A stretch of DNA of 64,000 nucleotides, taken from contig JAWPMV010000004.1 in the NCBI GenBank assembly GCA_033391075.1, positions 182,642-246,641 of the forward strand. The letters run 5' to 3'. The notes below the pieces were generated by a model, which searched no databases, had not been told where the DNA came from, and saw only the letters and a program-made list of their open reading frames with translations. Positions 1 through 64,000 of the stretch are shown here, piece by piece. Numbering within the stretch: the stretch's first letter is position 1; each line of letters opens with the position of its first letter. The position numbers and the translations under genes are program-made. Origin of the DNA: Bacteroidia bacterium (GTDB lineage Bacteria > Bacteroidota > Bacteroidia > J057).

Positions 1-1679
1 TCAGCATCCGAACAAGAGAAGGGAATTTGAATAAATTTCACTTTAGCGGAGCCATTACTCCTTTTGTGTCTCGCTACTCTATAGAAACTCCTATTAGAAA
101 GAAAAAGAGCTCTATTTTTCTCACCACAAGGCAATCTAATTTCGATTGGATATACCAGAGAAATAATCCTCAACTCAAAGTAAAGTTTCAGGATTTTCAC
201 CTGAAATGGAATCGACGACTTAATGATAAAAATCGCCTTTACTTTACCACGATTTCCAGTTCGGATATTTCCCAAAACTTCAGCAATGAAATCGGATCGC
301 GCATTGGCGTTTTTCGGAATAACTTTGCAGCGACCTTTCGATGGAACCACCTGTACAATGCCAAGCTCTTCTCCAATATCATTATCAATTCCGGTACTTA
401 TTCAAATCGCTTATTGATTGACCCTAATACCTGGAAGTCCGAATTGGGCATGTTGGGATTTAAAATAGATTTCACCCATTACAAACGACAAAATTTCACG
501 GAGAAATTCGGCATGGAACTGCAGGGCTATTTTACAAATCCGGGTAGCCTTTCATTGGATTCCTCTTTATCCATTATTCCCAATCTAAATCCGAATTATT
601 CCCGAAAGAATGTTCTCTATTATCAAGGAGACTGGAAGATTAAAAAGAAATGGCGCCTACAGGCAGGAGTAAGGCTGATCAATTTTGCCAGAGGAGGCCC
701 TGATGTCTATTACAATTTCGACCAAAATTATAGGGTAGAAGATACTGTTGCGCATGGCCGTGGGATTTATAATCGATATGTAAACCTGGATCCTAGACTC
801 AGTGTGCGCTATCAGGTAGATGAAAGTTCTCAATTGAAATTGAGTTTCGGCAATTATCATCAATATCTACAATTGATTTCCAATTCCATTTCACCCTTTA
901 CCTCCCTGGAAATCTGGGCGCCTGCCGGACCTAACATTTTCCCCCAAAGTTCTCAGCAATGGTCCCTCGGCTATCTTAAATTTTTCAAAGAAGCCCGTAT
1001 GGAAATTAGTGCTGCGGCTTACCACAAAAAGATGCGCGGGCAAGTCGATTACGAGCCGCATGCAACGGTTTATTTGAATCCTTTATTTGAAGGGGAATTA
1101 CGATTTGGCGAGACACGTTCTTATGGCATTGAATTCTTGCTGAAGAAAGATTTTGGCAGGCTAAATGGTTGGCTATCCTACACCTATTCTCGTAGTTTCA
1201 GAAGGACGCTTGGAATAAATAATAGCCTGGAGTATCCAGCTGTTCAGGATAGGCCCCATGATTTTTCTGTTTTTGTCAACTATCAGATGTCTGATCGAAT
1301 CCTGGCAAGTGCATACTGGACGACTTATAGTGGAGCGACCTTTAGCTCACCTACTGCCTATCTCAATTTCAATGATCAACCTGTTCCCATTTTCGGAGAA
1401 AGGAACAATGATCGCCTACCTACCTACAATCGCATGGATATATCTTTCCGCCTTCGCCTGAATAAAGATGTGAGCCGGAAATACCAACATAGTCTTGCAG
1501 TATCTATTTACAATGTATTGGGACATGTCAATCCATTCATCATTCAATTCAATAAGATACCGGACGGTAATCTTAGCCATGTAGTAAAAACGAATGTCCT
1601 CTCTGAGGTTCCGGTCCATCCCAGTCAGTTTAGTCTGGGGCGATTTTTACCATCTGTGAGCTATCGATTCAAATTGTAA
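1..1679 (+). CDS. TonB-dependent receptor, C-terminal beta-barrel part (5' end cut by window edge)
   Basis: The frame is open from nt 3 with no upstream stop, so the track start at 27 (TTG) is artificial. The sequence is long and strand-like with alternating aromatic/hydrophobic residues, and ends ...SVSYRFKL, as in TBDR barrels. A DUF4249-type lipoprotein, the usual partner, starts 4 nt downstream. Confidence 0.8.
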   Translation, partial: SIRTREGNLNKFHFSGAITPFVSRYSIETPIRKKKSSIFLTTRQSNFDWIYQRNNPQLKVKFQDFHLKWNRRLNDKNRLYFTTISSSDISQNFSNEIGSRIGVFRNNFAATFRWNHLYNAKLFSNIIINSGTYSNRLLIDPNTWKSELGMLGFKIDFTHYKRQNFTEKFGMELQGYFTNPGSLSLDSSLSIIPNLNPNYSRKNVLYYQGDWKIKKKWRLQAGVRLINFARGGPDVYYNFDQNYRVEDTVAHGRGIYNRYVNLDPRLSVRYQVDESSQLKLSFGNYHQYLQLISNSISPFTSLEIWAPAGPNIFPQSSQQWSLGYLKFFKEARMEISAAAYHKKMRGQVDYEPHATVYLNPLFEGELRFGETRSYGIEFLLKKDFGRLNGWLSYTYSRSFRRTLGINNSLEYPAVQDRPHDFSVFVNYQMSDRILASAYWTTYSGATFSSPTAYLNFNDQPVPIFGERNNDRLPTYNRMDISFRLRLNKDVSRKYQHSLAVSIYNVLGHVNPFIIQFNKIPDGNLSHVVKTNVLSEVPVHPSQFSLGRFLPSVSYRFKL

Positions 1680-1682
1680 ATC

Positions 1683-2489
1683 ATGAAACTTTCAATAACA
1701 TATTGTTGCTTGCTATGCCTGACTTTCTTTGCCTGTGAAGAGTATCGAGAGTGGGAACTAGAGACTTCAGAGGAAAGCTATCTCGTAGTAGAAGCGATCC
1801 TTACGGACGAAAATATTCGACAGGAAATCAAGCTCTCTCAAAGTTTCCCGGATATCAATGGCGCTGTTCCAGCAGTTACAGATGCTGAAATTCTGGTAGA
1901 AGTAAATGGGGTGCAATATACTTTCTCCCACAATGATACAGAGCCGGGAAGCTACCTGAGTGATCAGAGCTTTGAAATAATCAATAACTTGATTTATAGC
2001 CTGGAGATAAAGTGGCAAGGAGAACGATATGCTGCTCAAAGTGAGTTATCCAATGTGAGTCCCATTCCGACTTTTAGTTTTGAAGAAAATGGGGATGTTG
2101 ATAGCCTGGTTTTCTCTCGATTCATTCATGTCTTCAATCCCAGTCAGCAGGCTATGTATGAAATGGATATCGACTGGTCCCATTTAAGCAATGAGGAAAA
2201 TACTCATGCGATTCAGTATTTCTACACCTTCAATTCCGTTCATATCGGTCAATTGGTTTTCCCTCGTCGGGAGCAAGTCCGTTTTCCCAGAGGAAGTATT
2301 GTGGAAGTCAAAAAGTTTGGGCTGAATGATGATTTTGCTGAATTCCTGCGAGCGATGGCATTAGAAACAGAGTGGAGTGGGTATGTGTACTATGCTACTC
2401 CCGACAATATTCCAGGAAATATCAGCAATGGAGCTTTGGGATTTTTCAGTACCTGTGCCGTTTTACGAGACACCCTGATCGCTGAATAA
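1683..2489 (+). CDS. DUF4249-family lipoprotein (TonB-receptor-associated)
   Basis: Lipoprotein signal (CLLCLTFFAC). The YLVVEAILTDE...QEIKLSQSF...TDAEILVEVNG...EPGSYLSD pattern is typical of DUF4249. The gene lies directly after a non-SusC TBDR. Confidence 0.7.
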   Translation: MKLSITYCCLLCLTFFACEEYREWELETSEESYLVVEAILTDENIRQEIKLSQSFPDINGAVPAVTDAEILVEVNGVQYTFSHNDTEPGSYLSDQSFEIINNLIYSLEIKWQGERYAAQSELSNVSPIPTFSFEENGDVDSLVFSRFIHVFNPSQQAMYEMDIDWSHLSNEENTHAIQYFYTFNSVHIGQLVFPRREQVRFPRGSIVEVKKFGLNDDFAEFLRAMALETEWSGYVYYATPDNIPGNISNGALGFFSTCAVLRDTLIAE

Positions 2490-2512
2490 GATTTTTTTTG
2501 CCTTTTTCGAGA

Positions 2513-2550
2513 CCGGACACTTTCTCTAAGTGTCTGGTTTTCTGTCTTTT
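2513..2550 (+). terminator. Rho-independent terminator after the TBDR/DUF4249 pair
   Basis: Stem CCGGACAC (2513-2520) / GTGTCTGG (2530-2537) with one G-U pair and a 9-nt loop, followed by TTTTCTGTCTTTT. Confidence 0.6.
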
Positions 2551-2692
2551 ATCCTTGTGGTGAAAAATAATTTCAAAAAAATTGAAAAAAAATAAGGGTC
2601 GGACTAAGGGTAGGAATATGATCCTGGGTATTAAAGGCAAAGAGCATAAAAAGACGCTCACTCTTTTACACATAAACACAAAAGAATCTGTT

Positions 2693-3538
2693 ATGAAAAA
2701 GTTATCAAGCTTATTGCTTCTTATCCTTGCCCTCGCTTTTTTCTCTGCTTGTGAAGAGAACGTACCTGTTCCTCCTATCGCCGAAACCGAAGCTCCTGAT
2801 TTACCCGTAGCTGAAATGTACACCATGCCTTTTGATGAGGTAACCGAAACCGAAACAGATACGGTTACTAATCAAACCATGAACGTTAGCTATCGTAACT
2901 GGGCCTTTGCAGGAATCAACCTCCTGGTTTGGAACACAGCTGTAGTCATCAATGTAAGTGTTCCTTTGGCTGCTGTAGGCGCCGCATTCAATGAAAGACC
3001 TGTTCATTTAGGTGGGGGTGTATGGGAATGGTCCTATGTATATACTGCACCACCAGCCTTAGGGGGAAAAACCTATGATGTAGTCTTAACGGGAGAATAT
3101 GTCCTTGGTGCTACTGAAGTAGAATGGACAATGACTACTTCGCAAAGAGGAGGATTCAGCAATTTCGAATGGATCACAGCAGTAACCAAAGTTGACGGTT
3201 CTGAGGCTGACTTTACCATCAATCACCGTCCCAACAATCCTCAATCCTACCTCATGATTGAGTATGACAAAGATTTGGGAAGTGTCCTGCATCAAATCCG
3301 CTATACCAATGTAAATCCATCCAGCAATTCTACCGGAGGCTATGTAGAATATAGAGCAACATCAAATAGCCCTTTCAACAGAGAGTTCGAAGTAGGAGCC
3401 GGCCCTGTTAATCCGACCAACATCCTTGAGATCCAGTGGAACGAACCCAATGGAAACGGACGGGTTAGAAACGAACAACATTACAATGACACAGATTGGC
3501 ATTGTTGGGATACGCTTCTGCGCGACACCAGCTGCTAG
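2693..3538 (+). CDS. hypothetical lipoprotein
   Basis: The internal ATG at 2693 gives a clean lipoprotein signal (MKKLSSLLLLILALAFFSACEEN). The track start at 2582 adds a basic, unstructured leader. No recognisable catalytic motif. Confidence 0.6.
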   Translation: MKKLSSLLLLILALAFFSACEENVPVPPIAETEAPDLPVAEMYTMPFDEVTETETDTVTNQTMNVSYRNWAFAGINLLVWNTAVVINVSVPLAAVGAAFNERPVHLGGGVWEWSYVYTAPPALGGKTYDVVLTGEYVLGATEVEWTMTTSQRGGFSNFEWITAVTKVDGSEADFTINHRPNNPQSYLMIEYDKDLGSVLHQIRYTNVNPSSNSTGGYVEYRATSNSPFNREFEVGAGPVNPTNILEIQWNEPNGNGRVRNEQHYNDTDWHCWDTLLRDTSC

Positions 3539-3567
3539 TAAGATTCAATTCTTGGAATCAAAACGAT

Positions 3568-3600
3568 GCGTCATGGCCAGCCGGTCATGGCGCTTTCTTT
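3568..3600. terminator. hairpin between convergent genes (putative bidirectional terminator)
   Basis: GCGTCATGGCC (3568-3578) pairs with GGTCATGGCGC (3583-3593), 11 bp including 2 G-U pairs, 4-nt loop, then TTTCTTT. Confidence 0.45.
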
Positions 3601-4255
3601 ATGGTAATAGGAAAAATGGCGCAGTTTCAGCTTCGTAGATTTCTCCAGTTGAAAGTTCCATAATGACTTTCAGCTTTAGTTCGGGGTTTAATTCAGGAGC
3701 TTTGGTCAGCGCAAGGAGCATGTCTTCACTTTCGATTTTCCCTTCGCTATTATTTAGAAAATCTTCTAAGGTAGAACTGTCTAATCCCAGAAAATTGCCC
3801 TGATATTGGAGTAGATCATTTATGTCATCATTGGCTTTGTGGTCCTCATCGAAATCATTGAGGGTAAGTACCTGAAAATTGACGAAGGTTTCTCTTTTAG
3901 AACCTCTGGGACCGGGTACACAGGTACAGGCGTATGCCGTATTCATGAGCGAGAAAGACCAATTGCTTTTGGCAGGTTTTTCCAGGCTTGCATGATATTC
4001 CACCTGATAATCGACATAAATTCCACCAAATTGGGCAAAACTCAGGGTATCAAGGGCATTAACTAACGTCCCTTCTGAAAAATTTTCATAGGCATCCACC
4101 TGCAAACCATTTATGTCAAAATATGCATAGCGTTCACAATTACAGGGGGAAATCTGAGGGCCTCCGGTAAATTCACAACTAGGAACCATAAATCCCACAC
4201 CCAAAAGAAAAGTAAAGAATATATAAGGGACTATCCGTTTGACTCGAGAAATCAT
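3599..4255 (-). CDS. hypothetical secreted/lipoprotein
   Basis: N-terminal hydrophobic signal followed by Cys (FMVPSCEF). Good coding appearance, no recognisable family. Confidence 0.55.
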   Translation of the reverse strand: MISRVKRIVPYIFFTFLLGVGFMVPSCEFTGGPQISPCNCERYAYFDINGLQVDAYENFSEGTLVNALDTLSFAQFGGIYVDYQVEYHASLEKPAKSNWSFSLMNTAYACTCVPGPRGSKRETFVNFQVLTLNDFDEDHKANDDINDLLQYQGNFLGLDSSTLEDFLNNSEGKIESEDMLLALTKAPELNPELKLKVIMELSTGEIYEAETAPFFLLP

Positions 4256-4383
4256 ATTTGTAGTGCTTTTTTATTCTTAACGCGGAATCTTGCCAAAGCG
4301 CTGCAAATCCCTTCATGCAACCCATTCAAAACTTTCTCAGACTATCCTGAGAAAGCTTCACACGTCAAACGGAAAATCTCAGC

Positions 4384-5577
4384 ATGAAAAATTTTGCCTT
4401 ACTTATTGTTTTCATTTTTAGCCTCCTTTTTCCTCAACCTAAAGGGGCAATTCTGGAAGAAGCCTCTCTGGAAATCGCTTTTTATCCTACAAATCAGATT
4501 TACCCCTACTCTTTAAAAGGCCCAGGGACACCGGCTGAACTTTACTCCCTGCTCCTTCAGAATATTGCCATAAAAAATCCTCGGAAAGAAAGCTATCAAA
4601 TAAGCTCCCTGGAATTACTAGCAAAAAAGGAAGGGGAAATTCTTCTGAGAAAGGGCCTCTTGAAAGAAGATCTGGAGGCGAAAGCCAAGGTCTTTGCCCA
4701 ATATCAGGAATTGGGCTATCTCGATCTTTATGATTTTCAGTTCCAAACCAAAAATCTCCTGGAAGGATTTAAGCTTTCTACGGATTTAGAATTGGCTTCA
4801 AATGAAGCCCTTTTGATTACGAAACAAGCTCTGGTTTTGGATATGGAGGTAGATGAAGTAGGCATCGAAATTAGTTTTTCGGATTCGCAAGGGAATAAAT
4901 TCTCTAGCTTTTCCAGTCTTAAGGTGGAAAAGTATCAATCGCCCAATAGTTACCACTTTCCTCTGAAAGGCAGTTGGTTTGTTGGGGGAGCACCTAATTT
5001 GCATAGCCATCATCGTTGGGGAATCATACAGGAATTTGCCTATGATTTTGTTCAGCTAGGGGAGGGGACCCAGGACCACATTGGGGACGGAAGTAAATTG
5101 GAAGACTATTTTTGCTATGGAAAGGCGGTCATGAGTATAGGGAAAGGAAAAGTGGTGGGTGTTCGCGATGGAGATGAGGAATCTGATGAAAATTTGCGAC
5201 AAGCCAATGAGAGTATAGAAGCCTGGACACAAAGAAGTATGCAAAGACAGCAAGCCTTACTCGCGAAGGGCTTTGAAGGAGTATTGGGAAATTATGTAGT
5301 CATTGAGCATGAAGGAGGAGAGTATTCCTATTACCTCCATTTACAAAAGAATAGCATTGAAGTGAAAGTAGGAGATCTGCTGGAAAGAGGAGCGCAAATT
5401 GGAAGAGTAGGGCATAGTGGAAATAGCGAGGCTCCGCATTTACATTTTCATTTGGCGAATGGGGCCGATCCTGCCAACAGCCGCAGCCTTCCTATCCATT
5501 TTGAGAATATCGAAAGCTGGCCAGAGGGTGCACATGCTGATGCCATTCAATATGGACACATTATCAAGAGCCTGTAG
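4384..5577 (+). CDS. M23 family metallopeptidase (LytM-type)
   Basis: Signal peptide. C-terminal domain has GNYVVIEHEGGEYSYYLHL and GHSGNSEAPHLHFHL (the HxH motif), plus an upstream HHRWG...YDF segment (HxxxD-like). Confidence 0.85.
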   Translation: MKNFALLIVFIFSLLFPQPKGAILEEASLEIAFYPTNQIYPYSLKGPGTPAELYSLLLQNIAIKNPRKESYQISSLELLAKKEGEILLRKGLLKEDLEAKAKVFAQYQELGYLDLYDFQFQTKNLLEGFKLSTDLELASNEALLITKQALVLDMEVDEVGIEISFSDSQGNKFSSFSSLKVEKYQSPNSYHFPLKGSWFVGGAPNLHSHHRWGIIQEFAYDFVQLGEGTQDHIGDGSKLEDYFCYGKAVMSIGKGKVVGVRDGDEESDENLRQANESIEAWTQRSMQRQQALLAKGFEGVLGNYVVIEHEGGEYSYYLHLQKNSIEVKVGDLLERGAQIGRVGHSGNSEAPHLHFHLANGADPANSRSLPIHFENIESWPEGAHADAIQYGHIIKSL

Positions 5578-5645
5578 GAGAGGCTAAGCAGAAAATATTG
5601 GTCTATACCAAGATTTTTTACTCCCATACTTCCTTCCTTTGTCCT

Positions 5646-6212
5646 ATGAATCAAGAAGAAATGAAGCATTGGAAGGAGGAAATTCAGTCCCTCAGTAAAG
5701 CCTATGAAAAATTGGCAGGAGAACTAGGCCCTGACCTCATGCATACACGTCCCCATCCCGATCAATGGTCTTTCTCCGAAATACTGGCCCATCTCATAGT
5801 GATCAATGAAAGCTATTATCCTACTTTCAAAGCTTTACAGAACGGCACCTACAAAAGCCCCTTTCTTTCCAAACTCAGTTTTATGGTAAGATTTATGGGT
5901 AAAGAAATCCTGAAATCCGTTCAACCGCAGACAAAAAAGAAAATTAAAACCTTTCCGATCTGGGAACCCATTCATCTGGAAGAGACTCCCGATATATTGA
6001 ATCGTTTTCTCAAGCATCAAGAGGAATTGACTCAAGAATTCGAGGCATGCATTACTTTGTTCCCTCAAAATCCGGTCCTTTACTCTCCCGCTTCAAAAAT
6101 GATCTTTTACCATTTGAGTACAGCTTTCGAAATCATCCTAAGTCATGAAAAACGACATTTGCTTCAAGCACAAAGATTGCTTGAGCAGTTTCAGCAATAT
6201 GTAAAAGCATAG
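5646..6212 (+). CDS. DinB-family (four-helix bundle) protein
   Basis: Has WSFSEILAHLIVINE near the N-terminus and a C-terminal SHEKRHLLQAQRL His motif, typical of DinB_2. ATG at 5646 is preferred over the TTG at 5598. Confidence 0.75.
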   Translation: MNQEEMKHWKEEIQSLSKAYEKLAGELGPDLMHTRPHPDQWSFSEILAHLIVINESYYPTFKALQNGTYKSPFLSKLSFMVRFMGKEILKSVQPQTKKKIKTFPIWEPIHLEETPDILNRFLKHQEELTQEFEACITLFPQNPVLYSPASKMIFYHLSTAFEIILSHEKRHLLQAQRLLEQFQQYVKA

Positions 6213-6222
6213 GGCGAAAGAT

Positions 6223-6240
6223 AAATCACCCATATGGGTA
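6223..6240. promoter_or_regulatory. palindromic candidate operator, copy 1 (AAATCACCCATATGGGTA)
   Basis: Perfect 12-bp palindrome ACCCATATGGGT at 6228-6239, about 40 nt upstream of the likely response regulator start (6276). A 16-nt identical copy lies at 6908-6923. Confidence 0.4.
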
Positions 6241-6275
6241 ATGGCAGCTCAGCACATTTTCTGCTATTTTGGGAT

Positions 6276-6908
6276 ATGGAAAATCCTGAAATCAGTGTGG
6301 CCATCGTTGAAGATGATCCTGAGATTCGTCAGTTATTAAAAATTCTGATTGATGGCTCACCCGGATTTTCCTGTAGTTCGCTATGTGAAACGGGTGAAAA
6401 AGCCCTGGAAGATATTCCCATATCAAAACCCGATGTAGTCCTTATGGACCTCCAATTGCCAGGCATCAATGGGATCAAATGTACCCTCGAACTAAAGGAC
6501 CAACTCCCCAATACCAATATTATTATTCTTACCATACAGGCTGCCGAGGAGGCTCTATTTGACTCTCTATGTGCAGGAGCAACGGGTTATTTGCTGAAAG
6601 ACACCCCGCCCGGGCAGATTTTGCAAGCCATCGAGGATGCCCATAAAGGAGGCTCTCCTATGAGTCCGGCCATTGCTCGTCGGGTAGTCAATTCTTTCCA
6701 CCACCACAAAAAACAATCTCAGCTTAGCGAAAGAGAAACAGAAGTGCTAAAGCTCCTCTGCGAAGGGGAAAATTATAAAAGTATCGCGGACAAATTGTTC
6801 GTTTCCAGCAATACCATCAAAGCCCATATCAAACATATCTACAAGAAGCTCCAGGTCCACACTAGAGCAGAGGCTGTATCCAAAGCCCTCAAGGATCGCC
6901 TCATTTAA
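6276..6908 (+). CDS. response regulator transcription factor, NarL/LuxR family
   Basis: REC domain (VAIVEDDPEIR..., DVVLMDLQLPGINGI, ATGYLLKD) plus a LuxR-type HTH (LSERETEVLKLLCEGENYKSIADKLFVSSNTIKAHIKHIYKKL). Start at MENPEISVAIVEDD is preferred over 6234. Confidence 0.9.
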   Translation: MENPEISVAIVEDDPEIRQLLKILIDGSPGFSCSSLCETGEKALEDIPISKPDVVLMDLQLPGINGIKCTLELKDQLPNTNIIILTIQAAEEALFDSLCAGATGYLLKDTPPGQILQAIEDAHKGGSPMSPAIARRVVNSFHHHKKQSQLSERETEVLKLLCEGENYKSIADKLFVSSNTIKAHIKHIYKKLQVHTRAEAVSKALKDRLI

Positions 6909-6924
6909 AATCACCCATATGGGG
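6908..6924. promoter_or_regulatory. palindromic candidate operator, copy 2 (AAATCACCCATATGGGG)
   Basis: 16/16 identity to 6223-6238 and contains the palindrome CCCATATGGG. It begins at the last base of the response regulator stop codon and lies about 150 nt upstream of the 7070 gene string. Confidence 0.4.
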
Positions 6925-7069
6925 AATTGAAGTCCGTTCCCCTCCCTTCTAATTTTACAAAAGTAGAATTTTATCTGCTCGGGGAATTCCCAAGGCATTA
7001 TGAAGAACGCTAGTCGGCATTCCTGATCAGAATGCCTACATACACCTTATCCAATCTTAACCTTATCCT

Positions 7070-8134
7070 ATGAAATTATTTTCTATCATCATATGCATGG
7101 TTTTTTCGTCCTATTTAGCCATAGGACAGCCCATGATCAATTCATCGGTCATTTTTGATTTGGGAGAATCTTCCGAAGTAGAAATCGTTCAGGATTTCTA
7201 CGCTCCGGGTGCTTCCGGCCCCAATGTAAGCTGGGACTTTAGCAATATTTCTGGCCCCTCTTTTAGATTTGACTGGCGAGCGATCAATCCAGATACCCTG
7301 CCCATTCAGATGCAGGACAGTTTCCCCAATTCGGATTTAAGCTTTTTAACTCCTATTGGCGATACCATAGGCAATTATCTCTTTTACCGGGAAAGCAATG
7401 ACAGCCTTTTCTTATTAGGAGCCGCTTTGACCCGTATTCCGACAGGGGATACGACCTGGTTTATGTTAAACGAAGACCCTCAATTGAGTCTGGCTTTTCC
7501 CATTAGTTATGAAGATGTGCAAACAGATTCTTTTGCAGGTACGAATTGGGTGCAGGTACAAGGAAATCTGTTTATGCAAAAACGACGAGGAAGCATTACC
7601 CATACTGCAGATGCCTATGGAGATATTACTACTCCTTTGGGGACTTTTAACAATGCTTTGCGCATCAAGACAGAAGAAAGGGTTTATGATACCCTTGTCG
7701 TTATGGGATTTCCTGCCTCTACAAGCATCCAGGAAATTACTCGCTATGCCTGGTACGTTGAGGGAGAGAAATACCTCATAATGCAAATGGATAGTATTTC
7801 GACTAGCCCTGGCACCTTGACAAAACAGGCACAATACCGAACGGAGGCCCTCGCGACTGCTATTGATCCTGAAATTCTCAGCAAGATGATTGACTTCCGG
7901 CTTTTTCCTAATCCAGCTAATAAGGCTATACGCTTAAGCTTTCAGTTGCCGCAGAGAGCTCCGGTTCAGATTGAAATTCTGAATATGATGGGGCAGAAAA
8001 TCTTGCTAAAAGAATATGCGGAAATAGCTTCCTTCGAAGATGAACTGAGTATAGATCAACTCCCTCAAGGAAGTTATCTCCTGAGAGTTTTTACCCCTTT
8101 GGGTAGTATTAGTAAACCCCTACTCATTAACTAA
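7070..8134 (+). CDS. secreted protein with T9SS C-terminal sorting domain
   Basis: Signal peptide. The C-terminal ~80 aa (FRLFPNPANKAIRLSFQL...GSYLLRVFT...SKPLLIN) matches the type-A Por/T9SS CTD pattern. Confidence 0.8.
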   Translation: MKLFSIIICMVFSSYLAIGQPMINSSVIFDLGESSEVEIVQDFYAPGASGPNVSWDFSNISGPSFRFDWRAINPDTLPIQMQDSFPNSDLSFLTPIGDTIGNYLFYRESNDSLFLLGAALTRIPTGDTTWFMLNEDPQLSLAFPISYEDVQTDSFAGTNWVQVQGNLFMQKRRGSITHTADAYGDITTPLGTFNNALRIKTEERVYDTLVVMGFPASTSIQEITRYAWYVEGEKYLIMQMDSISTSPGTLTKQAQYRTEALATAIDPEILSKMIDFRLFPNPANKAIRLSFQLPQRAPVQIEILNMMGQKILLKEYAEIASFEDELSIDQLPQGSYLLRVFTPLGSISKPLLIN

Positions 8135-8144
8135 AGCAGCCTCT

Positions 8145-9134
8145 ATGAAAGTCTATATTACTATAGTATACCTCCTCTTACTACTTTCTCCGGGCCTCCT
8201 TGAAGCCCAGGACATAGAGGGAAGCGAGGATCATCCCTTGCTGAGTCGATATCCGGGTTCATATATCAGCTACTTTGAAGAAGTAAAATACAGGGAGTAC
8301 AATTTTGCAAGCGGCCCTGTAACAGGCTATCGTCAAATCAAAGAATCAAGGGTAATAGCAGGATCTTTGAGTCGTCTCACTTATTTCATTGATAAATCTG
8401 TAGAAGAGTTGTCGATAGGAGAAGTCTATCAGGACTATTTGCAGGCTTTGACAAAGGCAAAGATCGATATCCTATCAAAAGGCCTCTTTCCTCAGAGAAA
8501 TGTCAAAAAGGAAGTCGGAGGCATGACGTGGATAGGTTTGGCTTTGGGGAATAATCCCTTCCCAGGAAATACCCGTGCCAATGATATGTTTCGAGGCACC
8601 AGTAGCAGCGGAGGCAGTTTTGCTATCGTAGGGAAAGTGCAAAGAGCGGAAGGAGCTACCTATCTGGTACTTTATGCGAAACGCTTCAGCAAAAATCGGG
8701 TAATCTGTCAGCTGGACGTGATTGAGGCAAAGGAAGCGGAAACAGGTCTGGTAACGGCAGATGCGGCCTATCTTTCCCGAGAGATAGAGCAGTATGGAAA
8801 AGTGGCTCTCTATGGAATCTATTTTGATTTTGATAAGGCCATTGTAAAAGAAGAATCAAAAGCGGCTTTGGATGAAATCGCCAAACTTCTCAGGTCAAAA
8901 TCTGAGCTTAATTTATATGTGGTAGGCCATACCGATATGAAAGGAGAGCTGGAATACAATCTGAGACTTTCTGAAAATCGGGCTCAGGCAGTGATAGAAA
9001 AGCTGGTGGAAGATTATGGCATAAAGCGCGCTCGATTAGAGGCGAAAGGGGTTGGACCTTTGGTTCCCATACTCTCAAATCAAGCCGAAGAAGGAAGAAG
9101 TCAAAACCGACGTGTGGAACTGGTTGAAAAATAA
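8145..9134 (+). CDS. OmpA-family protein (OmpA-like peptidoglycan-binding C-terminal domain)
   Basis: C-terminal IYFDFDKAIVKEES...VVGHTDMKGELEYNLRLSENRAQAV...NRRVELVEK. The N-terminal EGSEDHPLLSRYPGSYI resembles DUF4892-type N-domains (from memory). Confidence 0.85.
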   Translation: MKVYITIVYLLLLLSPGLLEAQDIEGSEDHPLLSRYPGSYISYFEEVKYREYNFASGPVTGYRQIKESRVIAGSLSRLTYFIDKSVEELSIGEVYQDYLQALTKAKIDILSKGLFPQRNVKKEVGGMTWIGLALGNNPFPGNTRANDMFRGTSSSGGSFAIVGKVQRAEGATYLVLYAKRFSKNRVICQLDVIEAKEAETGLVTADAAYLSREIEQYGKVALYGIYFDFDKAIVKEESKAALDEIAKLLRSKSELNLYVVGHTDMKGELEYNLRLSENRAQAVIEKLVEDYGIKRARLEAKGVGPLVPILSNQAEEGRSQNRRVELVEK

Positions 9135-9176
9135 TACATACACAAATCTTATAATCAAATCATTAATTAATTCTCT

Positions 9177-9494
9177 ATGAAGACCCTTAAAAATCTAAGC
9201 ATCTTAGCTTTTTTACTTCTGGCATTTAGTGCAATTTCCTGTAATCAAACCAATAATCCGATTACTTGTAACTATGCGGCAGAACTACAGGATGAGGCAA
9301 CTGCACTCTCCAATGCAGCAGCAGCCTATGGAATGGATCAAAGTTCGGCAAATTGTGAAGCCTACCGCCAGGCCTTTATGGACTATCTGGACGAGGCTGA
9401 AAAACTGGACGATTGCGTGATCAGCTCTGAAAGAGCCGCTTATAGACAAGCCATTGATGATACACAGGCGAGTCTGGATGCCCTGACATGCTAA
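9177..9494 (+). CDS. small Cys-containing lipoprotein, unknown function
   Basis: Lipoprotein signal (LLLAFSAISCNQ), five Cys, helical Ala/Asp/Glu-rich body. Confidence 0.5.
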   Translation: MKTLKNLSILAFLLLAFSAISCNQTNNPITCNYAAELQDEATALSNAAAAYGMDQSSANCEAYRQAFMDYLDEAEKLDDCVISSERAAYRQAIDDTQASLDALTC

Positions 9495-9500
9495 TAAAAA

Positions 9501-9537
9501 GGAGGAAGCCTGTTTAAAATCGGGCTTCCTCTTTCTT
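9501..9537. terminator. hairpin at convergent gene ends (putative bidirectional terminator)
   Basis: GAGGAAGCC (9502-9510) / GGCTTCCTC (9523-9531) followed by TTTCTT. It overlaps the last codons of the minus-strand kinase gene. Confidence 0.5.
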
Positions 9538-12500
9538 AAAGATTTCTTTTTCCAGGCGAATACAAGTTCCCTGACTTTCTTGGCTCTCAATATGGAGTTG
9601 AGCCTCCATTTCTTTTGCTCTGCTTCGCATATTATTTAAGCCATTGACCCGTTTAAGATCCTTCTCATGGAAACCTTTTCCATTATCAATAAGTGAAAGG
9701 AGCAGCTTTTGGTCCTTCCTGGCTACCCGAATAGAAACTTTGCTACAATCTGCATACTTCAGGATATTATTCAGGGCCTCCTTACAAATGAGGAGCAAAT
9801 GCCTTTTGGTAGTTAAAGTCAAACTTTCCTCTTCATCTCCTTGCAGCTGATTATCAAAGTGAAATTCGATATCCGTGTGTTCGAAGAGGGAACTGGCAAA
9901 ATCTCTGATCCGATCCAGGGTAGCATGCAAACTATCGTGTCTGGGGTCAAGGGTCCAAATAAAATCCCGGATTCCAGAGCCTAATTCCTGCAGGTTTTCT
10001 TCCATTTTCTGAAGGTACTCCTGCAAGTCAGGATTATCCTGAGCACTTCTTTTACTTAAGCCCGTGTAGAGCGATAATTTTGTCAAATTGTTTCCCGCCT
10101 CATCATGAAAATCCTGAGAGGTTCTGGCTCTCAATTGTTCCCTTTCTTCAACTTTGATTCTTTCAATTCGGGCAAGCGTCCTCATTTCCTGACGGACTTC
10201 TTGGGTTCGGTAGGAAATAAAGAGGAAAATGGCTCCCAGAAAACAAAGTGCATAGAGGGCATAGGCCCACCAGCTTTTCCAGGGTGGGGGAGAAATATGG
10301 ATTTGTAGTTCCTTAGCCTCCTCGTTCCAAAGTCCATCATTGTTGGAGGCTTTAACTCGGAAAGTATAAGTTCCCGGAGCTAAATTGGGATAATCTGCAA
10401 AGCGCCTCTTTCCACTATATACCCAGTCTCTATCTACTCCGACCAACTGATAAGCGAATTGATTTTTTTCTGCTTTGGTGTATTCCAGGGCAGCAAATTC
10501 GAAGGAGAGGAAATCCTGATCATAGCTTAGCTTCACTTCATCTGTAACCCGGATTGATTGCGGCAAATGAAAAGCTGATTGATTCTCGGGATTGGGATCT
10601 ACCGGCACTTCTTGATTAAAAAGCTTTATTCCTGTTATCTGGAGTTTGGGTAATTGTTTATTGAGTTTCAGGCTATCGGGATGGAAATAAACCAGCCCAT
10701 GAGTCCCTCCAAAAAACATTTGTCCATTTTGGGCTTTAAAGTAGGCAAACTGATTAAACTCCAGGTTGGACAATCCATCTTCGATCCCAAAATTACGTGT
10801 CTTGAATTCACCCTCTTTCCAACTGGTTCGGGAGATTCCATTGTTTGTGCTTAGCCATAGATTTCCCTCTTCATCCTCGAGTATCCCATAAATCACATCA
10901 TTGGGTAGACCATCTTTTCGAAAAAAAGAACGGAAAACTCCTTCTTTTTCCATGAGGCATAAACCATTTGCCGTTCCTATCCACAATTGACCTGCCTGAT
11001 TTTCATGAAGGCTGAGGATCATGTCATTGCTAAGGCTACCGGGAAGGTTCCCTTTGGAATCATAGGTCGTGAAGGTTCCTTTTTCCGGATCCATTTTGCA
11101 CAATCCTCCCCCGGCAGTGCCAATCCAGAATCTGCCCATCCGATCTTCCAGTATACTGTAAACAAAGGGATGAGGTAATCCTGTACTATCTTCCGGATTA
11201 TGAAGATAATGCTTAAAAGTACCGCTTATCGGGTCGAATAAATTAAGGCCGCCGAGAGCCGTTCCCACCCAATACCTGCCCTTACTATCTTCATAAAATG
11301 TGTAGACCGTATTGGCACTCAAACTTTCGGGATCTTTATCATCGTGGGTATAGTGTTCAAAGCTTAATTTCCCAGATCCTTCTACTATGACTTTGGCGAA
11401 ACCTCCCCTGCGAGTGGTCAGCCACATCTGATCATTCCTGTCCCGGCAAACATTTAACAAATAATCTGTCCCTAGTTCCTGCTCCATATGGTAGCAAGTA
11501 AGGTCTCCGGGTATCTCATCCCAGCTATTAAAAATGCTCAATCCTCCTACCGTGGCTACCCATAGTTTTCCTTCTTTATCCTGATTGATTCCCAATATTT
11601 TATTATTGCAGAGCTGCCTCTGAGAACTTTCGAAGCTTATTTTCCCAAAAAAGGGACTATTTATAGAGGTTTTATTGATCCCGTAGCTTGTACCCAGTAA
11701 GAGATTCCCGGATTCATCGCCCATAATGGCATTGGTGCGATTATGAGATAAAGAGGATAGAACATTGGGATCATGACTACTGCGATTGAGGATGTGGGCT
11801 CCTTCAGTTTCCAATCGCTCAATATCTCCAAAATTCAATCCTTCTGCTGTGCCAATCCAAAAGGTTCCGTATTTATCCAGAAAGAGGGAGGTGATTGAGC
11901 TGCTTAGAAGTCCTTGTTCAGCAGCATTCTCTTTCTGCAAATACTTTTCAATCCTGAATTTCCCATTGCTGTCTTCGACAACTAATAACAATCCGATACT
12001 AGTCCCTATCCAATATCTCTGAGAGCTCTCAGCTAATATGCAGGATGTAAAGTAAATCTGGTCTTCTCTCAGAAATTCTGAAGTAAAGTTGAGGGCTTCC
12101 AGTTTTTCATTTTCCAGATCAAATACAGCCAATCCATTATTATGACCGAGTAAAAAACGTCCCTCTTTGAGGGGACTCATACTCAGGATGTTTCTCGCAA
12201 AAAAATTGCGGGAAGTGCCCGGTTCATGTGGCCAGCTCTTGATTTGATAGGTATGAGTATTCAGGATTGAAAGACCATAATCAGTTCCAATCAGGAGTAA
12301 AGAATCCTGATGGAGATATAAAGACCTGACACCATCATGGGCCAGACTTCCGTAGGGATTTCCAGCTTCAGGCAGGAAGTTGAGAAATTGCTCTGTTTTT
12401 CTGTCCCATTTACTCAATCCTCCGCCAAAGGTCCCGATCCAAAGATTCTTCTCTCTATCTTCTAGTACGGTCCAAATGTAATTGCTCTTCAGACTTTTGG

Positions 12501-12753
12501 GATTGCCTGGTTCATGGAAAAAGGAGGTGAATTCGTATCCGTCATATCGGTTCAGTCCATCTTGGGTGCCTATCCAAAGATAACCGTAAGAGTCTTTGAG
12601 AAAACAGCTTACGTTTCCCTGGGAAAGCCCCTCTTCTACGGAAATGTGTTCAAATTCGAGCTTTCTATTTTGGGAATAGATATTTTCAACATCTATGAAT
12701 AGGAGAAAGCATGCAAAAAGTAGTAAGTAAATTCTGGTGGGGGAAAGCGGCAT
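9514..12753 (-). CDS. sensor histidine kinase with periplasmic two-component-regulator propeller repeats + Y_Y_Y domain (HisKA_3/NarX class)
   Basis: Many repeats of the ...G.LWIGT..GL..(F/Y)D type and a Y_Y_Y-like segment (YAYQLVGVDRDWVY...PGTYTFRVKA). One TM helix (WWAYALYALCFLGAIFLFISY), an H-box (SQDFHDEAGNNLTKL) and a HATPase_c region (ALNNILKYA...IDNGKGF). Confidence 0.9.
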   Translation of the reverse strand: MPLSPTRIYLLLFACFLLFIDVENIYSQNRKLEFEHISVEEGLSQGNVSCFLKDSYGYLWIGTQDGLNRYDGYEFTSFFHEPGNPKSLKSNYIWTVLEDREKNLWIGTFGGGLSKWDRKTEQFLNFLPEAGNPYGSLAHDGVRSLYLHQDSLLLIGTDYGLSILNTHTYQIKSWPHEPGTSRNFFARNILSMSPLKEGRFLLGHNNGLAVFDLENEKLEALNFTSEFLREDQIYFTSCILAESSQRYWIGTSIGLLLVVEDSNGKFRIEKYLQKENAAEQGLLSSSITSLFLDKYGTFWIGTAEGLNFGDIERLETEGAHILNRSSHDPNVLSSLSHNRTNAIMGDESGNLLLGTSYGINKTSINSPFFGKISFESSQRQLCNNKILGINQDKEGKLWVATVGGLSIFNSWDEIPGDLTCYHMEQELGTDYLLNVCRDRNDQMWLTTRRGGFAKVIVEGSGKLSFEHYTHDDKDPESLSANTVYTFYEDSKGRYWVGTALGGLNLFDPISGTFKHYLHNPEDSTGLPHPFVYSILEDRMGRFWIGTAGGGLCKMDPEKGTFTTYDSKGNLPGSLSNDMILSLHENQAGQLWIGTANGLCLMEKEGVFRSFFRKDGLPNDVIYGILEDEEGNLWLSTNNGISRTSWKEGEFKTRNFGIEDGLSNLEFNQFAYFKAQNGQMFFGGTHGLVYFHPDSLKLNKQLPKLQITGIKLFNQEVPVDPNPENQSAFHLPQSIRVTDEVKLSYDQDFLSFEFAALEYTKAEKNQFAYQLVGVDRDWVYSGKRRFADYPNLAPGTYTFRVKASNNDGLWNEEAKELQIHISPPPWKSWWAYALYALCFLGAIFLFISYRTQEVRQEMRTLARIERIKVEEREQLRARTSQDFHDEAGNNLTKLSLYTGLSKRSAQDNPDLQEYLQKMEENLQELGSGIRDFIWTLDPRHDSLHATLDRIRDFASSLFEHTDIEFHFDNQLQGDEEESLTLTTKRHLLLICKEALNNILKYADCSKVSIRVARKDQKLLLSLIDNGKGFHEKDLKRVNGLNNMRSRAKEMEAQLHIESQESQGTCIRLEKEIFKKEEARF

Positions 12754-12842
12754 TTAGCTGGGATCTTTAGGCATTTTCCTTAAAATACGTAATCTCCAAT
12801 GAAAAATATAAATAGTCCGCTATGGCTAAATTAATCTTCTTT

Positions 12843-12980
12843 TTACCAATTCAAGTACCTAAACAAGCCCGCTTCAAATCCAAAAAGACTAATTACCAGG
12901 TATAGTAAGGAGAAGTACCAAATACCCATCAGGACATTTGCCCATTTTGTTCCGATTTTTTCTAAAAGGTAAGTGTACAT
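12843..12980 (-). CDS. unannotated 45-aa single-TM ORF, candidate DltX-like acyl-shuttle peptide
   Basis: Hand translation gives MYTYLLEKIGTKWANVLMGIWYFSLLYLVISLFGFEAGLFRYLNW*. The ATG (12978-12980) lies 4 nt after the MBOAT stop (12985-12987), same strand. One hydrophobic helix and a short C-terminal tail with Tyr. It is below the 60-aa cutoff of the ORF track. Confidence 0.45.
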   Translation of the reverse strand: MYTYLLEKIGTKWANVLMGIWYFSLLYLVISLFGFEAGLFRYLNW

Positions 12981-12984
12981 AGCC

Positions 12985-14118
12985 TTAGTTTATGAAGAAT
13001 AGAATTTTATAGGTTTGCCAGGAAGCCGCCATATCCACTTCATTGGTCAGGATAAAACTGAGCATGACGAAATGCAGGGTAATTCCTATTCCCAGGATTT
13101 TTTGTACAAGAGGAATCTTTGCGATCGCCTCCTGCATGGGCGTATTATTGTAGCGATGCCAGAGGTTGATGGCTATAGCATGCATAATTCCCCAGATCAA
13201 ATAGCGCAAGGATATTTCATGCCATCCTGCCAATACAAGCATAGACATAATGATGCTGATACGGGAATTTCTCGTCATACCGAGGAAGGGATAGAAAACA
13301 TAATCCCGACACCAATCTGAAAGAGAAATATGCCAGCGATTCCAGAAATCAGCAATATTTGTGGCTTTGAAAGGAGAATTGAAGTTCTCCATGACTTTAA
13401 AACCAAAGAGTAAAGACAAACCTATCGCTATATCTGAGTAGCCTGCAAACTGTACATAGGCATTGGCAGCGAATCGAAACATCTTCAGATAGGTCGCTAT
13501 CCAAAGATGACTGTCTTCCAGTCCCAGGGCAAAATTATTGAGTTTATAACTGAACAGGTAATTGCCAAGCACAACTATTTTTACAAAGCCATAAAGAATT
13601 CTTTCCAATCCCTGAGAAAACAGCAAATTATCCCATCGCCTTCTTTTTATATCTCTTAAGAAGGGTTGAAAGCGATTGATAGGGCCGATAAGGATGGTTG
13701 GAAGAAAGAACAGATAGCACATATATTCCCATAGGCTGTGCTTACTCAGACTTGTTTTCTTATACACCTCCAGAGCATAATGGATTTGGCGAAAGGAATA
13801 ATAGGAAAGCCCCAAAGGTAAAATGCCTGTTTCTCCCAATCCAAAAATGGCTGCATAATCCATCTTAAAAAAGAGAAAGATGCAACTCAATTGGATAACA
13901 ACTACCAAAGTCGCTGTGCTCAAAGAAGGAATATGTCGTAAAAGGTAGAAATTAAGAAGGCTGGTGCTCGCTAAAATCAGGAGGGAAGCTGGCGAATAAA
14001 TTCCCAACAAAATAGCAGTTGCCAGGATGAGGGGTGCCAGCTGCCATTTCTCTGGCAACAACCAGGCAGGGCCCAGCAACACAAAACTTACTCCCAATAT
14101 GATCAGCAGTATCTCCAT
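12985..14118 (-). CDS. MBOAT-family membrane O-acyltransferase (DltB/AlgI-like)
   Basis: Multi-TM protein with FWNRWHISLSDWCRDYVFYP (MBOAT catalytic His motif) and LAGWHEIS (second conserved His). At 377 aa it is closer to DltB than to AlgI in size. An ATGA overlap links it to the upstream gene. Confidence 0.9.
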   Translation of the reverse strand: MEILLIILGVSFVLLGPAWLLPEKWQLAPLILATAILLGIYSPASLLILASTSLLNFYLLRHIPSLSTATLVVVIQLSCIFLFFKMDYAAIFGLGETGILPLGLSYYSFRQIHYALEVYKKTSLSKHSLWEYMCYLFFLPTILIGPINRFQPFLRDIKRRRWDNLLFSQGLERILYGFVKIVVLGNYLFSYKLNNFALGLEDSHLWIATYLKMFRFAANAYVQFAGYSDIAIGLSLLFGFKVMENFNSPFKATNIADFWNRWHISLSDWCRDYVFYPFLGMTRNSRISIIMSMLVLAGWHEISLRYLIWGIMHAIAINLWHRYNNTPMQEAIAKIPLVQKILGIGITLHFVMLSFILTNEVDMAASWQTYKILFFIN

Positions 14119-15053
14119 CAGTTCTTTCTTTCTGCTACAATTTTATCTATCAGCCATTCAGTATATATCTCTTGTCCCGCTGTGGTCAAATGGCTGTAAT
14201 CCCAGAAGTATTTATACCCTAGCGGAGATCCTGTATAAGGCCAATATTCTATCCCTAATTGTTCTTGGTATTGCTCCAGTAAAATGGCCTGTTCCTGCAT
14301 AAGTTTTGGAGGGTAGATTTGATGCATCAGGGCCGCTGGTTGAGGGACATCCACAAATACTATTTTGATCCCCTGATCTCTGAGCATTTGTAATTCTTCG
14401 TGGGCATAGCCTAGTTCCTCAAAAGATCTGCTAATTCGTTTCTGTGGAACATAGGAAAGTGTATCCAGGTGCTGGATGGAGGGTCCTGCTTTAGCAACAC
14501 AGTCCATTTTTTGCTTATACCCCAGCATGCCTAGCATTTCTTTAAAAAACCTTCGATTTAGCCAGGACCTCATTTCCAGTTGGCCTTTTAGGCTGTGAGC
14601 TTTAAGGGTACTATCCGCTTTATATTTGGCTCCTACGTTTTCCAGATTTACGACAGCCAATTCTGTTTGGATGCAAACCAAATCAGGGTTTAGCGCAGCT
14701 ATTTTGGGAAGAAGCTGATGAGTAGTTACCATTCTTTTAAAGGGCTCACCATTGCCATACATCTTACTCAAGAGGATGGGAGATTTTTTCAGCCTGTTTG
14801 AATAAGCATAAATTTCATCCGGACATTGAATCCCATACTTAGCCAGGGAAGAACCAACAAAAATCACTTTCAAATCTCTTTTTTTTGAACTTTGAAAGTC
14901 CTCCTTCATTTCCTCATACAGTCCATCAAATTCCAGTTTGTCTGTATTGGGAATATTATGGCAATACACATGGACGATGATCTGGAGCAGGAGAAATAAT
15001 CCTCCTACCCAGGCCCATACATATAAAGGAGTTGATTTTGCTCTCACACTCAT
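14118..15053 (-). CDS. membrane-anchored SGNH/DltD-like protein (candidate terminal acyltransferase)
   Basis: N-terminal TM anchor, a block-I-like IFVGSSLAKYG, and a C-terminal FWDYSHLTTAG (D-x-x-H as in SGNH/DltD/AlgX-type enzymes). It sits between the carrier-ligase and MBOAT genes with ATGA overlaps on both sides. Confidence 0.55.
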   Translation of the reverse strand: MSVRAKSTPLYVWAWVGGLFLLLQIIVHVYCHNIPNTDKLEFDGLYEEMKEDFQSSKKRDLKVIFVGSSLAKYGIQCPDEIYAYSNRLKKSPILLSKMYGNGEPFKRMVTTHQLLPKIAALNPDLVCIQTELAVVNLENVGAKYKADSTLKAHSLKGQLEMRSWLNRRFFKEMLGMLGYKQKMDCVAKAGPSIQHLDTLSYVPQKRISRSFEELGYAHEELQMLRDQGIKIVFVDVPQPAALMHQIYPPKLMQEQAILLEQYQEQLGIEYWPYTGSPLGYKYFWDYSHLTTAGQEIYTEWLIDKIVAERKN

Positions 15054-16912
15054 GCCAGTTTTTCCAGGAGAATGTTCTCGGTTGCTTTAAGACTATTCAT
15101 GATCATCATTTCAGCCGTAGAAAAACGGACCTTGAATTTCTTCTCCAGGGAGTTTACATATTTCAAATGTGCCAAAGAATCCCATCCTTCAAGCGTCATA
15201 GAGGTGTCTTGCAGACTGATTTCTGTTACAGAAATATTAAAAGCTTCTGCTGCAGAAGCTTTAATCGCCTCAACATATCCCTCCTGCTCAGCTGAATTCT
15301 GAGAAATACTCGATCCAGCCTTATGTTCTTCTATCAATTTCCTGACCTCATTCACCTGAATTTTACCGGAGAGGGTACGAGGAAGGCTTTTGAGGAAAAA
15401 GCTTTCTTTGGGAATCTGATTTGCTTCTAATAGAGGACGGAGGTAGCTGATCAAATCCATTTTTTCCAGCTTTTGCCCGGCCTTCAAAACGATGGCAGTA
15501 GCCAACATTTCTCCATGATGCTCATCCGGCAAAGCGAAACAGACACTTTCAAATACTGCCTCATGGCTATTGATCATTTCTGTTACCTGCTCAGGATAAA
15601 TGTTGATCCCTCCTGTATTGATGGTATTTTTCTTTCTTCCAGTAATGCTGAAGAAGCCTTCTTCATCTTTTGCTGCAATATCCCCGGTAAATAGCCAGCC
15701 GTCTTGTAAAACCTCAGCAGTTGCTTCCGGATTATTGAGATAACCAACAAATATATGATCGCCTTTTATCATGAGATTTCCCGACTCATTTACTGCCGCT
15801 TCTGTCCCATCTTCCGTCAGGATTTTCACTTCACAATCAACAGGAACTCCAACTGTTCCGATTTTCTTTGGATATCCGGCTGCTCCACAGTATAAAGAAC
15901 CTGCGACGGTTTCGGTCATGCCATATACATTGGCAATTTCAACCTTGAATTTATCCTGAAAGTCCTCCCAGAATTTCTTTTCCAGTTTGGCAGCCGTTGA
16001 AATAATCAGTTTGAAATCTTCCGTTTGAAAACTTTCCTCATAATTCTCTGAGTACTTGTCCATAAAAGATAAGATGGTCGGAACGGTCATAAAATGAGTG
16101 GCCCGGAGTTTATAAATCGCATCGAAGAGCTCTGTCATCCGAGACATATCAAAGCTGAAAGGTCTCAATAATGTTGCATGCGAAAAGAGGGTAAGTAAGG
16201 GGCCCTGTATAGATCCATCTACATGGTAGAGGGTAAGGATATTGAGCAGTCGACTGTTTTCATCAAAAGCATATACTTTCTTGAGTGTCTTCAGGTGGGC
16301 GAATAAATTCCCATGAGAAATCATCACTCCTTTGGGATCAGAGGTAGATCCGCTGGTGAAAAGGACAAAAGAAAGATCGGAAGGCTCAATTTTTTCTAAA
16401 GGTTCAACTAGACCTGAAATGCTATCCATAAGTGCGGGGAAGCTATGATTATCCACCGGCGCCTCTGTTTTTTTCTTCTTCAGGAGTTTCTTAAAAAGTT
16501 TGCCTTTCTTCTGGGCGGATTTTTTCACGGGCAGACTAAAAAAGGAAGGATTTTCTTCAATTTTCCTTTCTGCGAATAAAGCTTCATCCATAACGGCTCC
16601 ATTCGCTGCTGCCTGAAGGATGATTCCTTTTGCTCTTTGGGCAGGAACCCGAGGATCGATAAAAATGCTCACAATTCCATATCGAAGAAAAGCCAGGAAG
16701 AATAGACTCGCATAATATTCATCCTCTACGGAGAGGACAATCCGATCTCCTTTTTTCAATCCTCTTTGCTGGAAAAGCTGGTGAAGTTTATCTATGTCTG
16801 TGAGTAAGGTCTGATAGGTATATTTTTTACCGCCTATTTGTGCAAAGACTTTTTTGCTTAACTGAGGTCCTTGCAGGCTTTCAAATAGATCAGTGATATT
16901 GTTGTATGGCAT
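15050..16912 (-). CDS. ANL-family adenylating enzyme fused to a C-terminal acyl/peptidyl carrier domain (DltA-DltC-like fusion)
   Basis: AMP-binding motifs LFTSGSTSDPKG, VYGMTETVAG, WLFTGDIA, GRKKNTINTGGINIYPEQV and LSGKI. The C-terminal ~80 aa carries LEGWDSLAHL (phosphopantetheine-type Ser codon at 15176-15178). Start chosen at MPYNNITDLF (16912), because the track start at 17035 would overlap the upstream gene by 146 nt. Confidence 0.85.
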   Translation of the reverse strand: MPYNNITDLFESLQGPQLSKKVFAQIGGKKYTYQTLLTDIDKLHQLFQQRGLKKGDRIVLSVEDEYYASLFFLAFLRYGIVSIFIDPRVPAQRAKGIILQAAANGAVMDEALFAERKIEENPSFFSLPVKKSAQKKGKLFKKLLKKKKTEAPVDNHSFPALMDSISGLVEPLEKIEPSDLSFVLFTSGSTSDPKGVMISHGNLFAHLKTLKKVYAFDENSRLLNILTLYHVDGSIQGPLLTLFSHATLLRPFSFDMSRMTELFDAIYKLRATHFMTVPTILSFMDKYSENYEESFQTEDFKLIISTAAKLEKKFWEDFQDKFKVEIANVYGMTETVAGSLYCGAAGYPKKIGTVGVPVDCEVKILTEDGTEAAVNESGNLMIKGDHIFVGYLNNPEATAEVLQDGWLFTGDIAAKDEEGFFSITGRKKNTINTGGINIYPEQVTEMINSHEAVFESVCFALPDEHHGEMLATAIVLKAGQKLEKMDLISYLRPLLEANQIPKESFFLKSLPRTLSGKIQVNEVRKLIEEHKAGSSISQNSAEQEGYVEAIKASAAEAFNISVTEISLQDTSMTLEGWDSLAHLKYVNSLEKKFKVRFSTAEMMIMNSLKATENILLEKLA

Positions 16913-19799
16913 GTAATAATTCTTTTTCTGATAGTTTTCCGTTTTCTGAATAGGGGAGCTGTGGGAGGAAATAGATTCGACGGGGAAGCTTGCGCTCTCC
17001 CAATTGGGTCCGGAGATTCTGTTGCAATTCTGCACGAAAGGAAGCGGGGTCCATGTCAGGATTTCTCAGGACTATACAGGCTGCAATTTTCTCTGCATCT
17101 TCTTCCTCATACGCATAGCAAATGACGTCTTCAACTTGCTCCTGTGTGCCAATTGCATCCTGGATTTCTTTGAGATAAACGACTTCTCCGCTGGAGATTT
17201 TTACAATATTTCTGATCCGGCCCAGGAGTTGAATATTACCAGCTTCTGTATAGCGAGCCCGGTCATGGGTATAAAACCATCCGTCCCGGATTACTTCTGC
17301 TGTTTTCTCCGGCATAGCCAGATAGCCCTGCATAATATTCTCGCTGTAGATACGAAGTTCTCCTTCTTCTCCTTTAGCTACTGGCTTTCCTGATTCATCG
17401 ACGATTTGTGCTATACAATCAATGGGTTTTCCAATGCTATCGTTGAGTAGGTTTTCTTCCAAAGGATTTTGGGAAATGCAAATCCCGGTGGTTTCCGTTA
17501 AGCCATAATAGTTGAGAATATCTTTGTCAAAAGCTGATTTAAAATCCTTTCTCAGAGATTGACTCAAGGCATTTCCGGTACAAATCAGAGATCGAATGCT
17601 ATCCAGTTGACCTCTGATTTTTTCGGCATACTTGGCAAATTGATGAAGTAAGGCAGGATTGCTACTTAAGACTGTAGCTTTACTCTCTTCTACTGCCTCA
17701 GCGATTCCGAATAAATTACCCATCGTGTTTGACCCGGGAAGCACTACGCTTGCTCCTACATGTAAGGGTGCTATAACGGTATTTCGCAAACCACTCATAC
17801 TTTCCAGACCTCCAATCGCTAAAAGCCGATCTTCTTCTTCCCATTGAAAAGTCTCTGTGATCAGTCTGCCACTTCTGAAAAGATTTCCATGCGAAAGCTG
17901 AACACCTTTGGGCATACCGGTTGATCCCGAAGTGAATAAAATGACCGCTTTATCTTTAGACTGAACCTCTACTTCTGATAATTCTTCATCCTCAATTTCT
18001 TCCAGCCAATCTTCGAAGTACAAAGCATCTTCAGCCTGCTCTTCTTCATCAAAAAGAATGATTGAACTTTCCCCAAAAAATGATCCTTTCTCCTGGTAAA
18101 GCTTTTCAGTCAGGAAAACCCGTTTTGCATCTGTCAATTTCAGGATGTGTTCGATTGTTTCCTGAGGCAAATGCCCGCCAATCGGAGCAACAACAATCCC
18201 TAATTGCATACAAGCCCAGTATAGCATGACTGCTTCCGTATGAATATTGCCTGCAATAATGACATTATCGCCTTTTTTCAAACCAGAGGCATGCAAACCA
18301 AGCATGATCATTTCGACTACTTCTTCGCAGTCTTCATAGGTAAATTCACTTTCATCCTCCAGAGAGATGAGTGCATGTTTTTCCGGGAAGGCTTTGACAG
18401 CATGTTGCCACAAAGACTTTAGATTTTGCTGTGTTTCCGGAACCAAATACTCCTGAGACATCAGGTGGTATTGTAAACGGGTAGCTTCTCTGGAAACGGG
18501 CAATACCTGTAGCATCCCCAGCTTTTCAAGTTTTTCCAGCTCTGCATATAGCTCTTCCTTACTACAGCCGATGCGTTCCTGCATCTCTTTCACCGAATAA
18601 GCATGCGTGGCCAAATAGGTGATTTGAGTTGCAAGTAAGGAAAGCTCGAAATTATCCAGGGCTTTGATTCGCTCAATATAAATAGGATGTCTATCCAGCA
18701 AATAGCCTACTGATCCATTGAGATAGTCGTGGTCTACTTCTACTTTTTGGTGATGCAAGTCAATATTCAGAAGCAGATTGATGATGACAAAACAATCCTC
18801 TATCGAATCCAGGTCTTTCATAGAGAAAGCTGACAAAGAATCGCCTTCCCATGCTTTTGGTAGAACTGCTATCAAAGAATTATAATCGGTTTGATCCGGG
18901 GTCGATATCAAAGGGATTTCAGCTAGTGCATGGATTTCATTTGCTGCGAACATATAGGGTTCGGAGAAGACATATCCTTTCCAATTGCTTTCATCCGGAA
19001 AAAGGGAAAAGGCACGATCATAATCCATTCCATGCATCTGCTTGCAGCCTCTTTCAAACCAGGGCTCCGGCTCATTATTGGTGAGATGGACATGAGGGAA
19101 AATAATAGCGCCCTCATCCTTAACCACCCGCATCAATTCCTTTAATAGTAAGCCTTGATTAAAGCGATGGAAGGTATCCAAACCGACTGAGAATGCGATG
19201 CTATTATCAGCCAATGGCAAAGGCTCATCCAGATCGCAAAACATTACACGGATGTTATCTCTTTCCTGTAACCAGAAGTTGTAGCCTTTATAGCCCAGAA
19301 CGTCCTTATTCCCTTCCCAGGTGGTAAGAATTTCATTCTCCGGAAAGAGACCCGCTAATAGGGCAGTGATCCATCCCGAACGGTCCCAGAGATTAAGGAT
19401 AGTATCTCCTTTTTTTACAGTGGCTCTGAGTTTTTTAAAGAAAGGATACAAAGCTTTGGAAGCTTCATTGAAGGGTTGAAAGCAGGCGTACATATCATAA
19501 TTGGGACGCCGGGCTTTTTGTTGCAGAAATATTTCATACTGCAGTTGATTTCCCAGGAGCTTTTCCAGTTTTTGGAATTTATTTCCCAAAACCTGGCCGG
19601 GAAACATATCAGATTCATTAAAAAAATAGAGCTTGTCAATGATGGGAACAAAGTGCGGATGGCTCTTCCCTTGCAGGAAGCTGCGCTTTTTTCCATCAAT
19701 CGATTCCGATTGATGTGAATATAGGGCGTTCAACATACAGTCAATTCTAAAACGTTCAATGGCATGAGAAAAGAGCGGCAAGCAGCAAGGTATATCCAA
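16890..19799 (-). CDS. multidomain protein: methyltransferase-fold-like N-terminus + wHTH-like linker + ANL adenylation domain
   Basis: C-terminal ~500 aa has ILFTSGSTGMPKG, YYGLTETTG, WFYTHDRA (TGD changed to THD), GRIRNIVKISSGEVV and ENGKLSEKEL. N-terminal residues ~100-300 resemble a Rossmann methyltransferase (GDTILNLWDRSGW, DNSIAFSVGLDTFHRF, LMRVVKDEGAIIF) with a degenerate Gly-rich loop. The start is uncertain: TTG at 19799 or ATG at 19736. Confidence 0.8.
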   Translation of the reverse strand: MDIPCCLPLFSHAIERFRIDCMLNALYSHQSESIDGKKRSFLQGKSHPHFVPIIDKLYFFNESDMFPGQVLGNKFQKLEKLLGNQLQYEIFLQQKARRPNYDMYACFQPFNEASKALYPFFKKLRATVKKGDTILNLWDRSGWITALLAGLFPENEILTTWEGNKDVLGYKGYNFWLQERDNIRVMFCDLDEPLPLADNSIAFSVGLDTFHRFNQGLLLKELMRVVKDEGAIIFPHVHLTNNEPEPWFERGCKQMHGMDYDRAFSLFPDESNWKGYVFSEPYMFAANEIHALAEIPLISTPDQTDYNSLIAVLPKAWEGDSLSAFSMKDLDSIEDCFVIINLLLNIDLHHQKVEVDHDYLNGSVGYLLDRHPIYIERIKALDNFELSLLATQITYLATHAYSVKEMQERIGCSKEELYAELEKLEKLGMLQVLPVSREATRLQYHLMSQEYLVPETQQNLKSLWQHAVKAFPEKHALISLEDESEFTYEDCEEVVEMIMLGLHASGLKKGDNVIIAGNIHTEAVMLYWACMQLGIVVAPIGGHLPQETIEHILKLTDAKRVFLTEKLYQEKGSFFGESSIILFDEEEQAEDALYFEDWLEEIEDEELSEVEVQSKDKAVILFTSGSTGMPKGVQLSHGNLFRSGRLITETFQWEEEDRLLAIGGLESMSGLRNTVIAPLHVGASVVLPGSNTMGNLFGIAEAVEESKATVLSSNPALLHQFAKYAEKIRGQLDSIRSLICTGNALSQSLRKDFKSAFDKDILNYYGLTETTGICISQNPLEENLLNDSIGKPIDCIAQIVDESGKPVAKGEEGELRIYSENIMQGYLAMPEKTAEVIRDGWFYTHDRARYTEAGNIQLLGRIRNIVKISSGEVVYLKEIQDAIGTQEQVEDVICYAYEEEDAEKIAACIVLRNPDMDPASFRAELQQNLRTQLGERKLPRRIYFLPQLPYSENGKLSEKELLHAIQQYH

Positions 19800-19927
19800 A
19801 CACTATACCCTTCTGTTTCTGAGAAGAAGGGGAGGAAATGTCTTTGGAATATCTCTACAATAAAGTAATTGACAAGCGCGGAGTAAACATGCTGCGCCTT
19901 GCTGGTAGAAAATCCTGTATGGATGGT

Positions 19928-20605
19928 TTAATTTGTAGGCTTGGCCCAGTAAACACGGGTTTCAAAAGTCCCTCCGGGAATTACCCGATCCAATTTCAGC
20001 CAGCTTTGTGCCTCAAAAACTTCCTTATGGACGGGCATATAGTAGATGATCTGAATAGCCCGTGGATTTCTTTGAAGAGAGTCTTCAATATTTCCCAAAA
20101 CCGTATTCAAAACTTTGCCGGGAAAAGGATGAAAGAGGTAAAAGTGAGAGAAACGATCTATGTCATGAAAATCTCGGGCATCAGACTCATATATTGAGAG
20201 ATGTTGGCTTTCCAGAAGAAAGAAATTCTTTTTAGCAATACTTACGAGAAAGGGTGAAACTTCAACTCCCGCAACTTCCTCGAACCCAAATTCATCCAGA
20301 ATAAGCATGGCTGCCCCTTTGCCCGATCCATAATCAAGAATACGATCACTCGGTTTAATCTTTAGTTGAGTAAAGGTATTCCTCAAGTCCTTTCGCTCGC
20401 TAGGTGCATAATAGATTTCTTCTCCGAATTCCTCCAGGCCCAGGGTCTTATTGTCTACAGAAGGTGTAATATCGAGGCCCGCAAATTTCTCCCGAAGAAT
20501 CCTGAGATTCCTGCTGATTTTTGCAAGTAGATTTTGGGAACTATAATGGTCCAGGGCCTTATTCATACCATTTCTTGAATACTCAATCAATGAAAAAAAA
20601 TCCAA
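19928..20605 (-). CDS. class I SAM-dependent methyltransferase
   Basis: Motif I ILDYGSGKGAAMLIL followed by an acidic post-I segment (GVEVS). Compact 225-aa Rossmann-type layout. Confidence 0.8.
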   Translation of the reverse strand: MDFFSLIEYSRNGMNKALDHYSSQNLLAKISRNLRILREKFAGLDITPSVDNKTLGLEEFGEEIYYAPSERKDLRNTFTQLKIKPSDRILDYGSGKGAAMLILDEFGFEEVAGVEVSPFLVSIAKKNFFLLESQHLSIYESDARDFHDIDRFSHFYLFHPFPGKVLNTVLGNIEDSLQRNPRAIQIIYYMPVHKEVFEAQSWLKLDRVIPGGTFETRVYWAKPTN

Positions 20606-20690
20606 CTCAACAAATAATGTAACTGACTATATAGGAAATTTTATATAATCTCAGCCTGTAAAGAATTCGATTTCTCTATTTTCTAATATA

Positions 20691-20708
20691 AAAAAGCTAT
20701 AGCTTTTT
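20691..20708. terminator. perfect 18-bp palindrome AAAAAGCTATAGCTTTTT (putative bidirectional terminator downstream of the LytTR operon)
   Basis: Self-complementary with A/T runs on both flanks. It lies 115 nt downstream of the 20823 gene end on the minus strand. Confidence 0.4.
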
Positions 20709-20822
20709 GGCTCAATTGACCTCAAAAATCCTTAATTCCCAAAAAATATCTCTTCCATGTCCTATTGTTCGAAACTCATTCCTCAGTAGGTGGAATTTTA
20801 TTAGAAACATTCAAAATCTGAT

Positions 20823-21539
20823 CTAGGCCTGAGCTTTTAAATACTCTATGACTGCTTTTTTATAACTCGCACCTATCGGGATTTCTATATCTCCAATCTC
20901 TATATCATGATGAGTAAAGGCTGAAATCATCGAACTGTTTACGATGTAGGAGCGATGAATACGAATGAAGGCCTCCGGTAAGAGTTTTTCATAGCGACTG
21001 ATGGTGTCCTTGGAAATGATGTTTTTGCCGGTTGTGTGTATACGCACATAATCCTTGATACTTTCGATATAAAGAATTTGATCCAGATAAACTTTTACAT
21101 GCTTTTTATCGGCATACACATAAATAGATCCACGTGGTTTTTCCAGTCCTTCGCTGCTTTCTTTTACTTCCTCTTTCTGATTTAATTTCAGGTATTTATT
21201 GACAGACTTAAAGAAACGTCCGAAAGAGATGGGTTTCAATAAATAATCCAGGACTTCAATCTCATAACCTTCAATGGCATATTCTCTGAATGCAGTTGTA
21301 AGGATTACCTGAGGAGGATTAGAAAGAGAGCGAATAAATTCAATCCCATTCATTTGAGGCATTTCCACATCCAGAAAAACAAGGTCAACCGCTTCTCGGT
21401 TCAGGACTTCAAATGCTTTCATACTATCCTGACAACTTGCCACAAGATGAAGTTGAGGGATCTGTTTTACATAATCCTCGATCACCTCAGCTGCCAAAGG
21501 TTCATCATCTACAATCAGGCATTTTATGGGGCTCTTCAT
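20823..21539 (-). CDS. LytTR-family response regulator
   Basis: REC domain (CLIVDDEPLA..., DLVFLDVEMPQMNGI) plus a LytTR DNA-binding domain (IESIKDYVRIHT..., FIRIHRSYIVN). Confidence 0.9.
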   Translation of the reverse strand: MKSPIKCLIVDDEPLAAEVIEDYVKQIPQLHLVASCQDSMKAFEVLNREAVDLVFLDVEMPQMNGIEFIRSLSNPPQVILTTAFREYAIEGYEIEVLDYLLKPISFGRFFKSVNKYLKLNQKEEVKESSEGLEKPRGSIYVYADKKHVKVYLDQILYIESIKDYVRIHTTGKNIISKDTISRYEKLLPEAFIRIHRSYIVNSSMISAFTHHDIEIGDIEIPIGASYKKAVIEYLKAQA

Positions 21540-21548
21540 ATCTCGTGT

Positions 21549-22631
21549 TTAAAGGTCTATATGTAGGATTACGCTATAGGAATCTTTCTGGTCTTCGATG
21601 ATCATCCTATGCCGTTCCGGATATTGCAAACTCAGCTGCCGTTTCAAGTTTTTTATACCAATTCCTTTACCTCCTGAGTCTCTGGAAGAGAGAATTTTTG
21701 ATTTGGAATTGAAAACCCGGAAAGAAAGCAGCTTATCAGTAAGCGTCAGATTTATCCGGATTAAAGGATCACCATCTTTGGTAGTCATCACATATTTGAA
21801 AGCGTTTTCTACAAGACTGATCAAAAGGAGGGGAGCAATTTGCACTTCGGTATCCTCTATCTTCTGGTCCAGTAAGATCATGAGGCTATCCTTATACCGC
21901 AAACTCTGAAGATCTGCATAACTCTCGATCAACTCCCATTCTTTTATAATAGGTACCCTTGGCTGATTGCATTCATAGATGGTATAGTCGAGGATCTCCG
22001 ACAACTTCATAACCATATCCGCCGTTTGCTCTGATCCACTTTTCGCTAATGCATAAATATTGTTGAGGGTATTGAAAAGGAAGTGGGGATTCATTTGTGC
22101 CTTGAGGAAGTTGAGTTCTGCCATGCTTTTTTCACGCTCAAGGCTGATGAGTTTATTCTCCTGCTGAAATCTTTCTTTCATCATCTTCAGTAGAAAGAGA
22201 AGTACGGCTGGCAAATAAACAGATACCATATATACCTTGATCAGATAGACAGCGTCTGTGATCACTTCCCAGACCGATTCCTCATAACTTTCAAAATTGA
22301 TGAGGGGTTCAGCGATATGGATAATGGAAAGTCGGGCCAATGCAGAGAGTCCATAGGCGATCAATGCCAGACTGACAAAAAATAGCAACCAGCGACCCTT
22401 ATACAATAGTTTCGGAATGAGATAATAGATCAAGGAATAGGCAGCCAGCATCTGAACCGGCAGAATACTAAGCATATTGATCAGATTATCTTTAAAGCTA
22501 CTTCCTAACAGGCTGCCATGATATGCCAGTAAAAGGATTACAAGAACCCAAAAACCCAGATGATAGATAAACCTGGGGATGGAATCAATCCTACTGATAT
22601 TGGAGTTATGAAGTGATAGCGAGTAAGCCAT
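21549..22631 (-). CDS. LytS/YehU-like sensor histidine kinase
   Basis: Multi-TM N-terminus, a His_kinase motif (AQMNPHFLFNTLNNIYAL) and a C-terminal ATPase-like region. It is adjacent to its LytTR response regulator. Confidence 0.85.
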   Translation of the reverse strand: MAYSLSLHNSNISRIDSIPRFIYHLGFWVLVILLLAYHGSLLGSSFKDNLINMLSILPVQMLAAYSLIYYLIPKLLYKGRWLLFFVSLALIAYGLSALARLSIIHIAEPLINFESYEESVWEVITDAVYLIKVYMVSVYLPAVLLFLLKMMKERFQQENKLISLEREKSMAELNFLKAQMNPHFLFNTLNNIYALAKSGSEQTADMVMKLSEILDYTIYECNQPRVPIIKEWELIESYADLQSLRYKDSLMILLDQKIEDTEVQIAPLLLISLVENAFKYVMTTKDGDPLIRINLTLTDKLLSFRVFNSKSKILSSRDSGGKGIGIKNLKRQLSLQYPERHRMIIEDQKDSYSVILHIDL

Positions 22632-22846
22632 GAATGCAAAATACAGCCAAAATAGCTTATGTTTTTACTTTGTCGACGAATACCGGAATAATGACAATGA
22701 AAAGCTGAATTAGTGAGCTAAATATGCTTCGTCCTCATAAAATGCCTGTCTATCGATGGCTGCTTTGTCTTGATCTTATTTCTCCCATTCCTATCAAATC
22801 TTCCTGCATCTTTGGATCGTAGCTCAATTCAATAATTCTATATACA

Positions 22847-24178
22847 ATGAAAAATCAGGTCATCTTTCTACTGCTGGGCATCTTCTGTAATGCTCTCCTT
22901 GCTCAAAACAATTGTGGCAAACTCCTCAAAGCGGTAGAAGAAAATAATATCTCCGCCGTCCGCAGCCTGCTGAATAGTGCAGATGTAGATTGTGTGTATG
23001 AGAAAAGTAATCCTCGTACAGCTCTGGTCATGGCAGCCCGGGAAGGACATAAAGAAATAGTCGAACTCCTTATTAGCAAAGGAGCAAAGGTGAGCTTTCA
23101 TCACAAACATGATGAAACGCCTTTGATGGCAGCATCCGGAAGTGGAATGGGGGCGATGGTTGATCTTATGATCAAAAAAGGAGCAGATGTAAATGAAGAG
23201 GAGAGAGGAGACGGAACAGCTCTGATCCTCGCTGCTCGACACGGCCACCTATCTATCGTCAAAAAACTTCTAAACCTGGGAGCAAAAATCAATGTCCTTA
23301 GCACAGGAGATGGGAGCGCACTCATCAATGCAGTCGCCGGAGGACATCCCCAGGTAGTCAAATACCTGCTCGAAAATGGAGCCAATCCCAATCTCGGAAA
23401 TATCGCAGATGGTTATCCGCTGGAGATTGCGCTCAATAAAGGAGATGATGAGATGATTCGCTTGCTGACGGCTAAAGGAGGTAGCAATAAAGGAGAATAT
23501 GATCGTTACGATGACGATGACGAGTATGATGATGAGGATGACGAAGATGATTATGAATATGAGGATGACGAACAAGACGAAGAAGGATTGTTGAATGCCT
23601 CATCACAAGATCAGTTGGAATGGGTGAAAAAGATGGTAGAAGGGGGTGCGGATGTGAATAAAAAGTATTACGGAGACGGCACACCTTTGATTATAGCTGT
23701 GAGAATTGGAAATATGGAGGTCGTGAAATACCTGGTCGAACAGGGAGCAGATGTGGATTTGGATATTCGGGGAGACGGAAGTCCCCTGATCGTTGCAGCA
23801 GCTCGGGGAGATCAGGCCATCATTTCCTACCTCTTATCAAAGGGGGCAGATATAGATAAAGGAGTAAAAGGAGATGGAAATCCCCTCATTGCTGCGGTGG
23901 AATATGGACATGAAGATATAGTGGTATATCTCCTGGATAAAGGAGCCGATGTTAACTATGAAATAACCGGTGATGAAACGCCTCTGATCAGAGCTTGTGC
24001 AGAAGGGAATCTGGAATTGGTAAAGCTTCTGGTTGCCAGAGGGGCAGATGTAAACAAGTCTTCCCGAGAAGTCTACAACCTCAATTCTCGTTTATATACT
24101 CCTCTTAAAGTAGCACGCAAAGGAGGATACTCAGATATCGTAGCTTATTTACTAGACAAAGGCGCTAAAAATGATTAA
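22847..24178 (+). CDS. secreted ankyrin-repeat protein with internal poly-acidic linker
   Basis: Signal peptide. Two blocks of ankyrin repeats (G.TPL..A...GH..IV..LL..GADVN) are separated by EYDRYDDDDEYDDEDDEDDYEYEDDEQDEE. Confidence 0.9.
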   Translation: MKNQVIFLLLGIFCNALLAQNNCGKLLKAVEENNISAVRSLLNSADVDCVYEKSNPRTALVMAAREGHKEIVELLISKGAKVSFHHKHDETPLMAASGSGMGAMVDLMIKKGADVNEEERGDGTALILAARHGHLSIVKKLLNLGAKINVLSTGDGSALINAVAGGHPQVVKYLLENGANPNLGNIADGYPLEIALNKGDDEMIRLLTAKGGSNKGEYDRYDDDDEYDDEDDEDDYEYEDDEQDEEGLLNASSQDQLEWVKKMVEGGADVNKKYYGDGTPLIIAVRIGNMEVVKYLVEQGADVDLDIRGDGSPLIVAAARGDQAIISYLLSKGADIDKGVKGDGNPLIAAVEYGHEDIVVYLLDKGADVNYEITGDETPLIRACAEGNLELVKLLVARGADVNKSSREVYNLNSRLYTPLKVARKGGYSDIVAYLLDKGAKND

Positions 24179-25601
24179 ACAACAGAAAACTGCCACTTTC
24201 CTTCTTGTCTTCCTGCTCTTTATGGGGCAGGTGTATAGCCAGAAAAATCACCAACTGGCAAAAGAACACGCACAGGCGCTCTTTAAAGCATTCATACAAT
24301 CTGAAGATAGTCCTCCCGGTATTTCAGTTGCTGTGAGAAAGGGAGATCAAACGATTTATGCAGCAGGTTTTGGGATTGCAAAATCGGAAGACCAGGCAGC
24401 CGTCACGCCAAATACCCGCTTTCGCGCAGCTTCTGTCTCCAAAATGATGACCACTACTGCCATGGCAAAATTGTACCAGGAGGGAAAACTCGATTTTGAC
24501 AAAGCCGTGAGTTCCTATGTTCCCCAATTCCCCAAAAAGGCACATAGTTTTAGTGTAGCTCAATTATCGGGACATATTGCCGGCTTTCCACACTATTCCT
24601 TTAGCGATAAGATTCAAAAACGCTTTTACCCTTCTGTTTCCGAATCCCTGGGAACCTTTTCCCATCAAAAGCTGCTATTTGAACCCGGGACCAAATACAA
24701 ATATTCCACCCATGGATATACTTTGCTCTCTGCGGTCATAGAAGGAGCTTCACAGATGGAATTTCTGGATTACCTCGATCAGGAAATTTTTGAGCCTCTT
24801 GGGATGCAATCTTCTGGTCCCGATCTCAGGCATGCCATTCACAAGGACATGAGCGAACTTTTTTACATCAATAAATCTGGGAAAGTATCACAGGTAAAGA
24901 AGCCGCAAGACCCTAGCTATAAGTGGGGCGGAGGAGGAATGACTTCTACGCCCAGCGATCTGGTAAAATTGGGAAGTGCCTATTATTCAGGTTTCTTCAG
25001 TTCCCAAACCGTAGATCGGATGTTTCAGACTCAGGCATTGAATGATGGCAAGGAAACCTGGGTGGGAATCGGATGGCGGACCAATGTAGACCCCTTTGGG
25101 AGAAAAGTTCATGAACATGCCGGTTCGATGGAAGGAACCCGCAGCGTAATCTGCATTTTCCCCGAAGAAAAAATGAGTGTATCCATCATGGGAAATGCGA
25201 GCAGGCCCCATATGATAGAAGAAAGTGCCCATGTGCTGGCATCTCTGTTTTTGTCAGAAGAAGAAGCGGATCTAAGCCTTAAAGGAAAAGGAGAAGTGGA
25301 CTTTGTTCGTCGAGGAAGCAAAAAACAAGTCAAAGGAAAGGGACAGATTCAGCTGGAAGGAGCAAAAGGAATTTTATCGATAAAGAATGGAGATGAGGAG
25401 GAGGTAAACTACCAACTCATCAAACTAAGAGACAAAGACCTTTATGGCTTGATCACCGAATACGGCATCCTTTTTTGCCAGATCAAAGTAGAGAATGGGA
25501 TCTTGGAAGGAGGAGCGATCCTTTATGGAAGCATGAGGCCTACAAAAGTGGGATTCGACGAAGCTTTCATTTCCTTTTCCGGAGATTTCACACAAGAATA
25601 G
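24171..25601 (+). CDS. serine hydrolase, beta-lactamase/PBP4* (class C-like) family
   Basis: Signal peptide, SxxK motif (RAASVSKMMT), and a YSTHGY (YxN-like) region. Its start overlaps the ankyrin gene end by 8 nt. Confidence 0.85.
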   Translation: MIKQQKTATFLLVFLLFMGQVYSQKNHQLAKEHAQALFKAFIQSEDSPPGISVAVRKGDQTIYAAGFGIAKSEDQAAVTPNTRFRAASVSKMMTTTAMAKLYQEGKLDFDKAVSSYVPQFPKKAHSFSVAQLSGHIAGFPHYSFSDKIQKRFYPSVSESLGTFSHQKLLFEPGTKYKYSTHGYTLLSAVIEGASQMEFLDYLDQEIFEPLGMQSSGPDLRHAIHKDMSELFYINKSGKVSQVKKPQDPSYKWGGGGMTSTPSDLVKLGSAYYSGFFSSQTVDRMFQTQALNDGKETWVGIGWRTNVDPFGRKVHEHAGSMEGTRSVICIFPEEKMSVSIMGNASRPHMIEESAHVLASLFLSEEEADLSLKGKGEVDFVRRGSKKQVKGKGQIQLEGAKGILSIKNGDEEEVNYQLIKLRDKDLYGLITEYGILFCQIKVENGILEGGAILYGSMRPTKVGFDEAFISFSGDFTQE

Positions 25602-25626
25602 ATTAAATTTTTCGAGAATGACGATG

Positions 25627-25655
25627 AGGAACTGCTTTTGGGCAGTTCCTTTTTG
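25627..25655 (+). terminator. Rho-independent terminator
   Basis: AGGAACTGC (25627-25635) / GCAGTTCCT (25642-25650) followed by TTTTTG. Confidence 0.6.
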
Positions 25656-25805
25656 TTGATGATCAGGAAAGCAGGCTCCAATCCGAAAGGGTCATACTGA
25701 GCGAATCCGAAATATCTAAAATCCAGGTAACTTTGCTGATTATGTGGCAAGTAATCTGGATGTACACTTAGGTCCTTCCCCAAGTTCGGGGTGAGAAGTA
25801 TTTTA

Positions 25806-28800
25806 TTATTCTACTTCAATACTATTATCCCGCAAATCCCGATCTATCTGCAAGAGATTCGGATCAAGCACAACTTTCGCAGCCTGCTTTTCCAGGTTAA
25901 ACTTTAAGCTTTTTCTGCCTTCTTTCATCCAAAATCGCTCAAGCCGAATTAATTCATCTTTCGCATCATAAATCCCAATCTCCACAAGATCATCCAGAGG
26001 GAGCTCCTCGTACTGGCCAATATCCAAATGTTCTTCTTTCTTCAAGCTCAGTTCTACCTCCAATTCGTAGCCTGAACCTTGCTGTCTCATCTCAGCATGT
26101 TCAATTTTCCCATCATGCAGAATTACCTTTTCAAAATAGTCTTCGATCAGGTAATTGAGGGAATCGGGGCTTTCTTCTTTGAGATAGCTGAGAAAGTCGA
26201 TGGACAAAGGGTAGGGGGGACCTTTGAATCGATAAACATCCAAAAAGTTGCCGAGGATGCGATTCATTTCTTCTTCCCCAATCAAATAAGCAAGGGCATG
26301 AAAAGCCATCGTTCCTTTTCCATAAAACATGAACTGATCACTGGCTTTCACCCGATAGAGGGGCAATTCCCGACTCGAAAGATTGGCTCTGCCATTTAAG
26401 TAGCGACTCCGTTGAAGTCCCAGAAATTTACGGGCCTGCTTTTCTCCAAAAGCCTTACGAAATATATTCAGACTAATATATTCCGTTGTACTTTCACTGA
26501 GCATCCGAGCGCCTTTTGCATGTGCAGGTATCAATTGAGCGCCCCACCATTGATGACTCAGTTCATGGGCAGCCGTGTAAAAGGAAAGGTCAACTTTTTG
26601 GCTGTCTATGCTTGCATTGCTGATAAAGCGAAATTCTGAAGTAGGACTGATATTGGCATAAGTCGTAGAGAATGTCCCATCTGTCAGGGGAAATTCTACG
26701 ATCTCTGCACTTGCATGTTGGTAGGGTCCAAAGTACTGACTATTGTAGGCTAAGGCCGCCTTCAGTCCATCCATCATGGTTTCGAGATTCTTGTCATGTC
26801 CGGGATGATAAAATGCCCGGATCGCTATATGCTGCCAATTGCTTTCTTTCTGTTCATAGTCCCCCGAAAGAATTCCCAAGGCATACTTCAGGGGCCTCTG
26901 ACTTTTGTAGTGAAAATACTTCCTCCTATCCTTACTGTAGGATTCAATCAACTGCCCGGGCGCTATCGCGATCTGATCGGAAGAAGTGCTCAGGCGAATA
27001 TCCATATCAATATGGTCCGAATCCCAGGATTGATAATTGAATTCACGGCTATGAGTAGAATTCGGTTCTGGTTCCATTGCTCCCCGAATATAGCCCAGAC
27101 GAGGCAGGGCATCTTCCCGAAGAAAGCTGCCATTGACTTTCACATTGGGATACTGTTCAAAAAGGGTATTGCCTTTACTTTGAACGGAAAAGGAAAAGTG
27201 CATACTATCTTTCGGCAGCAAACTCCTTTTCAGTACCCAAACACTGAAATGCATAATACTATCTGCTAGGAGTAAATCTGCCTTTCCCGCAAAATCCAGC
27301 TCTGTTTCTTCATCAAATCCTGTTCTGACTAGCAAGGTATCCAAAGAGACTTCATGAGGATTGATCAACAGATAGCTACCACTAGCTGTAAAGGATTTCT
27401 TTTCCGGATAAAGGTCCATTTCCAAATTAAGGGCCTTGATTCGAGGCTGCTTTAGTTTTTCATACTGCTTAAATTCCTTTTTGAATGTCTTAAAGGAAGC
27501 CTGAAAACCTTCATTTGATATGACCTCTCTTTCATGTTCTTCCCAGAGGATGTTGGCACCTAATGAGATAAATGCAACAGATAGGATGCCCAGATTTAAG
27601 TACCAGCTTTTATTGAGCCGGGAGCGAAACTGTAGCCACCTTTCTTTTATTCCCAGGGAAACGCCTCTTTCCCATATCAACAAACTCAGGCAAAAAAGTA
27701 GAAATGCTCCAATCAGCCAATAGCCCTGCACAAGTGCAAAGGCCGGTAATTGATGGTCATAAGCATTCAAATCAGAATAACTAAGCTCCGGAGGAGAATT
27801 GAAAAGCAAAACATGTGAATCCAGACCCACAGAAGGCATTCCACTGATACCCAGCCATAAAAGAACCAAAGCGAATAAACCCTGATACAGATTTGGGAAA
27901 AAACTATGGACGAAGACTGCGGTAATAGCCCAGACCATCAAGCCCCAAAAACGGAGACCGTATAGATGGGAGACATAGAGGTCCAATTCAAAATGAAAGT
28001 AAGCCTGACTGGCCTGCACACCGATTCCACATACAATCATCAGGAAGAGCATCAAGAGTTGCATCAGAAGTAAAGCCAGAAGACGAGAAATTAGCAAAAC
28101 CCCATTTCGGACCGGACTGCTATCGATCAGAACGTACATATTCGTCATCCGATCTCTTTGCATCAAACTACCTGCATAGATAAAGGTCAGGAGCATCGTA
28201 AAGGTCAGGAAGAAAAAAGCCGGTATTCTCAACATCAATTGAGTAGTGGGAAGCAGGACCATTTCATCCAAACGTGTGATTCTCCCCAAAGAGAATATAA
28301 CCGATAGGCAGGAGATCAGGGCTATGGCTAAAAAGGTCCAATTCTTTATAATGAAGCGAAGATTGAAAAAGCTGAGATGTAAAACTCGCCTGAGATCCTC
28401 TTTCCATCCGTAGCTCTTTGTAGTTTGGGGAATAGAGATATTGCCTGTTGGAGAGGATTCTTCCTTACTAGATTTCTTCTTGTTAAAAACTTGCCATTTC
28501 CACTGCTGCTCCTGATGAAACTGAAATTTCCGATAGGTATAGACTCCTAGCAGAAAAGAAAGTCCCAGCCAAAAGATTCGATTATAGAGCAGTACTCCCT
28601 GGAGTGAATAGTAAGTGACATTTCTTTCACTCAAAGTCCAGAATTGACTTTCATAAAGAGAAGTATTTTGGGCGAAAGGATCCAAAAGTGCCACCCAAAA
28701 GCCATGCCCTGCGAAGGCATTTTCACTGATTACCTGAATGAGAAATAATACCACTACCCCCAAAAAGCCTGAAATGACATTTCTGCTAAGTAATACCAGA

Positions 28801-29354
28801 GAAAATACGATCAAGCCCTGGAATAGTAAATTGGGGATGAGGAAGAGGGAAAATGCCTGCATATAGGAACCCCAACTAAAAGGCCCCAATTTGGAAGGAT
28901 CAGCTCCCGGCATAAGTTCGGCAAAGACGAGACCGGAAGCCGCAAACAAACTGATAGCGAGAGTTATGGAAAAAGCACTCAAAAATTTGCCCCCCAAATA
29001 AGCATGTTTCTTAATGGGGAAGCTGTAGAGGATACTATGAAGATTATGCCGAAAGTCTTTGTAGATCGTTGCCCCAATTATAGCTGGGAGCAAAAAGAGA
29101 AAGATCTTATTGAAATAGAAAAGGATATAGCTGACTTCATAAGGCGAATTTAAATGAGATTGTAATTCGGCTTTGGGGCTCAGCTCATCAAATACACCCA
29201 GCGAACCGGCCAAGGAAAGAAATGCTATGGCAAAAAAGCTAAGCCCATATACATAGATAGTAGGGCTTTTCAACCAGGAAGTAAATTCAAATGAAAATAT
29301 CTTTCTAAACATAGACCAGGGCTGTGTTTGCAATCCTTGATTAATCTTAGGCAT
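25806..29354 (-). CDS. fusion protein: N-terminal ABC-2-type permease-like polytopic domain + C-terminal M1-family zinc aminopeptidase
   Basis: About 600 aa of repeated TM helices, then HELSHQWWG...SESTTEY (an HExxH...E gluzincin motif) and an M1-like C-terminal region. Confidence 0.85.
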   Translation of the reverse strand: MPKINQGLQTQPWSMFRKIFSFEFTSWLKSPTIYVYGLSFFAIAFLSLAGSLGVFDELSPKAELQSHLNSPYEVSYILFYFNKIFLFLLPAIIGATIYKDFRHNLHSILYSFPIKKHAYLGGKFLSAFSITLAISLFAASGLVFAELMPGADPSKLGPFSWGSYMQAFSLFLIPNLLFQGLIVFSLVLLSRNVISGFLGVVVLFLIQVISENAFAGHGFWVALLDPFAQNTSLYESQFWTLSERNVTYYSLQGVLLYNRIFWLGLSFLLGVYTYRKFQFHQEQQWKWQVFNKKKSSKEESSPTGNISIPQTTKSYGWKEDLRRVLHLSFFNLRFIIKNWTFLAIALISCLSVIFSLGRITRLDEMVLLPTTQLMLRIPAFFFLTFTMLLTFIYAGSLMQRDRMTNMYVLIDSSPVRNGVLLISRLLALLLMQLLMLFLMIVCGIGVQASQAYFHFELDLYVSHLYGLRFWGLMVWAITAVFVHSFFPNLYQGLFALVLLWLGISGMPSVGLDSHVLLFNSPPELSYSDLNAYDHQLPAFALVQGYWLIGAFLLFCLSLLIWERGVSLGIKERWLQFRSRLNKSWYLNLGILSVAFISLGANILWEEHEREVISNEGFQASFKTFKKEFKQYEKLKQPRIKALNLEMDLYPEKKSFTASGSYLLINPHEVSLDTLLVRTGFDEETELDFAGKADLLLADSIMHFSVWVLKRSLLPKDSMHFSFSVQSKGNTLFEQYPNVKVNGSFLREDALPRLGYIRGAMEPEPNSTHSREFNYQSWDSDHIDMDIRLSTSSDQIAIAPGQLIESYSKDRRKYFHYKSQRPLKYALGILSGDYEQKESNWQHIAIRAFYHPGHDKNLETMMDGLKAALAYNSQYFGPYQHASAEIVEFPLTDGTFSTTYANISPTSEFRFISNASIDSQKVDLSFYTAAHELSHQWWGAQLIPAHAKGARMLSESTTEYISLNIFRKAFGEKQARKFLGLQRSRYLNGRANLSSRELPLYRVKASDQFMFYGKGTMAFHALAYLIGEEEMNRILGNFLDVYRFKGPPYPLSIDFLSYLKEESPDSLNYLIEDYFEKVILHDGKIEHAEMRQQGSGYELEVELSLKKEEHLDIGQYEELPLDDLVEIGIYDAKDELIRLERFWMKEGRKSLKFNLEKQAAKVVLDPNLLQIDRDLRDNSIEVE

Positions 29355-29550
29355 TCTTCTCCTAAAAGTCAGGCACTTCTCTTTCTCCCGGGCCTATTTT
29401 CCGCTAAACAAGGGCATTATTCCGTTCAATAAAAAAAAGGCGCTTGATTCATTCATCGGAAATTTGGCCCGCATCATCTTCCTTTCGCCCCAGAATAAAG
29501 GAAAGAATCAGAAAAACAGGATTTTTTGACTAGCTTTTACCTCCTTTCAC

Positions 29551-30633
29551 ATGCTGGATGTGTCTATAGGGAGCGGTACCATAGCTATGCACCTGAACCA
29601 GATCAAATCCCTGTTTTTTAGAAAAGAGAGCCTGCTGCATCTCATGTTCTGGCTGTTTTTTGTATCCATCCTGAATGTGGACTGGAATGAAAACTGGCTG
29701 GACAGAAGCCTTCGTCCTAATACTCCCGCTCCCATTTCTGCCCTTCTATTTCCCGTTTTTTTCTACCTCAATGCCTTTTGGCTGGTTCCCCGCTTTCTGA
29801 ATGGACCCAAATGGTATCGATATTTTCTGATTAGTTTCTTGCTGCTTTTAGGAGTTGAATTGCTTCGTGCAAGTATGTTTGCCTTGAGCTTTCCCAAAGC
29901 TGATTCTTTTTTCTCCAGCATTTTCTTTGAAATACTTAGTCGTGAAAATCTGGTCCTGGGTCTGCCCAATTCGATGTTTTTTGCCTTTGTCTTTTCTCTG
30001 GCCTATCGCTTTACCAAAGACCGCATCAGCAATACCCGAACCATACAGGAATTAAGAGAAGAGAAGATTGCCCTCGAACTCAGTGTTCTCAAAGCGCAAA
30101 CCAATCCTCATTTTCTTTTTAACAATCTCAATGTCCTGGATGACCTGATCGAAAGGGATAAGGAGGAGGCCAAAGCCTACCTTCACAAGTTGGCCAATAT
30201 TTACCGCTATTGGTTGGGACAGACGGAGCAGGATGTGGTGAGTCTTGAAGAAGAATGGAAGTTTGTAGATGACTATATCTATTTGCTGGAAAAGCGTTTC
30301 AATCGACTCTATGTGTTTGACAAAGTAAATGAGTTGTCGGATCTCAAAGCCTACCTCATTCCTCCAACTTCCCTTCAGGGCCTGGTCGAAAATGTAGTCA
30401 AGCATAATCAGGCGCAAGCAGATGATCCCTTGCAGGTCGAAATCAAAGCCGATACATCCGGCATCAGCATTTCCCATGAGAAACGACCCAAAATTCAGGC
30501 TTCGGATTCCAATGGAACGGGTTTGAAAAATTTGCAGGCGCGCTACAAACTCCTGGCTGATAAAGATATCCTGGTAGAGGATGGAGATCATTTTCTCGTT
30601 CGCTTACCCTTGTTGAAAAAAGTATATGGCTGA
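29551..30633 (+). CDS. LytS/YehU-like sensor histidine kinase
   Basis: TM-rich N-terminus and AQTNPHFLFNNLNVLDDLI (His_kinase motif). An alternative ATG lies at 29587. The gene overlaps the downstream response regulator by 8 nt. Confidence 0.85.
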   Translation: MLDVSIGSGTIAMHLNQIKSLFFRKESLLHLMFWLFFVSILNVDWNENWLDRSLRPNTPAPISALLFPVFFYLNAFWLVPRFLNGPKWYRYFLISFLLLLGVELLRASMFALSFPKADSFFSSIFFEILSRENLVLGLPNSMFFAFVFSLAYRFTKDRISNTRTIQELREEKIALELSVLKAQTNPHFLFNNLNVLDDLIERDKEEAKAYLHKLANIYRYWLGQTEQDVVSLEEEWKFVDDYIYLLEKRFNRLYVFDKVNELSDLKAYLIPPTSLQGLVENVVKHNQAQADDPLQVEIKADTSGISISHEKRPKIQASDSNGTGLKNLQARYKLLADKDILVEDGDHFLVRLPLLKKVYG

Positions 30634-31405
30634 ACAATTGAACATATTGGTATTGGAGGATGAGCAGGGGGCAGGTGAAAAGCTCATCGATATGATTCGC
30701 AGTTTCGCTCCCACCGCAAAGCTTGAATGGAAAAGAAGCATACTGGAGGGGCGTATATTTATTCAGGAACATCCCGAACTTGATCTTATTTATTCCGATA
30801 TAGAATTGCTGGATGGAAATGTGTTTTCTCTTTTTGAAGAAATACATCCAAACTGCCCGCTCATTTTTTGTACCGCCTACAATCAATATTTTCTGGATGC
30901 TTTTCGCACAAATGGCATTGCCTATCTCTTAAAGCCCTACAGTCGGGAGCAGTTTGAGGAAAGCTGGAACAAATACCAACAGCTTTTCGCCCAAAAAGAA
31001 AGAAAGCCCGACTTTCAGCAGAGTTTAGAGCAGCTGAAAGCGACATTATCCCAAAAGTCAAATAGCCATAAATCAACCTTTACCGTCAAAAAGAAAGAAG
31101 GCATATTTATCCTGCGTCTGGAAGAGGTACTTTTCTTTCAATCGCAAGGGGATTTCGTATTGGCTATTGATCGGGCAGGCAAAAAGCATATTCTGAATTA
31201 TACTTTGCAAAAATTGGAGGAGCTGCTTGATCCTAAAGCTTTTTTTCGCATCAATCGAAGTGAAATTATTCCCTTTGCTTCGATTCAACATTTCAGCCCT
31301 TATACCAAAAATCGACTGGCCATCAATCTCCTTGCTTCTCAGCAAGTCCTTTATACCAGCAATAGCCGGAGTCCCAAATTCAGAGAGTGGGTAGAAGCTC
31401 ACTAG
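30626..31405 (+). CDS. LytTR-family response regulator
   Basis: REC domain (ILVLEDEQGA..., DLIYSDIELLDGN) plus a LytTR domain (FFQSQGDFVLAI..., FFRINRSEII). Confidence 0.9.
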   Translation: MAEQLNILVLEDEQGAGEKLIDMIRSFAPTAKLEWKRSILEGRIFIQEHPELDLIYSDIELLDGNVFSLFEEIHPNCPLIFCTAYNQYFLDAFRTNGIAYLLKPYSREQFEESWNKYQQLFAQKERKPDFQQSLEQLKATLSQKSNSHKSTFTVKKKEGIFILRLEEVLFFQSQGDFVLAIDRAGKKHILNYTLQKLEELLDPKAFFRINRSEIIPFASIQHFSPYTKNRLAINLLASQQVLYTSNSRSPKFREWVEAH

Positions 31406-31464
31406 CAGCTATTTAGCCTGAGAATTCGTTTCTTATTTATACGCCTCCTCTAATTTATAATGCA

Positions 31465-31827
31465 ATGAATAAGAATCCTGAAGTAGATCAATATTTGGAC
31501 AAAAAAGCTCATCCCTTGACTACCGAAATTGAACGGGTGCGAGAGATCGTACTTGCTGCGGATGATCGGATTGAGGAAACTATAAAATGGAGCAGCCCGA
31601 CCTTTATGTACAAAGGAAATATTGCTTCCTTTTTTATGAATGCGAAAAAGTTGGTAAGCCTGATGTTTCACAAAGGAGCTACGATAGATGATCCACATGG
31701 ATTGCTGGAAGGCGATGGGAAAGAATCCCGTGTTGCCCGTTTTCATGGCATGGAGGATATCGAAAAGAAAAAAGAGGCACTTCAAGCTGTCATAAGGGCC
31801 TGGATAAAGATGAGGGATGAGGCTTAA
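31465..31827 (+). CDS. DUF1801 (YdhG-like) domain protein
   Basis: Size and pattern fit the family (IKWSSPTFMYKGNIASF...). The annotation is motif-level only. Confidence 0.65.
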   Translation: MNKNPEVDQYLDKKAHPLTTEIERVREIVLAADDRIEETIKWSSPTFMYKGNIASFFMNAKKLVSLMFHKGATIDDPHGLLEGDGKESRVARFHGMEDIEKKKEALQAVIRAWIKMRDEA

Positions 31828-32221
31828 ACAATCTGTCCCCCTGACCAAAACTTAAGGGCCTCACGTTATTTCTACATAAACATGGCAGATTTTATTTTGC
31901 ATCGATGATTGTTGGCAGCTTGTTTAGGTCCTTCGACTTTGCTCGGGATGACAGCTCGTCATAAAAAAAGCGGATATGCCCGTCCTGGCCATACCCACTT
32001 TACATAGATGATGGGATTGATAAAAACCCCAAACCCAAATACACAATATTAATTATTCAAGGATTCCATGTTTGCGTAAAAGAGCCGGCAACTGCTGCCG
32101 CTTTTCATCATGACAGTTGGCATTCCATTTTCCCCTATTGCCATTCGTATTTAAGCAGTAAAAATTTTGATAAAAGCAAGGAAGGACGTTTCTTCATTCC
32201 TCCATTTAATAAGTAAACGCC

Positions 32222-33088
32222 TTGAAATCCATTGCCTTTCTGACTTCCTCCAATTTTCCCAAACTGACACCCAGCGATAAGCTTGTTGCGGATTATTTGG
32301 AGTCTCATGGTTTCCATACAGAACTTGTAATTTGGGATGATCCCAATTTGAAGCTGGAGACCTACGAGCTTTATCTGGTACGATCGGTTTGGGACTATCA
32401 CAAACGCTATGAAGAATGGATGGCTTTTCTGGATAAACTGGAGCAACATAATTGTATGGTTCAGAATCCGATCTCTGTACTTCGCTGGAATTCTAATAAA
32501 TCATACCTCCAGAATTTTCTAAATAAAACGAATCAGCTTCCTCTTCGAATCCTGAAAAAAGGAAGCAATTGGGACCTGGCAGCATATATGGAGAAAGAAA
32601 AGTGGGAAAAAGCCGTAATCAAGCCGGTCATTTCTGCCAGTGGATATAAAACCTGGACCTGTAAGAGAGAAGATGCAGCAACCAGGCAAGGAGAGTTAGA
32701 TTCCCTGCTTTCAGAGCGCGATCTTATCCTTCAGGAATTTTCACCCGAAGTAGTGACAGAGGGGGAATGGTCGCTGGTCTTTTTCAATAAAGTCTTTAGT
32801 CATGCCGTCTTGAAGCGAGCAAAAAAAGGAGACTTCCGGGTCCAGAGTGATTATGGAGGAACGGTCGATTTGCTCGAAGCTCCTCCCAATTCCATAGAGC
32901 AAGCGCAGGAAATTCTGAATGGAATCGAAGAAGCGATCTGCTATGCGCGGGTTGACGGAATTATCAGAGATGGGAACTTCTATTTGATGGAACTGGAATT
33001 GGTGGAGCCGGAATTATTTGTTGCAAACTTTCCCGGCTCTGAAAAACGATTTGGAGATGCCATTCTCCAAGTCTTGAAAACTACTTAG
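32222..33088 (+). CDS. ATP-grasp domain protein (RimK/glutathione-synthetase-like fold)
   Basis: Has KAVIKPVISASGYKT, ILQEFSPEV..GEWSLVFF and GDFRVQSDYGGTV, plus an ELELVEPELF tail. The apparent start is TTG. Confidence 0.6.
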   Translation: MKSIAFLTSSNFPKLTPSDKLVADYLESHGFHTELVIWDDPNLKLETYELYLVRSVWDYHKRYEEWMAFLDKLEQHNCMVQNPISVLRWNSNKSYLQNFLNKTNQLPLRILKKGSNWDLAAYMEKEKWEKAVIKPVISASGYKTWTCKREDAATRQGELDSLLSERDLILQEFSPEVVTEGEWSLVFFNKVFSHAVLKRAKKGDFRVQSDYGGTVDLLEAPPNSIEQAQEILNGIEEAICYARVDGIIRDGNFYLMELELVEPELFVANFPGSEKRFGDAILQVLKTT

Positions 33089-33794
33089 GTTTCCGTATGC
33101 TACATTTTGCTACGATTTTCCACTCCTTCCCAATCTTGAGCAGATTGAGGTAGTCTTCAAAATAGAAACTTTCAAAATCTGAGCGACTATGGGCGCGGGC
33201 CATATTTCCCACGATATCAATAGATATGAGTCGATTGATTCTTTCTCCAAATTTCTCCTCTGATTCCCGAACGATCTGATGAAACTGATCCTTATTCAGA
33301 AAATCATAGGCGCCTTCTTCATTGATAAAGTAAATCTTACAATCTTCTGTAAAACCCGATTTCAGCATTGCGATATCAGCTGTAGCCGTACCTTCGAAAT
33401 ACTGATAAACGGGCTTTAAGGCTTCTTTCTCAGCGGCATTCTTTTCCTCTTCTTCCCGATAAAAGATTTTGTTGGAGATATACCACTTGCCTTCCTCTTT
33501 AAGCAAATGAAAGAAATCGACAAAACGAAAGTCAGCATATTCCAGCACAATATGAGCACTTCCTATTTCTCCCCGATATTGAAAGGAAATATTTCTGGCC
33601 TTTCGATCATGCTTTTTCCCGATCGCTGGCCAGGAAAGAAATTCTTCTACACTTACTTCCTGCACTCGATCCTCTTTGAGAAATTTGATTTTGGCTTGGG
33701 GATGAAAAGCACTTCTTAATTGAGCTTTATTTCCCTCAGTTCCTCCCTCTACATAATTAGCTAATACTTGTTGAATTGCTTCTTTGTCAGTCAT
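33081..33794 (-). CDS. tandem NTF2-like (putative lumazine-binding/SnoaL-like) domain protein
   Basis: Two repeats of the pattern Y(V/F)EG....(D/N)...L...F......I.F, each ending ...(G/E)KW(Y/K)I. Confidence 0.6.
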   Translation of the reverse strand: MTDKEAIQQVLANYVEGGTEGNKAQLRSAFHPQAKIKFLKEDRVQEVSVEEFLSWPAIGKKHDRKARNISFQYRGEIGSAHIVLEYADFRFVDFFHLLKEEGKWYISNKIFYREEEEKNAAEKEALKPVYQYFEGTATADIAMLKSGFTEDCKIYFINEEGAYDFLNKDQFHQIVRESEEKFGERINRLISIDIVGNMARAHSRSDFESFYFEDYLNLLKIGKEWKIVAKCSIRKPK

Positions 33795-33859
33795 AGTTGG
33801 TGGATTATATAAATGATCCTGACAAAATTAGGCCTGCAAATGCCCTGGCTATATGCTGT

Positions 33860-34744
33860 TTAGTCCAAAGTATAGGAAGGAAGGTTCAAAGAAGCCTTAG
33901 GTGTGAGGCCATATTGATTTTTATAGAGTCGAATGAAATGAGAAGGATCTTCAAATCCGCAAGCAAAAGCAATCTCTGCCACTGTTTTCTCTGAGCTTTG
34001 CAGCAGAGCCTTCGCATGTTCCAATCGCTTGTGTCTGATCCAGCGTTTGGGGGGACTATTATAGAGTTCTTTAAACTTTCGTTTGAAAGTAGAACTACTC
34101 ATTCCTGACAATTTTGCCAGATCTTCTACTTGCAAGGGGTTGAAGAGATTGGCTGAGACAACATCACTAATCTGCTGTTGCTTTGTGGAGAAAATCCCTT
34201 GCAAGAAGCTGAAAAAGACCGATTGGGGCTTTTGATCTGCCAACTCCAGCATGAATGCTTCTACTTTATTTCTCAGATGCTCTTCCAAATGATTGCCCCG
34301 ATAATCGAAATAAGTCAACAATTGCTCTTTCAATTTCAGGTAGGAGGGATGCGTTTCGATCAAAGGGATAGAAGAATCGGGAACTGAGCTTCTCTCCTTC
34401 TCAGAAAAGAGAGCTTGATATTTTTTCCAGATCGGCTCTAGAAAGGCTTCATTGCAATACAAGGCCAGACTTTCGTAGTCTTCATCCGAAATATCCCGCT
34501 CACACATGAGATAATAGCCTCTTTTCAAAAGGATAACCTTGTCGAGTTTAACACTTATTTTTTCGCCTTGATAATAAAACCGTTTGGCTCCTTTTATCAG
34601 GAAAATCAGGCTATGCTCAGATAAAAAGGTAGGTGTTGATTCACAAGGCTCCGAACGTTGATATTCAGCCAAACAAACATGTTTCGCTTTTTTTAATCGC
34701 AGGGGATTAATTTCTTCCAACTGATCGGGAACTTTGCGTGTCAT
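33860..34744 (-). CDS. AraC-family transcriptional regulator
   Basis: Cupin-like N-terminus and a C-terminal AraC HTH (LAKLSGMSSSTFKRKFKELY...IAFACGFEDPSHFIRLYKNQYGLTP). Confidence 0.85.
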   Translation of the reverse strand: MTRKVPDQLEEINPLRLKKAKHVCLAEYQRSEPCESTPTFLSEHSLIFLIKGAKRFYYQGEKISVKLDKVILLKRGYYLMCERDISDEDYESLALYCNEAFLEPIWKKYQALFSEKERSSVPDSSIPLIETHPSYLKLKEQLLTYFDYRGNHLEEHLRNKVEAFMLELADQKPQSVFFSFLQGIFSTKQQQISDVVSANLFNPLQVEDLAKLSGMSSSTFKRKFKELYNSPPKRWIRHKRLEHAKALLQSSEKTVAEIAFACGFEDPSHFIRLYKNQYGLTPKASLNLPSYTLD

Positions 34745-34867
34745 ATATAAGGAAGTTACGAGGACTTTAATTGCTTTGAAAGTCGGCCTTCCAAATACCA
34801 GAAAAAAGGCGATAAGATTATTCTATCTCAGTATTTAGAAACTTATCTTTCCGTCCTAATCGATACA

Positions 34868-37204
34868 ATGCTAGAAAGAAGTAAAAGGCAGTTGGCAGCG
34901 GTGATGTTCACAGATATTGTGGGCTATACAGCCTTGATGCAGGCAGATGAGGATAAAGCAGCAAAAGTACGGGCAAAGCACAGGTCAGTTTTTGAAAGAG
35001 AGCATCAAAGTCATCAGGGAGAGATTCTTCAGTATTATGGGGATGGAAGCCTGAGTGTTTTTAAAAGTGCGGTTGAGGCTGTCGAATGTGCAATTGCTTT
35101 ACAACTTCAACTTCAATCCGGACTTGAGGTACCCATACGGATTGGCATTCATTTGGGAGACATCGTTTTTGACAAAACAGAGGTCTATGGAGATGGGGTG
35201 AATTTTGCCTCAAGGATAGAGAGTATGGGAGAAGCCGGGGCCATTCTTGTGTCTGATAAACTTAATGACGAACTCAAGAATCACGCACATATTTCAACCA
35301 TTTCTTTAGGAGAATTTAGCCTAAAGAATATCCTTGAAACGGTTGAGATATTTGCAGTGAGCAATGAGGGAATCCGCATACCGGATATAGCAGAATTGAA
35401 AGGCAAGGGGAAGAGAAAACAGGATATGAAAAGTATTGCTGTTTTGCCCTTTGTGAATATGAGCAATCAGGAAGATAGTGAGTTCTTTAGTGATGGAATT
35501 ACAGAGGAAATAATTAATGCCCTTGCTAAGATCGAGCAGTTAAAAGTTACCTCTCGTACCTCTTCTTTTTACTTTAAGAACAAGCAAATTCCCCTCAGCC
35601 AGATTGCCAAGGAACTCAAGGTTTCTACCATATTGGAAGGAAGTGTCCGAATTCATAGAGATGCCATCCGTATCACGGCTCAGTTGATTCAGGCAGATGA
35701 GGATTATCACTTTTGGTCAGAAACATGGGATCGAAAGCTGGAAAATATCTTCGACATACAGGATGAGATCAGTTTGCTGATAGCAGATAAATTGCGGGAG
35801 CATTTCGGCCACTTTGAAATCATGGACAGACTGGTAGACCGACAAACCCAGAGCATAACTGCCTATGAATATTCCCTCAGAGCCAAATACTACCAAAATA
35901 AATGGAATCCAGAGGATTCAAAAAAAGCCATAAGTCTGTATGAAAAAGCTTTGGAGATAGATCCTCAGCATGCACAGTCCTATGTAGGAATGGCGGATTG
36001 TTATAGTTTTCTGGGCACGACGGGTTTTCTTCCTTTCAATGAAGCCTGGAAAAAATCACATACCTACACCCTGCAAGCCTTCAAATTAAATAGGCAATTG
36101 TCAGATGTGTATTATCAGTTAGGCAATGAGGCCTTTTTCATCGAGGTCGATTTTCGGAAGGCTTTGATGAACATGAAACAAGCCCTCATTCTCAATCCCA
36201 ATAATGCAGAGGCTCAGCAAATCATTGCCTATTTCTATATCGTTTCGGGAGAAAAGGAAAAAGCCCGAGAACATCTGGATATTGCTAATAGGATCAATCC
36301 TTTATCCGATGAAAATCACTTTTGGAATGCTCTGTATCATTACACCTTTGAAAACTATGGTGAAGCCCTGAAGCTCCTGAATATTTGTTTGGAATCTAAT
36401 GATAAGAACATACCGGCCCATGCTGTCAAAACCATGGCCCTCCTGAAAATGAAAGCATTTGATGAGATCATTAATTATTATGATCAGGTACCTCAAGAGA
36501 TTGTGGTCATTCAGGAGAAAACAGGGATACTTACGCTTGCTTATGCCTTGAAGGGAGATAAGCAGAAAGAAGAAGAACACCTGGAACTTTTAAAAACGAA
36601 GGCTAAGGAAGTTGTGGGGCAAACCGCTGATGGCTATTTATTCATGTATTACGCCAATACGGGGCAGTTTGATAAGGCTTTTGAGTGGGTAGAAAATGCC
36701 TTGAAAGGAAAAGCTTCTATGCTCTTACTCAGGTATGGAGATCCTTTGGTTGAAAATCTTCGGACGGATCCTCGATATACCGCCTACAAAGCCAGGATTT
36801 ATCAACTAGGAGAATCTTTGCCTGAGGAGAAACAAAAGAAAGCCTTATTGGACGAAAGTCAGGCGAAACATTTTACGGAGCTCCTGTTGAAGTATATTGA
36901 AACGGATCGCCCTTATCTAGATCCTGATTTATCGCTTCGTTCTCTTGCCGAACAGCTAAGCATTCATCCCAACCAATTGTCCTGGCTCCTAAATGAGCAT
37001 CTGGACAAGAACTTCAATGATTTTATCAATCATTATCGGGTAGAGACCTTCAAATCCCTCCTCTTAGATCCCAAAAATTCTGCGATAACCATCATGGGCC
37101 TCGCTTTTGAAAGTGGCTTTAATTCCAAAACTACCTTCAATACCTTTTTCAAAAAGGAAACGGGCATGACGCCTCGCCAATTCCAAAAATTCCAGCAAGC
37201 ATAG
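34868..37204 (+). CDS. class III adenylate/guanylate cyclase domain - TolB_N-like - TPR - AraC HTH fusion protein
   Basis: Cyclase motifs are AVMFTDIVGYTAL, YYGDGSLSVF and YGDGVNFASRIES. These are followed by SIAVLPFVNMSNQEDSEFFSDGITEEII, multiple TPR-like repeats, and a C-terminal AraC HTH (LRSLAEQLSIHPNQLSWLLNEH...LAFESGFNSKTTFNTFFKKETGMTP). Confidence 0.85.
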   Translation: MLERSKRQLAAVMFTDIVGYTALMQADEDKAAKVRAKHRSVFEREHQSHQGEILQYYGDGSLSVFKSAVEAVECAIALQLQLQSGLEVPIRIGIHLGDIVFDKTEVYGDGVNFASRIESMGEAGAILVSDKLNDELKNHAHISTISLGEFSLKNILETVEIFAVSNEGIRIPDIAELKGKGKRKQDMKSIAVLPFVNMSNQEDSEFFSDGITEEIINALAKIEQLKVTSRTSSFYFKNKQIPLSQIAKELKVSTILEGSVRIHRDAIRITAQLIQADEDYHFWSETWDRKLENIFDIQDEISLLIADKLREHFGHFEIMDRLVDRQTQSITAYEYSLRAKYYQNKWNPEDSKKAISLYEKALEIDPQHAQSYVGMADCYSFLGTTGFLPFNEAWKKSHTYTLQAFKLNRQLSDVYYQLGNEAFFIEVDFRKALMNMKQALILNPNNAEAQQIIAYFYIVSGEKEKAREHLDIANRINPLSDENHFWNALYHYTFENYGEALKLLNICLESNDKNIPAHAVKTMALLKMKAFDEIINYYDQVPQEIVVIQEKTGILTLAYALKGDKQKEEEHLELLKTKAKEVVGQTADGYLFMYYANTGQFDKAFEWVENALKGKASMLLLRYGDPLVENLRTDPRYTAYKARIYQLGESLPEEKQKKALLDESQAKHFTELLLKYIETDRPYLDPDLSLRSLAEQLSIHPNQLSWLLNEHLDKNFNDFINHYRVETFKSLLLDPKNSAITIMGLAFESGFNSKTTFNTFFKKETGMTPRQFQKFQQA

Positions 37205-37300
37205 CGTCCCGAATCTCAATTTGTTCGGATTTATAATCCCGAACGATTCTCTCCTGCCTGTTCTTCATATTTGTATCATCAATCATTTAACAATACAAAC

Positions 37301-38281
37301 ATGGAGAAAATGAAAGCAGTAGAATACGAAAATTATGGAGGCCCCCAGGTAATGAAGCTGAAAGAAGTATCCAAACCTGAACCCCAGGACAATGAAATCC
37401 TGCTTAGGATTCACGCCACATCCGTTACGGCAACTGAAGCAACCTTCAGAAAAGGAGAACCCTACTTTTCCCGACTTTTCACGGGAATCCAAAAACCCAA
37501 AATCAAGCGATTAGGAGAAGAATTGTCGGGTGTTGTAGAAGCCGTAGGAAAGGATGTGAAAAAATTTAAAGTCGGAGATGAAGTATTTGGTACAGCAGGT
37601 CCTGGCTTTGGCGCAAATGCTGAATATCTCTGTGTAGCCGAAGAAGGCGTATTGACTTTCAAACCCGAAAATCTCAGCCATGCAGAAGCTGCTGCCAGTG
37701 TGGATGGTTTTCTGACAGCCTTGCCTTTCCTCCGAGATCAGGGCGAAATCAAAGCCGGACAGGAAGTTTTGATCTATGGTGCTTCCGGAAGTGTAGGTTC
37801 AGCAGCCGTACAGGTAGCCAAATATTATGGAGCAAAGGTTACGGCTGTTTGCAGTACTGCCAATGTAAAACTAATGGTCGAGATCGGTGCGGATAGGGTA
37901 GTGGATTATAAAAAAGAGGATTTTACTCAGCTTGGCAGAAATTATGACATCATATTCGATGCGGTTGGCAAAACAACTTTCTCCAAATGCAAAGATTCGC
38001 TAAAAGAGGGAGGGATCTTTCTGGAAGCGGGTATGAGCCTGTCGGGATTTGGCCCGGTACTATGGACAGCTATTTTTGGGCGAAAGAAAATGCGGATTGC
38101 AGCTACTGGTTTACGCGCTCCACATTTGCGCTTGAAAGATTTGGAACTGCTAAAAGAGTTATTGGAAAAGGAAAGTATAAAAGCCGTGATTGATCGAAGC
38201 TATCCCCTGGAACAAATTGCAGATGCTCATGCCTATGTGGATTTGGGTAGAAAAAAAGGGAATCTGGCGATTGTGATTTAG
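37301..38281 (+). CDS. NAD(P)-dependent MDR-family oxidoreductase (quinone reductase/alcohol dehydrogenase-like)
   Basis: GroES-like N-terminus (MKAVEYENYGGP...) and a Rossmann motif (VLIYGASGSVGSAAVQVAK). ATG at 37301 is preferred over TTG at 37271. Confidence 0.85.
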   Translation: MEKMKAVEYENYGGPQVMKLKEVSKPEPQDNEILLRIHATSVTATEATFRKGEPYFSRLFTGIQKPKIKRLGEELSGVVEAVGKDVKKFKVGDEVFGTAGPGFGANAEYLCVAEEGVLTFKPENLSHAEAAASVDGFLTALPFLRDQGEIKAGQEVLIYGASGSVGSAAVQVAKYYGAKVTAVCSTANVKLMVEIGADRVVDYKKEDFTQLGRNYDIIFDAVGKTTFSKCKDSLKEGGIFLEAGMSLSGFGPVLWTAIFGRKKMRIAATGLRAPHLRLKDLELLKELLEKESIKAVIDRSYPLEQIADAHAYVDLGRKKGNLAIVI

Positions 38282-38302
38282 ATCTGCCAGATTCCCAGGG
38301 CC

Positions 38303-38980
38303 TCAGCCCGCTACTTTGATTATCTTACTTATCGTATAGCCATCGGTAACATTTCCCCCAATGGTATCTACAATATTGCGGCTCAAAGAATCCCTGAATG
38401 ATCCGTCACGATTATTGGAAGTGTCGAAATCTCCTTTGTAATCGGAAGTTGCATATACCTCATTCGAAATGTCTTCCGGAAAGGCAACCTGACTGACCAA
38501 AAGGGAATTCTCATTGCCATCCAGAATTTCAATATGGAGGTGAGGAGCCCTGCCCGGATACCAACCTGGATAGATACTAATGAAGGAGGCAGTCCCATTT
38601 GCATTCGTTTTTTGCCTTCCCCTGAGAAAGTGATCACTGGTGAAATTCCCATCCAGCTGTCCGTCATACTCAGAATAATTTCCCTGAGCATCACATTGCC
38701 AGATATCAACAAAGACATCAGCCAGTGGTGCACAATTGTCATTGGTATTCTGAACGATAAAAGTCATCATCAAAGGTATTCCAGAGCGATCTCCTATGAT
38801 ATTTTCTCGCACCCAATCTGCGGGTGATTTTATAGGAAATGGTCCGGCAATTTCGCTGGGGGTAACATTGCAGGAGGAAGGATCAACATTTCCTTCTTCA
38901 CAACCCGTTAAGACCGAAGGTATTGCAAAAATAGAACTAAGCCCCCAGGCTCCTTTGCGTAAGAATTTTTTTCTATTCAT
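38303..38980 (-). CDS. intradiol ring-cleavage dioxygenase-like lipoprotein
   Basis: Signal MNRKKFLRKGAWGLSSIFAIPSVLTGC, with EIAGPFP, WQCDAQGNYS and IYPGWYPGRAPHLHIEI (Tyr/His iron-ligand pattern of intradiol dioxygenases). Confidence 0.7.
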   Translation of the reverse strand: MNRKKFLRKGAWGLSSIFAIPSVLTGCEEGNVDPSSCNVTPSEIAGPFPIKSPADWVRENIIGDRSGIPLMMTFIVQNTNDNCAPLADVFVDIWQCDAQGNYSEYDGQLDGNFTSDHFLRGRQKTNANGTASFISIYPGWYPGRAPHLHIEILDGNENSLLVSQVAFPEDISNEVYATSDYKGDFDTSNNRDGSFRDSLSRNIVDTIGGNVTDGYTISKIIKVAG

Positions 38981-39082
38981 AATTTTCCTGTAGAAGTATT
39001 GTGATATACCTATTAGACATCGGGAGAAAGCTCCTTCCCCCATCCAAGGGAAGATTTTTTCAAGGATATGTCTCCCTTTTTA

Positions 39083-40555
39083 TCAGAGTACCTTTTTCAA
39101 TATACCAATGGCATTACTTGCTTCTTCCTCGCTAAGAGAGGCAAATCCCATTCGAATGGCGTTTAAATGATTGTTTTTGTCATCGTGAAAAACGGATTTA
39201 GAAATAACCAGGCCTTTCGTTAAAGACTTTTTCCGCAAGTCGGGCAAAGAAATAGCCGGATCAAATTTCACCCAGGCTGCCATTCCTCCTTCCGGATCGT
39301 CAAATTCGATAGCGCTTCCCAATTCTTTGCGAAGGAGTTGGCAAAAATGATCTCTGCGTTCGTGGTATTTTTTGAGCGCCTTTTTGAAATAACGCTTGAT
39401 CTCTCCCTCATCGAATAGCATAGAAATTGCCCGTTCCATCACGATATTTCCATGACAATCTATAAAACGACTTAGCCGGCTGATATGTCGAATCAATTCT
39501 TTGCTTGCAACGATAAAACCCATCCGTAAAGCCGGAGCGATGGTCTTGCTCAGAGAACCCACATAGATCACATGCCCACTTTTATCAAGACTAGCCATAG
39601 GCAGGATTGGACTACTATTGTAATGAAAGTCATAGTCATAATCATCCTCTATGATGGCAAATCCATATTGATGGGAAAGCGTCAATAATTTCATCCGCCG
39701 ATCCGCTCGTAGAGAAACGGTTGTTGGATTATGGTGGTGAGGCATGATAAAGACAGCTTTGATTCTCTCTCGTTGACAAGTCCGCTCAATCTCATCAACA
39801 TCTATCCCGTAATCATCGACAGGCACTTCCAGAATCTCTCCGCCAGCGATTCGGATAATATTATTTGCTACCTGGAAGCCCGGAACTCCTACGATAACTT
39901 TATCCCCTGTTTGCAAAATTATTTGAAAAATATTGAAAAATGCCATGAGACTTCCTCTTGTGATCATAAGGTTATCTATATCTATCTGAATGCTTCGACT
40001 AGCTTGTAGATGTTGAACCAACTGCGTCCTTAAATTAAGGTCCCCGCAAAAATCAGTACTGTAATTCATGAGTCGATTTGACCGCTTCCCTTTCATCAAG
40101 CTGCTTAAATTACTGGATAGCGATACGAGCGGTGCGAGCCGGATATCCGGATAACCTGCATCAATTACCAAAGGTTCAGCCCTGAATGGGTCCGGTTCAA
40201 AATGAGAGAGATAGGAAAACTGATCCTCAAATTCGAAAGGAGTATGAGAAATCTGCATGGGATAGTCTGCATCCGCAAACTGTCTGGGATGAAGCTGGGG
40301 TAAAATAGAACTGACATAGCAACCGCTATTTAGTTTAATCTCCAACCATCCTTGTGATTCTAATTCTTCATAGGCCGTAATCACTGTTCTCCGATTGATG
40401 GCTAATAATGCCGCCATTTTCCTGCTTCCCGGCAATTTATGACCCGCTTGGATCATGCCTGCATGGATATTTTTGATCAATGCATTGGACAATTGAAGGT
40501 ATAGAGGGGTTCTGGAGGAACGATCCAGATGAAGCATGGTTTTAAAAGGAAGCAT
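39083..40555 (-). CDS. MocR/GabR-type regulator (GntR wHTH + PLP-dependent aminotransferase-like domain)
   Basis: N-terminal GntR HTH (PLYLQLSNALIKNIHAGMIQAGHKLPGSRKMAALLAINRRTV) and a fold-type-I aminotransferase body with the Lys motif region (YVGSLSKTIAPALRMGF). Confidence 0.9.
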   Translation of the reverse strand: MLPFKTMLHLDRSSRTPLYLQLSNALIKNIHAGMIQAGHKLPGSRKMAALLAINRRTVITAYEELESQGWLEIKLNSGCYVSSILPQLHPRQFADADYPMQISHTPFEFEDQFSYLSHFEPDPFRAEPLVIDAGYPDIRLAPLVSLSSNLSSLMKGKRSNRLMNYSTDFCGDLNLRTQLVQHLQASRSIQIDIDNLMITRGSLMAFFNIFQIILQTGDKVIVGVPGFQVANNIIRIAGGEILEVPVDDYGIDVDEIERTCQRERIKAVFIMPHHHNPTTVSLRADRRMKLLTLSHQYGFAIIEDDYDYDFHYNSSPILPMASLDKSGHVIYVGSLSKTIAPALRMGFIVASKELIRHISRLSRFIDCHGNIVMERAISMLFDEGEIKRYFKKALKKYHERRDHFCQLLRKELGSAIEFDDPEGGMAAWVKFDPAISLPDLRKKSLTKGLVISKSVFHDDKNNHLNAIRMGFASLSEEEASNAIGILKKVL

Positions 40556-40975
40556 AACTGGTCTACATGATTTATAAAAACTGGAGTAGTCTACTGCTCC
40601 AGTTAAGCTATACTTTTATTCTGTACTTCACTACTGGATGGTAGATTTTCTTTCCCCGAACTGGAAAAATAGGGAATAGAACCCCATTCGGTCTTGAGTT
40701 TTGGACCTTCTAAATCAGATAAAATGAAAACTCATCACACTTCACAAACAGATACCCAAAAGCCCCTGGCAAAGCATAGCATTTTTAGCCGGATAGTGAA
40801 ACTGATCAGAGTACTATTTATTTCGACTACTTATCTGAAAAGCTCCTATCGTCTGCTCAGTCTCAATAGGCAAACTCAGGCAAAACTTTCCCCGGATAAG
40901 GATATAAACGCCCAGCAAAATCGCAATGTATATGAACGTTATGGGCGGCTCCCACAGGCTCTGGTTCTTTTCAAA

Positions 40976-43156
40976 ATGTTGGCTCTTCTTTTTTGTACTT
41001 CTCAAACGGTCTACGCACAAAATCAAATTCTACAGGCTCAAAAAATTGACCATCAGATAATTCTGGATGGCAAGGTTACGGAACAGGAATGGGCAAATGT
41101 AGAAATCATTCCTTTAAGCCAAAAGGTGCCCAATGCCGGAGATCCTCCTACACAGAAAACAGAAATTCGTCTTGCTTACGATGAAGATTACCTCTACCTA
41201 TCCGGGAGGATGTTTGACTCAGAAGTTGATAAAATTGTGGCAAACAGTAAAAAACGGGATGATTTTACGGAAAATAGCGAATGGTGTGGTTTGCTCATTG
41301 ATTCTTACAATGATAGAGAAAATGCACTGGCTTTCTTTGTAACCCCTACGGCTTCAAAACTGGATATGGCTTTGGCAAATGATATACAGGGATTGGGTGC
41401 TTTCAATCTAAGTTGGAATGCCTATTGGGATGCAGCTGTGACCCGAACGGAAGAGGGATGGTTTGCTGAAATGCGGATACCCTGGACGACGCTCCCCTTT
41501 GAAGAAAAAGAAGGTAAGGTGATCATGGGCATTACGACCTGGCGATACCTGGCCCGAAATGATGAAACGGATATTTTTCCTCCCAGAGATTTGTCTACTG
41601 GTAGTTCCTTTCGCCCCTCTCTGACTCAAAGGTTTGAGTTTTCAGCAATCAACTCCAAAAATCCTATTCATATTACGCCCTATATTTTGGGGGGAATGGC
41701 TCGGACTACAGAATATATTCCTAATCCTGAATCTTACCATACCCAGACTGCTATAAAAAAGGAAGTTGGTCTGGATGCGAAAATTGCCTTGAGTAGTAAT
41801 GCGACTTTAGATGTTTCGCTCAATACTGACTTTGCACAAGTAGAAGCAGATGATCAGCAGATAAATCTGAGTAGGTTAAATATATTCTTTCCAGAAAAAC
41901 GACTCTTCTTCCAGGAAAGAGCAGGTTTGTTTGATTTCAATTTTGGAAGCTATGATAAATTATTTCACAGTCGGAGGATAGGTATTGTAAATGGGGCTCA
42001 GACCAGGATTTTTGGAGGCTTAAGAGCCGTAGGAAAATTTGGAAATTGGGAGAGCGGCTTTCTATCAATGCAAACGGCGGCACATGAGGAGCTTGGTTCT
42101 GAGAATTTCACAGTATTTCGACTCAGAAAAAGAGTGTGGAATGAAAATTCGAACATTGGCTTAATCTATACGAATCGTGCCGACTTTAAGGGGGATTTTA
42201 ATTCTGTCTATGGGCTTGATGCAAATATCCGCTTTCTTCCGCAAAACTTTCTCTCCTTTAGATGGGCTCAAAGTTTTACGGATGGGCAAGAGAATAAGCT
42301 CAACTCTTTAGATGCAAGTAAGTTTTATGTAGAAGTGGCCAAACGCTCACAAAAAGGCTTTACCTATAATGTCAATTATGGTAGGTCCGGAAAAGAGTTT
42401 GTCCCGGGTATAGGATTTGAGCATCGACATGATTTCCAGAAACTGGCTGCAAATCTTTCCTACAATATGTTTCCCTCAAGGGAGTCAAAGATTGTGCAAT
42501 CGGGGCCTTACATCCTGGCTGATTTGACCTGGGGAAATGAAAACAGGATTTTGGAATCCAGATTTATTCACCTGGGGTACAATGTGCTGAGTAAATCAGG
42601 CTATAGCTTCGATCTTCTCTTACAGGCAGATGCAGAGGAACTTCTATATGAATTGCCGCTGACTCATGATATTGCTTTAGAACGTGGAAAATATCAATTC
42701 AATTCTCTCCATGCTTCAGTTAGTAGCCCGAGTTCGCAAGGCTTCTCCTATTTTGCCAGTCTTTCGAGCGGAGGTTTTTATCATGGTAAAAAGAGTACCA
42801 TTCTGTTTGCACCGGCAGTCAATATTACCCCTGATTTGATTCTGGAAGGAAATTATGAATACAATCTTCTCCATTTTCCCTCTGAAGCCGCAGCTATTCA
42901 TGTACAATTGAGTAGGCTAAAATTCCTGTACACCTTTAGCACCAAATTGAGCCTTAGTGCCCAATTACAACATAATAACGTTTCCAAATCTTATCTGGCC
43001 AGTTTGAGGCTCCGCTTCAATCCCAAAGAAGGCAATGACTTCTATCTCGTCTATAATGGGGGACTCAATCAACAGACTGATCGCCGGAGTCCCTGGTTAG
43101 CCATGAGCAGCACACAAACGATTTTCCTCAAGTATAGCCATAGCTTTCATTTATAA
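40976..43156 (+). CDS. CBM9-like + DUF5916 domain outer-membrane/secreted protein
   Basis: Has IILDGKVTEQEWANVEII...EIRLAYDEDYLYLSGRMFD (CBM9/DOMON-like) followed by a long beta-rich body ending ...YSHSFHL. The start is uncertain: 40976 gives the signal-like MLALLFCTSQTVYAQ, while the track start at 40694 (TTG) and the ATG at 40724 add an implausible leader. Confidence 0.6.
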   Translation: MLALLFCTSQTVYAQNQILQAQKIDHQIILDGKVTEQEWANVEIIPLSQKVPNAGDPPTQKTEIRLAYDEDYLYLSGRMFDSEVDKIVANSKKRDDFTENSEWCGLLIDSYNDRENALAFFVTPTASKLDMALANDIQGLGAFNLSWNAYWDAAVTRTEEGWFAEMRIPWTTLPFEEKEGKVIMGITTWRYLARNDETDIFPPRDLSTGSSFRPSLTQRFEFSAINSKNPIHITPYILGGMARTTEYIPNPESYHTQTAIKKEVGLDAKIALSSNATLDVSLNTDFAQVEADDQQINLSRLNIFFPEKRLFFQERAGLFDFNFGSYDKLFHSRRIGIVNGAQTRIFGGLRAVGKFGNWESGFLSMQTAAHEELGSENFTVFRLRKRVWNENSNIGLIYTNRADFKGDFNSVYGLDANIRFLPQNFLSFRWAQSFTDGQENKLNSLDASKFYVEVAKRSQKGFTYNVNYGRSGKEFVPGIGFEHRHDFQKLAANLSYNMFPSRESKIVQSGPYILADLTWGNENRILESRFIHLGYNVLSKSGYSFDLLLQADAEELLYELPLTHDIALERGKYQFNSLHASVSSPSSQGFSYFASLSSGGFYHGKKSTILFAPAVNITPDLILEGNYEYNLLHFPSEAAAIHVQLSRLKFLYTFSTKLSLSAQLQHNNVSKSYLASLRLRFNPKEGNDFYLVYNGGLNQQTDRRSPWLAMSSTQTIFLKYSHSFHL

Positions 43157-43189
43157 TTCAATAGGATTTACCTCAATTTTATCAAAAAT

Positions 43190-43708
43190 ATGATAGTTAC
43201 AGATCTACAAAAGCAAGAGTATGATGAGAATACAGCCCACTACCTGGGGCTTGTACCGGAAGGAGAACTCCTGGACTTAATGCAAAAGCATATGTTGTTT
43301 TGCATAGAGTTTTTCTCCAAGATTCCCGAAGACAAATGGGCGTATCGGTATGCCCCCAATAAGTGGAGTGTTCAGGAGGTTTTACAGCACATGATCGATA
43401 CAGAACGGATTTTTGCCTATCGGGCGCTAAGATTTGCACGAAATGACCAAAGCCATCTGCCGGGATTCGAAGTAGATGATTATGTGTCGCCTGCTAAAGT
43501 TCATTTACGTCCCGTTAAGGATATGATCGAAGAGTACCGCTTTTTAAAAATGTCGAATATTCAGTTCTTCAAGAGTCTTGACAGGGAGATGCTCCTGCGT
43601 TCAGGCATGGCAAGTGGCTACGAAATCTCTGTTCGCGCAATAGGTTTTAAACTCATTGGGCATGAGATTCACCATACAAAGGTGCTGGTCGAACGCTATT
43701 TAAGCTAA
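43190..43708 (+). CDS. DinB-family protein
   Basis: Has KWSVQEVLQHMIDTERIFAYRAL and a C-terminal GHEIHHTKVLVERY His motif. Confidence 0.8.
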   Translation: MIVTDLQKQEYDENTAHYLGLVPEGELLDLMQKHMLFCIEFFSKIPEDKWAYRYAPNKWSVQEVLQHMIDTERIFAYRALRFARNDQSHLPGFEVDDYVSPAKVHLRPVKDMIEEYRFLKMSNIQFFKSLDREMLLRSGMASGYEISVRAIGFKLIGHEIHHTKVLVERYLS

Positions 43709-43800
43709 TCGGAGATCAGAAAAAAGCGCATACAAATGGTGCAATTTCTATGCATGTCTCCTGCAGGCAGAAAGCAGAAATTATTTTCAATAAACACCTA

Positions 43801-43836
43801 TTGCCAAAGCCTGAATACGTATTCAGGCTTTGGCAA
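43801..43836. terminator. perfect 36-bp palindrome between convergent genes (terminator or protein-binding site)
   Basis: TTGCCAAAGCCTGAATACGTATTCAGGCTTTGGCAA is exactly self-complementary. There is no strong U-tract on either side. Confidence 0.5.
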
Positions 43837-43864
43837 TTCCATTGAGGAAAAGGAAGGTTTGCCG

Positions 43865-46555
43865 CTAATGTAGCAGGTATAATTTTTTATGTATCACATA
43901 ATTTCCCATTTGTAATTGTAGTAGATAGACCCCATCTGTTTGGGCGGAAAGATCAATTTGATGCTCAATAAAAAGAGTCCTATGCCAGGCTTGCTCTGCG
44001 ATCATTTTCCCTCTCAGGTCAAAAAGCCTCATCTGAATGTCCTCTATTTGATCCAGCTGGAGTTCAATTCGGAAATTTGCATCTGATGGATTAGGGTAAA
44101 CCTTAAGAGATTCTATGGGAGAAAAGGCTTCGCGACCTGTGCTGTTTTGTGTACATAACTCTCGCAATTCTAAGTCATTCAAGGCACATCTATACAAGCT
44201 TAGATCGCTTATCGCACCTTTGAAAAGACGGTTTGGCCTGCCAGTTTCTGCCGTTCCTATCTGAAAATTAGTACTCATATTGGGGAGTACAAATAGAGAA
44301 GCATCTATACTTCCAATGTGGACGCTGTCTACAAAAGCTGCAATGCTATCAGCATCTCTTCTTATTGCAACAGTATACCAGGTATTCAATTGGAAATCAT
44401 AGTCTCCCAGCCAATTCCATCCATTTGAAGGACCTACGATAAAACTTATTCCTTCATCCCCCAACCAAAAAATCCATTTTCGTGTTGTTCCGGGTCCATT
44501 GGAATGTCCCATGAGGTAATATCCTCCATCTGGTCCAAAGGCATCTATCCGTACACAAGCAGTGAAGGTGAATTCGTCGGTTCCGAACGTGAGGGCTGGA
44601 TCATCTGCTACATCAATTCGGTCATTTCCATCAAATAGGTAAGCCGAATTGGGATTGCCGAAATTGTCCTGGGTAAGAGTCGCTCCAAATACCGTCCCAT
44701 CCAGACCGTGAGGACCTCTATCATTTGCATCCCCATTGAAGTCATAATGTACGACCAGACAACTATCCAGATTGTTAGACATGAAAACCGAAATTGTATC
44801 ACTGCCAATACAACCTCCTGATCGAACCGTTACATAATAATCACCGGCTTGATTTACCGTCAAGGTTCTACTGGTATCTCCGGTATTCCATGCATAGCTT
44901 GCCCCTGGATTTTTTGCATCCAACACAATAGAGCCTCCCGGATTAATCACGACATCCGGGCCCAGATTTACAGAGACAGGATTGCCCACCTCTATCCAAA
45001 CGCTGTCCCTGACAATAGAACCAGCAGCATCTGTGACACTTACAGTATAGCGCCTTGATATTCCCGGTGAAGCTGCAGGATTAGGGATGTTCGCAGCATT
45101 CAAATTAGTAGTGGGAGTCCAGCTGTAAGTATATGGAGGAGTACCCCCAGAGACGGTAGGCGAACCCCCAATCTGAACACTTTCTCCTTCACAAATGGCC
45201 TGATCAGGTCCTGCCTCAGCACGAATCTTGAGGGAATTGCTGCAGTCAATGAGCCAGGAACAGGCTGTAGGACCTCCTTCTGCACCCATATCATTACGAG
45301 TATTACCCAAAGAAGGCGGAGAACAAACATCATTGTATTGACTGGCAGGATCACCAGCATCGATGGAAGGGGAACCAGGCACGATTCGCAAGTCATCTGT
45401 ACTAAAGAAGAGGGGATTTAGGGCAATATTTCCAGTCCCGGGAAAAGAGTTCTGAACATTGCTGTAGGTGGTACTTACTGTCCCTTGAATCTGAGCTGTT
45501 GGATGAAAAAATACAATGCTGTTCCGTAAGTTTACGTTACCCGTTCGATTGAAAATACCATCAAAGCTGTTGTAGGCTATGGTGGAATTCGTGATATCCA
45601 GATTACCCGAAAATATGTATATGCCCCCTCCTTTGGCCGAGCTTCCTGCCCATACTCCTCTCCAGTACAAAGAGTCATAGCCAAAGATGCTATTGCTGAT
45701 TTTCCCGTAATTGAGCCCAAGCGTGTATAAAGCCCCTCCATCGTTTACTTCAGCACTCGTATTTGCATGGGCAGCAGTTGCATTCCCATTCAATTCGCAG
45801 GCCTTAAGTTCGAGGCTATCCGCATCTATATAAATTCCCCCTCCATAGCTAAATGAGGATTGAAAAGGATTGCCATTAGTAGAGATGTTATGGTTGTAGC
45901 TAATCTCTGATTTTTCAGCATACAAGCTGCCCGTAGAATAAATTCCCCCGCCGGCTGACCAGACAGAGCTACGCAGCCATTCATTCACATTATATCTTAC
46001 TGCACAATTGAGCAGACGAAGGGAACCTTCATTGTAAACTCCTCCTCCAAATCGACTGCTGCTATAGTTGCCGATTATTTCTGTACAATTCAGGGTCAAC
46101 TGTGAATTTGTCCATACTCCTGCTCCATGATCTGTGCTGCTATTATGTATGATTCTGCAGTTTCGGATAGTTGGAGAAGAATTATTTACCCTAATCCCTC
46201 CTGAAGTTGAACTGTCAATTCTGCAATAGGCCATTTCTGAGGCTGGATTACTAAAATTGAACTGGATCCCTCGCCAACCGCTGATAGAATCCGATTTGGT
46301 AAAATAAATGGAATCCGTAGGGGCTCCCACGGCAGTTAGTATACCCCCCACTTCAAATAGGTAATCTCCCTGAAAAATGACTCTCACACCTGCCTCTATT
46401 GTGAGGCTGGAAACGAAAATATCCCCTGACACGCAATAAGGAGAATTGGCTTTGGTCCATACCTGGTTGATCATGTTGCCAGATACAGGCGAATTCCCGA
46501 AAAGAGGGCTTGAAAGGAAAAGGAAAATGAGAATAAAGGTACTGTTTCTGTTCAT
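43865..46555 (-). CDS. large secreted T9SS cargo: parallel beta-helix repeats + Ig/SprB-like domains + LamG-like domain + T9SS CTD
   Basis: Signal peptide. N-terminal repeats of the GG(G)IY...S.L...N/C type (right-handed beta-helix), then PPYTYSWTP Ig-like modules and a LamG/Laminin_G_3-like block (NSAYLFDGNDRI...). C-terminal LKVYPNPSDANFRIEL...GVYLLQLQ marks the T9SS sorting domain. Confidence 0.8.
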   Translation of the reverse strand: MNRNSTFILIFLFLSSPLFGNSPVSGNMINQVWTKANSPYCVSGDIFVSSLTIEAGVRVIFQGDYLFEVGGILTAVGAPTDSIYFTKSDSISGWRGIQFNFSNPASEMAYCRIDSSTSGGIRVNNSSPTIRNCRIIHNSSTDHGAGVWTNSQLTLNCTEIIGNYSSSRFGGGVYNEGSLRLLNCAVRYNVNEWLRSSVWSAGGGIYSTGSLYAEKSEISYNHNISTNGNPFQSSFSYGGGIYIDADSLELKACELNGNATAAHANTSAEVNDGGALYTLGLNYGKISNSIFGYDSLYWRGVWAGSSAKGGGIYIFSGNLDITNSTIAYNSFDGIFNRTGNVNLRNSIVFFHPTAQIQGTVSTTYSNVQNSFPGTGNIALNPLFFSTDDLRIVPGSPSIDAGDPASQYNDVCSPPSLGNTRNDMGAEGGPTACSWLIDCSNSLKIRAEAGPDQAICEGESVQIGGSPTVSGGTPPYTYSWTPTTNLNAANIPNPAASPGISRRYTVSVTDAAGSIVRDSVWIEVGNPVSVNLGPDVVINPGGSIVLDAKNPGASYAWNTGDTSRTLTVNQAGDYYVTVRSGGCIGSDTISVFMSNNLDSCLVVHYDFNGDANDRGPHGLDGTVFGATLTQDNFGNPNSAYLFDGNDRIDVADDPALTFGTDEFTFTACVRIDAFGPDGGYYLMGHSNGPGTTRKWIFWLGDEGISFIVGPSNGWNWLGDYDFQLNTWYTVAIRRDADSIAAFVDSVHIGSIDASLFVLPNMSTNFQIGTAETGRPNRLFKGAISDLSLYRCALNDLELRELCTQNSTGREAFSPIESLKVYPNPSDANFRIELQLDQIEDIQMRLFDLRGKMIAEQAWHRTLFIEHQIDLSAQTDGVYLLQLQMGNYVIHKKLYLLH

Positions 46556-46791
46556 GGCTAAATGAATTAATGCTTGATGAATAGCTTGTTTATATACCTA
46601 TTACCCTTTTTGCCCAATTATTCGCCTGCTTATCCGAAAAAAATATAGATAAAAATTTAACTACCTGATAAGCAGGGCTTTATAAGAAAAAATTCTTGAA
46701 ATGCGAAAAAATCAGTTTTTCAGGTAATAGGAAATAAAGGAAGGCAACAGAACAGATCTTCAAATATTTACTATTTTGATTTAACTCAAAA

Positions 46792-48438
46792 ATGGACAAA
46801 AACTTCCCGATGTTGGTATCCCCTAAGTTGAGCTGGATAGGATTTTTTTCTCTTCTCTTACTTACTGCTTGTCAAAAAGGAGAGAATTATTCCGAGCATA
46901 AGATCAGTTGGTACATTCAACAGATCGATGAGGCCACTGATTACCAGAAATCATATGAACAAGAATATTTTTACCTGAACCAGCTAGGTGAATTTTGTAA
47001 AAAAGATTCGCGGGACTGTCCTTCTGTGTTATTGGCAAAAGGGATATTACTATTCAAGACGGCTTACTACGACAGTGCCCTTCTCGTACTGGATCGTCAT
47101 CAGGATGCGCTAAGCGAGAGCGGCAGCAATACCTACGAGCGAAGTTTGGGTAATTACTATCGAGCAGCTACTTATACTTTTAAGGGATCCTTTCAAAAAG
47201 CCTTCCCGATTATACAGGCTCTGCTTCGAAAGACAGAAAACAAGAACAATAGAAATGACAGCAGTTTGTATGCGAGCTCATTATTTACCCTGGGGGTAGG
47301 CTACAGCAATCCGGCGGAAGGCAAAATGGATTCTGCTCTTATCTGTTTGAGGAGGGCATCTCATTTTCAAGCTGAAATTTGGGGAGCTAAAAGTGAACAA
47401 TTGGGGAAATCCCTAAATTTTTTGGCACAGGCATTTCTTCTTGTTCAAGCTTGTGATTCTTCAGAATATTATTACCTGAAAGCGATAGATACTTACCAGC
47501 AATTAGCTCAAGAAAAACAGAACGATCTCTGGGTTTCTTACAATGGGTTGGCGAGCGTCATGATTGCTGGCTATTGCAAAAGGAATGATTATGCCCGAGC
47601 GCTGAATCTCTTACATCAGGCAGTATCGATTAGCGACTCTCTGGCGGATAATAATCCCAATAAAGTTGTCCCTTATGCGAGTAGGGGTAGGCTCTATCAG
47701 GCTATTGGTGATTATTACAGTGCAATTGAAAATTATAAACTGGCTTTGTCGGATGATTTGCAACATCCCAATTATCCCATTCTTCTTTCCAATATCGGGG
47801 CGGCATTTGCCTCTATGGAAGATTATCCGCAAGCCATTAGTTATTTTAGGTCTGCCCTTTCTTATCCTAAAGCAGGAGGAGTATTTCGTGCCTTTTGGCT
47901 CAATAATTTGAGTACTGCCTTTATTGGCCTGGGGGAAATTGATTCCGCTAAAATATATGTAAAGAAAGCTGATGCATTCAAAGACATTGTTTCCAGGGTT
48001 TTTCAATCAGAAGCGACCGAATTCCATGCTTTGCTATATACCAATTATGGAGAACTCTATCGAAAATTAGAAGATTACCCCCTCGCAGAAAGCTACTACC
48101 AAAAGGCCCTAAAAGTTCGGCAAGAATCACAGGACGCTAATATTAGCCTGACGTATCAGAAATTAGGCGAAATTTATAGAGTTCAAAAAATGCCGGAACA
48201 AGCCTTTGCTTTTTATCACAAAGGACTTACAAGCATCGGCTTGTCAAAAAGCCAAGTTGCCAAACCGGATCCCCTCAACTTAGATCAGCCTTGGCTTCAA
48301 AGACCCCTCTACCTTCTCCTTAGTTCCCTGGCGAAGAACTGGGAACTGAAATATCAAGAAGAAGCCTCCCTCAGTTCCCTTGAGAAGGCCTACGAGCATT
48401 ACAGCTATAGTCTACAGATCGTAGACAGTATGTTGTAG
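46792..48438 (+). CDS. TPR-repeat lipoprotein (possibly 3'-truncated)
   Basis: Lipoprotein signal (LLLLTACQKG) and many TPR-like A..Y...L repeats. It ends abruptly at ...YSYSLQIVDSML, exactly where a foreign S41 remnant begins in another frame. Confidence 0.7.
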   Translation: MDKNFPMLVSPKLSWIGFFSLLLLTACQKGENYSEHKISWYIQQIDEATDYQKSYEQEYFYLNQLGEFCKKDSRDCPSVLLAKGILLFKTAYYDSALLVLDRHQDALSESGSNTYERSLGNYYRAATYTFKGSFQKAFPIIQALLRKTENKNNRNDSSLYASSLFTLGVGYSNPAEGKMDSALICLRRASHFQAEIWGAKSEQLGKSLNFLAQAFLLVQACDSSEYYYLKAIDTYQQLAQEKQNDLWVSYNGLASVMIAGYCKRNDYARALNLLHQAVSISDSLADNNPNKVVPYASRGRLYQAIGDYYSAIENYKLALSDDLQHPNYPILLSNIGAAFASMEDYPQAISYFRSALSYPKAGGVFRAFWLNNLSTAFIGLGEIDSAKIYVKKADAFKDIVSRVFQSEATEFHALLYTNYGELYRKLEDYPLAESYYQKALKVRQESQDANISLTYQKLGEIYRVQKMPEQAFAFYHKGLTSIGLSKSQVAKPDPLNLDQPWLQRPLYLLLSSLAKNWELKYQEEASLSSLEKAYEHYSYSLQIVDSML

Positions 48439-49196
48439 CCTATCTCATTAGTTATCTTTTCGAGGGGGAACCCATTCATTTGTCTGATTATTACTATAGA
48501 TATCAGGACAGTCGACATGGCATTTATACCAAAAAAGACCTCCCGGGAAAAAGACTTCCCAATATTCCTGTTTATGTATTGGTAAATAGTCGAAGTGCTT
48601 CTGCTGCTGAATCTTTAGCATATATGTTAAAACACCTGAAAAGAGCCACCGTCATTGGAGAAATAACGATGGGCGCAGGAAATGGAGCGATGACCCATAA
48701 AATCAATGATAGATTCTCTGTGACCATTGCTTCTGAAACTACCATAAATGCAGTTACAAAGACCAGTTTTGAACAAGTAGGTGTACTTCCGAATGTGAAA
48801 GTCTCAAGTGAAGAAGCATTTGATACTGGATATCGCCTGGCATTGAATTACTTAAAAGAACATAATAGCAGGAACATAGCCCCTTCGAATTATGAATCTG
48901 TCATTGAATTTCTTCCTGATTCCAAAAGTCAAGCAACAATCGATAGTAGTACCTACAAAAAATATACAGGCACCTATAAAAATGGCCCCATAGAAATCAG
49001 GGTTTCAATGAATGATTCAAATCTATACGCAGAAGTAGTCGGTAGAGGAGGGAAACTTAAATTAATTCCTAAAGGGGATCATAGCTTTCTGGTAGATAAT
49101 TTGAAGGAGAGAATACAGTTTGTCCTGGATGACAATCATGAAATTGTCAAACTGATAGGAATTGATAGTCCTATGGATTTGAATAAGATAAAGTGA
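48411..49196 (+). pseudogene. S41-family (IRBP/tail-specific protease-like) peptidase, C-terminal remnant lacking the N-terminal half
   Basis: The frame is open from 48411 with no ATG; the track uses TTG at 48480. VVAYLISYLFEGEPIHLSDYYYRYQ... and VYVLVNSRSASAAESLAYMLKHLKRATVIGEITMGAG match the distal part of the S41 catalytic domain. The upstream DLR.N.GG-type portion and N-domains are absent. Confidence 0.6.
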
Positions 49197-49498
49197 TCTA
49201 AAAAGAGCAATATGGGAGTGGATAGGAGAGGATGAATCAGCCTCTCATTTTAGGCCCAAAACAAATACTTCTCCAACATCTTTTGAGAAATCCCTCGATG
49301 CTGAGACATTTCTCTAATGCACACACCTTCCCATACGGTTCATTCGCCATTTATCCAGTCCTTTCACCCGAATCTTCTTTTGCAATTTCCTGACAATCTG
49401 CTACTTGGGATTGAATTTTATGTATCACCAGGCATTCATTTTATTCCATATTTTCCCTCTAGCGGAAAGTGAATGCTAAAACTTTTAATCCCAAATTT

Positions 49499-49966
49499 AT
49501 GAGAACCACATTCGCTTTCACTTGTGTCCTCCTTTTCTTGGTCGGAATGGAGGCATACGCGCAGAAACCTGCTCAGAAGGATCATCCCGTGAAAGAACTT
49601 TACCTCTCTACCATCGATGCTTTTAATGAAGGAAATCTGGAATTGTTTTTGGCAAACTTTTCCTCAGACATTCGAATGTATGGAACGGACGGGAACTATG
49701 TCGGGAAACAGGCCTTGAGAGATCGATTTCAGGTGATTTTCAAACAATTTCCCAATAAGAGGATGGAAATTCCTGAGCTGGAAGTTGAAGTATTATCGAA
49801 AGACAATGTCCTGGTCAATTTTAAATGGTCCCTCTACCCCATGGGAAGAGGCCCTTCCTATCGGGGAGTCGGTTCAGGGGTGTACACCTTGAGAAATGGA
49901 AAATGGATCGAGATTCTGGAGGTTGAGACCGTTACAGAAGTCGATAAGGAATTGATGCAAAAATGA
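49499..49966 (+). CDS. secreted SnoaL/DUF4440-like NTF2-fold protein
   Basis: Signal MRTTFAFTCVLLFLVGMEAYAQ, with an NTF2-like pattern (IDAFNEGNLELFLANFS.D........GKWIEI). Confidence 0.65.
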   Translation: MRTTFAFTCVLLFLVGMEAYAQKPAQKDHPVKELYLSTIDAFNEGNLELFLANFSSDIRMYGTDGNYVGKQALRDRFQVIFKQFPNKRMEIPELEVEVLSKDNVLVNFKWSLYPMGRGPSYRGVGSGVYTLRNGKWIEILEVETVTEVDKELMQK

Positions 49967-49970
49967 TCTC

Positions 49971-50007
49971 AGAGAGGCTGTTCCTTCAGGGGCAGTCTCT
50001 TTTTTTA
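49971..50007. terminator. hairpin + T-tract between convergent genes
   Basis: AGAGGCTG / CAGTCTCT stem (one mismatch) followed by TTTTTTT. Confidence 0.45.
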
Positions 50008-50014
50008 CCTAATG

Positions 50015-50842
50015 CTATTCGATCTTTATCAGACTACGGATCGTTGAAGAATAGCTTTTACTACTGGTGATCGCCTTAAGTTCTGGTCGGTCAAATAAAA
50101 TGACATATCGACTATTAAGGTGAGGTTTGATTTGTTTGATGTGGACGGTATTCACAATAAACTTACGGTGGATCCTCATAAACTCCTTGCCGAGTCGTTT
50201 CTCCAGAAAAAGCAATGAATAATCGCAGAGCATTTTATTTCCCTTGAGGTCAAAGACGAAAGAATAATTATCGAAGGCCTCGAAATAGACAATATTTTCA
50301 ACTGAAATGAGCAAGATACTTTCCCCCTGTCTGACCGGTATTTTTGCAATGGGGTAGCCCTCCTCCATCCGGGCTTCTTGCTCCTTTGACATAGATTGAG
50401 GTCTGATTTCTGCTTTGGCTTCTAACGGAAACAACTGATTATTTAGAAAGAAACTCAGCCCCAGCGCCATGGATATGATCCCATTAGTCAGGTAGGTGCT
50501 CCCCGCAGCAAAAGCTCGATAGGCTTCATGTGAAAATATCAGATTCTTGATGATGTTTTCCACTTCGGAGGCCAAAAATCCGATTAAAAAGAATCCCAGA
50601 ATCAAGCTCACATATAATTTCCATTGATCCTGAAAATATTGTTGAAGTCTGCTTTTGTGTGCTGCTATGCTGAGAAGGCTATAGCCGATGAGAAAGCAGG
50701 TAGAAACAGAAAGTATGATCCATTGGAACCAGTTGAACAGACCATGAATGAAATAGTTGGCCGTACCAATGCTAACAGCAATCAGGAAAATATGGGGTAA
50801 ATATCTATTAACTTTTTTTGAAAGGAGCTGGTCGAACTTCAT
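50015..50842 (-). CDS. membrane-anchored LytTR DNA-binding protein (no receiver domain)
   Basis: Four predicted TM helices in the N-terminal half and a C-terminal LytTR domain (YFEAFDNYSFVF..., FMRIHRKFIVN). Confidence 0.8.
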   Translation of the reverse strand: MKFDQLLSKKVNRYLPHIFLIAVSIGTANYFIHGLFNWFQWIILSVSTCFLIGYSLLSIAAHKSRLQQYFQDQWKLYVSLILGFFLIGFLASEVENIIKNLIFSHEAYRAFAAGSTYLTNGIISMALGLSFFLNNQLFPLEAKAEIRPQSMSKEQEARMEEGYPIAKIPVRQGESILLISVENIVYFEAFDNYSFVFDLKGNKMLCDYSLLFLEKRLGKEFMRIHRKFIVNTVHIKQIKPHLNSRYVILFDRPELKAITSSKSYSSTIRSLIKIE

Positions 50843-51003
50843 ACGTTCTCTATCTTATCTAGAGGTCGGGCCTCCAAAGACATGGGTATGATAATACCTT
50901 AAAGGCCCGACATTCAAGTTCTGCTTTTTGCGGATATATTAAAAATCTCCGACTCCTATCTAGAGAAGTTTTAGAAGCTTTTTGGGAAATGGAGAAGACA
51001 CCT

Positions 51004-52557
51004 TTATTCCTCCCGCACAATCTCAATGATTTTCCCATTCTCTTCGCTGGTCAGGATATACAGCCTTCCATCCGGACCCATTTCTGCTTTCCGGAGTCTC
51101 ACATGCTTATCAGTAAAAAGTTCCTCGGCGGATTTGACAGTATTTCCCTCCAAACTCAGCCTCCAAAGACTGCCTCGCGAAAGACCGGGTACAATTAGGT
51201 TTCCTTTCCACTCGGGAAAACTTTCACCTGTATAAAAAACAAGGCCCGTAGGTGCTACCGTTTGCTGCCAATAGTGAATGGGATCTGTATAAACAGGATT
51301 TTCTAAAGAAGGAGGTTCATAGCCTTTGGAGCGAAGTCTTCCTGACGTAACATTTGGCCAACCGTAATTGGCACCTGCTTGTAAGAGATTGATTTCATCT
51401 CCCTGTATGGTTCCGTGTTCACTGAACCACAATTCTCCTGTTTCCGGATGCATAGTGATTCCCTGAGCTGCTCGAATTCCAAATGCATATAGACCCTTTA
51501 CGGCATCTGGTCCAAAGTCCGGGTTATCCTCGGGTATACTTCCATCAGGATTGAGGCGATAAATTTTCCCACGTTCATCGCTTACATCCTGAGCTATGGG
51601 CAATCCTTTGGCCAAATGTTCATAGAACAACCTTTCGCCCGCCGTAATATAGAGTTTGCCATCCTTCCCAAAACACATGCCGCCTCCAAAATGATAAACA
51701 CCTGGCACATAAGGGCCGGGATTAAGCAAAGTCTCAATTTGTGTCAATCGGTCATTTTTCAAAATGGCTCGTATTACTTTGAGCGCATATCGGTCGCCTT
51801 TTTCTGCTACATAAGAAACATAGATCCGACGATTCTCTTTAAAGGCCGGATCAAGGAGTACCTCCAATATGCCCGCATTCGCCCGGATGATCTTACCATC
51901 TTCACTGCTCGGATAGGTTCCCTGCGGATATTTACTCACATCCAGCAAAAGATCGGTAAATAAGTCTTTGGGAAAGCCCTTGATGATCCGCTTTTCCTTT
52001 GTTTTCAGATTGATCCGTAGCAGCTCTCCGTTTTTCTCTGCCAGGATCACTTCATTGGCATCAATGAAATCCATGCTCCAGGGTTTCTTCAAGCCTTCCA
52101 TGAGCACTTTTTGCCTTGGTCCTTTATAGGAAGATGCCGTTGAGTAACGCGTCGCTGTTTTGCTAATAATCTTCCACTCCTCCTCTATTTTTTTCAGCAG
52201 AATGAGGTCGATAAATCTAGCTTCTATAGAAGGAATCAAAACTTCGATTTCTGCTTGTGCTATGTTATTGAAGATTTCGACAGAAAGTAACTTGCTTGTT
52301 CTCCCACTGAATTCCCCTTTTGGGCGGCTTTCAAATAAAGCGGCATATTTATCAGGACTAGTGATCCAGACTTCTCCTCTTCGGTCCAGATATAAGGTCG
52401 CCGAATCTACAAAAGCCCGCCGGATTTGATCGGGATAATTATAGGAAGTGCCGACCATATAATCATTGAGGGGAATTTCGACCTTGTCTCTTTCTGTTTG
52501 GCTAAAGGAATAACTAAAGAGGATCGAGAAAAGTAAACTGACTAAGATTTCCTTCAT
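51004..52557 (-). CDS. PQQ-dependent sugar (glucose/sorbosone) dehydrogenase-like beta-propeller with N-terminal NTF2-like domain
   Basis: The propeller region has PWSMDF, HFGGGMCFGKDGKLYI, GKIYRLNPDGSIP.DNPF, GIRAAQGITMHPETGELW.SEHG and GANYGWP. The N-terminal ~130 aa is NTF2/lumazine-binding-like (EWKIISK end). Confidence 0.85.
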   Translation of the reverse strand: MKEILVSLLFSILFSYSFSQTERDKVEIPLNDYMVGTSYNYPDQIRRAFVDSATLYLDRRGEVWITSPDKYAALFESRPKGEFSGRTSKLLSVEIFNNIAQAEIEVLIPSIEARFIDLILLKKIEEEWKIISKTATRYSTASSYKGPRQKVLMEGLKKPWSMDFIDANEVILAEKNGELLRINLKTKEKRIIKGFPKDLFTDLLLDVSKYPQGTYPSSEDGKIIRANAGILEVLLDPAFKENRRIYVSYVAEKGDRYALKVIRAILKNDRLTQIETLLNPGPYVPGVYHFGGGMCFGKDGKLYITAGERLFYEHLAKGLPIAQDVSDERGKIYRLNPDGSIPEDNPDFGPDAVKGLYAFGIRAAQGITMHPETGELWFSEHGTIQGDEINLLQAGANYGWPNVTSGRLRSKGYEPPSLENPVYTDPIHYWQQTVAPTGLVFYTGESFPEWKGNLIVPGLSRGSLWRLSLEGNTVKSAEELFTDKHVRLRKAEMGPDGRLYILTSEENGKIIEIVREE

Positions 52558-52649
52558 TGCTGTGATTTTTCTCCAAGACTAGGAGAATTTTCCCAGAAAA
52601 CAGGCCTAATTCTCTCTTATTTTGTCTGAATCTATAATTCCAAACAAAA

Positions 52650-53708
52650 TCAGGTCAGTTTCAGACCTTTGGAGAATTGAGAGGGAGTGCTACCTTTTAG
52701 TTTTTTAAAAGCAGCATAGAAAGAAGAACGGGAACGAAAACCTACCATATTACCAATCCCTTCGACGGTGTATTTATGTTCTTCCTGTAAAAGTTTACAA
52801 GCAGCTTCCACCCGATGCTCATTCACATAATCCGAGAAGCTCTTTTGCATATGCTCATTGAGAAATTGTGAAAGGGTGTGAGGGGAAAGAGAAAGTCTTT
52901 GTGCGAGTTGTTCGAGTTTTAGGTCTTCCTGGACATACAATTTCTCCTCTTCCATCAACTGCATGAGCCCATCTTCGATTTGATCTAATTGATTGCTGGC
53001 AATCCTCTTCTTTTGATAGGACTTTCTCTCTCCTTTGACGATCTCCTGACTTTTGGGGAAGAATAGCAAGAAGCCCAATAGAATATAAAAGACAAAAGAA
53101 AAGGTAATAGGACCAAAAATGTAGGTAGGAAAACCCAGGTACAAGATGGAATTGAAAACCAAACAAATGAGAAGATTGGTGAAAAATACGATCAGGAGCC
53201 ATTTCTCTGCTAGCTCTAAAGGATTATCCTGACTAAAGATTTTTTGGATTAGCCTCCGGAGCTCATAAGCTGATGCCAGAACAAATAATACCCATATCGC
53301 ATAGATGCCCTGGGTGATTTCCGGATTCCAGTATTCCGGTTTTGTTTCATAAGGAAAAAGCATTCCTATGCATAAAATCCCTCCGAATAAAATCAGAAGT
53401 ACTAGCCGAACTTCTTTCCTGACTTTTTCCTCTCCCTTTAGTACACTCTTTAAGTAGAAATAGAGAAAAGGACCGATAAACGCACAAGCAGAAAGTCCTA
53501 TTTGCAAAACAGTTTTCGAAAGACTGTTATCAAAGTAATACCAAACTGACTTTCCAATACGGAGACTTAGCATCAGAATCATCAGGCCGAAATACCGATT
53601 CTGGATACGGGAGGGTTTGGCAATAAAGAGAAAATAGCAACTCATCAGGAAGCCATTGAAAACTCCTAATGCGCTGAAGAAAAACAGTAGTTGAAGACCA
53701 AGATCCAT
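52650..53708 (-). CDS. membrane-embedded AraC-family regulator
   Basis: About 6 TM helices followed by an AraC HTH (LEQLAQRLSLSPHTLSQFLNEH...VGFRSRSSFYAAFKKLKGSTP). It is divergent from the GH3 gene. Confidence 0.8.
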   Translation of the reverse strand: MDLGLQLLFFFSALGVFNGFLMSCYFLFIAKPSRIQNRYFGLMILMLSLRIGKSVWYYFDNSLSKTVLQIGLSACAFIGPFLYFYLKSVLKGEEKVRKEVRLVLLILFGGILCIGMLFPYETKPEYWNPEITQGIYAIWVLFVLASAYELRRLIQKIFSQDNPLELAEKWLLIVFFTNLLICLVFNSILYLGFPTYIFGPITFSFVFYILLGFLLFFPKSQEIVKGERKSYQKKRIASNQLDQIEDGLMQLMEEEKLYVQEDLKLEQLAQRLSLSPHTLSQFLNEHMQKSFSDYVNEHRVEAACKLLQEEHKYTVEGIGNMVGFRSRSSFYAAFKKLKGSTPSQFSKGLKLT

Positions 53709-53877
53709 AAGTGCGAATGTGGAGATAGCCGGGAAGATACTATGTACAAATAGACGAAAAATTTAGCGGGAAAGTTTGGGCTTAGCTGAAAACAGTTGTG
53801 AGGCTCTATTCTACTCTAAACACTTGGGCAATGGATAATTGCTGGCTATCTTGAGTAAATCCCATATTTTACCCCAA

Positions 53878-55827
53878 ATGAAAAAGTTTTTTAAACTACT
53901 CGGCTACCTTTTTGGAGGGCTTTTGCTTATCCTCTTGATCACTTTTGTCATTTTCCGTATCAAATGGGGCATGGAGTCCTCCCGGAATATGAAATTAGCA
54001 GGTGAACCCACTCCACGTCTCACCATCGATGGGCATACTTTTCGGGACCTAAACAAAAATGGGGCTTTGGATGTCTATGAGGATGTTCGTGCGCCACAAG
54101 CAGAACGCATAGAAGATCTGCTTGCTCAAATGAATGTAGAAGAGAAAGCCGGGATGTTGTTTGCCCACTTTTTGGCGATGAATCCGGATGGTTCTCTGAT
54201 GGAGATTCCCACTCCTTCAGACCCTTTTTCGATTATGGGTGAGAACACATCAACGACTATCCTGAAGTATAAAATGAATCAGGTCCAAAATCTCTTTGGA
54301 ACCTCCGCAAAAAATTATGCCATTTGGAACAACAATCTCCAGGACTTAGCTGAAAGGACTCGCTTGGGCATTCCGATTACGCTACTTTCTGATCCCAGAC
54401 ATGGAGCGACGGGTATGGCAGGAGCAAGCGCGGAGAATAAATGGATTTCTACCTGGCCTTCACAGTTGGGCCTGGCTGCAACCAGGGATTCCGCTTTGGT
54501 GCATGAATTTGGAGATATAGCCCGACAGGAATATTTGGCGATTGGCATTCGTCTTGCCCAACATCCTATGGCAGATATTTCTACCGATCCCCGATGGGCC
54601 CGTGTAAATGGAACCTTCGGCGAGGATGCTGACTTGAGTGCTAAGCTCATTAAGGCTTATGTACTGGGATTTCAGGGAGATACCTTATCGAATACAAGCG
54701 TAGCTTGTCAGGTTAAGCATTTTCCTGGTGGGGGTCCACAGGAAGATGGCTGGGATGCTCACTTTGCTTCGGGTAAAGGCCAGGTCTATCCCGGAAATAA
54801 ATTCGACTATCACTTGAAGCCTTTTACCGAGGGTTCGATGGCTGCTCATGCCGCTCAGTATATGCCCTATTATGGCATACCCAAAGGATTGGGCTTTGAA
54901 GAAGTGGGTTTCAGTTTTAATAAAGACATCATTCAGGGCTTATTAAGGGATTCATTGGGTTTTGAAGGAGTGGTGGCAACGGACTGGGGAATCATCTCTG
55001 ATGCGGCTGTCAAAGAAGCTTCTGCCTGGGGAGTAGAACATTTATCAGAAAAAGATCGAATCAAAAAAGTGCTGGATGCCGGTTGTGATCTTTTTGGCGG
55101 AGAGTACAGAGTAGATTTGGTGGTAGAATTGGTAAAGGAGGGAAGTCTTTCCGAAGAAAGACTGGATGTTTCCGTTCGGAGATTGTTGCGAGATAAATTT
55201 ACCCTGGGACTTTTTGATGATCCTTTCGTTGATCCGGACAAGACGGATATTGTTGGTAATCCCACCTTTGTAGAAAAAGGAAAAGAAGCTCAAAGAAAAT
55301 CCATGGTTTTGCTGAAAAATGAAGCGGACTTTCTTCCCCTTTCTCCGGATACAAAGGTCTATCTACATGGGATGGAATCGGAAAGCTTAGCAGAAAAATT
55401 CCCTCAAATTGTGGATGATATGGATGAGGCAGATGTGATTGTTCAAAAATTGGGGACTCCTTCTTCTCCTCCAAAAGGGAGCAGTTTATTAGAATTTATG
55501 ATTCCACAAGGAAGACTTGATTTTGAAGAGGATGAAAAGGCTGAAATTTTGACTAGAACTCAATCAAAACCTACGATAACGGTTTTGACCATTACTCGCC
55601 CGCCCGTAGTTCCTGAAATTGATGCTGCCAGTAAAGCCATGATTGCTGATTTCGAATGTCAGGAGGAAATTATTCTCGAAATGATATTTGGGAATTTCAA
55701 TCCCAGTGGCAAACTGCCCGTTGAAATTCCCTCCTCTGTGGAAGCCGCCAATAACCAACTGGAAGATGTTCCTTATGATTCCGAAAAGCCTTTATACAAA
55801 TACGGACATGGGCTGAGTTATAATTAA
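53878..55827 (+). CDS. glycoside hydrolase family 3 (beta-glucosidase/BglX-like)
   Basis: Has KHFPGGGPQEDG and GFEGVVATDWG (the nucleophile Asp context), followed by a C-terminal alpha/beta sandwich. The start at MKKFFKLLGY gives a TM/signal anchor. Confidence 0.9.
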   Translation: MKKFFKLLGYLFGGLLLILLITFVIFRIKWGMESSRNMKLAGEPTPRLTIDGHTFRDLNKNGALDVYEDVRAPQAERIEDLLAQMNVEEKAGMLFAHFLAMNPDGSLMEIPTPSDPFSIMGENTSTTILKYKMNQVQNLFGTSAKNYAIWNNNLQDLAERTRLGIPITLLSDPRHGATGMAGASAENKWISTWPSQLGLAATRDSALVHEFGDIARQEYLAIGIRLAQHPMADISTDPRWARVNGTFGEDADLSAKLIKAYVLGFQGDTLSNTSVACQVKHFPGGGPQEDGWDAHFASGKGQVYPGNKFDYHLKPFTEGSMAAHAAQYMPYYGIPKGLGFEEVGFSFNKDIIQGLLRDSLGFEGVVATDWGIISDAAVKEASAWGVEHLSEKDRIKKVLDAGCDLFGGEYRVDLVVELVKEGSLSEERLDVSVRRLLRDKFTLGLFDDPFVDPDKTDIVGNPTFVEKGKEAQRKSMVLLKNEADFLPLSPDTKVYLHGMESESLAEKFPQIVDDMDEADVIVQKLGTPSSPPKGSSLLEFMIPQGRLDFEEDEKAEILTRTQSKPTITVLTITRPPVVPEIDAASKAMIADFECQEEIILEMIFGNFNPSGKLPVEIPSSVEAANNQLEDVPYDSEKPLYKYGHGLSYN

Positions 55828-56029
55828 CGTTCTCCGGATGAAATGAATTTTACCTGAGCTTTGTCCATAGAATTAAAGAATCTATTGGAACTATAATGTA
55901 CGAATATTGCTGTAAGGAGGATAGGCTTAGAATCGCAGAAGGTTTATTATGAAAAATAAGAATATATATGCGTAATAATTTATAGTATTTGGTTTTTTAA
56001 AAAATACAGAAGGAGCCTAGCTTCGACCT

Positions 56030-56572
56030 ATGAACAAGAACCACCTATATATCTTCTTGCTTGTAGGTATAAGTAGTCTTTTTTGCTTTCAGGCAGTAAG
56101 TAGTAGGTCCCAAATTCAGGATTTGAAGGAACAGTTGGAGAAAGTACAAAGCCAAAAACTAGAAGGAGCACATGATTCAGAGGCAGTTTTATTAGATGCC
56201 ATGGAAAGATTTCAGCGTTTTGGAACAAAGCTTTGGTATGCAGGAACAAATGAGAATTGGGAGTTGGCCTCTTTTTACACCCACGAAATTGAAGAAGTGA
56301 TAGAAGAATTGCAGGAAAGCAATATCGAAGAAGAAGGGCAGAAAGTATCCGAACTTGTAAGACGCATGCCTTTACCTGCTTTGGTGGAAGTAGAAGAAAG
56401 CATTCACCAAAAGAGCTATACACATTTCAAAAATTCCTATAAAATGCTGGTTACTTCCTGCAATGCTTGTCATGCGGCTACTCAAAAGCCTTTTATACAG
56501 ATCCAGGTTCCCGATCAGGAAATGAATGGAAATCAGATTTACCGGATTGCAGATTTAGGAATACAAGAATAA
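56030..56572 (+). CDS. secreted helical protein with single C-terminal CxxCH motif (class II cytochrome c-like candidate)
   Basis: Signal peptide, predicted all-helical body, and CNACH near the C-terminus (TSCNACHAATQKPF). This is the placement seen in cytochrome c'/c556-type four-helix bundles. Confidence 0.4.
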   Translation: MNKNHLYIFLLVGISSLFCFQAVSSRSQIQDLKEQLEKVQSQKLEGAHDSEAVLLDAMERFQRFGTKLWYAGTNENWELASFYTHEIEEVIEELQESNIEEEGQKVSELVRRMPLPALVEVEESIHQKSYTHFKNSYKMLVTSCNACHAATQKPFIQIQVPDQEMNGNQIYRIADLGIQE

Positions 56573-56583
56573 GTTTTCTTTCT

Positions 56584-58020
56584 CTATAATTTTTCCATGA
56601 GGGCTGAAATGGCGGCATTCATACTTTCGACCACATGAGGGCCTCCTTTACTATGCCCAAGCCGAACTATGACCATATTGTCGGAAGGGCTGATAATGAC
56701 CCTTTGTCCACCTCCGCCCGCCATAAAATAGGCATCCTCTGGCAAGCTTGCCCAACGATTTCCTTCATTGAGCCAAAATTGGCCTCCGTATTCAGGAACT
56801 TCCCAGCCCGGAGCAGGAGTCGAAACAAAATCTGTAAATCCTTCGGGAAGCAATCTCTCCCCCATCCACCTACCCTCATTGAGGTATAGCATACCCATCC
56901 TTGCCCAGTTTCGTCCAGTACCATAATCGAAACCCGTCAAAATGAAATTTCCTTTAATGTCCGTTTCCATTACCTGCTTACGAATCCCAATCTTATCAAA
57001 AAGTTCCTTTTGTGGCCACTGATGGTAATTTTCTCCCATAGCTTCAACTTTCTCCCTCACAATCTTGCCTAAGGTAAGCGGATCGCAATTGCGATACCTG
57101 CCTGTACTTCCCGGCGCATATTCCAGGGGTCTGTTTACCGCAAAATCAAATACATCCAGGGCCTCCATGTAAATGTATAAGTGAGGTAATTCGAGTAAAG
57201 GAATTTTGCGATCGGGATCGCGATGGGCAGCAAATCGAAGTCCCGAACTCATATTGAGCAATTGCCTAATGCTGATTTCTCCTCTGGGATCTCCCTCTTT
57301 CTGCCATTCTGCTATGGGAGCTTTCTGATCCAATTTCAATTCCCCCATTTGCATAAGTCTGCCTATCAAAGTTGCTGTAAGACTTTTGCCCATGGACCAG
57401 CTTTCCAATTGCATATCTTTGTGGGCTCCGTTTCCATATTGCTCCAAAAGGATATTTCCGTCTTTAACAACCAGAAAAGCCGCTGTAAAAGCTTCCGGAG
57501 CAAATGCTTTCTCTAATACCTCTGCATACTTTTCCTCATTAATCCTGGGTATCTCCTGCGAAATCCGATCTCCCATCGGCCAATCCATGCCTTCGGCAGG
57601 AGGCAATTGGGAGCTAACGGCTATCGGACTAAACTGAATTCCCTTTTTACTATCAAGTATACAGCCCTGGTCTCCATAGTAAGTTGCACTTCTACTCGTA
57701 TCTCCTTCTATACCCACTTTAACTCTCTTTTCATTTTCATCCAGAAAATATTGAATCTCCTGCTCCTCCGAGAAAAAGAGTTCCATTTTGCTATTTACAG
57801 CTGCTTCATCTATTTCTCTGCCCGAAACAAAGACTGCCGAGCATAGGACTTTGGCATAATTTCCCAAAGCCAAATAAGTAGGGCTACCTGTAGGTTGTTG
57901 GGTATCTTCCCAGGATTGGTATTCCAGAGATTTGGGTACTGGCTCATAGGGAGGCTTAGAATCCTTGCATGAAGTGGATAGCAGTAAGAGGCTGATTAAG
58001 AGGTAGTAAGTAGGTTTCAT
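56584..58020 (-). CDS. serine hydrolase, beta-lactamase-related lipoprotein
   Basis: Lipoprotein signal (LLLLSTSCKD) and an SxxK motif (WSMGKSLTA). The C-terminal GGGGQRVII pattern is common in this family. Confidence 0.8.
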   Translation of the reverse strand: MKPTYYLLISLLLLSTSCKDSKPPYEPVPKSLEYQSWEDTQQPTGSPTYLALGNYAKVLCSAVFVSGREIDEAAVNSKMELFFSEEQEIQYFLDENEKRVKVGIEGDTSRSATYYGDQGCILDSKKGIQFSPIAVSSQLPPAEGMDWPMGDRISQEIPRINEEKYAEVLEKAFAPEAFTAAFLVVKDGNILLEQYGNGAHKDMQLESWSMGKSLTATLIGRLMQMGELKLDQKAPIAEWQKEGDPRGEISIRQLLNMSSGLRFAAHRDPDRKIPLLELPHLYIYMEALDVFDFAVNRPLEYAPGSTGRYRNCDPLTLGKIVREKVEAMGENYHQWPQKELFDKIGIRKQVMETDIKGNFILTGFDYGTGRNWARMGMLYLNEGRWMGERLLPEGFTDFVSTPAPGWEVPEYGGQFWLNEGNRWASLPEDAYFMAGGGGQRVIISPSDNMVIVRLGHSKGGPHVVESMNAAISALMEKL

Positions 58021-58123
58021 CTTATCTTGAATTTACAGGTATAAGTTAAGCCTTCATCTGTCTTTTTCATAAGACCGATTTAAATCTTGCAGAGGACCTC
58101 TTTTCAGAATAGACAAATTTAGC

Positions 58124-59359
58124 TTAGGAGATCTCGTTTTTTTTCTTGAGTAGATATTGCTTTTCCACCTCATTACTACAGAGATCAATGGCAATTTCGA
58201 GCTGTTTAAGAGCTCCTTCTGGATCCCCCTGATACTTCAAAAGATCTGCATAGGTTGCAAAGTAGAGATAGGCTTTTTGCTCCAGACTTTCTGGATCGAG
58301 GCGCATCAAATATTGTTCAGCCTGACTAAATGCCCCCCTCTGAATATGGATGGCTGCAATATTGAGCTGAGTAAAAAGGGAGGGAGATATCTTCTGCAAT
58401 TGCTCATACCATATCAGGATTTGGTCCCAATTGGTATCCTCATAGGTCTTGGCCTTCAAATGTTCACTGGCAATTGCTGCTTCATAATGATAAACACTGA
58501 AAGCCTCTGTTTCTACTGCCTGATTCATGGCAGAATGTCCCAAAATGATGAGAGGGCCATACCATTTGGATCGATCCTGGGACCGGAGGCTGATGATTTC
58601 CTGATGCTCATTTACTTTACTTTTCAAACGGGCAGAGTGAAAACAAAGCAGAGCAAATAGTGCATGGGCATCTGGAGTAGCGGTATTGGGATTTTGGCGA
58701 ACGAGTTTACAGAGGCGCAGGGCTTCTCCGCAGAGGTCTTCACGAATGAGGATATTCTTTTTATTGGAGTGAAAGCCCTCATTGAAAATGAGGTAGATGA
58801 CTTCAAGCACCCGCACAAGACGCCGGGACAACTCTTGCCCCATAGGGATCTCGAAAGAGAGATTGGCTTTTTGGATGGCTTTTCTGGCTCGGATCAATCG
58901 TTTCTTTACGGTTTCTTCTTTTAGGAGTAAAGAGGCCGCTATCTCTTGAGAACTGAATCCGGAAATGGTTTTGAGCGAGAAAGCGATTTGATCTTTGGGG
59001 TTTAGGACAGGATTGCAAGCGGTAAAAATCATGCGCAACTGGCTATCCCCTATTTCGTGTTCTAAAAAGAGTTCATTGATAGCCAGGCTGGAACTCCCGC
59101 TGGCTATCTTGAACTCACGTTTTTGATCTGCGTTTAGTTTGCGTAAAAGGTCCAGGATGCGATTTTTGGCTGCCTGGGTCAACCAGGCCTCCGGATTATC
59201 CGGAATTTGTTTGCGCCAACTCATCATGGCCCGGATAAAGGTATCCTGGACAGCATCTTCTATCATCTCCAGATGCTGTAATCCAAATATTCTCGTTAAA
59301 ATGGAGACCATCTTTCCGTACTGATGTCGGAAGAGATGGTCTATCATTTTGTCTTCCAT
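58124..59359 (-). CDS. ECF-type sigma-70 factor with long C-terminal (TPR-like/DUF6596-type) extension
   Basis: Region 2 (DAVQDTFIRAMMSWR...PEAWLTQAAKNRILDLLRK), region 4 (ISGFSSQEIAASLLLKEETVKKRLIRARKAI), and a ~230-aa helical extension. Its start shares one base with the stop of the upstream YCII gene (TAATG). Confidence 0.8.
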   Translation of the reverse strand: MEDKMIDHLFRHQYGKMVSILTRIFGLQHLEMIEDAVQDTFIRAMMSWRKQIPDNPEAWLTQAAKNRILDLLRKLNADQKREFKIASGSSSLAINELFLEHEIGDSQLRMIFTACNPVLNPKDQIAFSLKTISGFSSQEIAASLLLKEETVKKRLIRARKAIQKANLSFEIPMGQELSRRLVRVLEVIYLIFNEGFHSNKKNILIREDLCGEALRLCKLVRQNPNTATPDAHALFALLCFHSARLKSKVNEHQEIISLRSQDRSKWYGPLIILGHSAMNQAVETEAFSVYHYEAAIASEHLKAKTYEDTNWDQILIWYEQLQKISPSLFTQLNIAAIHIQRGAFSQAEQYLMRLDPESLEQKAYLYFATYADLLKYQGDPEGALKQLEIAIDLCSNEVEKQYLLKKKNEIS

Positions 59360-59709
59360 TAGGCTTGGTCAAAAACCATGATTTCGCGAATTTCAACAGT
59401 TCCTCCCAGGTCATAATCCGGAAAATCCTGAGCTACTTCTATGGCTCCGTCAAAATCCTTGGCTTGAACGACATAATAGCCGCCAACCAGTTCTTTTAAT
59501 TCTGCTGAAGCTTGATCTGTAACGGTTCTGCCAGGTCCACTTACTCTTCTCATTTCCGGGTGTAGGGCATGTCCGTCTTTTACGATTCCCTGCTCTTGCA
59601 TTTTCGTATTCCAGGCAAACCATTTTCCCATTCGTGCTTGTATTTGTTCGGGGGAAAGGTTCATTTCGGAATAATCCGCTCCCAGGAATATCAGCATGTA
59701 GTCTTTCAT
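59359..59709 (-). CDS. YCII-related (DGPF) domain protein
   Basis: Has MKDYMLIF...W......G......G..L and a ...GGYYVVQAKDFDGAIEVA pattern. This family is a classical neighbour of this sigma-factor family. Confidence 0.8.
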   Translation of the reverse strand: MKDYMLIFLGADYSEMNLSPEQIQARMGKWFAWNTKMQEQGIVKDGHALHPEMRRVSGPGRTVTDQASAELKELVGGYYVVQAKDFDGAIEVAQDFPDYDLGGTVEIREIMVFDQA

Positions 59710-59742
59710 TTTCTTTATGTTATTGGTTGAAGGTTAATAAAA

Positions 59743-60075
59743 TTACATAGGAATTACTTCGTGTACCTCAATGCTTGCCTGAGGATGCCAGCTTAAGTGA
59801 GGGTGATCAGTGAAAAGACCCTGAACTTGCTCAGAACTTTCACCCTGAATGATAGAATACCCACTGACTCCTTTATCACTTTGGGTCCAGGAACTACCTT
59901 CTGCAGTAGCATTACCACTCATTAGGGGATTTCCAAAATCGACAACAGCATCTCCGCTTTTTGCTTTCCATGCCATCCAGGCTTCCATTCCCTTGGCTTT
60001 TTCTTCATCGGTGGCTGTAGACATTTGTGCCATAGCCTCTGCGGGAGCGTGGTAAATTACCAGAAATTTTTTCAT
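59743..60075 (-). CDS. YCII-like / dimeric alpha-beta barrel family protein
   Basis: 110 aa with MKKFLVIYHAP...W..W. Size and operon position match the second small protein often found with YCII/ECF clusters. The assignment is weak. Confidence 0.5.
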   Translation of the reverse strand: MKKFLVIYHAPAEAMAQMSTATDEEKAKGMEAWMAWKAKSGDAVVDFGNPLMSGNATAEGSSWTQSDKGVSGYSIIQGESSEQVQGLFTDHPHLSWHPQASIEVHEVIPM

Positions 60076-60228
60076 AAGAATCTAAGATTTTAAGGTGATT
60101 TTTCTAGATGACGAAGCTGTTTTTGAAAGAGGGGACAAAAAGCTGAAAAAAAAATCAAAAAAAATTCTGCTGCAAGTTTGAGTTTATCTCCCTTACAACA
60201 GAATCTCATTTTGTCAGAATCTTAGCTC

Positions 60229-60843
60229 CTAATTTTGGGGAAAAGAAGCGTCAGCCAAAATCTCTTTTATCTGATCTGTATGGCGAACCGAATGACCCGA
60301 CATAAACATGATCAACTGATAGGTATCTACCTTGCCAAAGGGAAAATCAAAGAAATGGTTGCGCATATCTGCATCACTGGTTTTGACAAATTTGATGCTA
60401 TGCTTGCGCAATTTTTTAAATTCCACTTTTGTATTTGTGCTATTCCCAAACTGATTTTTGGGAGTCAGATCATCTGAAGCTTTGGCTTTAAAGGAACGAT
60501 CGGTAATCAGTCCCACTACCTGTTCATCTGAAAACTTCAATTCTTTTCGCAGCTCAGGTTTTGCATCTCCTTCCAGGGTCTTTTGGGACAGCCCAAACAA
60601 GCCTTTTTCTGAAACAGTAATGTGCTCCAGACATTCTGCGATGGACCAGGAATTTTCATTGGGTTTGAAGTTGAGCTGTTCAGTAGATAGGCCCTTGATC
60701 GATTTGAGCAGTTCTTTTTGGGAAGCCTTTAAATGGGCTATGGCTTTCTGTCTTTCAGCTTTGTTCAGGCTATTCTGAGCGAATAGGCCTTGTCCGAGAA
60801 GTAGAAAGACAATTAGCCAAAGAGGGTGTAGGATTCTTTGCAT
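60229..60843 (-). CDS. secreted DinB-family protein
   Basis: Signal peptide, with WSIAECLEHITVSE and a C-terminal SGHSVRHTDQIKE His motif. Confidence 0.75.
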   Translation of the reverse strand: MQRILHPLWLIVFLLLGQGLFAQNSLNKAERQKAIAHLKASQKELLKSIKGLSTEQLNFKPNENSWSIAECLEHITVSEKGLFGLSQKTLEGDAKPELRKELKFSDEQVVGLITDRSFKAKASDDLTPKNQFGNSTNTKVEFKKLRKHSIKFVKTSDADMRNHFFDFPFGKVDTYQLIMFMSGHSVRHTDQIKEILADASFPQN

Positions 60844-61015
60844 AAAACTGTATTTGTTGATGATTAAGGATGAAAAGCCAAATTAATTGGCAATTTGCAT
60901 CGAAAATATAAACAAAATTAGCATTATGCTAAATATTTTATCCACAAATACCTTGATTTGCTAGACAAATTGGGATGTATAGTAGACCTGATTGATAAAG
61001 GATAGCTTGGGAAGC

Positions 61016-61459
61016 TCAGTTTTTACTTTTTTCTAAATGCAGTTTCATGACTTCTGCTGCGCCCACTTTATTTTGATTGCTAATATGTTCAATGATGCTA
61101 TCATGTTCATAAATCGCTTCAAAGAAACTATTGAGATCCTGTTTCTTTCTGCTATTGAACAAATCAAATAGGTCAGGGAAAATCTTAAGATATAGGGACT
61201 TAAGTACACTATTTTTACTTGCAGCCACCACTTCCAAATGAAAGAGCAAATCCTCCTCAAGGGCTTCTGCCTGATCAAGTCTTTGCTCCCGGAAATCATC
61301 TTGTGCAGCCTGAATACTCCGTAGATTTTCTGAGCTTCTTCTTTCCGCCGCCATTTGTACTGCGGTAATTTCCAAAATTTCTCGGGCTTCGATGAGATGA
61401 TCAGCGTGCGTATTTGGATTCATAAATTCTCCGTTTCTTTTACAGATTCTATAAGACAA
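61016..61459 (-). CDS. FCD-domain protein (C-terminal ligand-binding domain of GntR/FadR regulators) lacking the wHTH
   Basis: Has EAREILEITAVQMAAERRSSENLRSIQ...LLFHLEVVAASKNSVL...H..I..I. Only 77 nt separate it from the upstream gene, leaving no room for a DNA-binding domain. Confidence 0.6.
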   Translation of the reverse strand: MSYRICKRNGEFMNPNTHADHLIEAREILEITAVQMAAERRSSENLRSIQAAQDDFREQRLDQAEALEEDLLFHLEVVAASKNSVLKSLYLKIFPDLFDLFNSRKKQDLNSFFEAIYEHDSIIEHISNQNKVGAAEVMKLHLEKSKN

Positions 61460-61536
61460 TAATTTGAGAACAATCTTTCTGTTTTAACTTCTGAAGGTGT
61501 ATGCCTGGGTTTATGGAAAATATGGCCTTCACTTTA

Positions 61537-62628
61537 TCAAGTAGGGGGATAACAAAGCAGGATCGTTGAATCTATTTTGGAATTAAATTCTACTCCATCC
61601 ATAGCCGCTGAAAAGAATATTTCGTCTCCCTGCTCATATTCATATTCCTGGCCATCATACTGAATCCATCCTTTGCCTGAGTAAATCACAGCTACATAAA
61701 AACTGCCATTTCCTTTATGAACATAGCGGCCTGACAAATCGAGCTTGCTGACTCCAAAACAATCTGTATGGGTTTCATTAAATATCGTACTGAGTTGGTA
61801 GCCTACTCCTTTCTCGAGCACTTGAGGGATGATCTTCCACCGTTTAAGGGCTTCTTCATACGAACATGGATCATAATGGAAGCAATCCAACATCTTCTCC
61901 TCACCTACTCCCTGATGGATCAGGTCATCGCTGATTACCAAGCCTGCAGGTGTAATCTTTTCCACACGCATAGTATAGTCTGTTGGCTCCTGCACCTCCA
62001 ATAAAAAACAAGCACTTCCTATGGCATGAGGCACTCCTCCATATATCATGAAAGCATCACCTGACTCCACCGGAAATCGATGCAGACATTTGAGCATGCC
62101 TTCAATGTCCTGATTGAGAAAGAGTTCTCTCCAGCTCTCCTTAGTTACTCCTTCTTTAAAGCCCATGTAAACGGCACTCTTTTCTCCCTCAATTTCACGC
62201 CCTCCCAGTACATACCAGGATTCTGTTTTTCCAAACTGAGAACCCAGCATTTCCCGGGCATACTTCTTATCAGGATGTACTTGAATTGTAAGTCGCTCTT
62301 TTGAATCCAGGATTTTGATCAAGACTCCGGTAGTACCATACTTTTCTGCTAACTGCTTCCCTAAAAAGAGTTCCCGCTCGGAATCAATCAGTTCTTTTAG
62401 AGAAATTTCACCTTCCGGACTCCGCAAAATGCTGAGACCTTCATTTGCAGGGCGGCCTTTTCCCCGGGCTGAAATGGTAGACATGATCCATTCTTCCGGA
62501 AAACTCCCATCCTCCTCACTTGCCTCTTTTTTCCAACGATCAATTAAAGCTCCTCCTTCATAGGTTCGCCACACTCTATTGTTTTTTTGCTTGAGGGGAA
62601 TATGAGCTAATGATTTTAAATCTCTCAT
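61537..62628 (-). CDS. type I phosphomannose-isomerase-like cupin
   Basis: Has LTIQVHPDKKYA, GKTESWYVLG and YGGVPHAIGSACFLLEVQEPTD (PMI type I zinc-site pattern). Confidence 0.7.
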   Translation of the reverse strand: MRDLKSLAHIPLKQKNNRVWRTYEGGALIDRWKKEASEEDGSFPEEWIMSTISARGKGRPANEGLSILRSPEGEISLKELIDSERELFLGKQLAEKYGTTGVLIKILDSKERLTIQVHPDKKYAREMLGSQFGKTESWYVLGGREIEGEKSAVYMGFKEGVTKESWRELFLNQDIEGMLKCLHRFPVESGDAFMIYGGVPHAIGSACFLLEVQEPTDYTMRVEKITPAGLVISDDLIHQGVGEEKMLDCFHYDPCSYEEALKRWKIIPQVLEKGVGYQLSTIFNETHTDCFGVSKLDLSGRYVHKGNGSFYVAVIYSGKGWIQYDGQEYEYEQGDEIFFSAAMDGVEFNSKIDSTILLCYPPT

Positions 62629-63888
62629 TTATTGGATGATTGACTCCCAAACCCCTTTAATCCCAATGATCGAAGTGAAAATGGAAAAAAGAAGAATGGC
62701 CAGGAGAATAGTATTTGTTGTAAAGGAATTCTGGTATTCGCCCAATAGGTCCTTTCTGTTTCCCAGATAAAAAATCGCCCCTACGGTTAAGGGTAGTATG
62801 ACGGCATTAAACGCCTGAGAGACGATCATGACAAATATGGGGGGCGCATTAAAAACAGGTACAACCAAACCCAGTAGGGAAATACCCAAGACCATCCATC
62901 GGTATTTGGGCAGGGTCATTTGTCGCTCTGTTTGATTGTAATCACATAGCAACCAGGGCAACATTAATACATTTGGAAATTGAGAGGATACGCCAGCTGC
63001 TATGATGCCAAATGCAAATATCGAAACAGCCATTTTGCCAGCCAGAGGTTCCAGCAATTCCAGCATTTGAGAGACATTTGTCAGTTCCAATCCATTGATA
63101 TGCAAAGTTCCAGCTGAGGCTGCCATAATGGAGGCACTGATTACAAACATCAGGCTTACTGAAAAGATGGCATCATTGCGTTGTTTTTTCTGATCCTTAA
63201 GTTCCCAGCCCGCTTCTTTTACCAGGGTAGTTCGAATGATGAAAAGTCCTGAAAAAACAGTGGTTCCGACCATGGATGCGATTACCAGAAAAGGGCCTTT
63301 TGCCTGGTCCTGGGAGACTTCCGGAATATTGGGAATCAAGCCCTTCAATATTTCTATCGGGGGTGGCATCAGGATAAAGAAATTGAGCAAAAAACAGGCA
63401 GACATAATCGCCACGATGACTGCCAGGGAGCGCTCGAAAAACTGTGTTTTTCCATTCCAAAAAATGAAATACACGATGGCGGAAAAAAATGCTGCAAAAT
63501 AGACAGGTGCTATCCCTCCTTCAATAATTGAGCGGGACCAAATGTGGCTTATGTCTGCAACTATCCCCATCACTCCCATCACACTACCCATTACCCCTGC
63601 CGTAAGTGCCACAATAAAAAATATCCCAAGTCCAGGATGTATATGTTTTCTAAAAGCCTGAAGAGCTGTTTCGCCAGTGATCAGGGTATACCTACTGTAC
63701 AAATTGATCATGAAGTAGGTCGTCAGACAGGATGCAACAATCGTCCAAAGCAAGGACATGCCATAACTGGCTCCGGCTTTGGCCATTGCTGTCACACTTC
63801 CTGTCCCAATGTTGAATCCCAAAAGGAAAATACCAGGTAGAAACAGTAAAAGTCCTTGAAGAAACTTACGCTTTATTGTTGAAATCAA
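62629..63888 (-). CDS. Nramp(SLC11)-fold transporter with non-canonical substrate-site residues
   Basis: Alignable by eye to MntH (AGASYGMSLLW vs AGASFGYQLLW; 11 TM layout). However, TM1 DPGN is GTGS and TM6 MPH is FSG. Its stop codon abuts the ATG of the PMI-like gene. Confidence 0.8.
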   Translation of the reverse strand: MISTIKRKFLQGLLLFLPGIFLLGFNIGTGSVTAMAKAGASYGMSLLWTIVASCLTTYFMINLYSRYTLITGETALQAFRKHIHPGLGIFFIVALTAGVMGSVMGVMGIVADISHIWSRSIIEGGIAPVYFAAFFSAIVYFIFWNGKTQFFERSLAVIVAIMSACFLLNFFILMPPPIEILKGLIPNIPEVSQDQAKGPFLVIASMVGTTVFSGLFIIRTTLVKEAGWELKDQKKQRNDAIFSVSLMFVISASIMAASAGTLHINGLELTNVSQMLELLEPLAGKMAVSIFAFGIIAAGVSSQFPNVLMLPWLLCDYNQTERQMTLPKYRWMVLGISLLGLVVPVFNAPPIFVMIVSQAFNAVILPLTVGAIFYLGNRKDLLGEYQNSFTTNTILLAILLFSIFTSIIGIKGVWESIIQ

Positions 63889-64000
63889 TGTATGCAGATA
63901 TAGATATACGAGCTTAAACAGCCTAAAAACGGATACATTTACAGCCGATTTTTAGGCTTGAGTTATTAGAGATCTTCTGATAAAAAGAGCGATATCATTG

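Follow-up and report, generated by a model that had tools for sequence, protein, structure and literature searches.

Diderms of the Bacteroidota type are not expected to have teichoic acids, and a reading of the window (the whole 64,000-nucleotide stretch analyzed here) made from sequence alone had nevertheless proposed a Dlt-type machine in it. Is this locus a dlt operon, a relative of one, or something else? According to the published view, only Dlt joins a carrier protein and a separate DltX to an MBOAT/SGNH pair, and it does so for the D-alanylation of teichoic acids (PMC12148441). We found a minus-strand run of five co-directional, overlapping genes. All of the claimed ORFs were present, as were the ATGA and other short overlaps and the quoted motifs (GWDSLAHL, IFVGSS, DYSHL, RWHISLS, and GWHE). 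The five genes, in the order of transcription, and a sixth upstream of them are as follows.

16890..19799, minus strand: 969-aa ORF with a putative methyltransferase (MTase)-fold domain, a winged helix, and the adenylating domain ANL1 (Pfam, ortholog comparison)
15050..16912, minus strand: 620-aa protein, ANL2 fused to a carrier domain (ANL-CP; Pfam AMP-binding 1.6e-59 plus AMP-binding_C)
14118..15053, minus strand: 311-aa predicted membrane-anchored SGNH-fold transferase or hydrolase (AlphaFold2, Foldseek, alignment)
12985..14118, minus strand: 377-aa predicted short (DltB-sized) MBOAT acyltransferase (Pfam MBOAT 1.8e-23)
12843..12980, minus strand: 45-aa DltX-like membrane microprotein (ORF, hydropathy, PGAP gene R8P61_34890)
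19928..20605, minus strand: stand-alone class-I methyltransferase-like gene, 225 aa from TTG (weak MTase matches)

The 969-aa gene and the ANL-CP gene overlap by 23 nt (16890-16912), the ANL-CP and 311-aa genes share an ATGA (15050-15053), and the 311-aa and MBOAT genes meet at a TGATG (1-nt overlap at 14118); a 4-nt gap separates the MBOAT gene from the 45-aa ORF. Stop and start codons that overlap in this way couple translation, which speaks for the products forming a stoichiometric complex. HMM searches of the products matched the AMP-binding, PP-binding, and MBOAT models and did not match the DltD model. A promoter scan returned 20 sites against 17.5 expected, with a sigma-70 consensus that is not applicable to Bacteroidota. 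The window, which by its NCBI names comes from a Bacteroidota MAG, also holds a gene for a protein with a T9SS sorting domain.

The ANL-CP protein contains the following parts.

15308-16912, minus strand: ANL2 domain, residues 1-535
16328-16360, minus strand: ANL2 A3 motif, FTSGSTSDPKG
16214-16228, minus strand: ANL2 A4 motif, Y-H-V-D-G
15053..15280, minus strand: carrier domain, residues about 545-620 (PP-binding)
15176-15178, minus strand: Ser579, predicted phosphopantetheine attachment site in GWDSLAHL

The PGAP annotation has exactly the same 620-aa product. That this gene encodes a second adenylation domain joined to a carrier was borne out by the AMP-binding match and by PP-binding, which scored 24.6 bits when the carrier was scanned alone (20.2 bits within the whole protein, against a cut-off of 20.8). 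Twelve of the 13 orthologs of the carrier domain match PP-binding, and the G, W, and S of the GWxS motif are invariant. The Ser, on whose conservation the sequence-only reading hung, is thus the same in all 13 orthologs. Among PDB entries, the carrier profile matched acyl carrier proteins (2lml, E 1.5e-10, motif WDSLSH), and DltC was not among the 60 matches listed; the carrier therefore seems, by sequence, to resemble an ACP rather than DltC. For ANL2, the best NCBIfam match was a long-chain-fatty-acid--CoA ligase subfamily (293 bits, below its cut-off) and the best PDB matches were oxalyl- and malonyl-CoA synthetases. DltA was not among its best 25 NCBIfam matches.

The other adenylating enzyme lies in the 969-aa protein.

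19020-19502, minus strand: putative class-I methyltransferase-fold domain, about residues 100-260
19374-19400, minus strand: degenerate motif I, ILNLWDRSG
18495-18647, minus strand: winged-helix segment, about residues 385-435 (wHTH and MarR-like matches)
16893-18437, minus strand: ANL1 adenylating domain, residues 455-969 (Pfam AMP-binding 5e-69 plus AMP-binding_C)
17904-17936, minus strand: ANL1 A3 motif
17781-17798, minus strand: conserved ANL1 MSGLRN (A4 motif)

The ORF begins at a TTG, and its orthologs are called at 932-952 aa; the true start is likely the in-frame ATG at 19734-19736, which would give about 948 aa. The AMP-binding match confirmed the ANL adenylation domain that had been read here. 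ANL1 is a stand-alone adenylating domain with no carrier domain. In the PDB it comes closest to the LgrA NRPS adenylation domains (3e-57), and it scored 150.8 bits with the DltA model TIGR01734 (cut-off 559.85) and 157.9 bits with NF003417 (cut-off 476). The proposed methyltransferase-fold-like N terminus was weakly supported. Methyltransf_11 matched in four of five orthologs (best E 1.1e-5) and the PDB search reached the SAM-MTase 3dh0 (E 0.026), but both matches are weak, and motif I has W, D, and R where E/DxGxGxG has glycines, a departure kept among orthologs. This N-domain is rare and was seen in Bacteroidota only. Two loci (L085 and L087) have an ANL1 of 520-533 aa without it, and the fused domain is evidently an optional part of the ANL1 family.

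When the adenylation motifs were compared with those of DltA, neither ANL had the F-D-x-S form of A4: ANL1 has MSGLRN, and ANL2 has an H-x-D-G that is invariant in 13 orthologs. MAFFT places the invariant Asp of the ANL2 motif at the amino-binding Asp of an NRPS adenylation domain, with a register against Asp235 that is ambiguous by one residue; because of this ambiguity, we dropped a donor class read from A4. The superfamily motifs (A3 P-loop, A5, A7, A8 hinge, and A10 Lys) are conserved in both ANL families. Taken at the sequence level, both ANLs appear closer to acyl-CoA ligases or to NRPS adenylation domains than to DltA. The ANLs beside MBOATs in two Exiguobacterium loci (L050 and L058) were tried as a DltA reference and dropped; with NYSYGL as the A4 motif and MBOATs as long as about 488 aa, they are not canonical Dlt.

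The stand-alone methyltransferase gene does lie 128 nt upstream of the operon, as had been noted, but it is not a conserved member of the module. All of its class-I MTase matches in Pfam and NCBIfam were weak and below cut-off. It adjoins the operon only in the closest relative (L089/L090, 75% identical) and is absent from the more distant loci L001-L004, L081, L084, and L091. We rejected it as part of the module on this ground and regard it as a doubtful neighbor, lineage-specific or questionable.

Two histidines mark the MBOAT.

13330-13332, minus strand: His263 in WNRWHISLS
13219-13221, minus strand: His300 in GWHE

In the PDB, this protein matched DltB alone (6bug and 8jem, E about 5e-31), with His300 opposite DltB His336 in the alignment. 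Across 13 orthologs of 364-389 aa, H113, H263, and H300 are invariant. The description of a DltB-sized MBOAT with these two histidines was therefore correct. The NCBIfam model LTA_dltB gave it 183.5 bits against a cut-off of 375, which argues that it is DltB-like and not a DltB ortholog. We found no F-x-Y-x-x-F shuttle motif at the MBOAT C termini in the 10 loci inspected. Genome searches for relatives of the MBOAT brought up mostly long proteins of the AlgI type, with no ANL beside them.

The 45-aa product carries a motif of this kind.

12846-12863, minus strand: C-terminal hexapeptide F40-R-Y42-L-N-W45
12855-12857, minus strand: Tyr42 codon

It has a single transmembrane helix (about residues 16-34), as the sequence-only reading had it, and basic residues on the N-terminal side. 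The acyl-shuttle motif of DltX is FxYxxF, which was defined experimentally (PMC12148441), and DltX of L. plantarum ends in FIYNEF (PMC13653941). FRYLNW falls in the same register as FxYxxF. We found an ORF of 45-47 aa after the MBOAT gene in 13 of 13 loci, directly in 12 and, in L002, behind an intervening SGNH gene. All 13 share W21 and Y42, with the Tyr at position -4, and the C-terminal pattern is [F/L]-x-Y-x-x-X, in which the last residue is W, F, Y, L, I, M, or R. Searches of Pfam, NCBIfam, and the PDB by sequence and profile gave no match to DltX or anything else, so the link to DltX rests on architecture, motif, and gene context. The motif, which the sequence-only reading had not mentioned, strengthens the Dlt-type reading.

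The 311-aa protein has basic residues followed by an N-terminal transmembrane helix (about residues 9-33), and this anchor predicts a periplasmic catalytic domain.

14847-14855, minus strand: putative nucleophile Ser69 within G67-S-S69 (IFVGSS)
14190-14201, minus strand: putative triad residues Asp285/His288 (DYSHL)

A model from four close homologs was unusable (pLDDT 48) and was replaced by an AlphaFold2 run on a 77-sequence alignment (pLDDT 91.6, pTM 0.88). Word-indexed homolog searches had given 4, 12, and 5 proteins; an exhaustive search of representatives reached the SGNH family, with 158 representatives at an E of ≤1e-3. In the 77-sequence alignment, G67, S69, and G293 are invariant and D285 and H288 are present in at least 90%. 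When the model was compared with the PDB by Foldseek, all 27 matches at an E of ≤1e-3 were either SGNH hydrolases or design scaffolds built on the SGNH fold. The SGNH-like assignment was thus confirmed, with a conserved Ser/Asp/His set. The match to 4iyj had an E of 9e-6, PatB (7tjb) ranked 33rd, and DltD (7dxm) ranked 48th (E 5e-3); TesA-type thioesterases also appeared. Only the fold comparison was informative, since sequence and profile searches of the PDB gave nothing significant. A Pfam search of the protein had no match, DltD (PF04914) included, and its relatives had none to DltD; they gave weak DUF1574 and GDSL_2 matches and a faint precomputed match to PF27429 "LB_356." The protein would thus belong to a family other than Pfam DltD, itself uncharacterized.

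The gene-neighborhood survey showed that synteny of the module is conserved. The component set and its order are kept in 13 loci across at least four other Bacteroidota lineages, and in 13 of 13 the ANL-CP gene lies beside the others and is coupled to them in translation. Cultured carriers of the module are Flavilitoribacter nigricans ATCC 23147, Sediminitomix flava, and an Aquimarina sp. All five genes have homologs in conserved synteny, so the operon is far more than a chance arrangement. The core of ANL-CP, MBOAT, microprotein, and SGNH protein is also found in Bdellovibrionales, Nitrosomonas, and Paraglaciecola, and this Bdellovibrionota/Proteobacteria variant has a sulfotransferase in place of the first ANL. 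An hhalign comparison of the Bacteroidota SGNH family with the proteobacterial SGNH partner aligned the block V region only (probability 5%), and for this reason we take that partner to be swapped rather than orthologous.

We found no description of the module in the searchable literature and no orthologous cluster tied to a characterized pathway. The sequence-only reading had named three outcomes that would refute it (no SGNH fold, a carrier Ser that varies, a cluster of known function), and none of them occurred. In the flanks of the orthologous loci examined, there were no common genes beyond the module, no acceptor-synthesis gene was identified, and the Y_Y_Y kinase was absent. The LytTR pair was met again in the closest relative only, where inserted genes set it apart: it lies some 3 kb away from the module there, and some 2 kb from the methyltransferase gene. 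On this flank comparison, we rejected the flanking two-component systems as functional partners.

All of these data taken together make it likely that the module is a self-contained Dlt-type trans-membrane acyl relay in a diderm, acting on an envelope molecule. The SGNH fold, the invariant carrier Ser, the DltB-like MBOAT, and the microprotein motif support a Dlt-type machine; they do not support orthology to dlt. The logic parallels that of Firmicutes Dlt: an adenylating enzyme would hand over to a phosphopantetheinyl carrier, and after it would come a short MBOAT with a catalytic His (whose only solved relative is DltB), a single-pass microprotein ending in F-x-Y-x-x-aromatic with Tyr at -4, and an SGNH protein that has a membrane anchor and a putative Ser/Asp/His triad. 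In contrast to Dlt, the host is a diderm in which teichoic acids are not expected. The adenylating enzyme is carrier-fused and acyl-CoA-ligase-like, the carrier is ACP-like, and there is a conserved second ANL, which in this lineage bears a putative MTase-fold/wHTH N-domain. The SGNH protein lies outside Pfam DltD (faint PF27429, weak DUF1574) and has DltD only as a low-ranking structural match. The microprotein gene follows the MBOAT gene, whereas that of DltX comes first in the dlt operon, and sequence homology to DltX is detectable only as the hexapeptide and the architecture.

Could this still be an orthologous dlt operon that D-alanylates LPS or another anionic polymer? The component logic is identical, ANL1 matches DltA models below threshold, and the invariant ANL2 A4 Asp aligns, within one residue, with the NRPS amino-binding Asp. 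Gram-negative dlt/dra loci share with the module a Dlt-type machinery in a diderm without teichoic acid; they are recognizable dltABCD orthologs with separate DltA and DltC. The module falls well below the equivalog thresholds and has two ANLs and a fused carrier. The dlt genes are known in a few Gram-negatives, and for Dickeya/Pectobacterium dltXABCD and Bordetella dra, D-alanylation of LPS or another anionic polymer has been proposed (PMC5541007). We consider a genuine dlt operon very unlikely here: the DltA scores are 151-158 bits against 476-560 and DltA lies outside the best 25 matches of ANL2, the structural relatives are oxalyl-/malonyl-CoA ligases (ANL2) and LgrA (ANL1), and neither ANL has F-D-x-S. 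The MBOAT scores 183.5 bits against a DltB equivalog cut-off of 375, the SGNH protein has no Pfam DltD match, the carrier is fused and ACP-like, and two ANLs (or a sulfotransferase) stand as conserved extras. None of the components scores above the curated Dlt HMM thresholds, and the module appears not to be an orthologous dlt operon.

Ordinary acetyl-CoA-dependent O-acetylation of the PatA/PatB, AlgI/J/X, or WssH/I kind, beside unrelated ligase genes, is the least probable account. PatA/PatB, AlgI/AlgJ/AlgX, and WssH/WssI do combine an MBOAT with a periplasmic SGNH protein, an acyl-Tyr hexapeptide, and an acyl-Ser intermediate, and such pairs are common in Gram-negatives (PMC12148441), as are long, AlgI-like proteins without an ANL neighbor among the MBOAT relatives retrieved. 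However, these systems use acetyl-CoA and no carrier protein, and their motif is part of the MBOAT itself, carried by two additional helices at its C terminus (PMC12148441). The module has a short MBOAT and keeps the motif on a microprotein of its own, an arrangement so far specific to Dlt (PMC12148441), and the carrier-fused ANL is linked and coupled in every one of the 13 loci. An unlikely but somewhat better candidate is a cytoplasm-facing lipid-remodeling or small-molecule (lipopeptide or natural-product) pathway with no polymer acceptor, in which an acyl or N-acyl-amino-acid unit, assembled by the two ANLs with the carrier, is either attached to a membrane lipid by the MBOAT or released by the SGNH protein as a thioesterase/esterase. 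The resemblance of the ANLs to fatty-/organic-acid ligases or NRPS adenylation domains would suit it, as would sub-threshold Aas-type (acyl-ACP--phospholipid acyltransferase) matches, the TesA-type matches of the SGNH model, the lack of linked polymer-synthesis genes, and the natural-product-like pattern of two ANLs with a tailoring enzyme (MTase-like, sulfotransferase, or radical SAM neighbor). Yet under this reading the Tyr of the microprotein, invariant and placed where the published shuttle has it, would have no role, the SGNH anchor predicts a periplasmic catalytic domain, and the nearest relatives of the MBOAT are DltB and not lysophospholipid acyltransferases. The trans-membrane relay, too, is compatible with a membrane lipid on the periplasmic side as its final acceptor. 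AlmEFG of Vibrio cholerae uses a DltA-like ligase and a DltC-like carrier to add glycine to lipid A, and AlmG is an LpxL-type acyltransferase on the cytoplasmic side. It is alike as a Gram-negative ligase and carrier aminoacylating an envelope lipid, but it has no MBOAT, microprotein, or SGNH partner.

We therefore propose a relay. Its domain identities, SGNH fold, catalytic-residue conservation, synteny, and microprotein motif are computed results; which way the acyl group travels, its passage over Tyr and Ser as acyl intermediates, the periplasmic placement, and what ANL1 does are borrowed by analogy with the published Dlt and PatAB mechanisms. According to this model, ANL2 would adenylate a carboxylic acid in the cytoplasm and load it as a thioester on the phosphopantetheine arm at Ser579 of its own carrier. 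ANL1 may supply or tailor the donor, for example, by activating another acid for attachment to the unit on the carrier; the role of this second ANL is not explained by the Dlt paradigm. The short DltB-like MBOAT would dock the loaded carrier through contacts that we assume, and its His300 would pass the acyl group through the tunnel to Tyr42 in the periplasmic FRYLNW of the microprotein. The acyl-Tyr tail would then enter the active site of the periplasmic SGNH protein and acylate Ser69. From there, the enzyme would hand the acyl group on to an envelope molecule on the outer side of the inner membrane, with a hydroxyl (or amine) as the point of attachment. D-Alanine is probably not the donor.

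The module has both Dlt hallmarks in diderm hosts, with ligases unlike DltA and a conserved tailoring enzyme. It may represent a second class of carrier-dependent MBOAT/microprotein/SGNH relay, widespread in diderms (Bacteroidota, Bdellovibrionota, and Beta- and Gammaproteobacteria), that installs a non-alanine, tailored acyl group on an envelope molecule; for this broader proposal, we see the chances as evenly balanced. The acceptor would probably be ubiquitous in envelopes, and the acyl group could be a two-acid unit where there are two ANLs or sulfated where the sulfotransferase replaces ANL1. Cultured type strains carry the module, so its role is directly testable. If the proposal is true, Gram-negative envelopes bear an undescribed acyl modification that could plausibly alter surface charge, sensitivity to antimicrobial peptides or phages, or adhesion. 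The sulfotransferase and two-ANL variants would be natural experiments on donor diversification, and the DltX-type acyl-Tyr shuttle would be a general device whose use extends beyond the D-alanylation of teichoic acids.

Five closely packed, co-directional open reading frames (ORFs) occupy 12843-19799 on the minus strand of the window. We read them as follows.

16890-19799, minus strand: 969-aa protein with an N-domain (methyltransferase-like region plus winged helix) and the adenylating domain ANL1; ORF reading, TTG start
15050-16912, minus strand: 620-aa ANL2-CP, an adenylating enzyme fused to a carrier domain; PGAP "AMP-binding protein"
14118-15053, minus strand: 311-aa SGNH-fold protein; PGAP "hypothetical protein"
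12985-14118, minus strand: 377-aa MBOAT; PGAP "MBOAT family O-acyltransferase"
12843-12980, minus strand: 45-aa microprotein ORF; PGAP "hypothetical protein"

The sequence-only reading had described co-directional, overlapping genes, and we found that neighbors overlap by 23 nt at 16890-16912, through ATGA at 15050-15053, and through TGATG at 14118, with a 4-nt gap ahead of the final small ORF. The PGAP calls in the host record, a Bacteroidia metagenome-assembled genome (MAG), were identical to our reading for four of the five genes, and a T9SS sorting-domain gene inside the window fits with the assignment of the host to the Bacteroidota. The 969-aa ORF begins with TTG and contains an in-frame ATG at 19734-19736, which is the more likely start of the gene; orthologues are called at 932 to 952 aa. 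We also counted 16 terminator-like hairpins in window 12500-21000 (8.0 ± 2.7 in shuffles), mostly within coding sequence and none evidently sited at the operon end (12843).

The central clue to the module is its microprotein. As the sequence-only reading had proposed, the 45-aa ORF encodes a single hydrophobic helix (residues 16 to 34); lysines lie N-terminal to it, and the protein ends in FRYLNW. In the Dlt system, the microprotein DltX ends in the hexapeptide FxYxxF; DltB transfers D-Ala to the invariant Tyr of this motif, and DltX delivers it to DltD (PMC12148441). DltX of L. plantarum has 49 aa and ends in FIYNEF (PMC13653941). We found ORFs of 45 to 47 aa downstream of the short MBOAT gene in the window and at 12 other loci, at one of which (L002) an SGNH gene intervenes. 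The 13 C-termini are FRYLNW, FKYLGF, FRYMQW, FNYVYY, FRYLNY, LRYANM, FAYLEI, FKYLAL, LRYLNY, FTYLNL, FRYLNR, FRYLEW, and FKYIGF; Tyr stands at position -4 throughout, and W21 and Y42 are invariant. HMM searches did not connect the microprotein to DltX, so the proposed link rests on size, topology, motif, register, and gene context.

The MBOAT product matches Pfam MBOAT (1.8e-23), and the sequence-only reading had already described it as DltB-sized, with RWHISLS and GWHE histidines. Its sole NCBIfam match was the DltB equivalog model (183.5 bits against a cutoff of 375), and its only solved relatives were DltB (6bug and 8jem; E ~5e-31). His300 aligned to the catalytic His336 of DltB, and WNRWH-I-SLS aligned to WNRWH-M-SLS. 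Across 13 orthologues of 364 to 389 aa, H113, H263, and H300 are invariant. In all other known MBOAT/SGNH systems, the shuttle motif sits on two additional helices of the MBOAT itself, and both a carrier protein and a DltX-like microprotein are lacking (PMC12148441). None of the 10 MBOAT C-termini that we inspected had the motif.

We found AMP-binding and AMP-binding_C domains (Pfam) in ANL2-CP, the nearest solved relatives of which are oxalyl- and malonyl-CoA synthetases. When its last 76 residues were scanned alone, they matched PP-binding (24.6 against a cutoff of 20.8), as did 12 of 13 orthologues, and the attachment Ser (Ser579) is invariant in 13 orthologues. This bears out the predicted second adenylation domain with a carrier. 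The carrier profile matched acyl carrier proteins in PDB (best 2lml, 1.5e-10, with the WDSL motif in common); DltC was absent among the 60 PDB matches listed.

The reading of the 969-aa protein as a methyltransferase-fold N terminus plus an adenylation domain held in part. A full ANL domain lies at its C-terminal end, with the LgrA NRPS adenylation domains as best solved relatives (3e-57); DltA models scored well under threshold against ANL1. The first ~450 residues contain a winged-helix segment and a Methyltransf_11-like region whose motif I (ILNLWDRSG) is degenerate yet conserved. This N-domain is rare; we found it in Bacteroidota only.

The 311-aa protein had no match in the Pfam copy searched and none by sequence in PDB. 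An exhaustive HMMER search gave 158 representative relatives, and alignment of 77 sequences showed G67, S69, and G293 to be invariant and D285 and H288 to be nearly invariant, which yields G-x-S as block I and D-x-x-H as block V. The SGNH-like fold that had been proposed was recovered by structure prediction: the AlphaFold2 model built with this alignment (pLDDT 91.6) has an N-terminal transmembrane helix followed by an alpha/beta domain. Its top Foldseek matches were all SGNH hydrolases (putative acylhydrolases, TesA, and acetylxylan esterases), with PatB ranked 33rd and DltD 48th, so the protein is predicted to be an SGNH-fold enzyme outside the DltD family. Relatives gave weak DUF1574 and GDSL_2 matches and a faint precomputed match to PF27429 ("LB_356"). 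Some family members (protein P0002; L087:4382-5341) are assigned to PF27429 in precomputed annotation, and this entry may already cover the family as a domain of unknown function.

The neighborhood survey across Bacteroidota that the sequence-only reading had called for found the five genes together, in variable order. An MBOAT-based genome scan gave 80 loci, and the module was common to the closest seven only (40 to 60% identity). All five genes are present in the Chitinophagales, Bacteroidia, Ekhidna, and Aquimarina loci. Three loci have an ANL-CP, a Sulfotransfer_3 protein, an MBOAT, a microprotein, and an SGNH protein, without a second ANL.

L005:8078-13223: Bdellovibrionales sulfotransferase variant
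L006:1151-6379: Nitrosomonas sulfotransferase variant
L007:7178-12324: Paraglaciecola sulfotransferase variant

The Sulfotransfer_3 gene lies between the ANL-CP and MBOAT genes in Nitrosomonas and Paraglaciecola and after the microprotein gene in Bdellovibrionales; its presence suggests that the donor or the acceptor is sulfated. The SGNH protein of Bdellovibrionales belongs to the 311-aa family, and its gene lies on the opposite strand. The Nitrosomonas and Paraglaciecola partners are GDSL_2-like and only marginally related to the Bacteroidota protein.

We examined seven further loci: five distant SGNH-family representatives, a Sediminitomix member, and a 75%-identical relative. ANL1, ANL-CP, SGNH, and MBOAT are present in six; in the seventh (L088), the contig ends inside the ORF that takes the place of ANL1, and no Pfam record exists for this ORF. 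On every contig that is long enough, the MBOAT gene is followed by an ORF of 45 to 47 aa. The SGNH gene stands before or after the MBOAT gene, and ANL1 occurs with the N-domain (932 to 952 aa) or without it (520 to 533 aa). Sediminitomix flava and Flavilitoribacter nigricans ATCC 23147 are among the carriers in culture. Because flanking genes vary between loci, the module is self-contained. The stand-alone methyltransferase (19928-20605, minus strand), which had been counted as part of the system, recurs in the 75%-identical relative only and drops out.

Several neighboring genes and other loci deserve mention. Two LytTR response regulator/His_kinase (LytS-type) pairs lie within 10 kb (20823-22631 and 29551-31405), one directly upstream of the methyltransferase and operon, and a 1079-aa Reg_prop/Y_Y_Y histidine kinase is directly downstream (9514-12753). 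A LytTR two-component system recurs near the module in the closest relative (L089), where three inserted genes separate it from the methyltransferase gene and the module; the Y_Y_Y kinase does not recur there. At 22847-25601, ankyrin repeats make up nearly all of a 443-aa protein (Ank_2, 6.9e-88), the gene for which overlaps the start of a beta-lactamase-family/serine hydrolase gene; in free-living bacteria, ankyrin-rich proteins are uncommon. One distant version of the module (L085:9219-10163 and L086) has a radical SAM/SPASM gene after the microprotein gene, possibly for a further tailoring enzyme. In a Candidatus Omnitrophica MAG (L076:4762-11385), a long MBOAT that itself ends in FIYFKF adjoins a 766-aa ANL with ~250 extra C-terminal residues (no Pfam carrier match) and two genes for SGNH proteins akin to the 311-aa family. 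Here a fused shuttle may be combined with a link to a carrier or an ANL, in a system between the Dlt and acetyl types. In the Firmicute Exiguobacterium (L050:8103-11092, L058:8079-11092, and L064:8079-11092), the gene for a long MBOAT (~488 aa) is immediately preceded by an ANL gene. The A4 motif of this ANL (NYSYGL) is unlike that of DltA, so this is probably another noncanonical ANL-MBOAT pairing.

The domains, fold, catalytic residues, conservation, and coupling come directly from this computational analysis. By analogy with Dlt and PatAB chemistry, we infer the acyl flow, intermediates, and topology of a relay. ANL2 would load an acid onto the Ser579-phosphopantetheine, and the MBOAT (His300) would move the acyl group to microprotein Tyr42 on the periplasmic side. 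The acyl-Tyr tail would then hand the group to Ser69 of the anchored SGNH enzyme, which would acylate an acceptor at the outer face of the inner membrane. On the best reading, ANL1 would tailor or supply the donor, a role that would fall to the sulfotransferase in the variant without ANL1. Hydroxyls and amines are targets of sulfotransferases and can also be acylated by ANL enzymes; we therefore speculate that the carrier-bound unit may bear one or the other. The NRPS/DltA F-D-x-S motif is absent from both ANL1, which has a conserved M-S-G-L-R-N there, and ANL2, which has an invariant H-x-D-G. MAFFT aligned the Asp of ANL2 with the Asp of LgrA that binds the amino group, whereas under the acyl-CoA-ligase convention, in which the His corresponds to PheA Phe234, it would take position 236. 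Given these two placements, the donor may bear an amine; D-Ala itself is unlikely. No acceptor-synthesis genes were linked to the module at the loci examined, which favors an envelope component that is ubiquitous, for instance LPS/lipid A, peptidoglycan, or a membrane lipid.

The working logic of the module is like that of Dlt, but its adenylating and SGNH enzymes fall outside DltA and DltD, and it matches DltB, DltC, and DltX in part only. Nor is it an acetyl-CoA-type MBOAT/SGNH system. The dlt genes of Dickeya and Pectobacterium and the dra locus of Bordetella are true dlt orthologues. In the full-text literature, we found no description of DltX-like, DltB-like, or Dlt-like systems or of carrier/MBOAT/SGNH clusters in Gram-negatives that matches the module; dlt genes are known in Dickeya and Pectobacterium (PMC5541007). 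For specialists, the module suggests that the carrier-plus-microprotein design is not limited to teichoic acid D-alanylation, and the predicted envelope modification is open to testing in cultured strains.

Follow-up and report, generated by a model that had tools for sequence, protein, structure and literature searches.

Acyl-tyrosine shuttles were first discovered in 2023 and have been described in two forms, either as the Firmicute microprotein DltX or as a tail that is fused to the MBOAT itself; among Gram-negative bacteria, the dra operon of Bordetella is a Dlt-like operon. In the Dlt pathway, DltB moves D-Ala from DltC to DltX, whose C-terminus bears an FXYXXF ‘acyl shuttle’ motif with an invariant Tyr as the acceptor, and DltX, which binds both DltB and DltD, hands the acyl group to the DltD serine and also has a scaffolding role in the DltB-DltX-DltD complex (PMC12148441). 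In PatA, where the C-terminal motif is fused to the enzyme, the corresponding Tyr is auto-acetylated, and in DltX and PatA alike the acyl-Tyr formed on FXYXXF is followed by passage of the acyl group to an SGNH serine (PMC12148441). Pathways of the MBOAT/SGNH type other than Dlt are stated to operate without a DltX-like microprotein and without a carrier protein (PMC12148441). The DltX of B. thuringiensis is 48 amino acids (aa) in length, adopts an N-in orientation, and has its invariant Tyr45 within the ending FIYNEF, and the dlt operons of the Gram-negative Dickeya and Pectobacterium possess a small first gene whose product has DltX-like topology without sequence similarity (PMC5541007).

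The window considered here is the whole 64,000-nucleotide stretch of Bacteroidia DNA that was analysed (contig JAWPMV010000004.1), and it contains a five-gene minus-strand operon in which the gene for a 45-aa microprotein stands last. With a probability of roughly three in four, this microprotein is a trans-acting acyl shuttle of a carrier-dependent MBOAT-SGNH envelope-acylation pathway, working like DltX. Judged from sequence comparison, the finding most likely concerns no new mechanism; it concerns a new, widespread, and unannotated family that would fill the shuttle role of a non-Firmicute system. Literature searches retrieved no description of such a cassette in Bacteroidota and none of a DltX-like microprotein from a system other than Dlt.

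Organization of the operon and its products

The genes of the operon and the features of the microprotein are listed below in window coordinates.

12843..12980 (including the stop codon), minus strand: microprotein gene, 45 aa, single-pass, from translation and homologous ORFs; candidate trans-acting acyl shuttle
12846..12863, minus strand: C-terminal hexapeptide F40-R-Y42-L-N-W45; putative acyl-accepting motif
12855..12857, minus strand: Tyr42 codon TAC, within the C-terminal hexapeptide
12879..12935, minus strand: predicted transmembrane helix, residues 16-34, VLMGIWYFSLLYLVISLFG, from a hydropathy window; holds the conserved W21-Y22...L25
12985..14118, minus strand: MBOAT acyltransferase, 377 aa, DltB-like (Pfam MBOAT, 1.8e-23); no shuttle motif of its own
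14118..15053, minus strand: 311-aa membrane-anchored protein with GSS...D-x-x-H; putative SGNH/DltD-like transferase
15050..17035, minus strand: adenylating enzyme with a C-terminal PP-binding carrier; putative acyl donor
16890..19799, minus strand: 969-aa protein with a methyltransferase-like N-terminal region and an AMP-binding domain; first gene of the cassette

The operon is compact and translationally coupled, and its junctions comprise an ATGA, in which the stop of the carrier-fused gene overlaps the start of the 311-aa gene, a TGATG, in which the stop of the 311-aa gene overlaps the MBOAT start, and a 4-nt gap (GGCT) that lies between the MBOAT TAA at 12987..12985 and the microprotein ATG at 12980. 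The true start of the carrier-fused gene is probably the ATG at 16912, since the homologue alignments of this enzyme begin near residue 40-60. Thirty-one MBOAT homologues were aligned, and the alignment was used to gather 80 genomic loci, which belong to Bacteroidota and, more distantly, to Proteobacteria, Nitrospirota/Nitrospinota, and Desulfobacterota. Cultivable carriers of the operon include Pedobacter gandavensis, Cytophaga aurantiaca DSM 3654, Spirosoma panaciterrae, Chryseolinea serpens, and Tenacibaculum xiamenense. The same five-gene cassette is present in most of the 80 loci, as is the placement of the 969-aa gene upstream of the carrier-fused enzyme; the overlapping junctions and the recurrence of the cassette support the operon linkage proposed in the first-pass annotation, a reading of the window that preceded the present analysis.

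Against the NCBIfam DltB model TIGR04091, the MBOAT aligns with profile positions 63-375 of 380 (E 7e-54) and scores 183.5 bits, below the equivalog cut-off of 375; its identity to Listeria DltB is 29% (E 4e-36). Its AF2 model (pLDDT 90.8) finds DltB structures as the best PDB matches in Foldseek (8jem and 6bug; E about 5e-14 to 3e-13, TM 0.61-0.71). The protein is 377 aa long, compared with 391-394 aa in true DltB, and its C-terminus (...YKILFFIN) is without a shuttle motif. Both His263 and His300 are invariant in the alignment of 31 homologues. The MBOAT has thousands of homologues, of which the closest 120 are almost all 373-378 aa in length, and the MBOATs of the gathered loci likewise end without the motif.

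The product of the adjacent gene is, on the basis of motifs and weak matches, a putative SGNH-type transferase that would receive the acyl group. In an alignment of 29 homologues of this 311-aa protein, residues G67, S69, P237, D285, H288, and G293 are invariant, and an N-terminal helix precedes them. They give the family the block I (G-S-S) and block V (D-x-x-H) found in SGNH enzymes and in DltD, which has YGSSE and D..H at the equivalent places. The best match of the family among PDB profiles is a weak one to the GDSL lipase 7ddy (E 0.022), in which block I and block V are aligned, and weak Pfam matches were obtained to DUF1574 (3 of 29 members) and Lipase_GDSL (2 of 29), with no Pfam match, DltD included, for the window protein. 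Alignment of the family with DltD by hhalign brings the DxxH region together at a level that is not significant (P=0.04). The single-sequence AF2 model of the protein is unusable (pLDDT 41), its only confident part being a helix at residues 8-32.

Two adenylating enzymes are encoded upstream. The carrier-fused enzyme has Pfam matches to AMP-binding (1.9e-59), AMP-binding_C (2.4e-08), and PP-binding (8.4e-04), is 24% identical to DltA, and has a W-D-S-L phosphopantetheine site in its carrier domain, which aligns with DltC around the Ser. The 969-aa protein matches AMP-binding at 5e-69 and Methyltransf_11 at only 0.02, and is without a carrier domain. For both enzymes, fatty-acyl/aryl-CoA ligase models outscore the DltA model in NCBIfam. 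The A4-region of the adenylation domains reads L-Y-H-V-D-G-S, in which the His is typical of acyl-CoA ligases and the Asp aligns with the amino-group-binding Asp of DltA, such that the signal for the acyl substrate is ambiguous.

The microprotein and its C-terminal motif

The minus-strand translation of window positions 12843..12980 is MYTYLLEKIGTKWANVLMGIWYFSLLYLVISLFGFEAGLFRYLNW followed by TAA, in a frame that differs from that of the MBOAT ORF. In the peptide, residues 16-34 form the single hydrophobic stretch (Kyte-Doolittle mean, 2.0), and the last ten residues are a tail with the terminal sequence F40-R-Y42-L-N-W45. Across the six reading frames of the window there are 157 ATG-ORFs with lengths of 35-70 aa, and an ending of the form [FLIM]-x-Y-x-x-[FWYLI] was present in only 1 of them, the microprotein ORF. 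A scan for a promoter, terminator, or Shine-Dalgarno sequence near the ORF found none, using sigma-70 rules that are ill-suited to Bacteroidota.

Most of what the first-pass annotation had described for this ORF was reproduced. Retranslation gave an exact match to its 45-aa peptide plus stop at 12843-12980, the sequence bears out an ATG 4 nt past the MBOAT TAA, and the one hydrophobic helix and the F-R-Y-L-N-W ending are recovered by hydropathy (residues 16-34) and by translation, respectively. The DltX-like size and topology that it had claimed agree with a peptide of 45 aa, with one helix and an N-in/C-out orientation predicted from charges. Its remark that the tail lies in a slightly different register was wrong, as F-R-Y-L-N-W and F-x-Y-x-x-F superimpose residue for residue, the final F being replaced by W.

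Comparison of family members places the strongest constraint at the tail. Y42 is the sole invariant column in an alignment of 67 sequences, and M1, Y2, W21, Y22, L25, and F40 are at least 90% conserved. The Tyr is fourth from the C-terminus (position -4) in 79 of 79 sequences. It is preceded at position -6 by F in 70 of the 79 (otherwise L, M, or I), at position -5 by R or K in 63, and at position -8 by G or A in 76; the final position is occupied by W in 49, Y in 10, L in 10, F in 7, and I in 3. The consensus tail of the family is therefore written as [F/L/I/M]-x-Y-x-x-[W/Y/L/F/I]-stop. Among 161 database microproteins the motif is at the extreme C-terminus in 157, and the remaining four keep F/I-x-Y. 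The conservation of the tail, which the first-pass annotation had proposed as a check, was thus found, the terminal F.Y..W being the most conserved part of the microprotein. The mean net charge of the family is +2.1 in the N-terminal segment and +0.1 in the C-tail, and from this positive-inside distribution an N-in/C-out topology is predicted.

Conservation and coding status

The microprotein ORF is a real gene under purifying selection that always accompanies the MBOAT. A first scan with a strict motif filter identified an ORF of 45-61 aa (45-49 aa when counted from the conserved M-Y start) within -37 to +57 nt of the MBOAT stop in 63 of the 80 loci, and 13 further loci were gained when the motif was allowed to end in L or I; over these 76 loci, the offset is -29 to +57 nt. 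Two more loci are rearranged. In one (L012), the microprotein ORF is 1 kb downstream of the MBOAT and directly after the homologue of the 311-aa gene, and in the other (L015), it is 2.2 kb downstream and directly before that homologue; this location beside the SGNH-type gene would fit a subunit that serves both enzymes. The last two loci (L045 and L068) were left out of the count, as their contigs stop at the MBOAT stop codon. A counterpart of 44-49 aa is thus present in 78 of 78 evaluable MBOAT loci, the two rearranged loci included.

The substitution pattern is that of a coding sequence. Over 20 close pairs, the pooled pN/pS is 0.15 by the Nei-Gojobori method (pS 0.59, pN 0.089), and most close pairs of microprotein genes give individual values of 0.09-0.26. 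Between the window and its counterpart in locus L001 (pN/pS 0.09) there are 19 synonymous and 7 non-synonymous differences, with 19 of the 26 at third codon positions. The first-pass annotation had pointed to conservation downstream of orthologous MBOAT genes as informative, and the reading frame is indeed kept in every evaluable locus at the pooled ratio given above.

An exhaustive search of 1.84 billion representative proteins with the microprotein profile recovered 276 clusters at E<=1e-3. The best 150 of these 276 matches all fall within 33-67 aa and are mostly, with few exceptions, 44-49 aa in length, and there is no fusion to a larger protein among them. Only 18 detectable relatives, all of them unnamed or ‘hypothetical’, are present in a protein database of 5.8 billion clusters, and it follows that the microprotein gene is usually not called, in keeping with the earlier expectation that it would be missed by most annotation pipelines. 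A word-index protein search with the single ORF as query returned one relative; this result reflects poor gene calling and the index, and not rarity, because genome DNA and HMM searches gave many.

Relationship to DltX and to other shuttle systems

The microprotein family resembles DltX in many respects. Both are proteins of ~45-48 aa that cross the membrane once, with the basic N-terminus on the inner side and a short tail on the outer side, an orientation that is predicted from charges for the microprotein family. Each has two neighbouring aromatic residues near the beginning of the helix, a Gly immediately behind the helix, and a Φ-x-Y-x-x-Φ hexapeptide whose invariant Tyr is the fourth residue from the C-terminus. 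The genetic partners are likewise of one kind: a short DltB-type MBOAT without the motif, a carrier protein, and a membrane-anchored Ser/Asp/His transferase bearing GSS, which is putative in the window operon. There are also differences. DltX ends in F, whereas the microprotein family ends in W (or Y, L, F, I) and usually has R/K at position -5, and the linker from helix to motif is three residues shorter than in DltX. The dltX gene is first in true operons (X-A-B-C-D), whereas the microprotein gene is last or beside the SGNH-type gene. Unlike the Firmicute hosts of dltXABCD, the microprotein hosts are Gram-negative and without teichoic acids, and where Dlt has a separate DltC and DltA, the carrier of the window operon is fused and its adenylating enzymes are not DltA-like.

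Profile comparisons with DltX were largely silent. The microprotein has no match in Pfam or NCBIfam at E<=1. PF12459 matched none of 67 family members at E<=10, and the B. thuringiensis DltX, used as a positive control, matched the same model at 2e-21. Five true DltX sequences were assembled from plasmid-collection records for profile comparison; hhalign aligned the microprotein family with them, as with a single true DltX, co-linearly, with WY/YY and FxY in register, for the five at a level that is not significant (P=0.0086, probability 4.7%). A DltX HMM gave at least 5 bits for 13 of 67 members versus 5.6% of segment-shuffled controls, only slightly above the null, and the reverse cross-search, of the microprotein family HMM against DltX, was not above the shuffled null. 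In the PDB, no DltX chain was found with either the family profile or true DltX, the weak matches being designed or unrelated membrane helices. As there is no reliable profile or HMM signal, homology to DltX is not claimed, and on these comparisons the microprotein is outside the DltX sequence family as currently defined. The label ‘DltX-type’ applied in the first-pass annotation therefore stands in part: size, topology, motif, and partners support it as a description of function and architecture, and it fails as a statement of family membership, since the DltX models of Pfam and of NCBIfam, with which a comparison had been proposed, do not detect the family. The silence of the DltX HMMs, the non-significant profile-profile similarity, a last residue of W, L, or I in place of F, the position of the gene at the end of the operon, and an SGNH assignment built on motifs and weak matches were counted as points against a shuttle.

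Resemblance extends to systems in which the tail is fused to the enzyme. The hexapeptide of the microprotein is also present at the extreme C-terminus of PatA, and would likewise be present in AlgI and other MBOAT-SGNH pathways; the chemistry proposed is the same, proceeding from the MBOAT His through Tyr acylation to the SGNH Ser. In the PatA/AlgI type, however, the motif is inside the MBOAT polypeptide, which has two extra helices, whereas here it belongs to a separate gene product; the donor there is acyl-CoA with no carrier protein, whereas the window operon has a carrier domain. The Gram-negative Dlt-like operons of Dickeya/Pectobacterium and Bordetella (dra) share with the window operon a carrier-dependent MBOAT in a Gram-negative envelope but, unlike it, keep DltA/DltC/DltD-type proteins and the dltX-first order.

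Proposed mechanism

We infer a covalent acyl-Tyr42 intermediate, together with the physical contacts and the direction of transfer that such an intermediate would entail. The microprotein would span the inner membrane once, with a cytoplasmic N-terminus and an external C-terminal tail. To judge from the domains, a carboxylic or amino acid would be activated by one of the adenylating enzymes or by both and attached through a thioester to the phosphopantetheine of the carrier. By analogy with DltB/DltX and PatA, the DltB-like MBOAT would then pass the acyl group via a membrane funnel to the Tyr42 hydroxyl, after which the tail may swing to the membrane-anchored SGNH-type protein, where Ser69, with D285/H288, would take the acyl group. 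In a final step, the SGNH-type enzyme would esterify an envelope polymer or lipid. The shuttle reading is the best supported on account of the universal linkage, the invariant motif Tyr, the MBOAT that is without a motif, and the presence of donor and receiver candidates in one operon. To the extent that sequence comparison allows, the shuttle role suggested in the first-pass annotation is thus supported.

Alternative explanations

If the microprotein were instead a diverged DltX orthologue, the operon would encode a D-alanylation (Dlt) pathway in Gram-negatives, as reported for Dickeya, Pectobacterium, and Bordetella. DltB provides the best family and fold matches of the MBOAT, the two peptides have size, topology, and motif in common and are co-linear in hhalign, and there is a precedent in Gram-negative dlt operons whose small first gene encodes the same topology with no sequence similarity (PMC5541007). 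This is nevertheless quite improbable: the DltB equivalog cut-off is missed widely (183 versus 375 bits), both adenylating enzymes are closer to fatty-acyl/aryl-CoA ligase models than to DltA, the carrier is fused and not a free DltC, an additional protein combines adenylation and methyltransferase-like regions, there is no DltD Pfam match, the gene order is unlike dltXABCD, and the DltX HMM is silent. The microprotein could also be genuine and yet serve as a non-catalytic scaffold, assembly, or stability factor that joins the MBOAT and the SGNH-type enzyme, with the Tyr being structural or substrate-binding. Conservation and linkage prove only importance to the system, the helix also has the conserved W21, Y22, and L25, and DltX, too, scaffolds in the DltB-DltX-DltD complex (PMC12148441). 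Such a purely structural role is considered unlikely, given that the sole invariant residue is the nucleophile of the published motif at an identical distance from the C-terminus, that the MBOAT has no alternative motif, and that the chemistry has been demonstrated twice for tails of this kind, in DltX and PatA (PMC12148441).

Far lower probabilities attach to explanations in which the ORF is not a gene in its own right. In other pathways, the motif sits on additional C-terminal helices of the MBOAT itself (PMC12148441), and the ORF begins 4 nt past the MBOAT stop in another frame, as might be expected of a C-terminal helix broken off a once-fused MBOAT by a frameshift, a sequencing error, or decay to a pseudogene remnant. 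Against this, each of the 78 loci, from Bacteroidota, Proteobacteria, Nitrospirota/Nitrospinota, and Desulfobacterota, shows the split, with spacing that varies from -29 to +57 nt, an ATG of its own in each ORF, and a conserved M-Y N-terminus; other genes intervene in two loci, the MBOAT homologues are uniformly ~375 aa, and none of the best 150 of 276 matches is fused. An artefact of this kind is ruled out by the comparative data; ancient fission or fusion is possible as the evolutionary origin of the microprotein. The slightest probability of all belongs to a chance ORF in an intergenic spacer, for which its shortness, the lack of a database family, and the lack of Shine-Dalgarno or promoter evidence (under the ill-suited sigma-70 rules) might speak. 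A pooled pN/pS of 0.15, third-position differences in 19 of 26 cases relative to L001, matches in 276 representative clusters, and a motif confined to 1 of 157 comparable window ORFs speak against it, and chance is ruled out by the conservation pattern.

Implications of the shuttle reading

If the microprotein is a trans-acting acyl shuttle, it would represent a third situation in addition to DltX and the fused tail, namely, a separate microprotein of an unrelated-looking sequence family that works with a DltB-like MBOAT and a fused carrier in Gram-negatives of several phyla. A broader proposal, for which the odds appear evenly balanced, is that it is the founding member of a widespread unannotated trans-acting acyl-shuttle family (at least 276 clusters at 50% identity, in Bacteroidota, Proteobacteria, Nitrospirota/Nitrospinota, and Desulfobacterota) and marks a second, Dlt-independent class of carrier-dependent MBOAT-SGNH pathway, in which a non-D-alanine acyl group, activated by two adenylating enzymes, one of them fused to a methyltransferase-like domain, would be placed on a Gram-negative envelope molecule.

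Were this so, annotators would have a signature in the form of a 45-aa ORF beside an MBOAT of ~375 aa, with an M-Y start and a G-x-F-[RK]-Y-x-x-Φ-stop end. In such Bacteroidota as Pedobacter, Cytophaga, Spirosoma, Hymenobacter, Tenacibaculum, and Flavobacterium, the family would point to an uncharacterised modification of the envelope, with possible effects on surface charge, resistance to antimicrobial peptides, or the properties of polysaccharides. The family would also provide a natural comparison of the features of the hexapeptide, separating those that are essential (the Tyr and the hydrophobic residue at position -6) from that which is free (the last residue).

Flanks of the cassette

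The genes that border the cassette on either side, listed in order of position in the window together with the first gene of the cassette itself, are as follows.

9514..12753, minus strand: sensor kinase of 1079 aa, with eight Reg_prop repeats, Y_Y_Y, HisKA_3 and HATPase_c domains
16890..19799, minus strand: 969-aa fusion protein, gene 1 of the cassette
19928..20605, minus strand: class-I methyltransferase-like protein of 225 aa, just upstream of the cassette
20823..22631, minus strand: LytTR response regulator and His_kinase pair
22847..24178, strand opposite to the LytTR/His_kinase pair: 443-aa protein consisting almost entirely of ankyrin repeats
24171..25601, strand opposite to the LytTR/His_kinase pair: beta-lactamase-family protein

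The sensor kinase gene lies on the same strand as the 45-aa microprotein and begins 90 nt 3' of its stop codon. A homologue of the kinase was found in none of the 80 related loci retrieved through the MBOAT acyltransferase, and the kinase is therefore probably not part of the cassette. At the upstream end, the methyltransferase-like gene is common only to the window and its closest relative, L001.

Adenylating enzymes

The 969-aa protein is composed of an N-terminal region of approximately 450 aa, which gave only weak Methyltransf_11 and HTH-like matches, followed by a complete adenylation domain. The domain scan detected no carrier domain in this protein, so that the operon encodes two adenylating enzymes for a single carrier. 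The gene is retained in most of the related loci and is missing from those of the Chryseolinea type.

For the second, carrier-fused adenylating enzyme, the mechanical ORF start is GTG 17035 (minus strand), implying an overlap of 146 nt with the upstream gene, while an alternative ATG at 16912 (minus strand; MPYNNITDLF...) would reduce the overlap to 23 nt. Alignments with homologues start at approximately residue 40-60. The ATG is the more likely start.

MBOAT C-terminus and microprotein position

12985..13020, minus strand: C-terminal end of the MBOAT, where members of the family have a semi-conserved [Y/F]-K-x-L-F-F motif (YKILFFIN in the window)

This motif is distinct from the shuttle motif, because several homologues have Phe in place of the Tyr; it may mark where the microprotein docks. 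In two of the related loci, the microprotein gene is found away from the MBOAT and directly beside the gene for the SGNH-type protein.

L012, 7127..8265: rearranged region, microprotein gene after the SGNH-type gene
L015, 9189..10291: rearranged region, microprotein gene before the SGNH-type gene

L015 also carries an insertion of approximately 2 kb, made up of unrelated small ORFs, downstream of its MBOAT.

Unannotated dltX genes in plasmid records

Chromosomal dlt operons are present in three PLSDB records labelled as plasmids, NZ_CP093325.1 (5.5 Mb), NZ_CP030101.1 (2.9 Mb), and NZ_CP102590.1 (1.4 Mb), which are apparently misfiled chromosomes or chromids. In all three, dltX, which encodes the Firmicute tyrosine-shuttle microprotein, has been left unannotated, a further case of such small genes being overlooked.

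Follow-up and report, generated by a model that had tools for sequence, protein, structure and literature searches.

Transporters of the canonical Nramp/MntH/SLC11 type are known as importers of Mn2+ and Fe2+ (DraNramp, 8e60/6d91; 10ky), and the metal-carrying branches of SLC11 have been distinguished by the motifs DxxN-AxxM, DxxN-AxxT (NRAT) and DxxG-TxxA/T (NRMT) (PMC8806188). The NRMT branch, represented by EleNRMT (7qia), functions by uniport of hydrated Mg2+. Nramp-related groups without the aspartic acid of TM1 have already been published; a January 2026 preprint names them 'G-motif' groups and calls them 'entirely uncharacterized' save for the YcsG/MntG group (PMC12873925). YcsG (PxpT/MntG, 'G-motif 3') lies in a catabolic operon controlled by a GntR-type regulator, and its substrate is disputed: genetics ties it to the uptake of 5-oxoproline, an organic carboxylate (PMC13274462), whereas another study reported it as the Mn2+ importer MntG (PMC10448178). 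The job proposed below for the protein under study is done elsewhere by ExuT/KdgT-type MFS, GntP, TRAP DctPQM and SSS importers, whose operons follow the same logic of importer, isomerase, reductase and dehydratase leading to KDG; their folds are unrelated or only superfamily-related to it.

The gene analysed here, hereafter the carrier, lies in a window of 64,000 nucleotides, which is the whole stretch of DNA considered. It shares the Pfam family and the 11-TM LeuT fold of the canonical Nramps, and its features are as follows.

62629..63888, minus strand: carrier gene, Nramp-related (PF01566), 'GTGS' clade; 419 aa, TTG start.
63796..63807, minus strand: codons of G28-T29-G30-S31 in the unwound TM1, opposite canonical D-P-G-N in several alignments.
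63247..63267, minus strand: codons of G208-T-T-V-F-S-G214 in TM6a and the unwound region, opposite G-A-T-V-M-P-H (FSG at 63247-63255).
63232..63234, minus strand: codon of Arg219 (TM6b; DraNramp H237), R in 29/29 GTGS rows.
62941..62943, minus strand: Asp316 codon (TM8, cytoplasmic end); this column is D in all 29 GTGS rows and G in 8/8 canonical rows.

Analysis with family models revealed a full-length match of the carrier to PF01566 (188 bits; gathering cut-off 29.8), residues 32-388 spanning profile positions 1-356/357; canonical Nramps of the same phylum scored 440-473 bits. The carrier also passed the NCBIfam model NF037982 ('Nramp family divalent metal transporter') with 71.9 bits (cut-off 50), and because this cut-off is passed its relatives are publicly named metal or manganese transporters. 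Its scores with the MntH subfamily models fell far under their cut-offs. AlphaFold2, given a 49-sequence alignment, produced a confident model (pLDDT 92.8, pTM 0.91) in which helices break at 27-28 and at 211-212, corresponding to the unwound TM1 and TM6 of the LeuT fold. Foldseek comparison of this model found BfraNramp, DraNramp and EleNRMT as the best matches (TM-score 0.75-0.83, 18-21% identity). Among the matches listed, the top 28 ranks (the ranks have gaps) were all Nramp, NRMT, NRAT or YcsG entries, and the generic APC carriers KimA, AdiC and LAT ranked well under the Nramps. Family match, model and solved structures thus agree with the original prediction of an Nramp-fold transporter. 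A pseudogene reading was rejected on the basis of the intact ORF, the confident model and 73-81% conservation between phyla.

Four alignments were used to compare the carrier with metal-transporting Nramps. A phmmer search against PDB chains placed IGTGSV opposite IDPGNW and GTTVFSG opposite GAVVMPH of the B. fragilis Nramp 10ky (E 1.7e-14). Comparison of the 49-sequence profile with DraNramp gave D56 to G28, P57 to T29, G58 to G30 and N59 to S31 in TM1, and A227 to T209, M230 to F212, P231 to S213, H232 to G214 and H237 to R219 in TM6. Eight canonical DPGN Nramps of the same phylum, aligned with the carrier by MAFFT L-INS-i, gave the same register as the profile; the fourth alignment was the 49-sequence summary alignment. 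Since four independent alignments give one register, the substitutions are real, and an alignment artefact was rejected as their explanation. The original prediction had claimed that every canonical metal-ligand position is substituted and that transport of Mn2+/Fe2+ is therefore unlikely. Pairwise, profile and multiple alignments concur with the first claim, its codon positions (63796-63807 for GTGS, 63247-63255 for FSG) proved exact, and no rigorous alignment brought back Asp, Asn or Met, a loss that supports the second claim. The carrier is an Nramp-fold protein without a remaining metal ligand.

The proton network of canonical Nramps (TM3 D131/E134, TM6b H237 and TM9 R352/R353, DraNramp numbering) is likewise absent: D131 is replaced by V/L, E134 by G or a gap and H237 by R, and the only common Arg near the R353 column is R330, found in 24 of 29 clade rows. 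The canonical TM10 Gln and TM7 Asp239 are retained. Unlike the canonical Nramps, the carrier has GTGS for DPGN, T..FSG for A..MPH and Arg for the TM6b His, and it is found in a catabolic-operon setting. EleNRMT was its second-best PDB sequence match (E 1.8e-12; 3.4e-64 with the profile), the TM6 G-T-T motif is common to both, and both are without the TM3/TM9 proton network (PMC8806188). However, NRMTs keep the TM1 Asp (DxxG), whereas the carrier has GxxS together with the TM6 Thr, a combination different from the NRMT motif DxxG-TxxA/T.

A HMMER search against 1.84 billion representatives found 1685 relatives of the carrier, and the full-length relatives group by their TM1 motif. In a maximum-likelihood tree the I-G-T-G-S group forms one branch (SH-aLRT 99) nested among the Asp-less GPGT and GPGD groups. 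With the tree rooted on the canonical DPGN rows, all Asp-less rows split from the canonical ones at SH-aLRT 100. With Gly in place of the TM1 Asp and a position outside the canonical rows, the carrier is a candidate member of the G-motif groups of the preprint (PMC12873925). Among 29 clade members, G28 and G30 occur in all 29, and T29 and S31 in 27 each; the TM6 pair T209 and T210 is also conserved. At the position of Arg219, which is invariant in the clade, His is found in 8/8 rows of canonical Nramps and in 20/24 rows of the GPGT group. Residues that are specific to GTGS and at least 85-100% conserved are G24, G28, T29, S31, T33, M35, C54, T74, T209, R219, S301, P305, P311, D316 and F401. 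The old Met/Pro/His positions, on the other hand, are small and variable (A/S/F at 212, A/S at 213, G/A/V/P at 214) and differ from subclade to subclade, as would be expected if the organic ligands differ. A second domain was sought in the 852-aa fused form P0139 and none was recognisable.

The carrier resembles YcsG/PxpT in lacking the TM1 Asp and in its catabolic setting. It shows neither close kinship to that group nor adjacency to pxpABC/oxoprolinase genes, and an oxoprolinase gene was found in none of the surveyed loci. The YcsG model 9a52_A has 17% identity to the carrier in Foldseek, and the placement of the YcsG clade relative to our tree is indirect, by way of this identity and of the oxoprolinase-linked Haloferax gene described below.

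The carrier is followed on the same strand by a gene that it directly abuts:

61537..62628, minus strand: PMI-like cupin aldose-ketose isomerase, 363 aa (Pfam MPI_cupin_dom and PMI_typeI_cat).

The TAA stop of the carrier (62629-62631) directly precedes the ATG of this ORF, as had been noted at the outset. The PMI-like protein scored 81 bits with TIGR00218, the manA equivalog, under the cut-off of 116. Its best PDB match is 1qwr, a B. subtilis-type mannose-6-phosphate isomerase (E 6e-17), with which it aligns the QVHPD, GKTE-W and PHA motifs that form the Zn site of true mannose-6-phosphate isomerases; no activity of the PMI-like protein on uronates is known to us. Just upstream of the carrier, past the end of the window, are the gene of a full-length GntR/FCD regulator and one that is RraA-like. 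Divergent from these are genes for an alginate lyase of family PL7, a TIM protein resembling xylose isomerase, a lyase of family PL6 and a GSDH-cytochrome c protein.

Three further PF01566 genes were identified in this genome. Two are GTGS paralogues with 40-41% identity to the carrier. The first is part of a textbook alginate operon (PL7-PL17-KdgF-MFS-SDR-SDR-KdgK-Eda-carrier-MR_MLE), and the second, in an amino-sugar locus beside a TonB-dependent receptor, has an amidohydrolase gene on one side and a NagB-like gene on the other. The remaining gene is of the GPGT type, and the genome yielded no Nramp with the canonical DPGN motif. UxuA, UxaC and a mannitol-DH-family gene are present elsewhere in it.

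Species-representative genomes were scanned for orthologues, and 80 loci with orthologues 73-81% identical were collected, 77 of which hold the carrier gene; 16 of the loci are short contigs. ORFs were called, neighbours were clustered and cluster representatives were annotated with Pfam. The orthologues are spread over five phyla as counted here (Bacteroidota, Gamma- and Alphaproteobacteria, Planctomycetota and Verrucomicrobiota). The hosts are Saprospiraceae, Flavobacteriaceae (Zobellia, Maribacter, Flavivirga and others) and Cyclobacteriaceae, and outside Bacteroidota they are Alteromonadaceae and other Gammaproteobacteria, Alphaproteobacteria, Pirellulaceae and Puniceicoccaceae.

Comparison of the neighbourhoods revealed a uronate or alginate gene within 10 kb of the carrier in 57/77 loci, and in 42/77 the carrier directly abuts a PMI-like, UxuA, SDR, UxuB-like or MR_MLE (ManD-like) gene. 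The counts within 10 kb, followed in parentheses by those directly adjacent on the same strand, are 30/77 (25/77) for PMI-like, 23/77 (13/77) for UxuA, 28/77 (3/77) for SDR, 6/77 (1/77) for MR_MLE (ManD-like) and 4/77 (1/77) for UxuB-like genes of the mannitol-DH family. PL6, PL7, PL17 or KdgF genes occur within 10 kb in 18/77 loci, and sulfatase or GH92 genes in 11/77. The carrier is often found inside alginate-lyase operons; in locus L111, for example, the order is PL6-PL17-KdgF-MFS-SDR-KdgK-Eda-PMIlike-SDR-carrier-UxuA. TRAP, SSF and MFS genes were found in carrier loci, and in 6 loci the alginate operon with the carrier also encodes an MFS carrier. Several Flavobacteriaceae have the carrier-PMI pair on its own amid housekeeping genes.

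More distant members were found in other catabolic units. A GTGS member is present in 547/5426 complete E. coli genomes (~10%), in an operon that is under a LacI regulator and also encodes a CoA-transferase, an enoyl-CoA hydratase and an FAD oxidoreductase. A GTGS subclade with 45% identity belongs to a conserved Bacteroidota PUL encoding a TonB receptor, GH2, GH20, GH88, a NagB-like protein and a xylose-isomerase-like TIM protein. In Haloferax volcanii, a GPGT-clade gene overlaps the hydantoinase/oxoprolinase A and B genes. This oxoprolinase-linked GPGT clade is a sister clade that forms a branch separate from GTGS and retains the TM6b His.

Genes of the carrier clade are built into units for the catabolism of sugar acids and other organic acids. 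Taking residues and gene context together, the substrate of the carrier is probably an organic solute rather than a metal, and the E. coli, GH88 PUL and Haloferax loci of other clade and sister-clade members suggest the same. The set of PMI-like, SDR/UxuB and UxuA genes, frequently found within operons for alginate lyases, speaks for a sugar acid and against neutral mannose or fructose. The small organic and perhaps sugar-like substrate that had been put forward earlier thus finds support as to the sugar type, with a sugar acid taking the place of a neutral sugar. We propose, tentatively, that the carrier may be a sugar-acid importer feeding the KDG route, the likeliest of the specific roles considered. 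The gene module mirrors the known hexuronate-to-KDG route UxaC-UxuB-UxuA (PMC6353982).

In the proposed scheme the carrier would be a LeuT-fold secondary carrier of Nramp descent that no longer binds a bare metal ion. Its mechanism would be that of an ordinary secondary carrier, and the substrate class would be what differs from the family. The best candidate cargo would be saturated D-mannuronate, or else D-mannonate or another hexuronate from alginate-type polysaccharides. After import of the sugar acid, the co-translated PMI-like Zn-cupin isomerase would convert the manno-configured aldo-uronate to D-fructuronate in the role of UxaC, an SDR or UxuB would reduce D-fructuronate to D-mannonate, and UxuA or ManD would dehydrate D-mannonate to KDG, with KdgK and Eda completing the route. 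Backbone amides and hydroxyls of the unwound G-T-G-S segment of TM1 and of the TM6 Thr pair may hold the carboxylate and the sugar hydroxyls; G-S/A-G motifs of APC amino-acid carriers hold carboxylates similarly. Small residues at the former Met/Pro/His positions would widen the pocket, and Arg219 and Asp316, at TM6b and the end of TM8 in the cytoplasmic half, could act as an inner gate or as a charge or coupling site.

That the cargo is specifically mannuronate is possible though somewhat unlikely. This assignment would employ all four genes and account for the alginate-operon settings, and D-mannuronate is anionic at C6 like mannose-6-phosphate and would yield D-fructuronate on isomerisation. 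Several points speak against the proposed importer role. The alginate operons also encode an MFS carrier, so a second importer would need a substrate of its own, and alginate lyases free saturated mannuronate only at chain ends. Some contexts suit neutral mannose (the 11 loci with GH92/sulfatases and the stand-alone carrier-PMI pairs), and the PMI-like protein retains the Zn-site motifs of mannose-6-phosphate isomerases. The metal needs of UxuA and PMI, and the reported Mn2+ import by the Asp-less YcsG (PMC10448178), also count against it. A broader idea, which we regard as unlikely, is that GTGS carriers and their neighbours form an undescribed saturated-uronate route in which enzymes of sugar-6-phosphate families were recruited for the 6-carboxylate analogues and an Nramp-derived protein became the dedicated importer. 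The PMI-like protein would then turn D-mannuronate into D-fructuronate without the need for UxaC, and the NagB-like and amidohydrolase genes near paralogues would process amino-uronates. Binding of the carboxylate would fall to the unwound G-T-G-S backbone, and Arg219/Asp316 would replace the proton network. If true, PF01566 would be a mixed family of metal and organic-anion carriers.

Two other sugar-type cargoes were weighed against the sugar-acid proposal. Import of neutral D-mannose or a related hexose, with the neighbour acting as an ordinary mannose-6-phosphate isomerase after a kinase encoded elsewhere, is quite unlikely, even though the carrier-PMI pair is the commonest module (25/77 loci), often stands alone amid housekeeping genes or occurs with GH92 alpha-mannosidases and sulfatases, and includes a protein whose top PDB match is the B. 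subtilis-type isomerase. No kinase lies beside the pair, the alternative or additional direct neighbours UxuA, ManD, UxuB and SDR act on acids, the PMI-like protein is under the manA equivalog cut-off, and other clade and sister-clade members belong to carboxylate pathways. The unsaturated monouronate DEH/DHU (4-deoxy-5-hexosulose uronate), released by alginate lyases or GH88, would suit the 18/77 loci with PL6, PL7, PL17 or KdgF within 10 kb, the paralogue of this genome in a DEH-pathway operon and the 45%-identical subclade in a GH88 PUL. Catabolism of DEH, however, requires only a reductase, KdgK and Eda, which leaves the coupling to PMI-like and UxuA genes unaccounted for, and the MFS carrier of the same operons is usually assigned to DEH already; we consider this cargo highly improbable.

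A further rival is a divalent-cation importer (Mn2+, Mg2+, Ca2+ or Zn2+) co-induced to supply cofactors of the sugar-acid enzymes, which would hold the ion either in hydrated form or by hydroxyl and carbonyl groups. Metals are required by UxuA (Mn/Fe), PMI (Zn) and related enzymes, and Ca2+ is used by PL6 lyases. The carrier is, moreover, a full PF01566 member that exceeds the NF037982 equivalog cut-off, and the Asp-less B. subtilis YcsG is reported as the Mn2+ importer MntG (PMC10448178). Koch et al., the sole alginate-context mention found, show the gene in alginolytic clusters of Alteromonas under the label 'Nramp, metal-ion transporter' (PMC6431674). The site, however, has no acidic or soft ligand, the new invariant of the translocation half is a cationic Arg, and the characterised metal-carrying SLC11 branches all keep the TM1 Asp (PMC8806188). 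The variation between subclades falls on pocket positions 212-214, as for differing organic substrates. Genes of the mntH type are typically free-standing and metal-regulated, whereas the carrier gene is found in catabolic operons or PULs beside a GntR-type regulator. On this evidence metal import is very unlikely.

In the literature, no paper proposing or testing sugar-acid transport by the GTGS clade was found, and nothing was found that joins Nramp to mannonate dehydratase or MntH to alginate and mannonate, that treats an Nramp in the E. coli CoA-transferase operon, or that gives fitness data. The substrate class proposed here is new to the family. The names 'Nramp family divalent metal transporter' and 'manganese transport protein' are carried by thousands of genes, among them genes of marine polysaccharide degraders in five phyla and of ~10% of complete E. 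coli genomes. If these are sugar-acid carriers, the names represent a systematic misannotation and the metal-homeostasis inferences drawn from them are wrong. The inner-membrane step of oceanic alginate and uronate use would then gain a missing player, and the SLC11 field a natural case of a metal site rebuilt as an organic-anion site, which bears on the question of 5-oxoproline or Mn2+ as the substrate of YcsG.

Two smaller features flank the carrier-PMI pair.

61016..61459, minus strand: FCD-domain-only ORF, 147 aa, without wHTH (Pfam FCD, 70.5 bits).
63920..63958, no strand assigned: 10-bp inverted repeat, candidate operator or terminator, in the 311-nt gap from the upstream GntR/FCD gene to the carrier.

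The FCD-only ORF starts 77 nt after the PMI-like ORF and is 36% identical to residues 103-225, the C-terminal half, of the full-length GntR/FCD regulator (L004:6842-7543); judged by this similarity, it is a domain-sized paralogue of the ligand domain of the upstream regulator. A consensus scan for sigma-70 promoters and terminators did not flag the inverted repeat and was uninformative. A triad of transporter, PMI and FCD genes had been pointed out in the original prediction. Its transporter/PMI-like part recurs in 25/77 loci, whereas GntR-FCD genes occur within 10 kb in only 8/77, so that the three genes are not conserved as a unit. Within the pair, the carrier is ~75% identical between phyla, whereas the PMI-like neighbour is only 33% identical between Bacteroidota and Proteobacteria, a difference that may reflect very strong constraint on the carrier, its horizontal transfer apart from the PMI-like gene, or a combination of the two.

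A total of four PF01566 genes were found in the 9.5-Mb genome to which the carrier belongs, and the TM1 aspartic acid is absent from all four. Three of these genes fall in the GTGS clade and one in the GPGT clade; a family search of this genome found no canonical DPGN Nramp.

PF01566 genes of the source genome
C1:6691119-6692156
C3:103737-104813
C3:202855-203919
C5:245366-246436

Comparison of the orthologous loci from five phyla (L076-L155) revealed about 75% identity for the carrier within phyla and between phyla alike (range 72-81%). For the PMI-like neighbour at the same loci, identity drops to 33% when Bacteroidota are compared with Proteobacteria. The carrier and the PMI-like gene have had either separate histories or very unequal constraint.

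In the source genome, the genes on both sides of this pair include two FCD proteins and, just outside the window, an RraA-like gene (L004 is the flank beyond the window end).

Genes flanking the carrier and the PMI-like gene
61016-61459 of the window, minus strand, ORF with an FCD domain only, following the PMI-like gene on its downstream side
L004:6842-7543, minus strand, full-length GntR/FCD regulator, located beyond the window and immediately upstream of the carrier
L004:7728-8444, minus strand, RraA-like gene (aldolase/RraA family)

The FCD-only ORF shares 36% identity with the ligand domain of the full-length regulator and looks like a duplicated ligand domain without HTH and not the regulator of the operon. 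The RraA-like gene is flanked by the GntR regulator on one side and by divergent alginate-lyase genes on the other.

Gene order is strongly conserved around the GTGS carrier of Bacteroidota family f32 (L043-L059): histidine kinase, TonB receptor, T9SS-tailed protein, unknown 848-amino-acid protein, GTGS carrier and GH2, then (GATase1-like, SSF), xylose-isomerase-like TIM protein, GH20, NagB-like, PhyH and GH88. This looks like an amino-sugar/uronate polysaccharide locus. An extended carrier form, P0139 (852 amino acids), has a C-terminal extension of about 440 amino acids, for which no Pfam match was found.

A GTGS-clade gene is present in 547 of the 5426 complete E. coli genomes (about 10%), which makes the clade testable in a tractable host. 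Its product, labelled by PGAP as an Nramp divalent metal transporter, is 47% identical to the target; the gene has a CoA-transferase/enoyl-CoA hydratase pair on one side and an FAD oxidoreductase on the other, and is under a LacI-type regulator.

Asp-less genes in E. coli and Haloferax volcanii
NZ_AP018784.2 4626375-4627676, GTGS-clade gene, E. coli chromosome (one example)
CP054241.1 795262-820430, E. coli locus L186
pHV4 541791-543008, GPGT-clade Nramp-related gene, Haloferax volcanii (L187)

CP054241.1, an 834-kb E. coli record filed as 'plasmid', carries dnaB, alr, tyrB and dusA and looks like a chromosome segment deposited as a plasmid. Its copy of the carrier gene contains a frameshift.

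The stop codon of the Haloferax volcanii GPGT gene overlaps the start of hydantoinase/oxoprolinase A and B genes. These are not homologous to PxpABC and constitute a second oxoprolinase system tied to an Asp-less Nramp relative.
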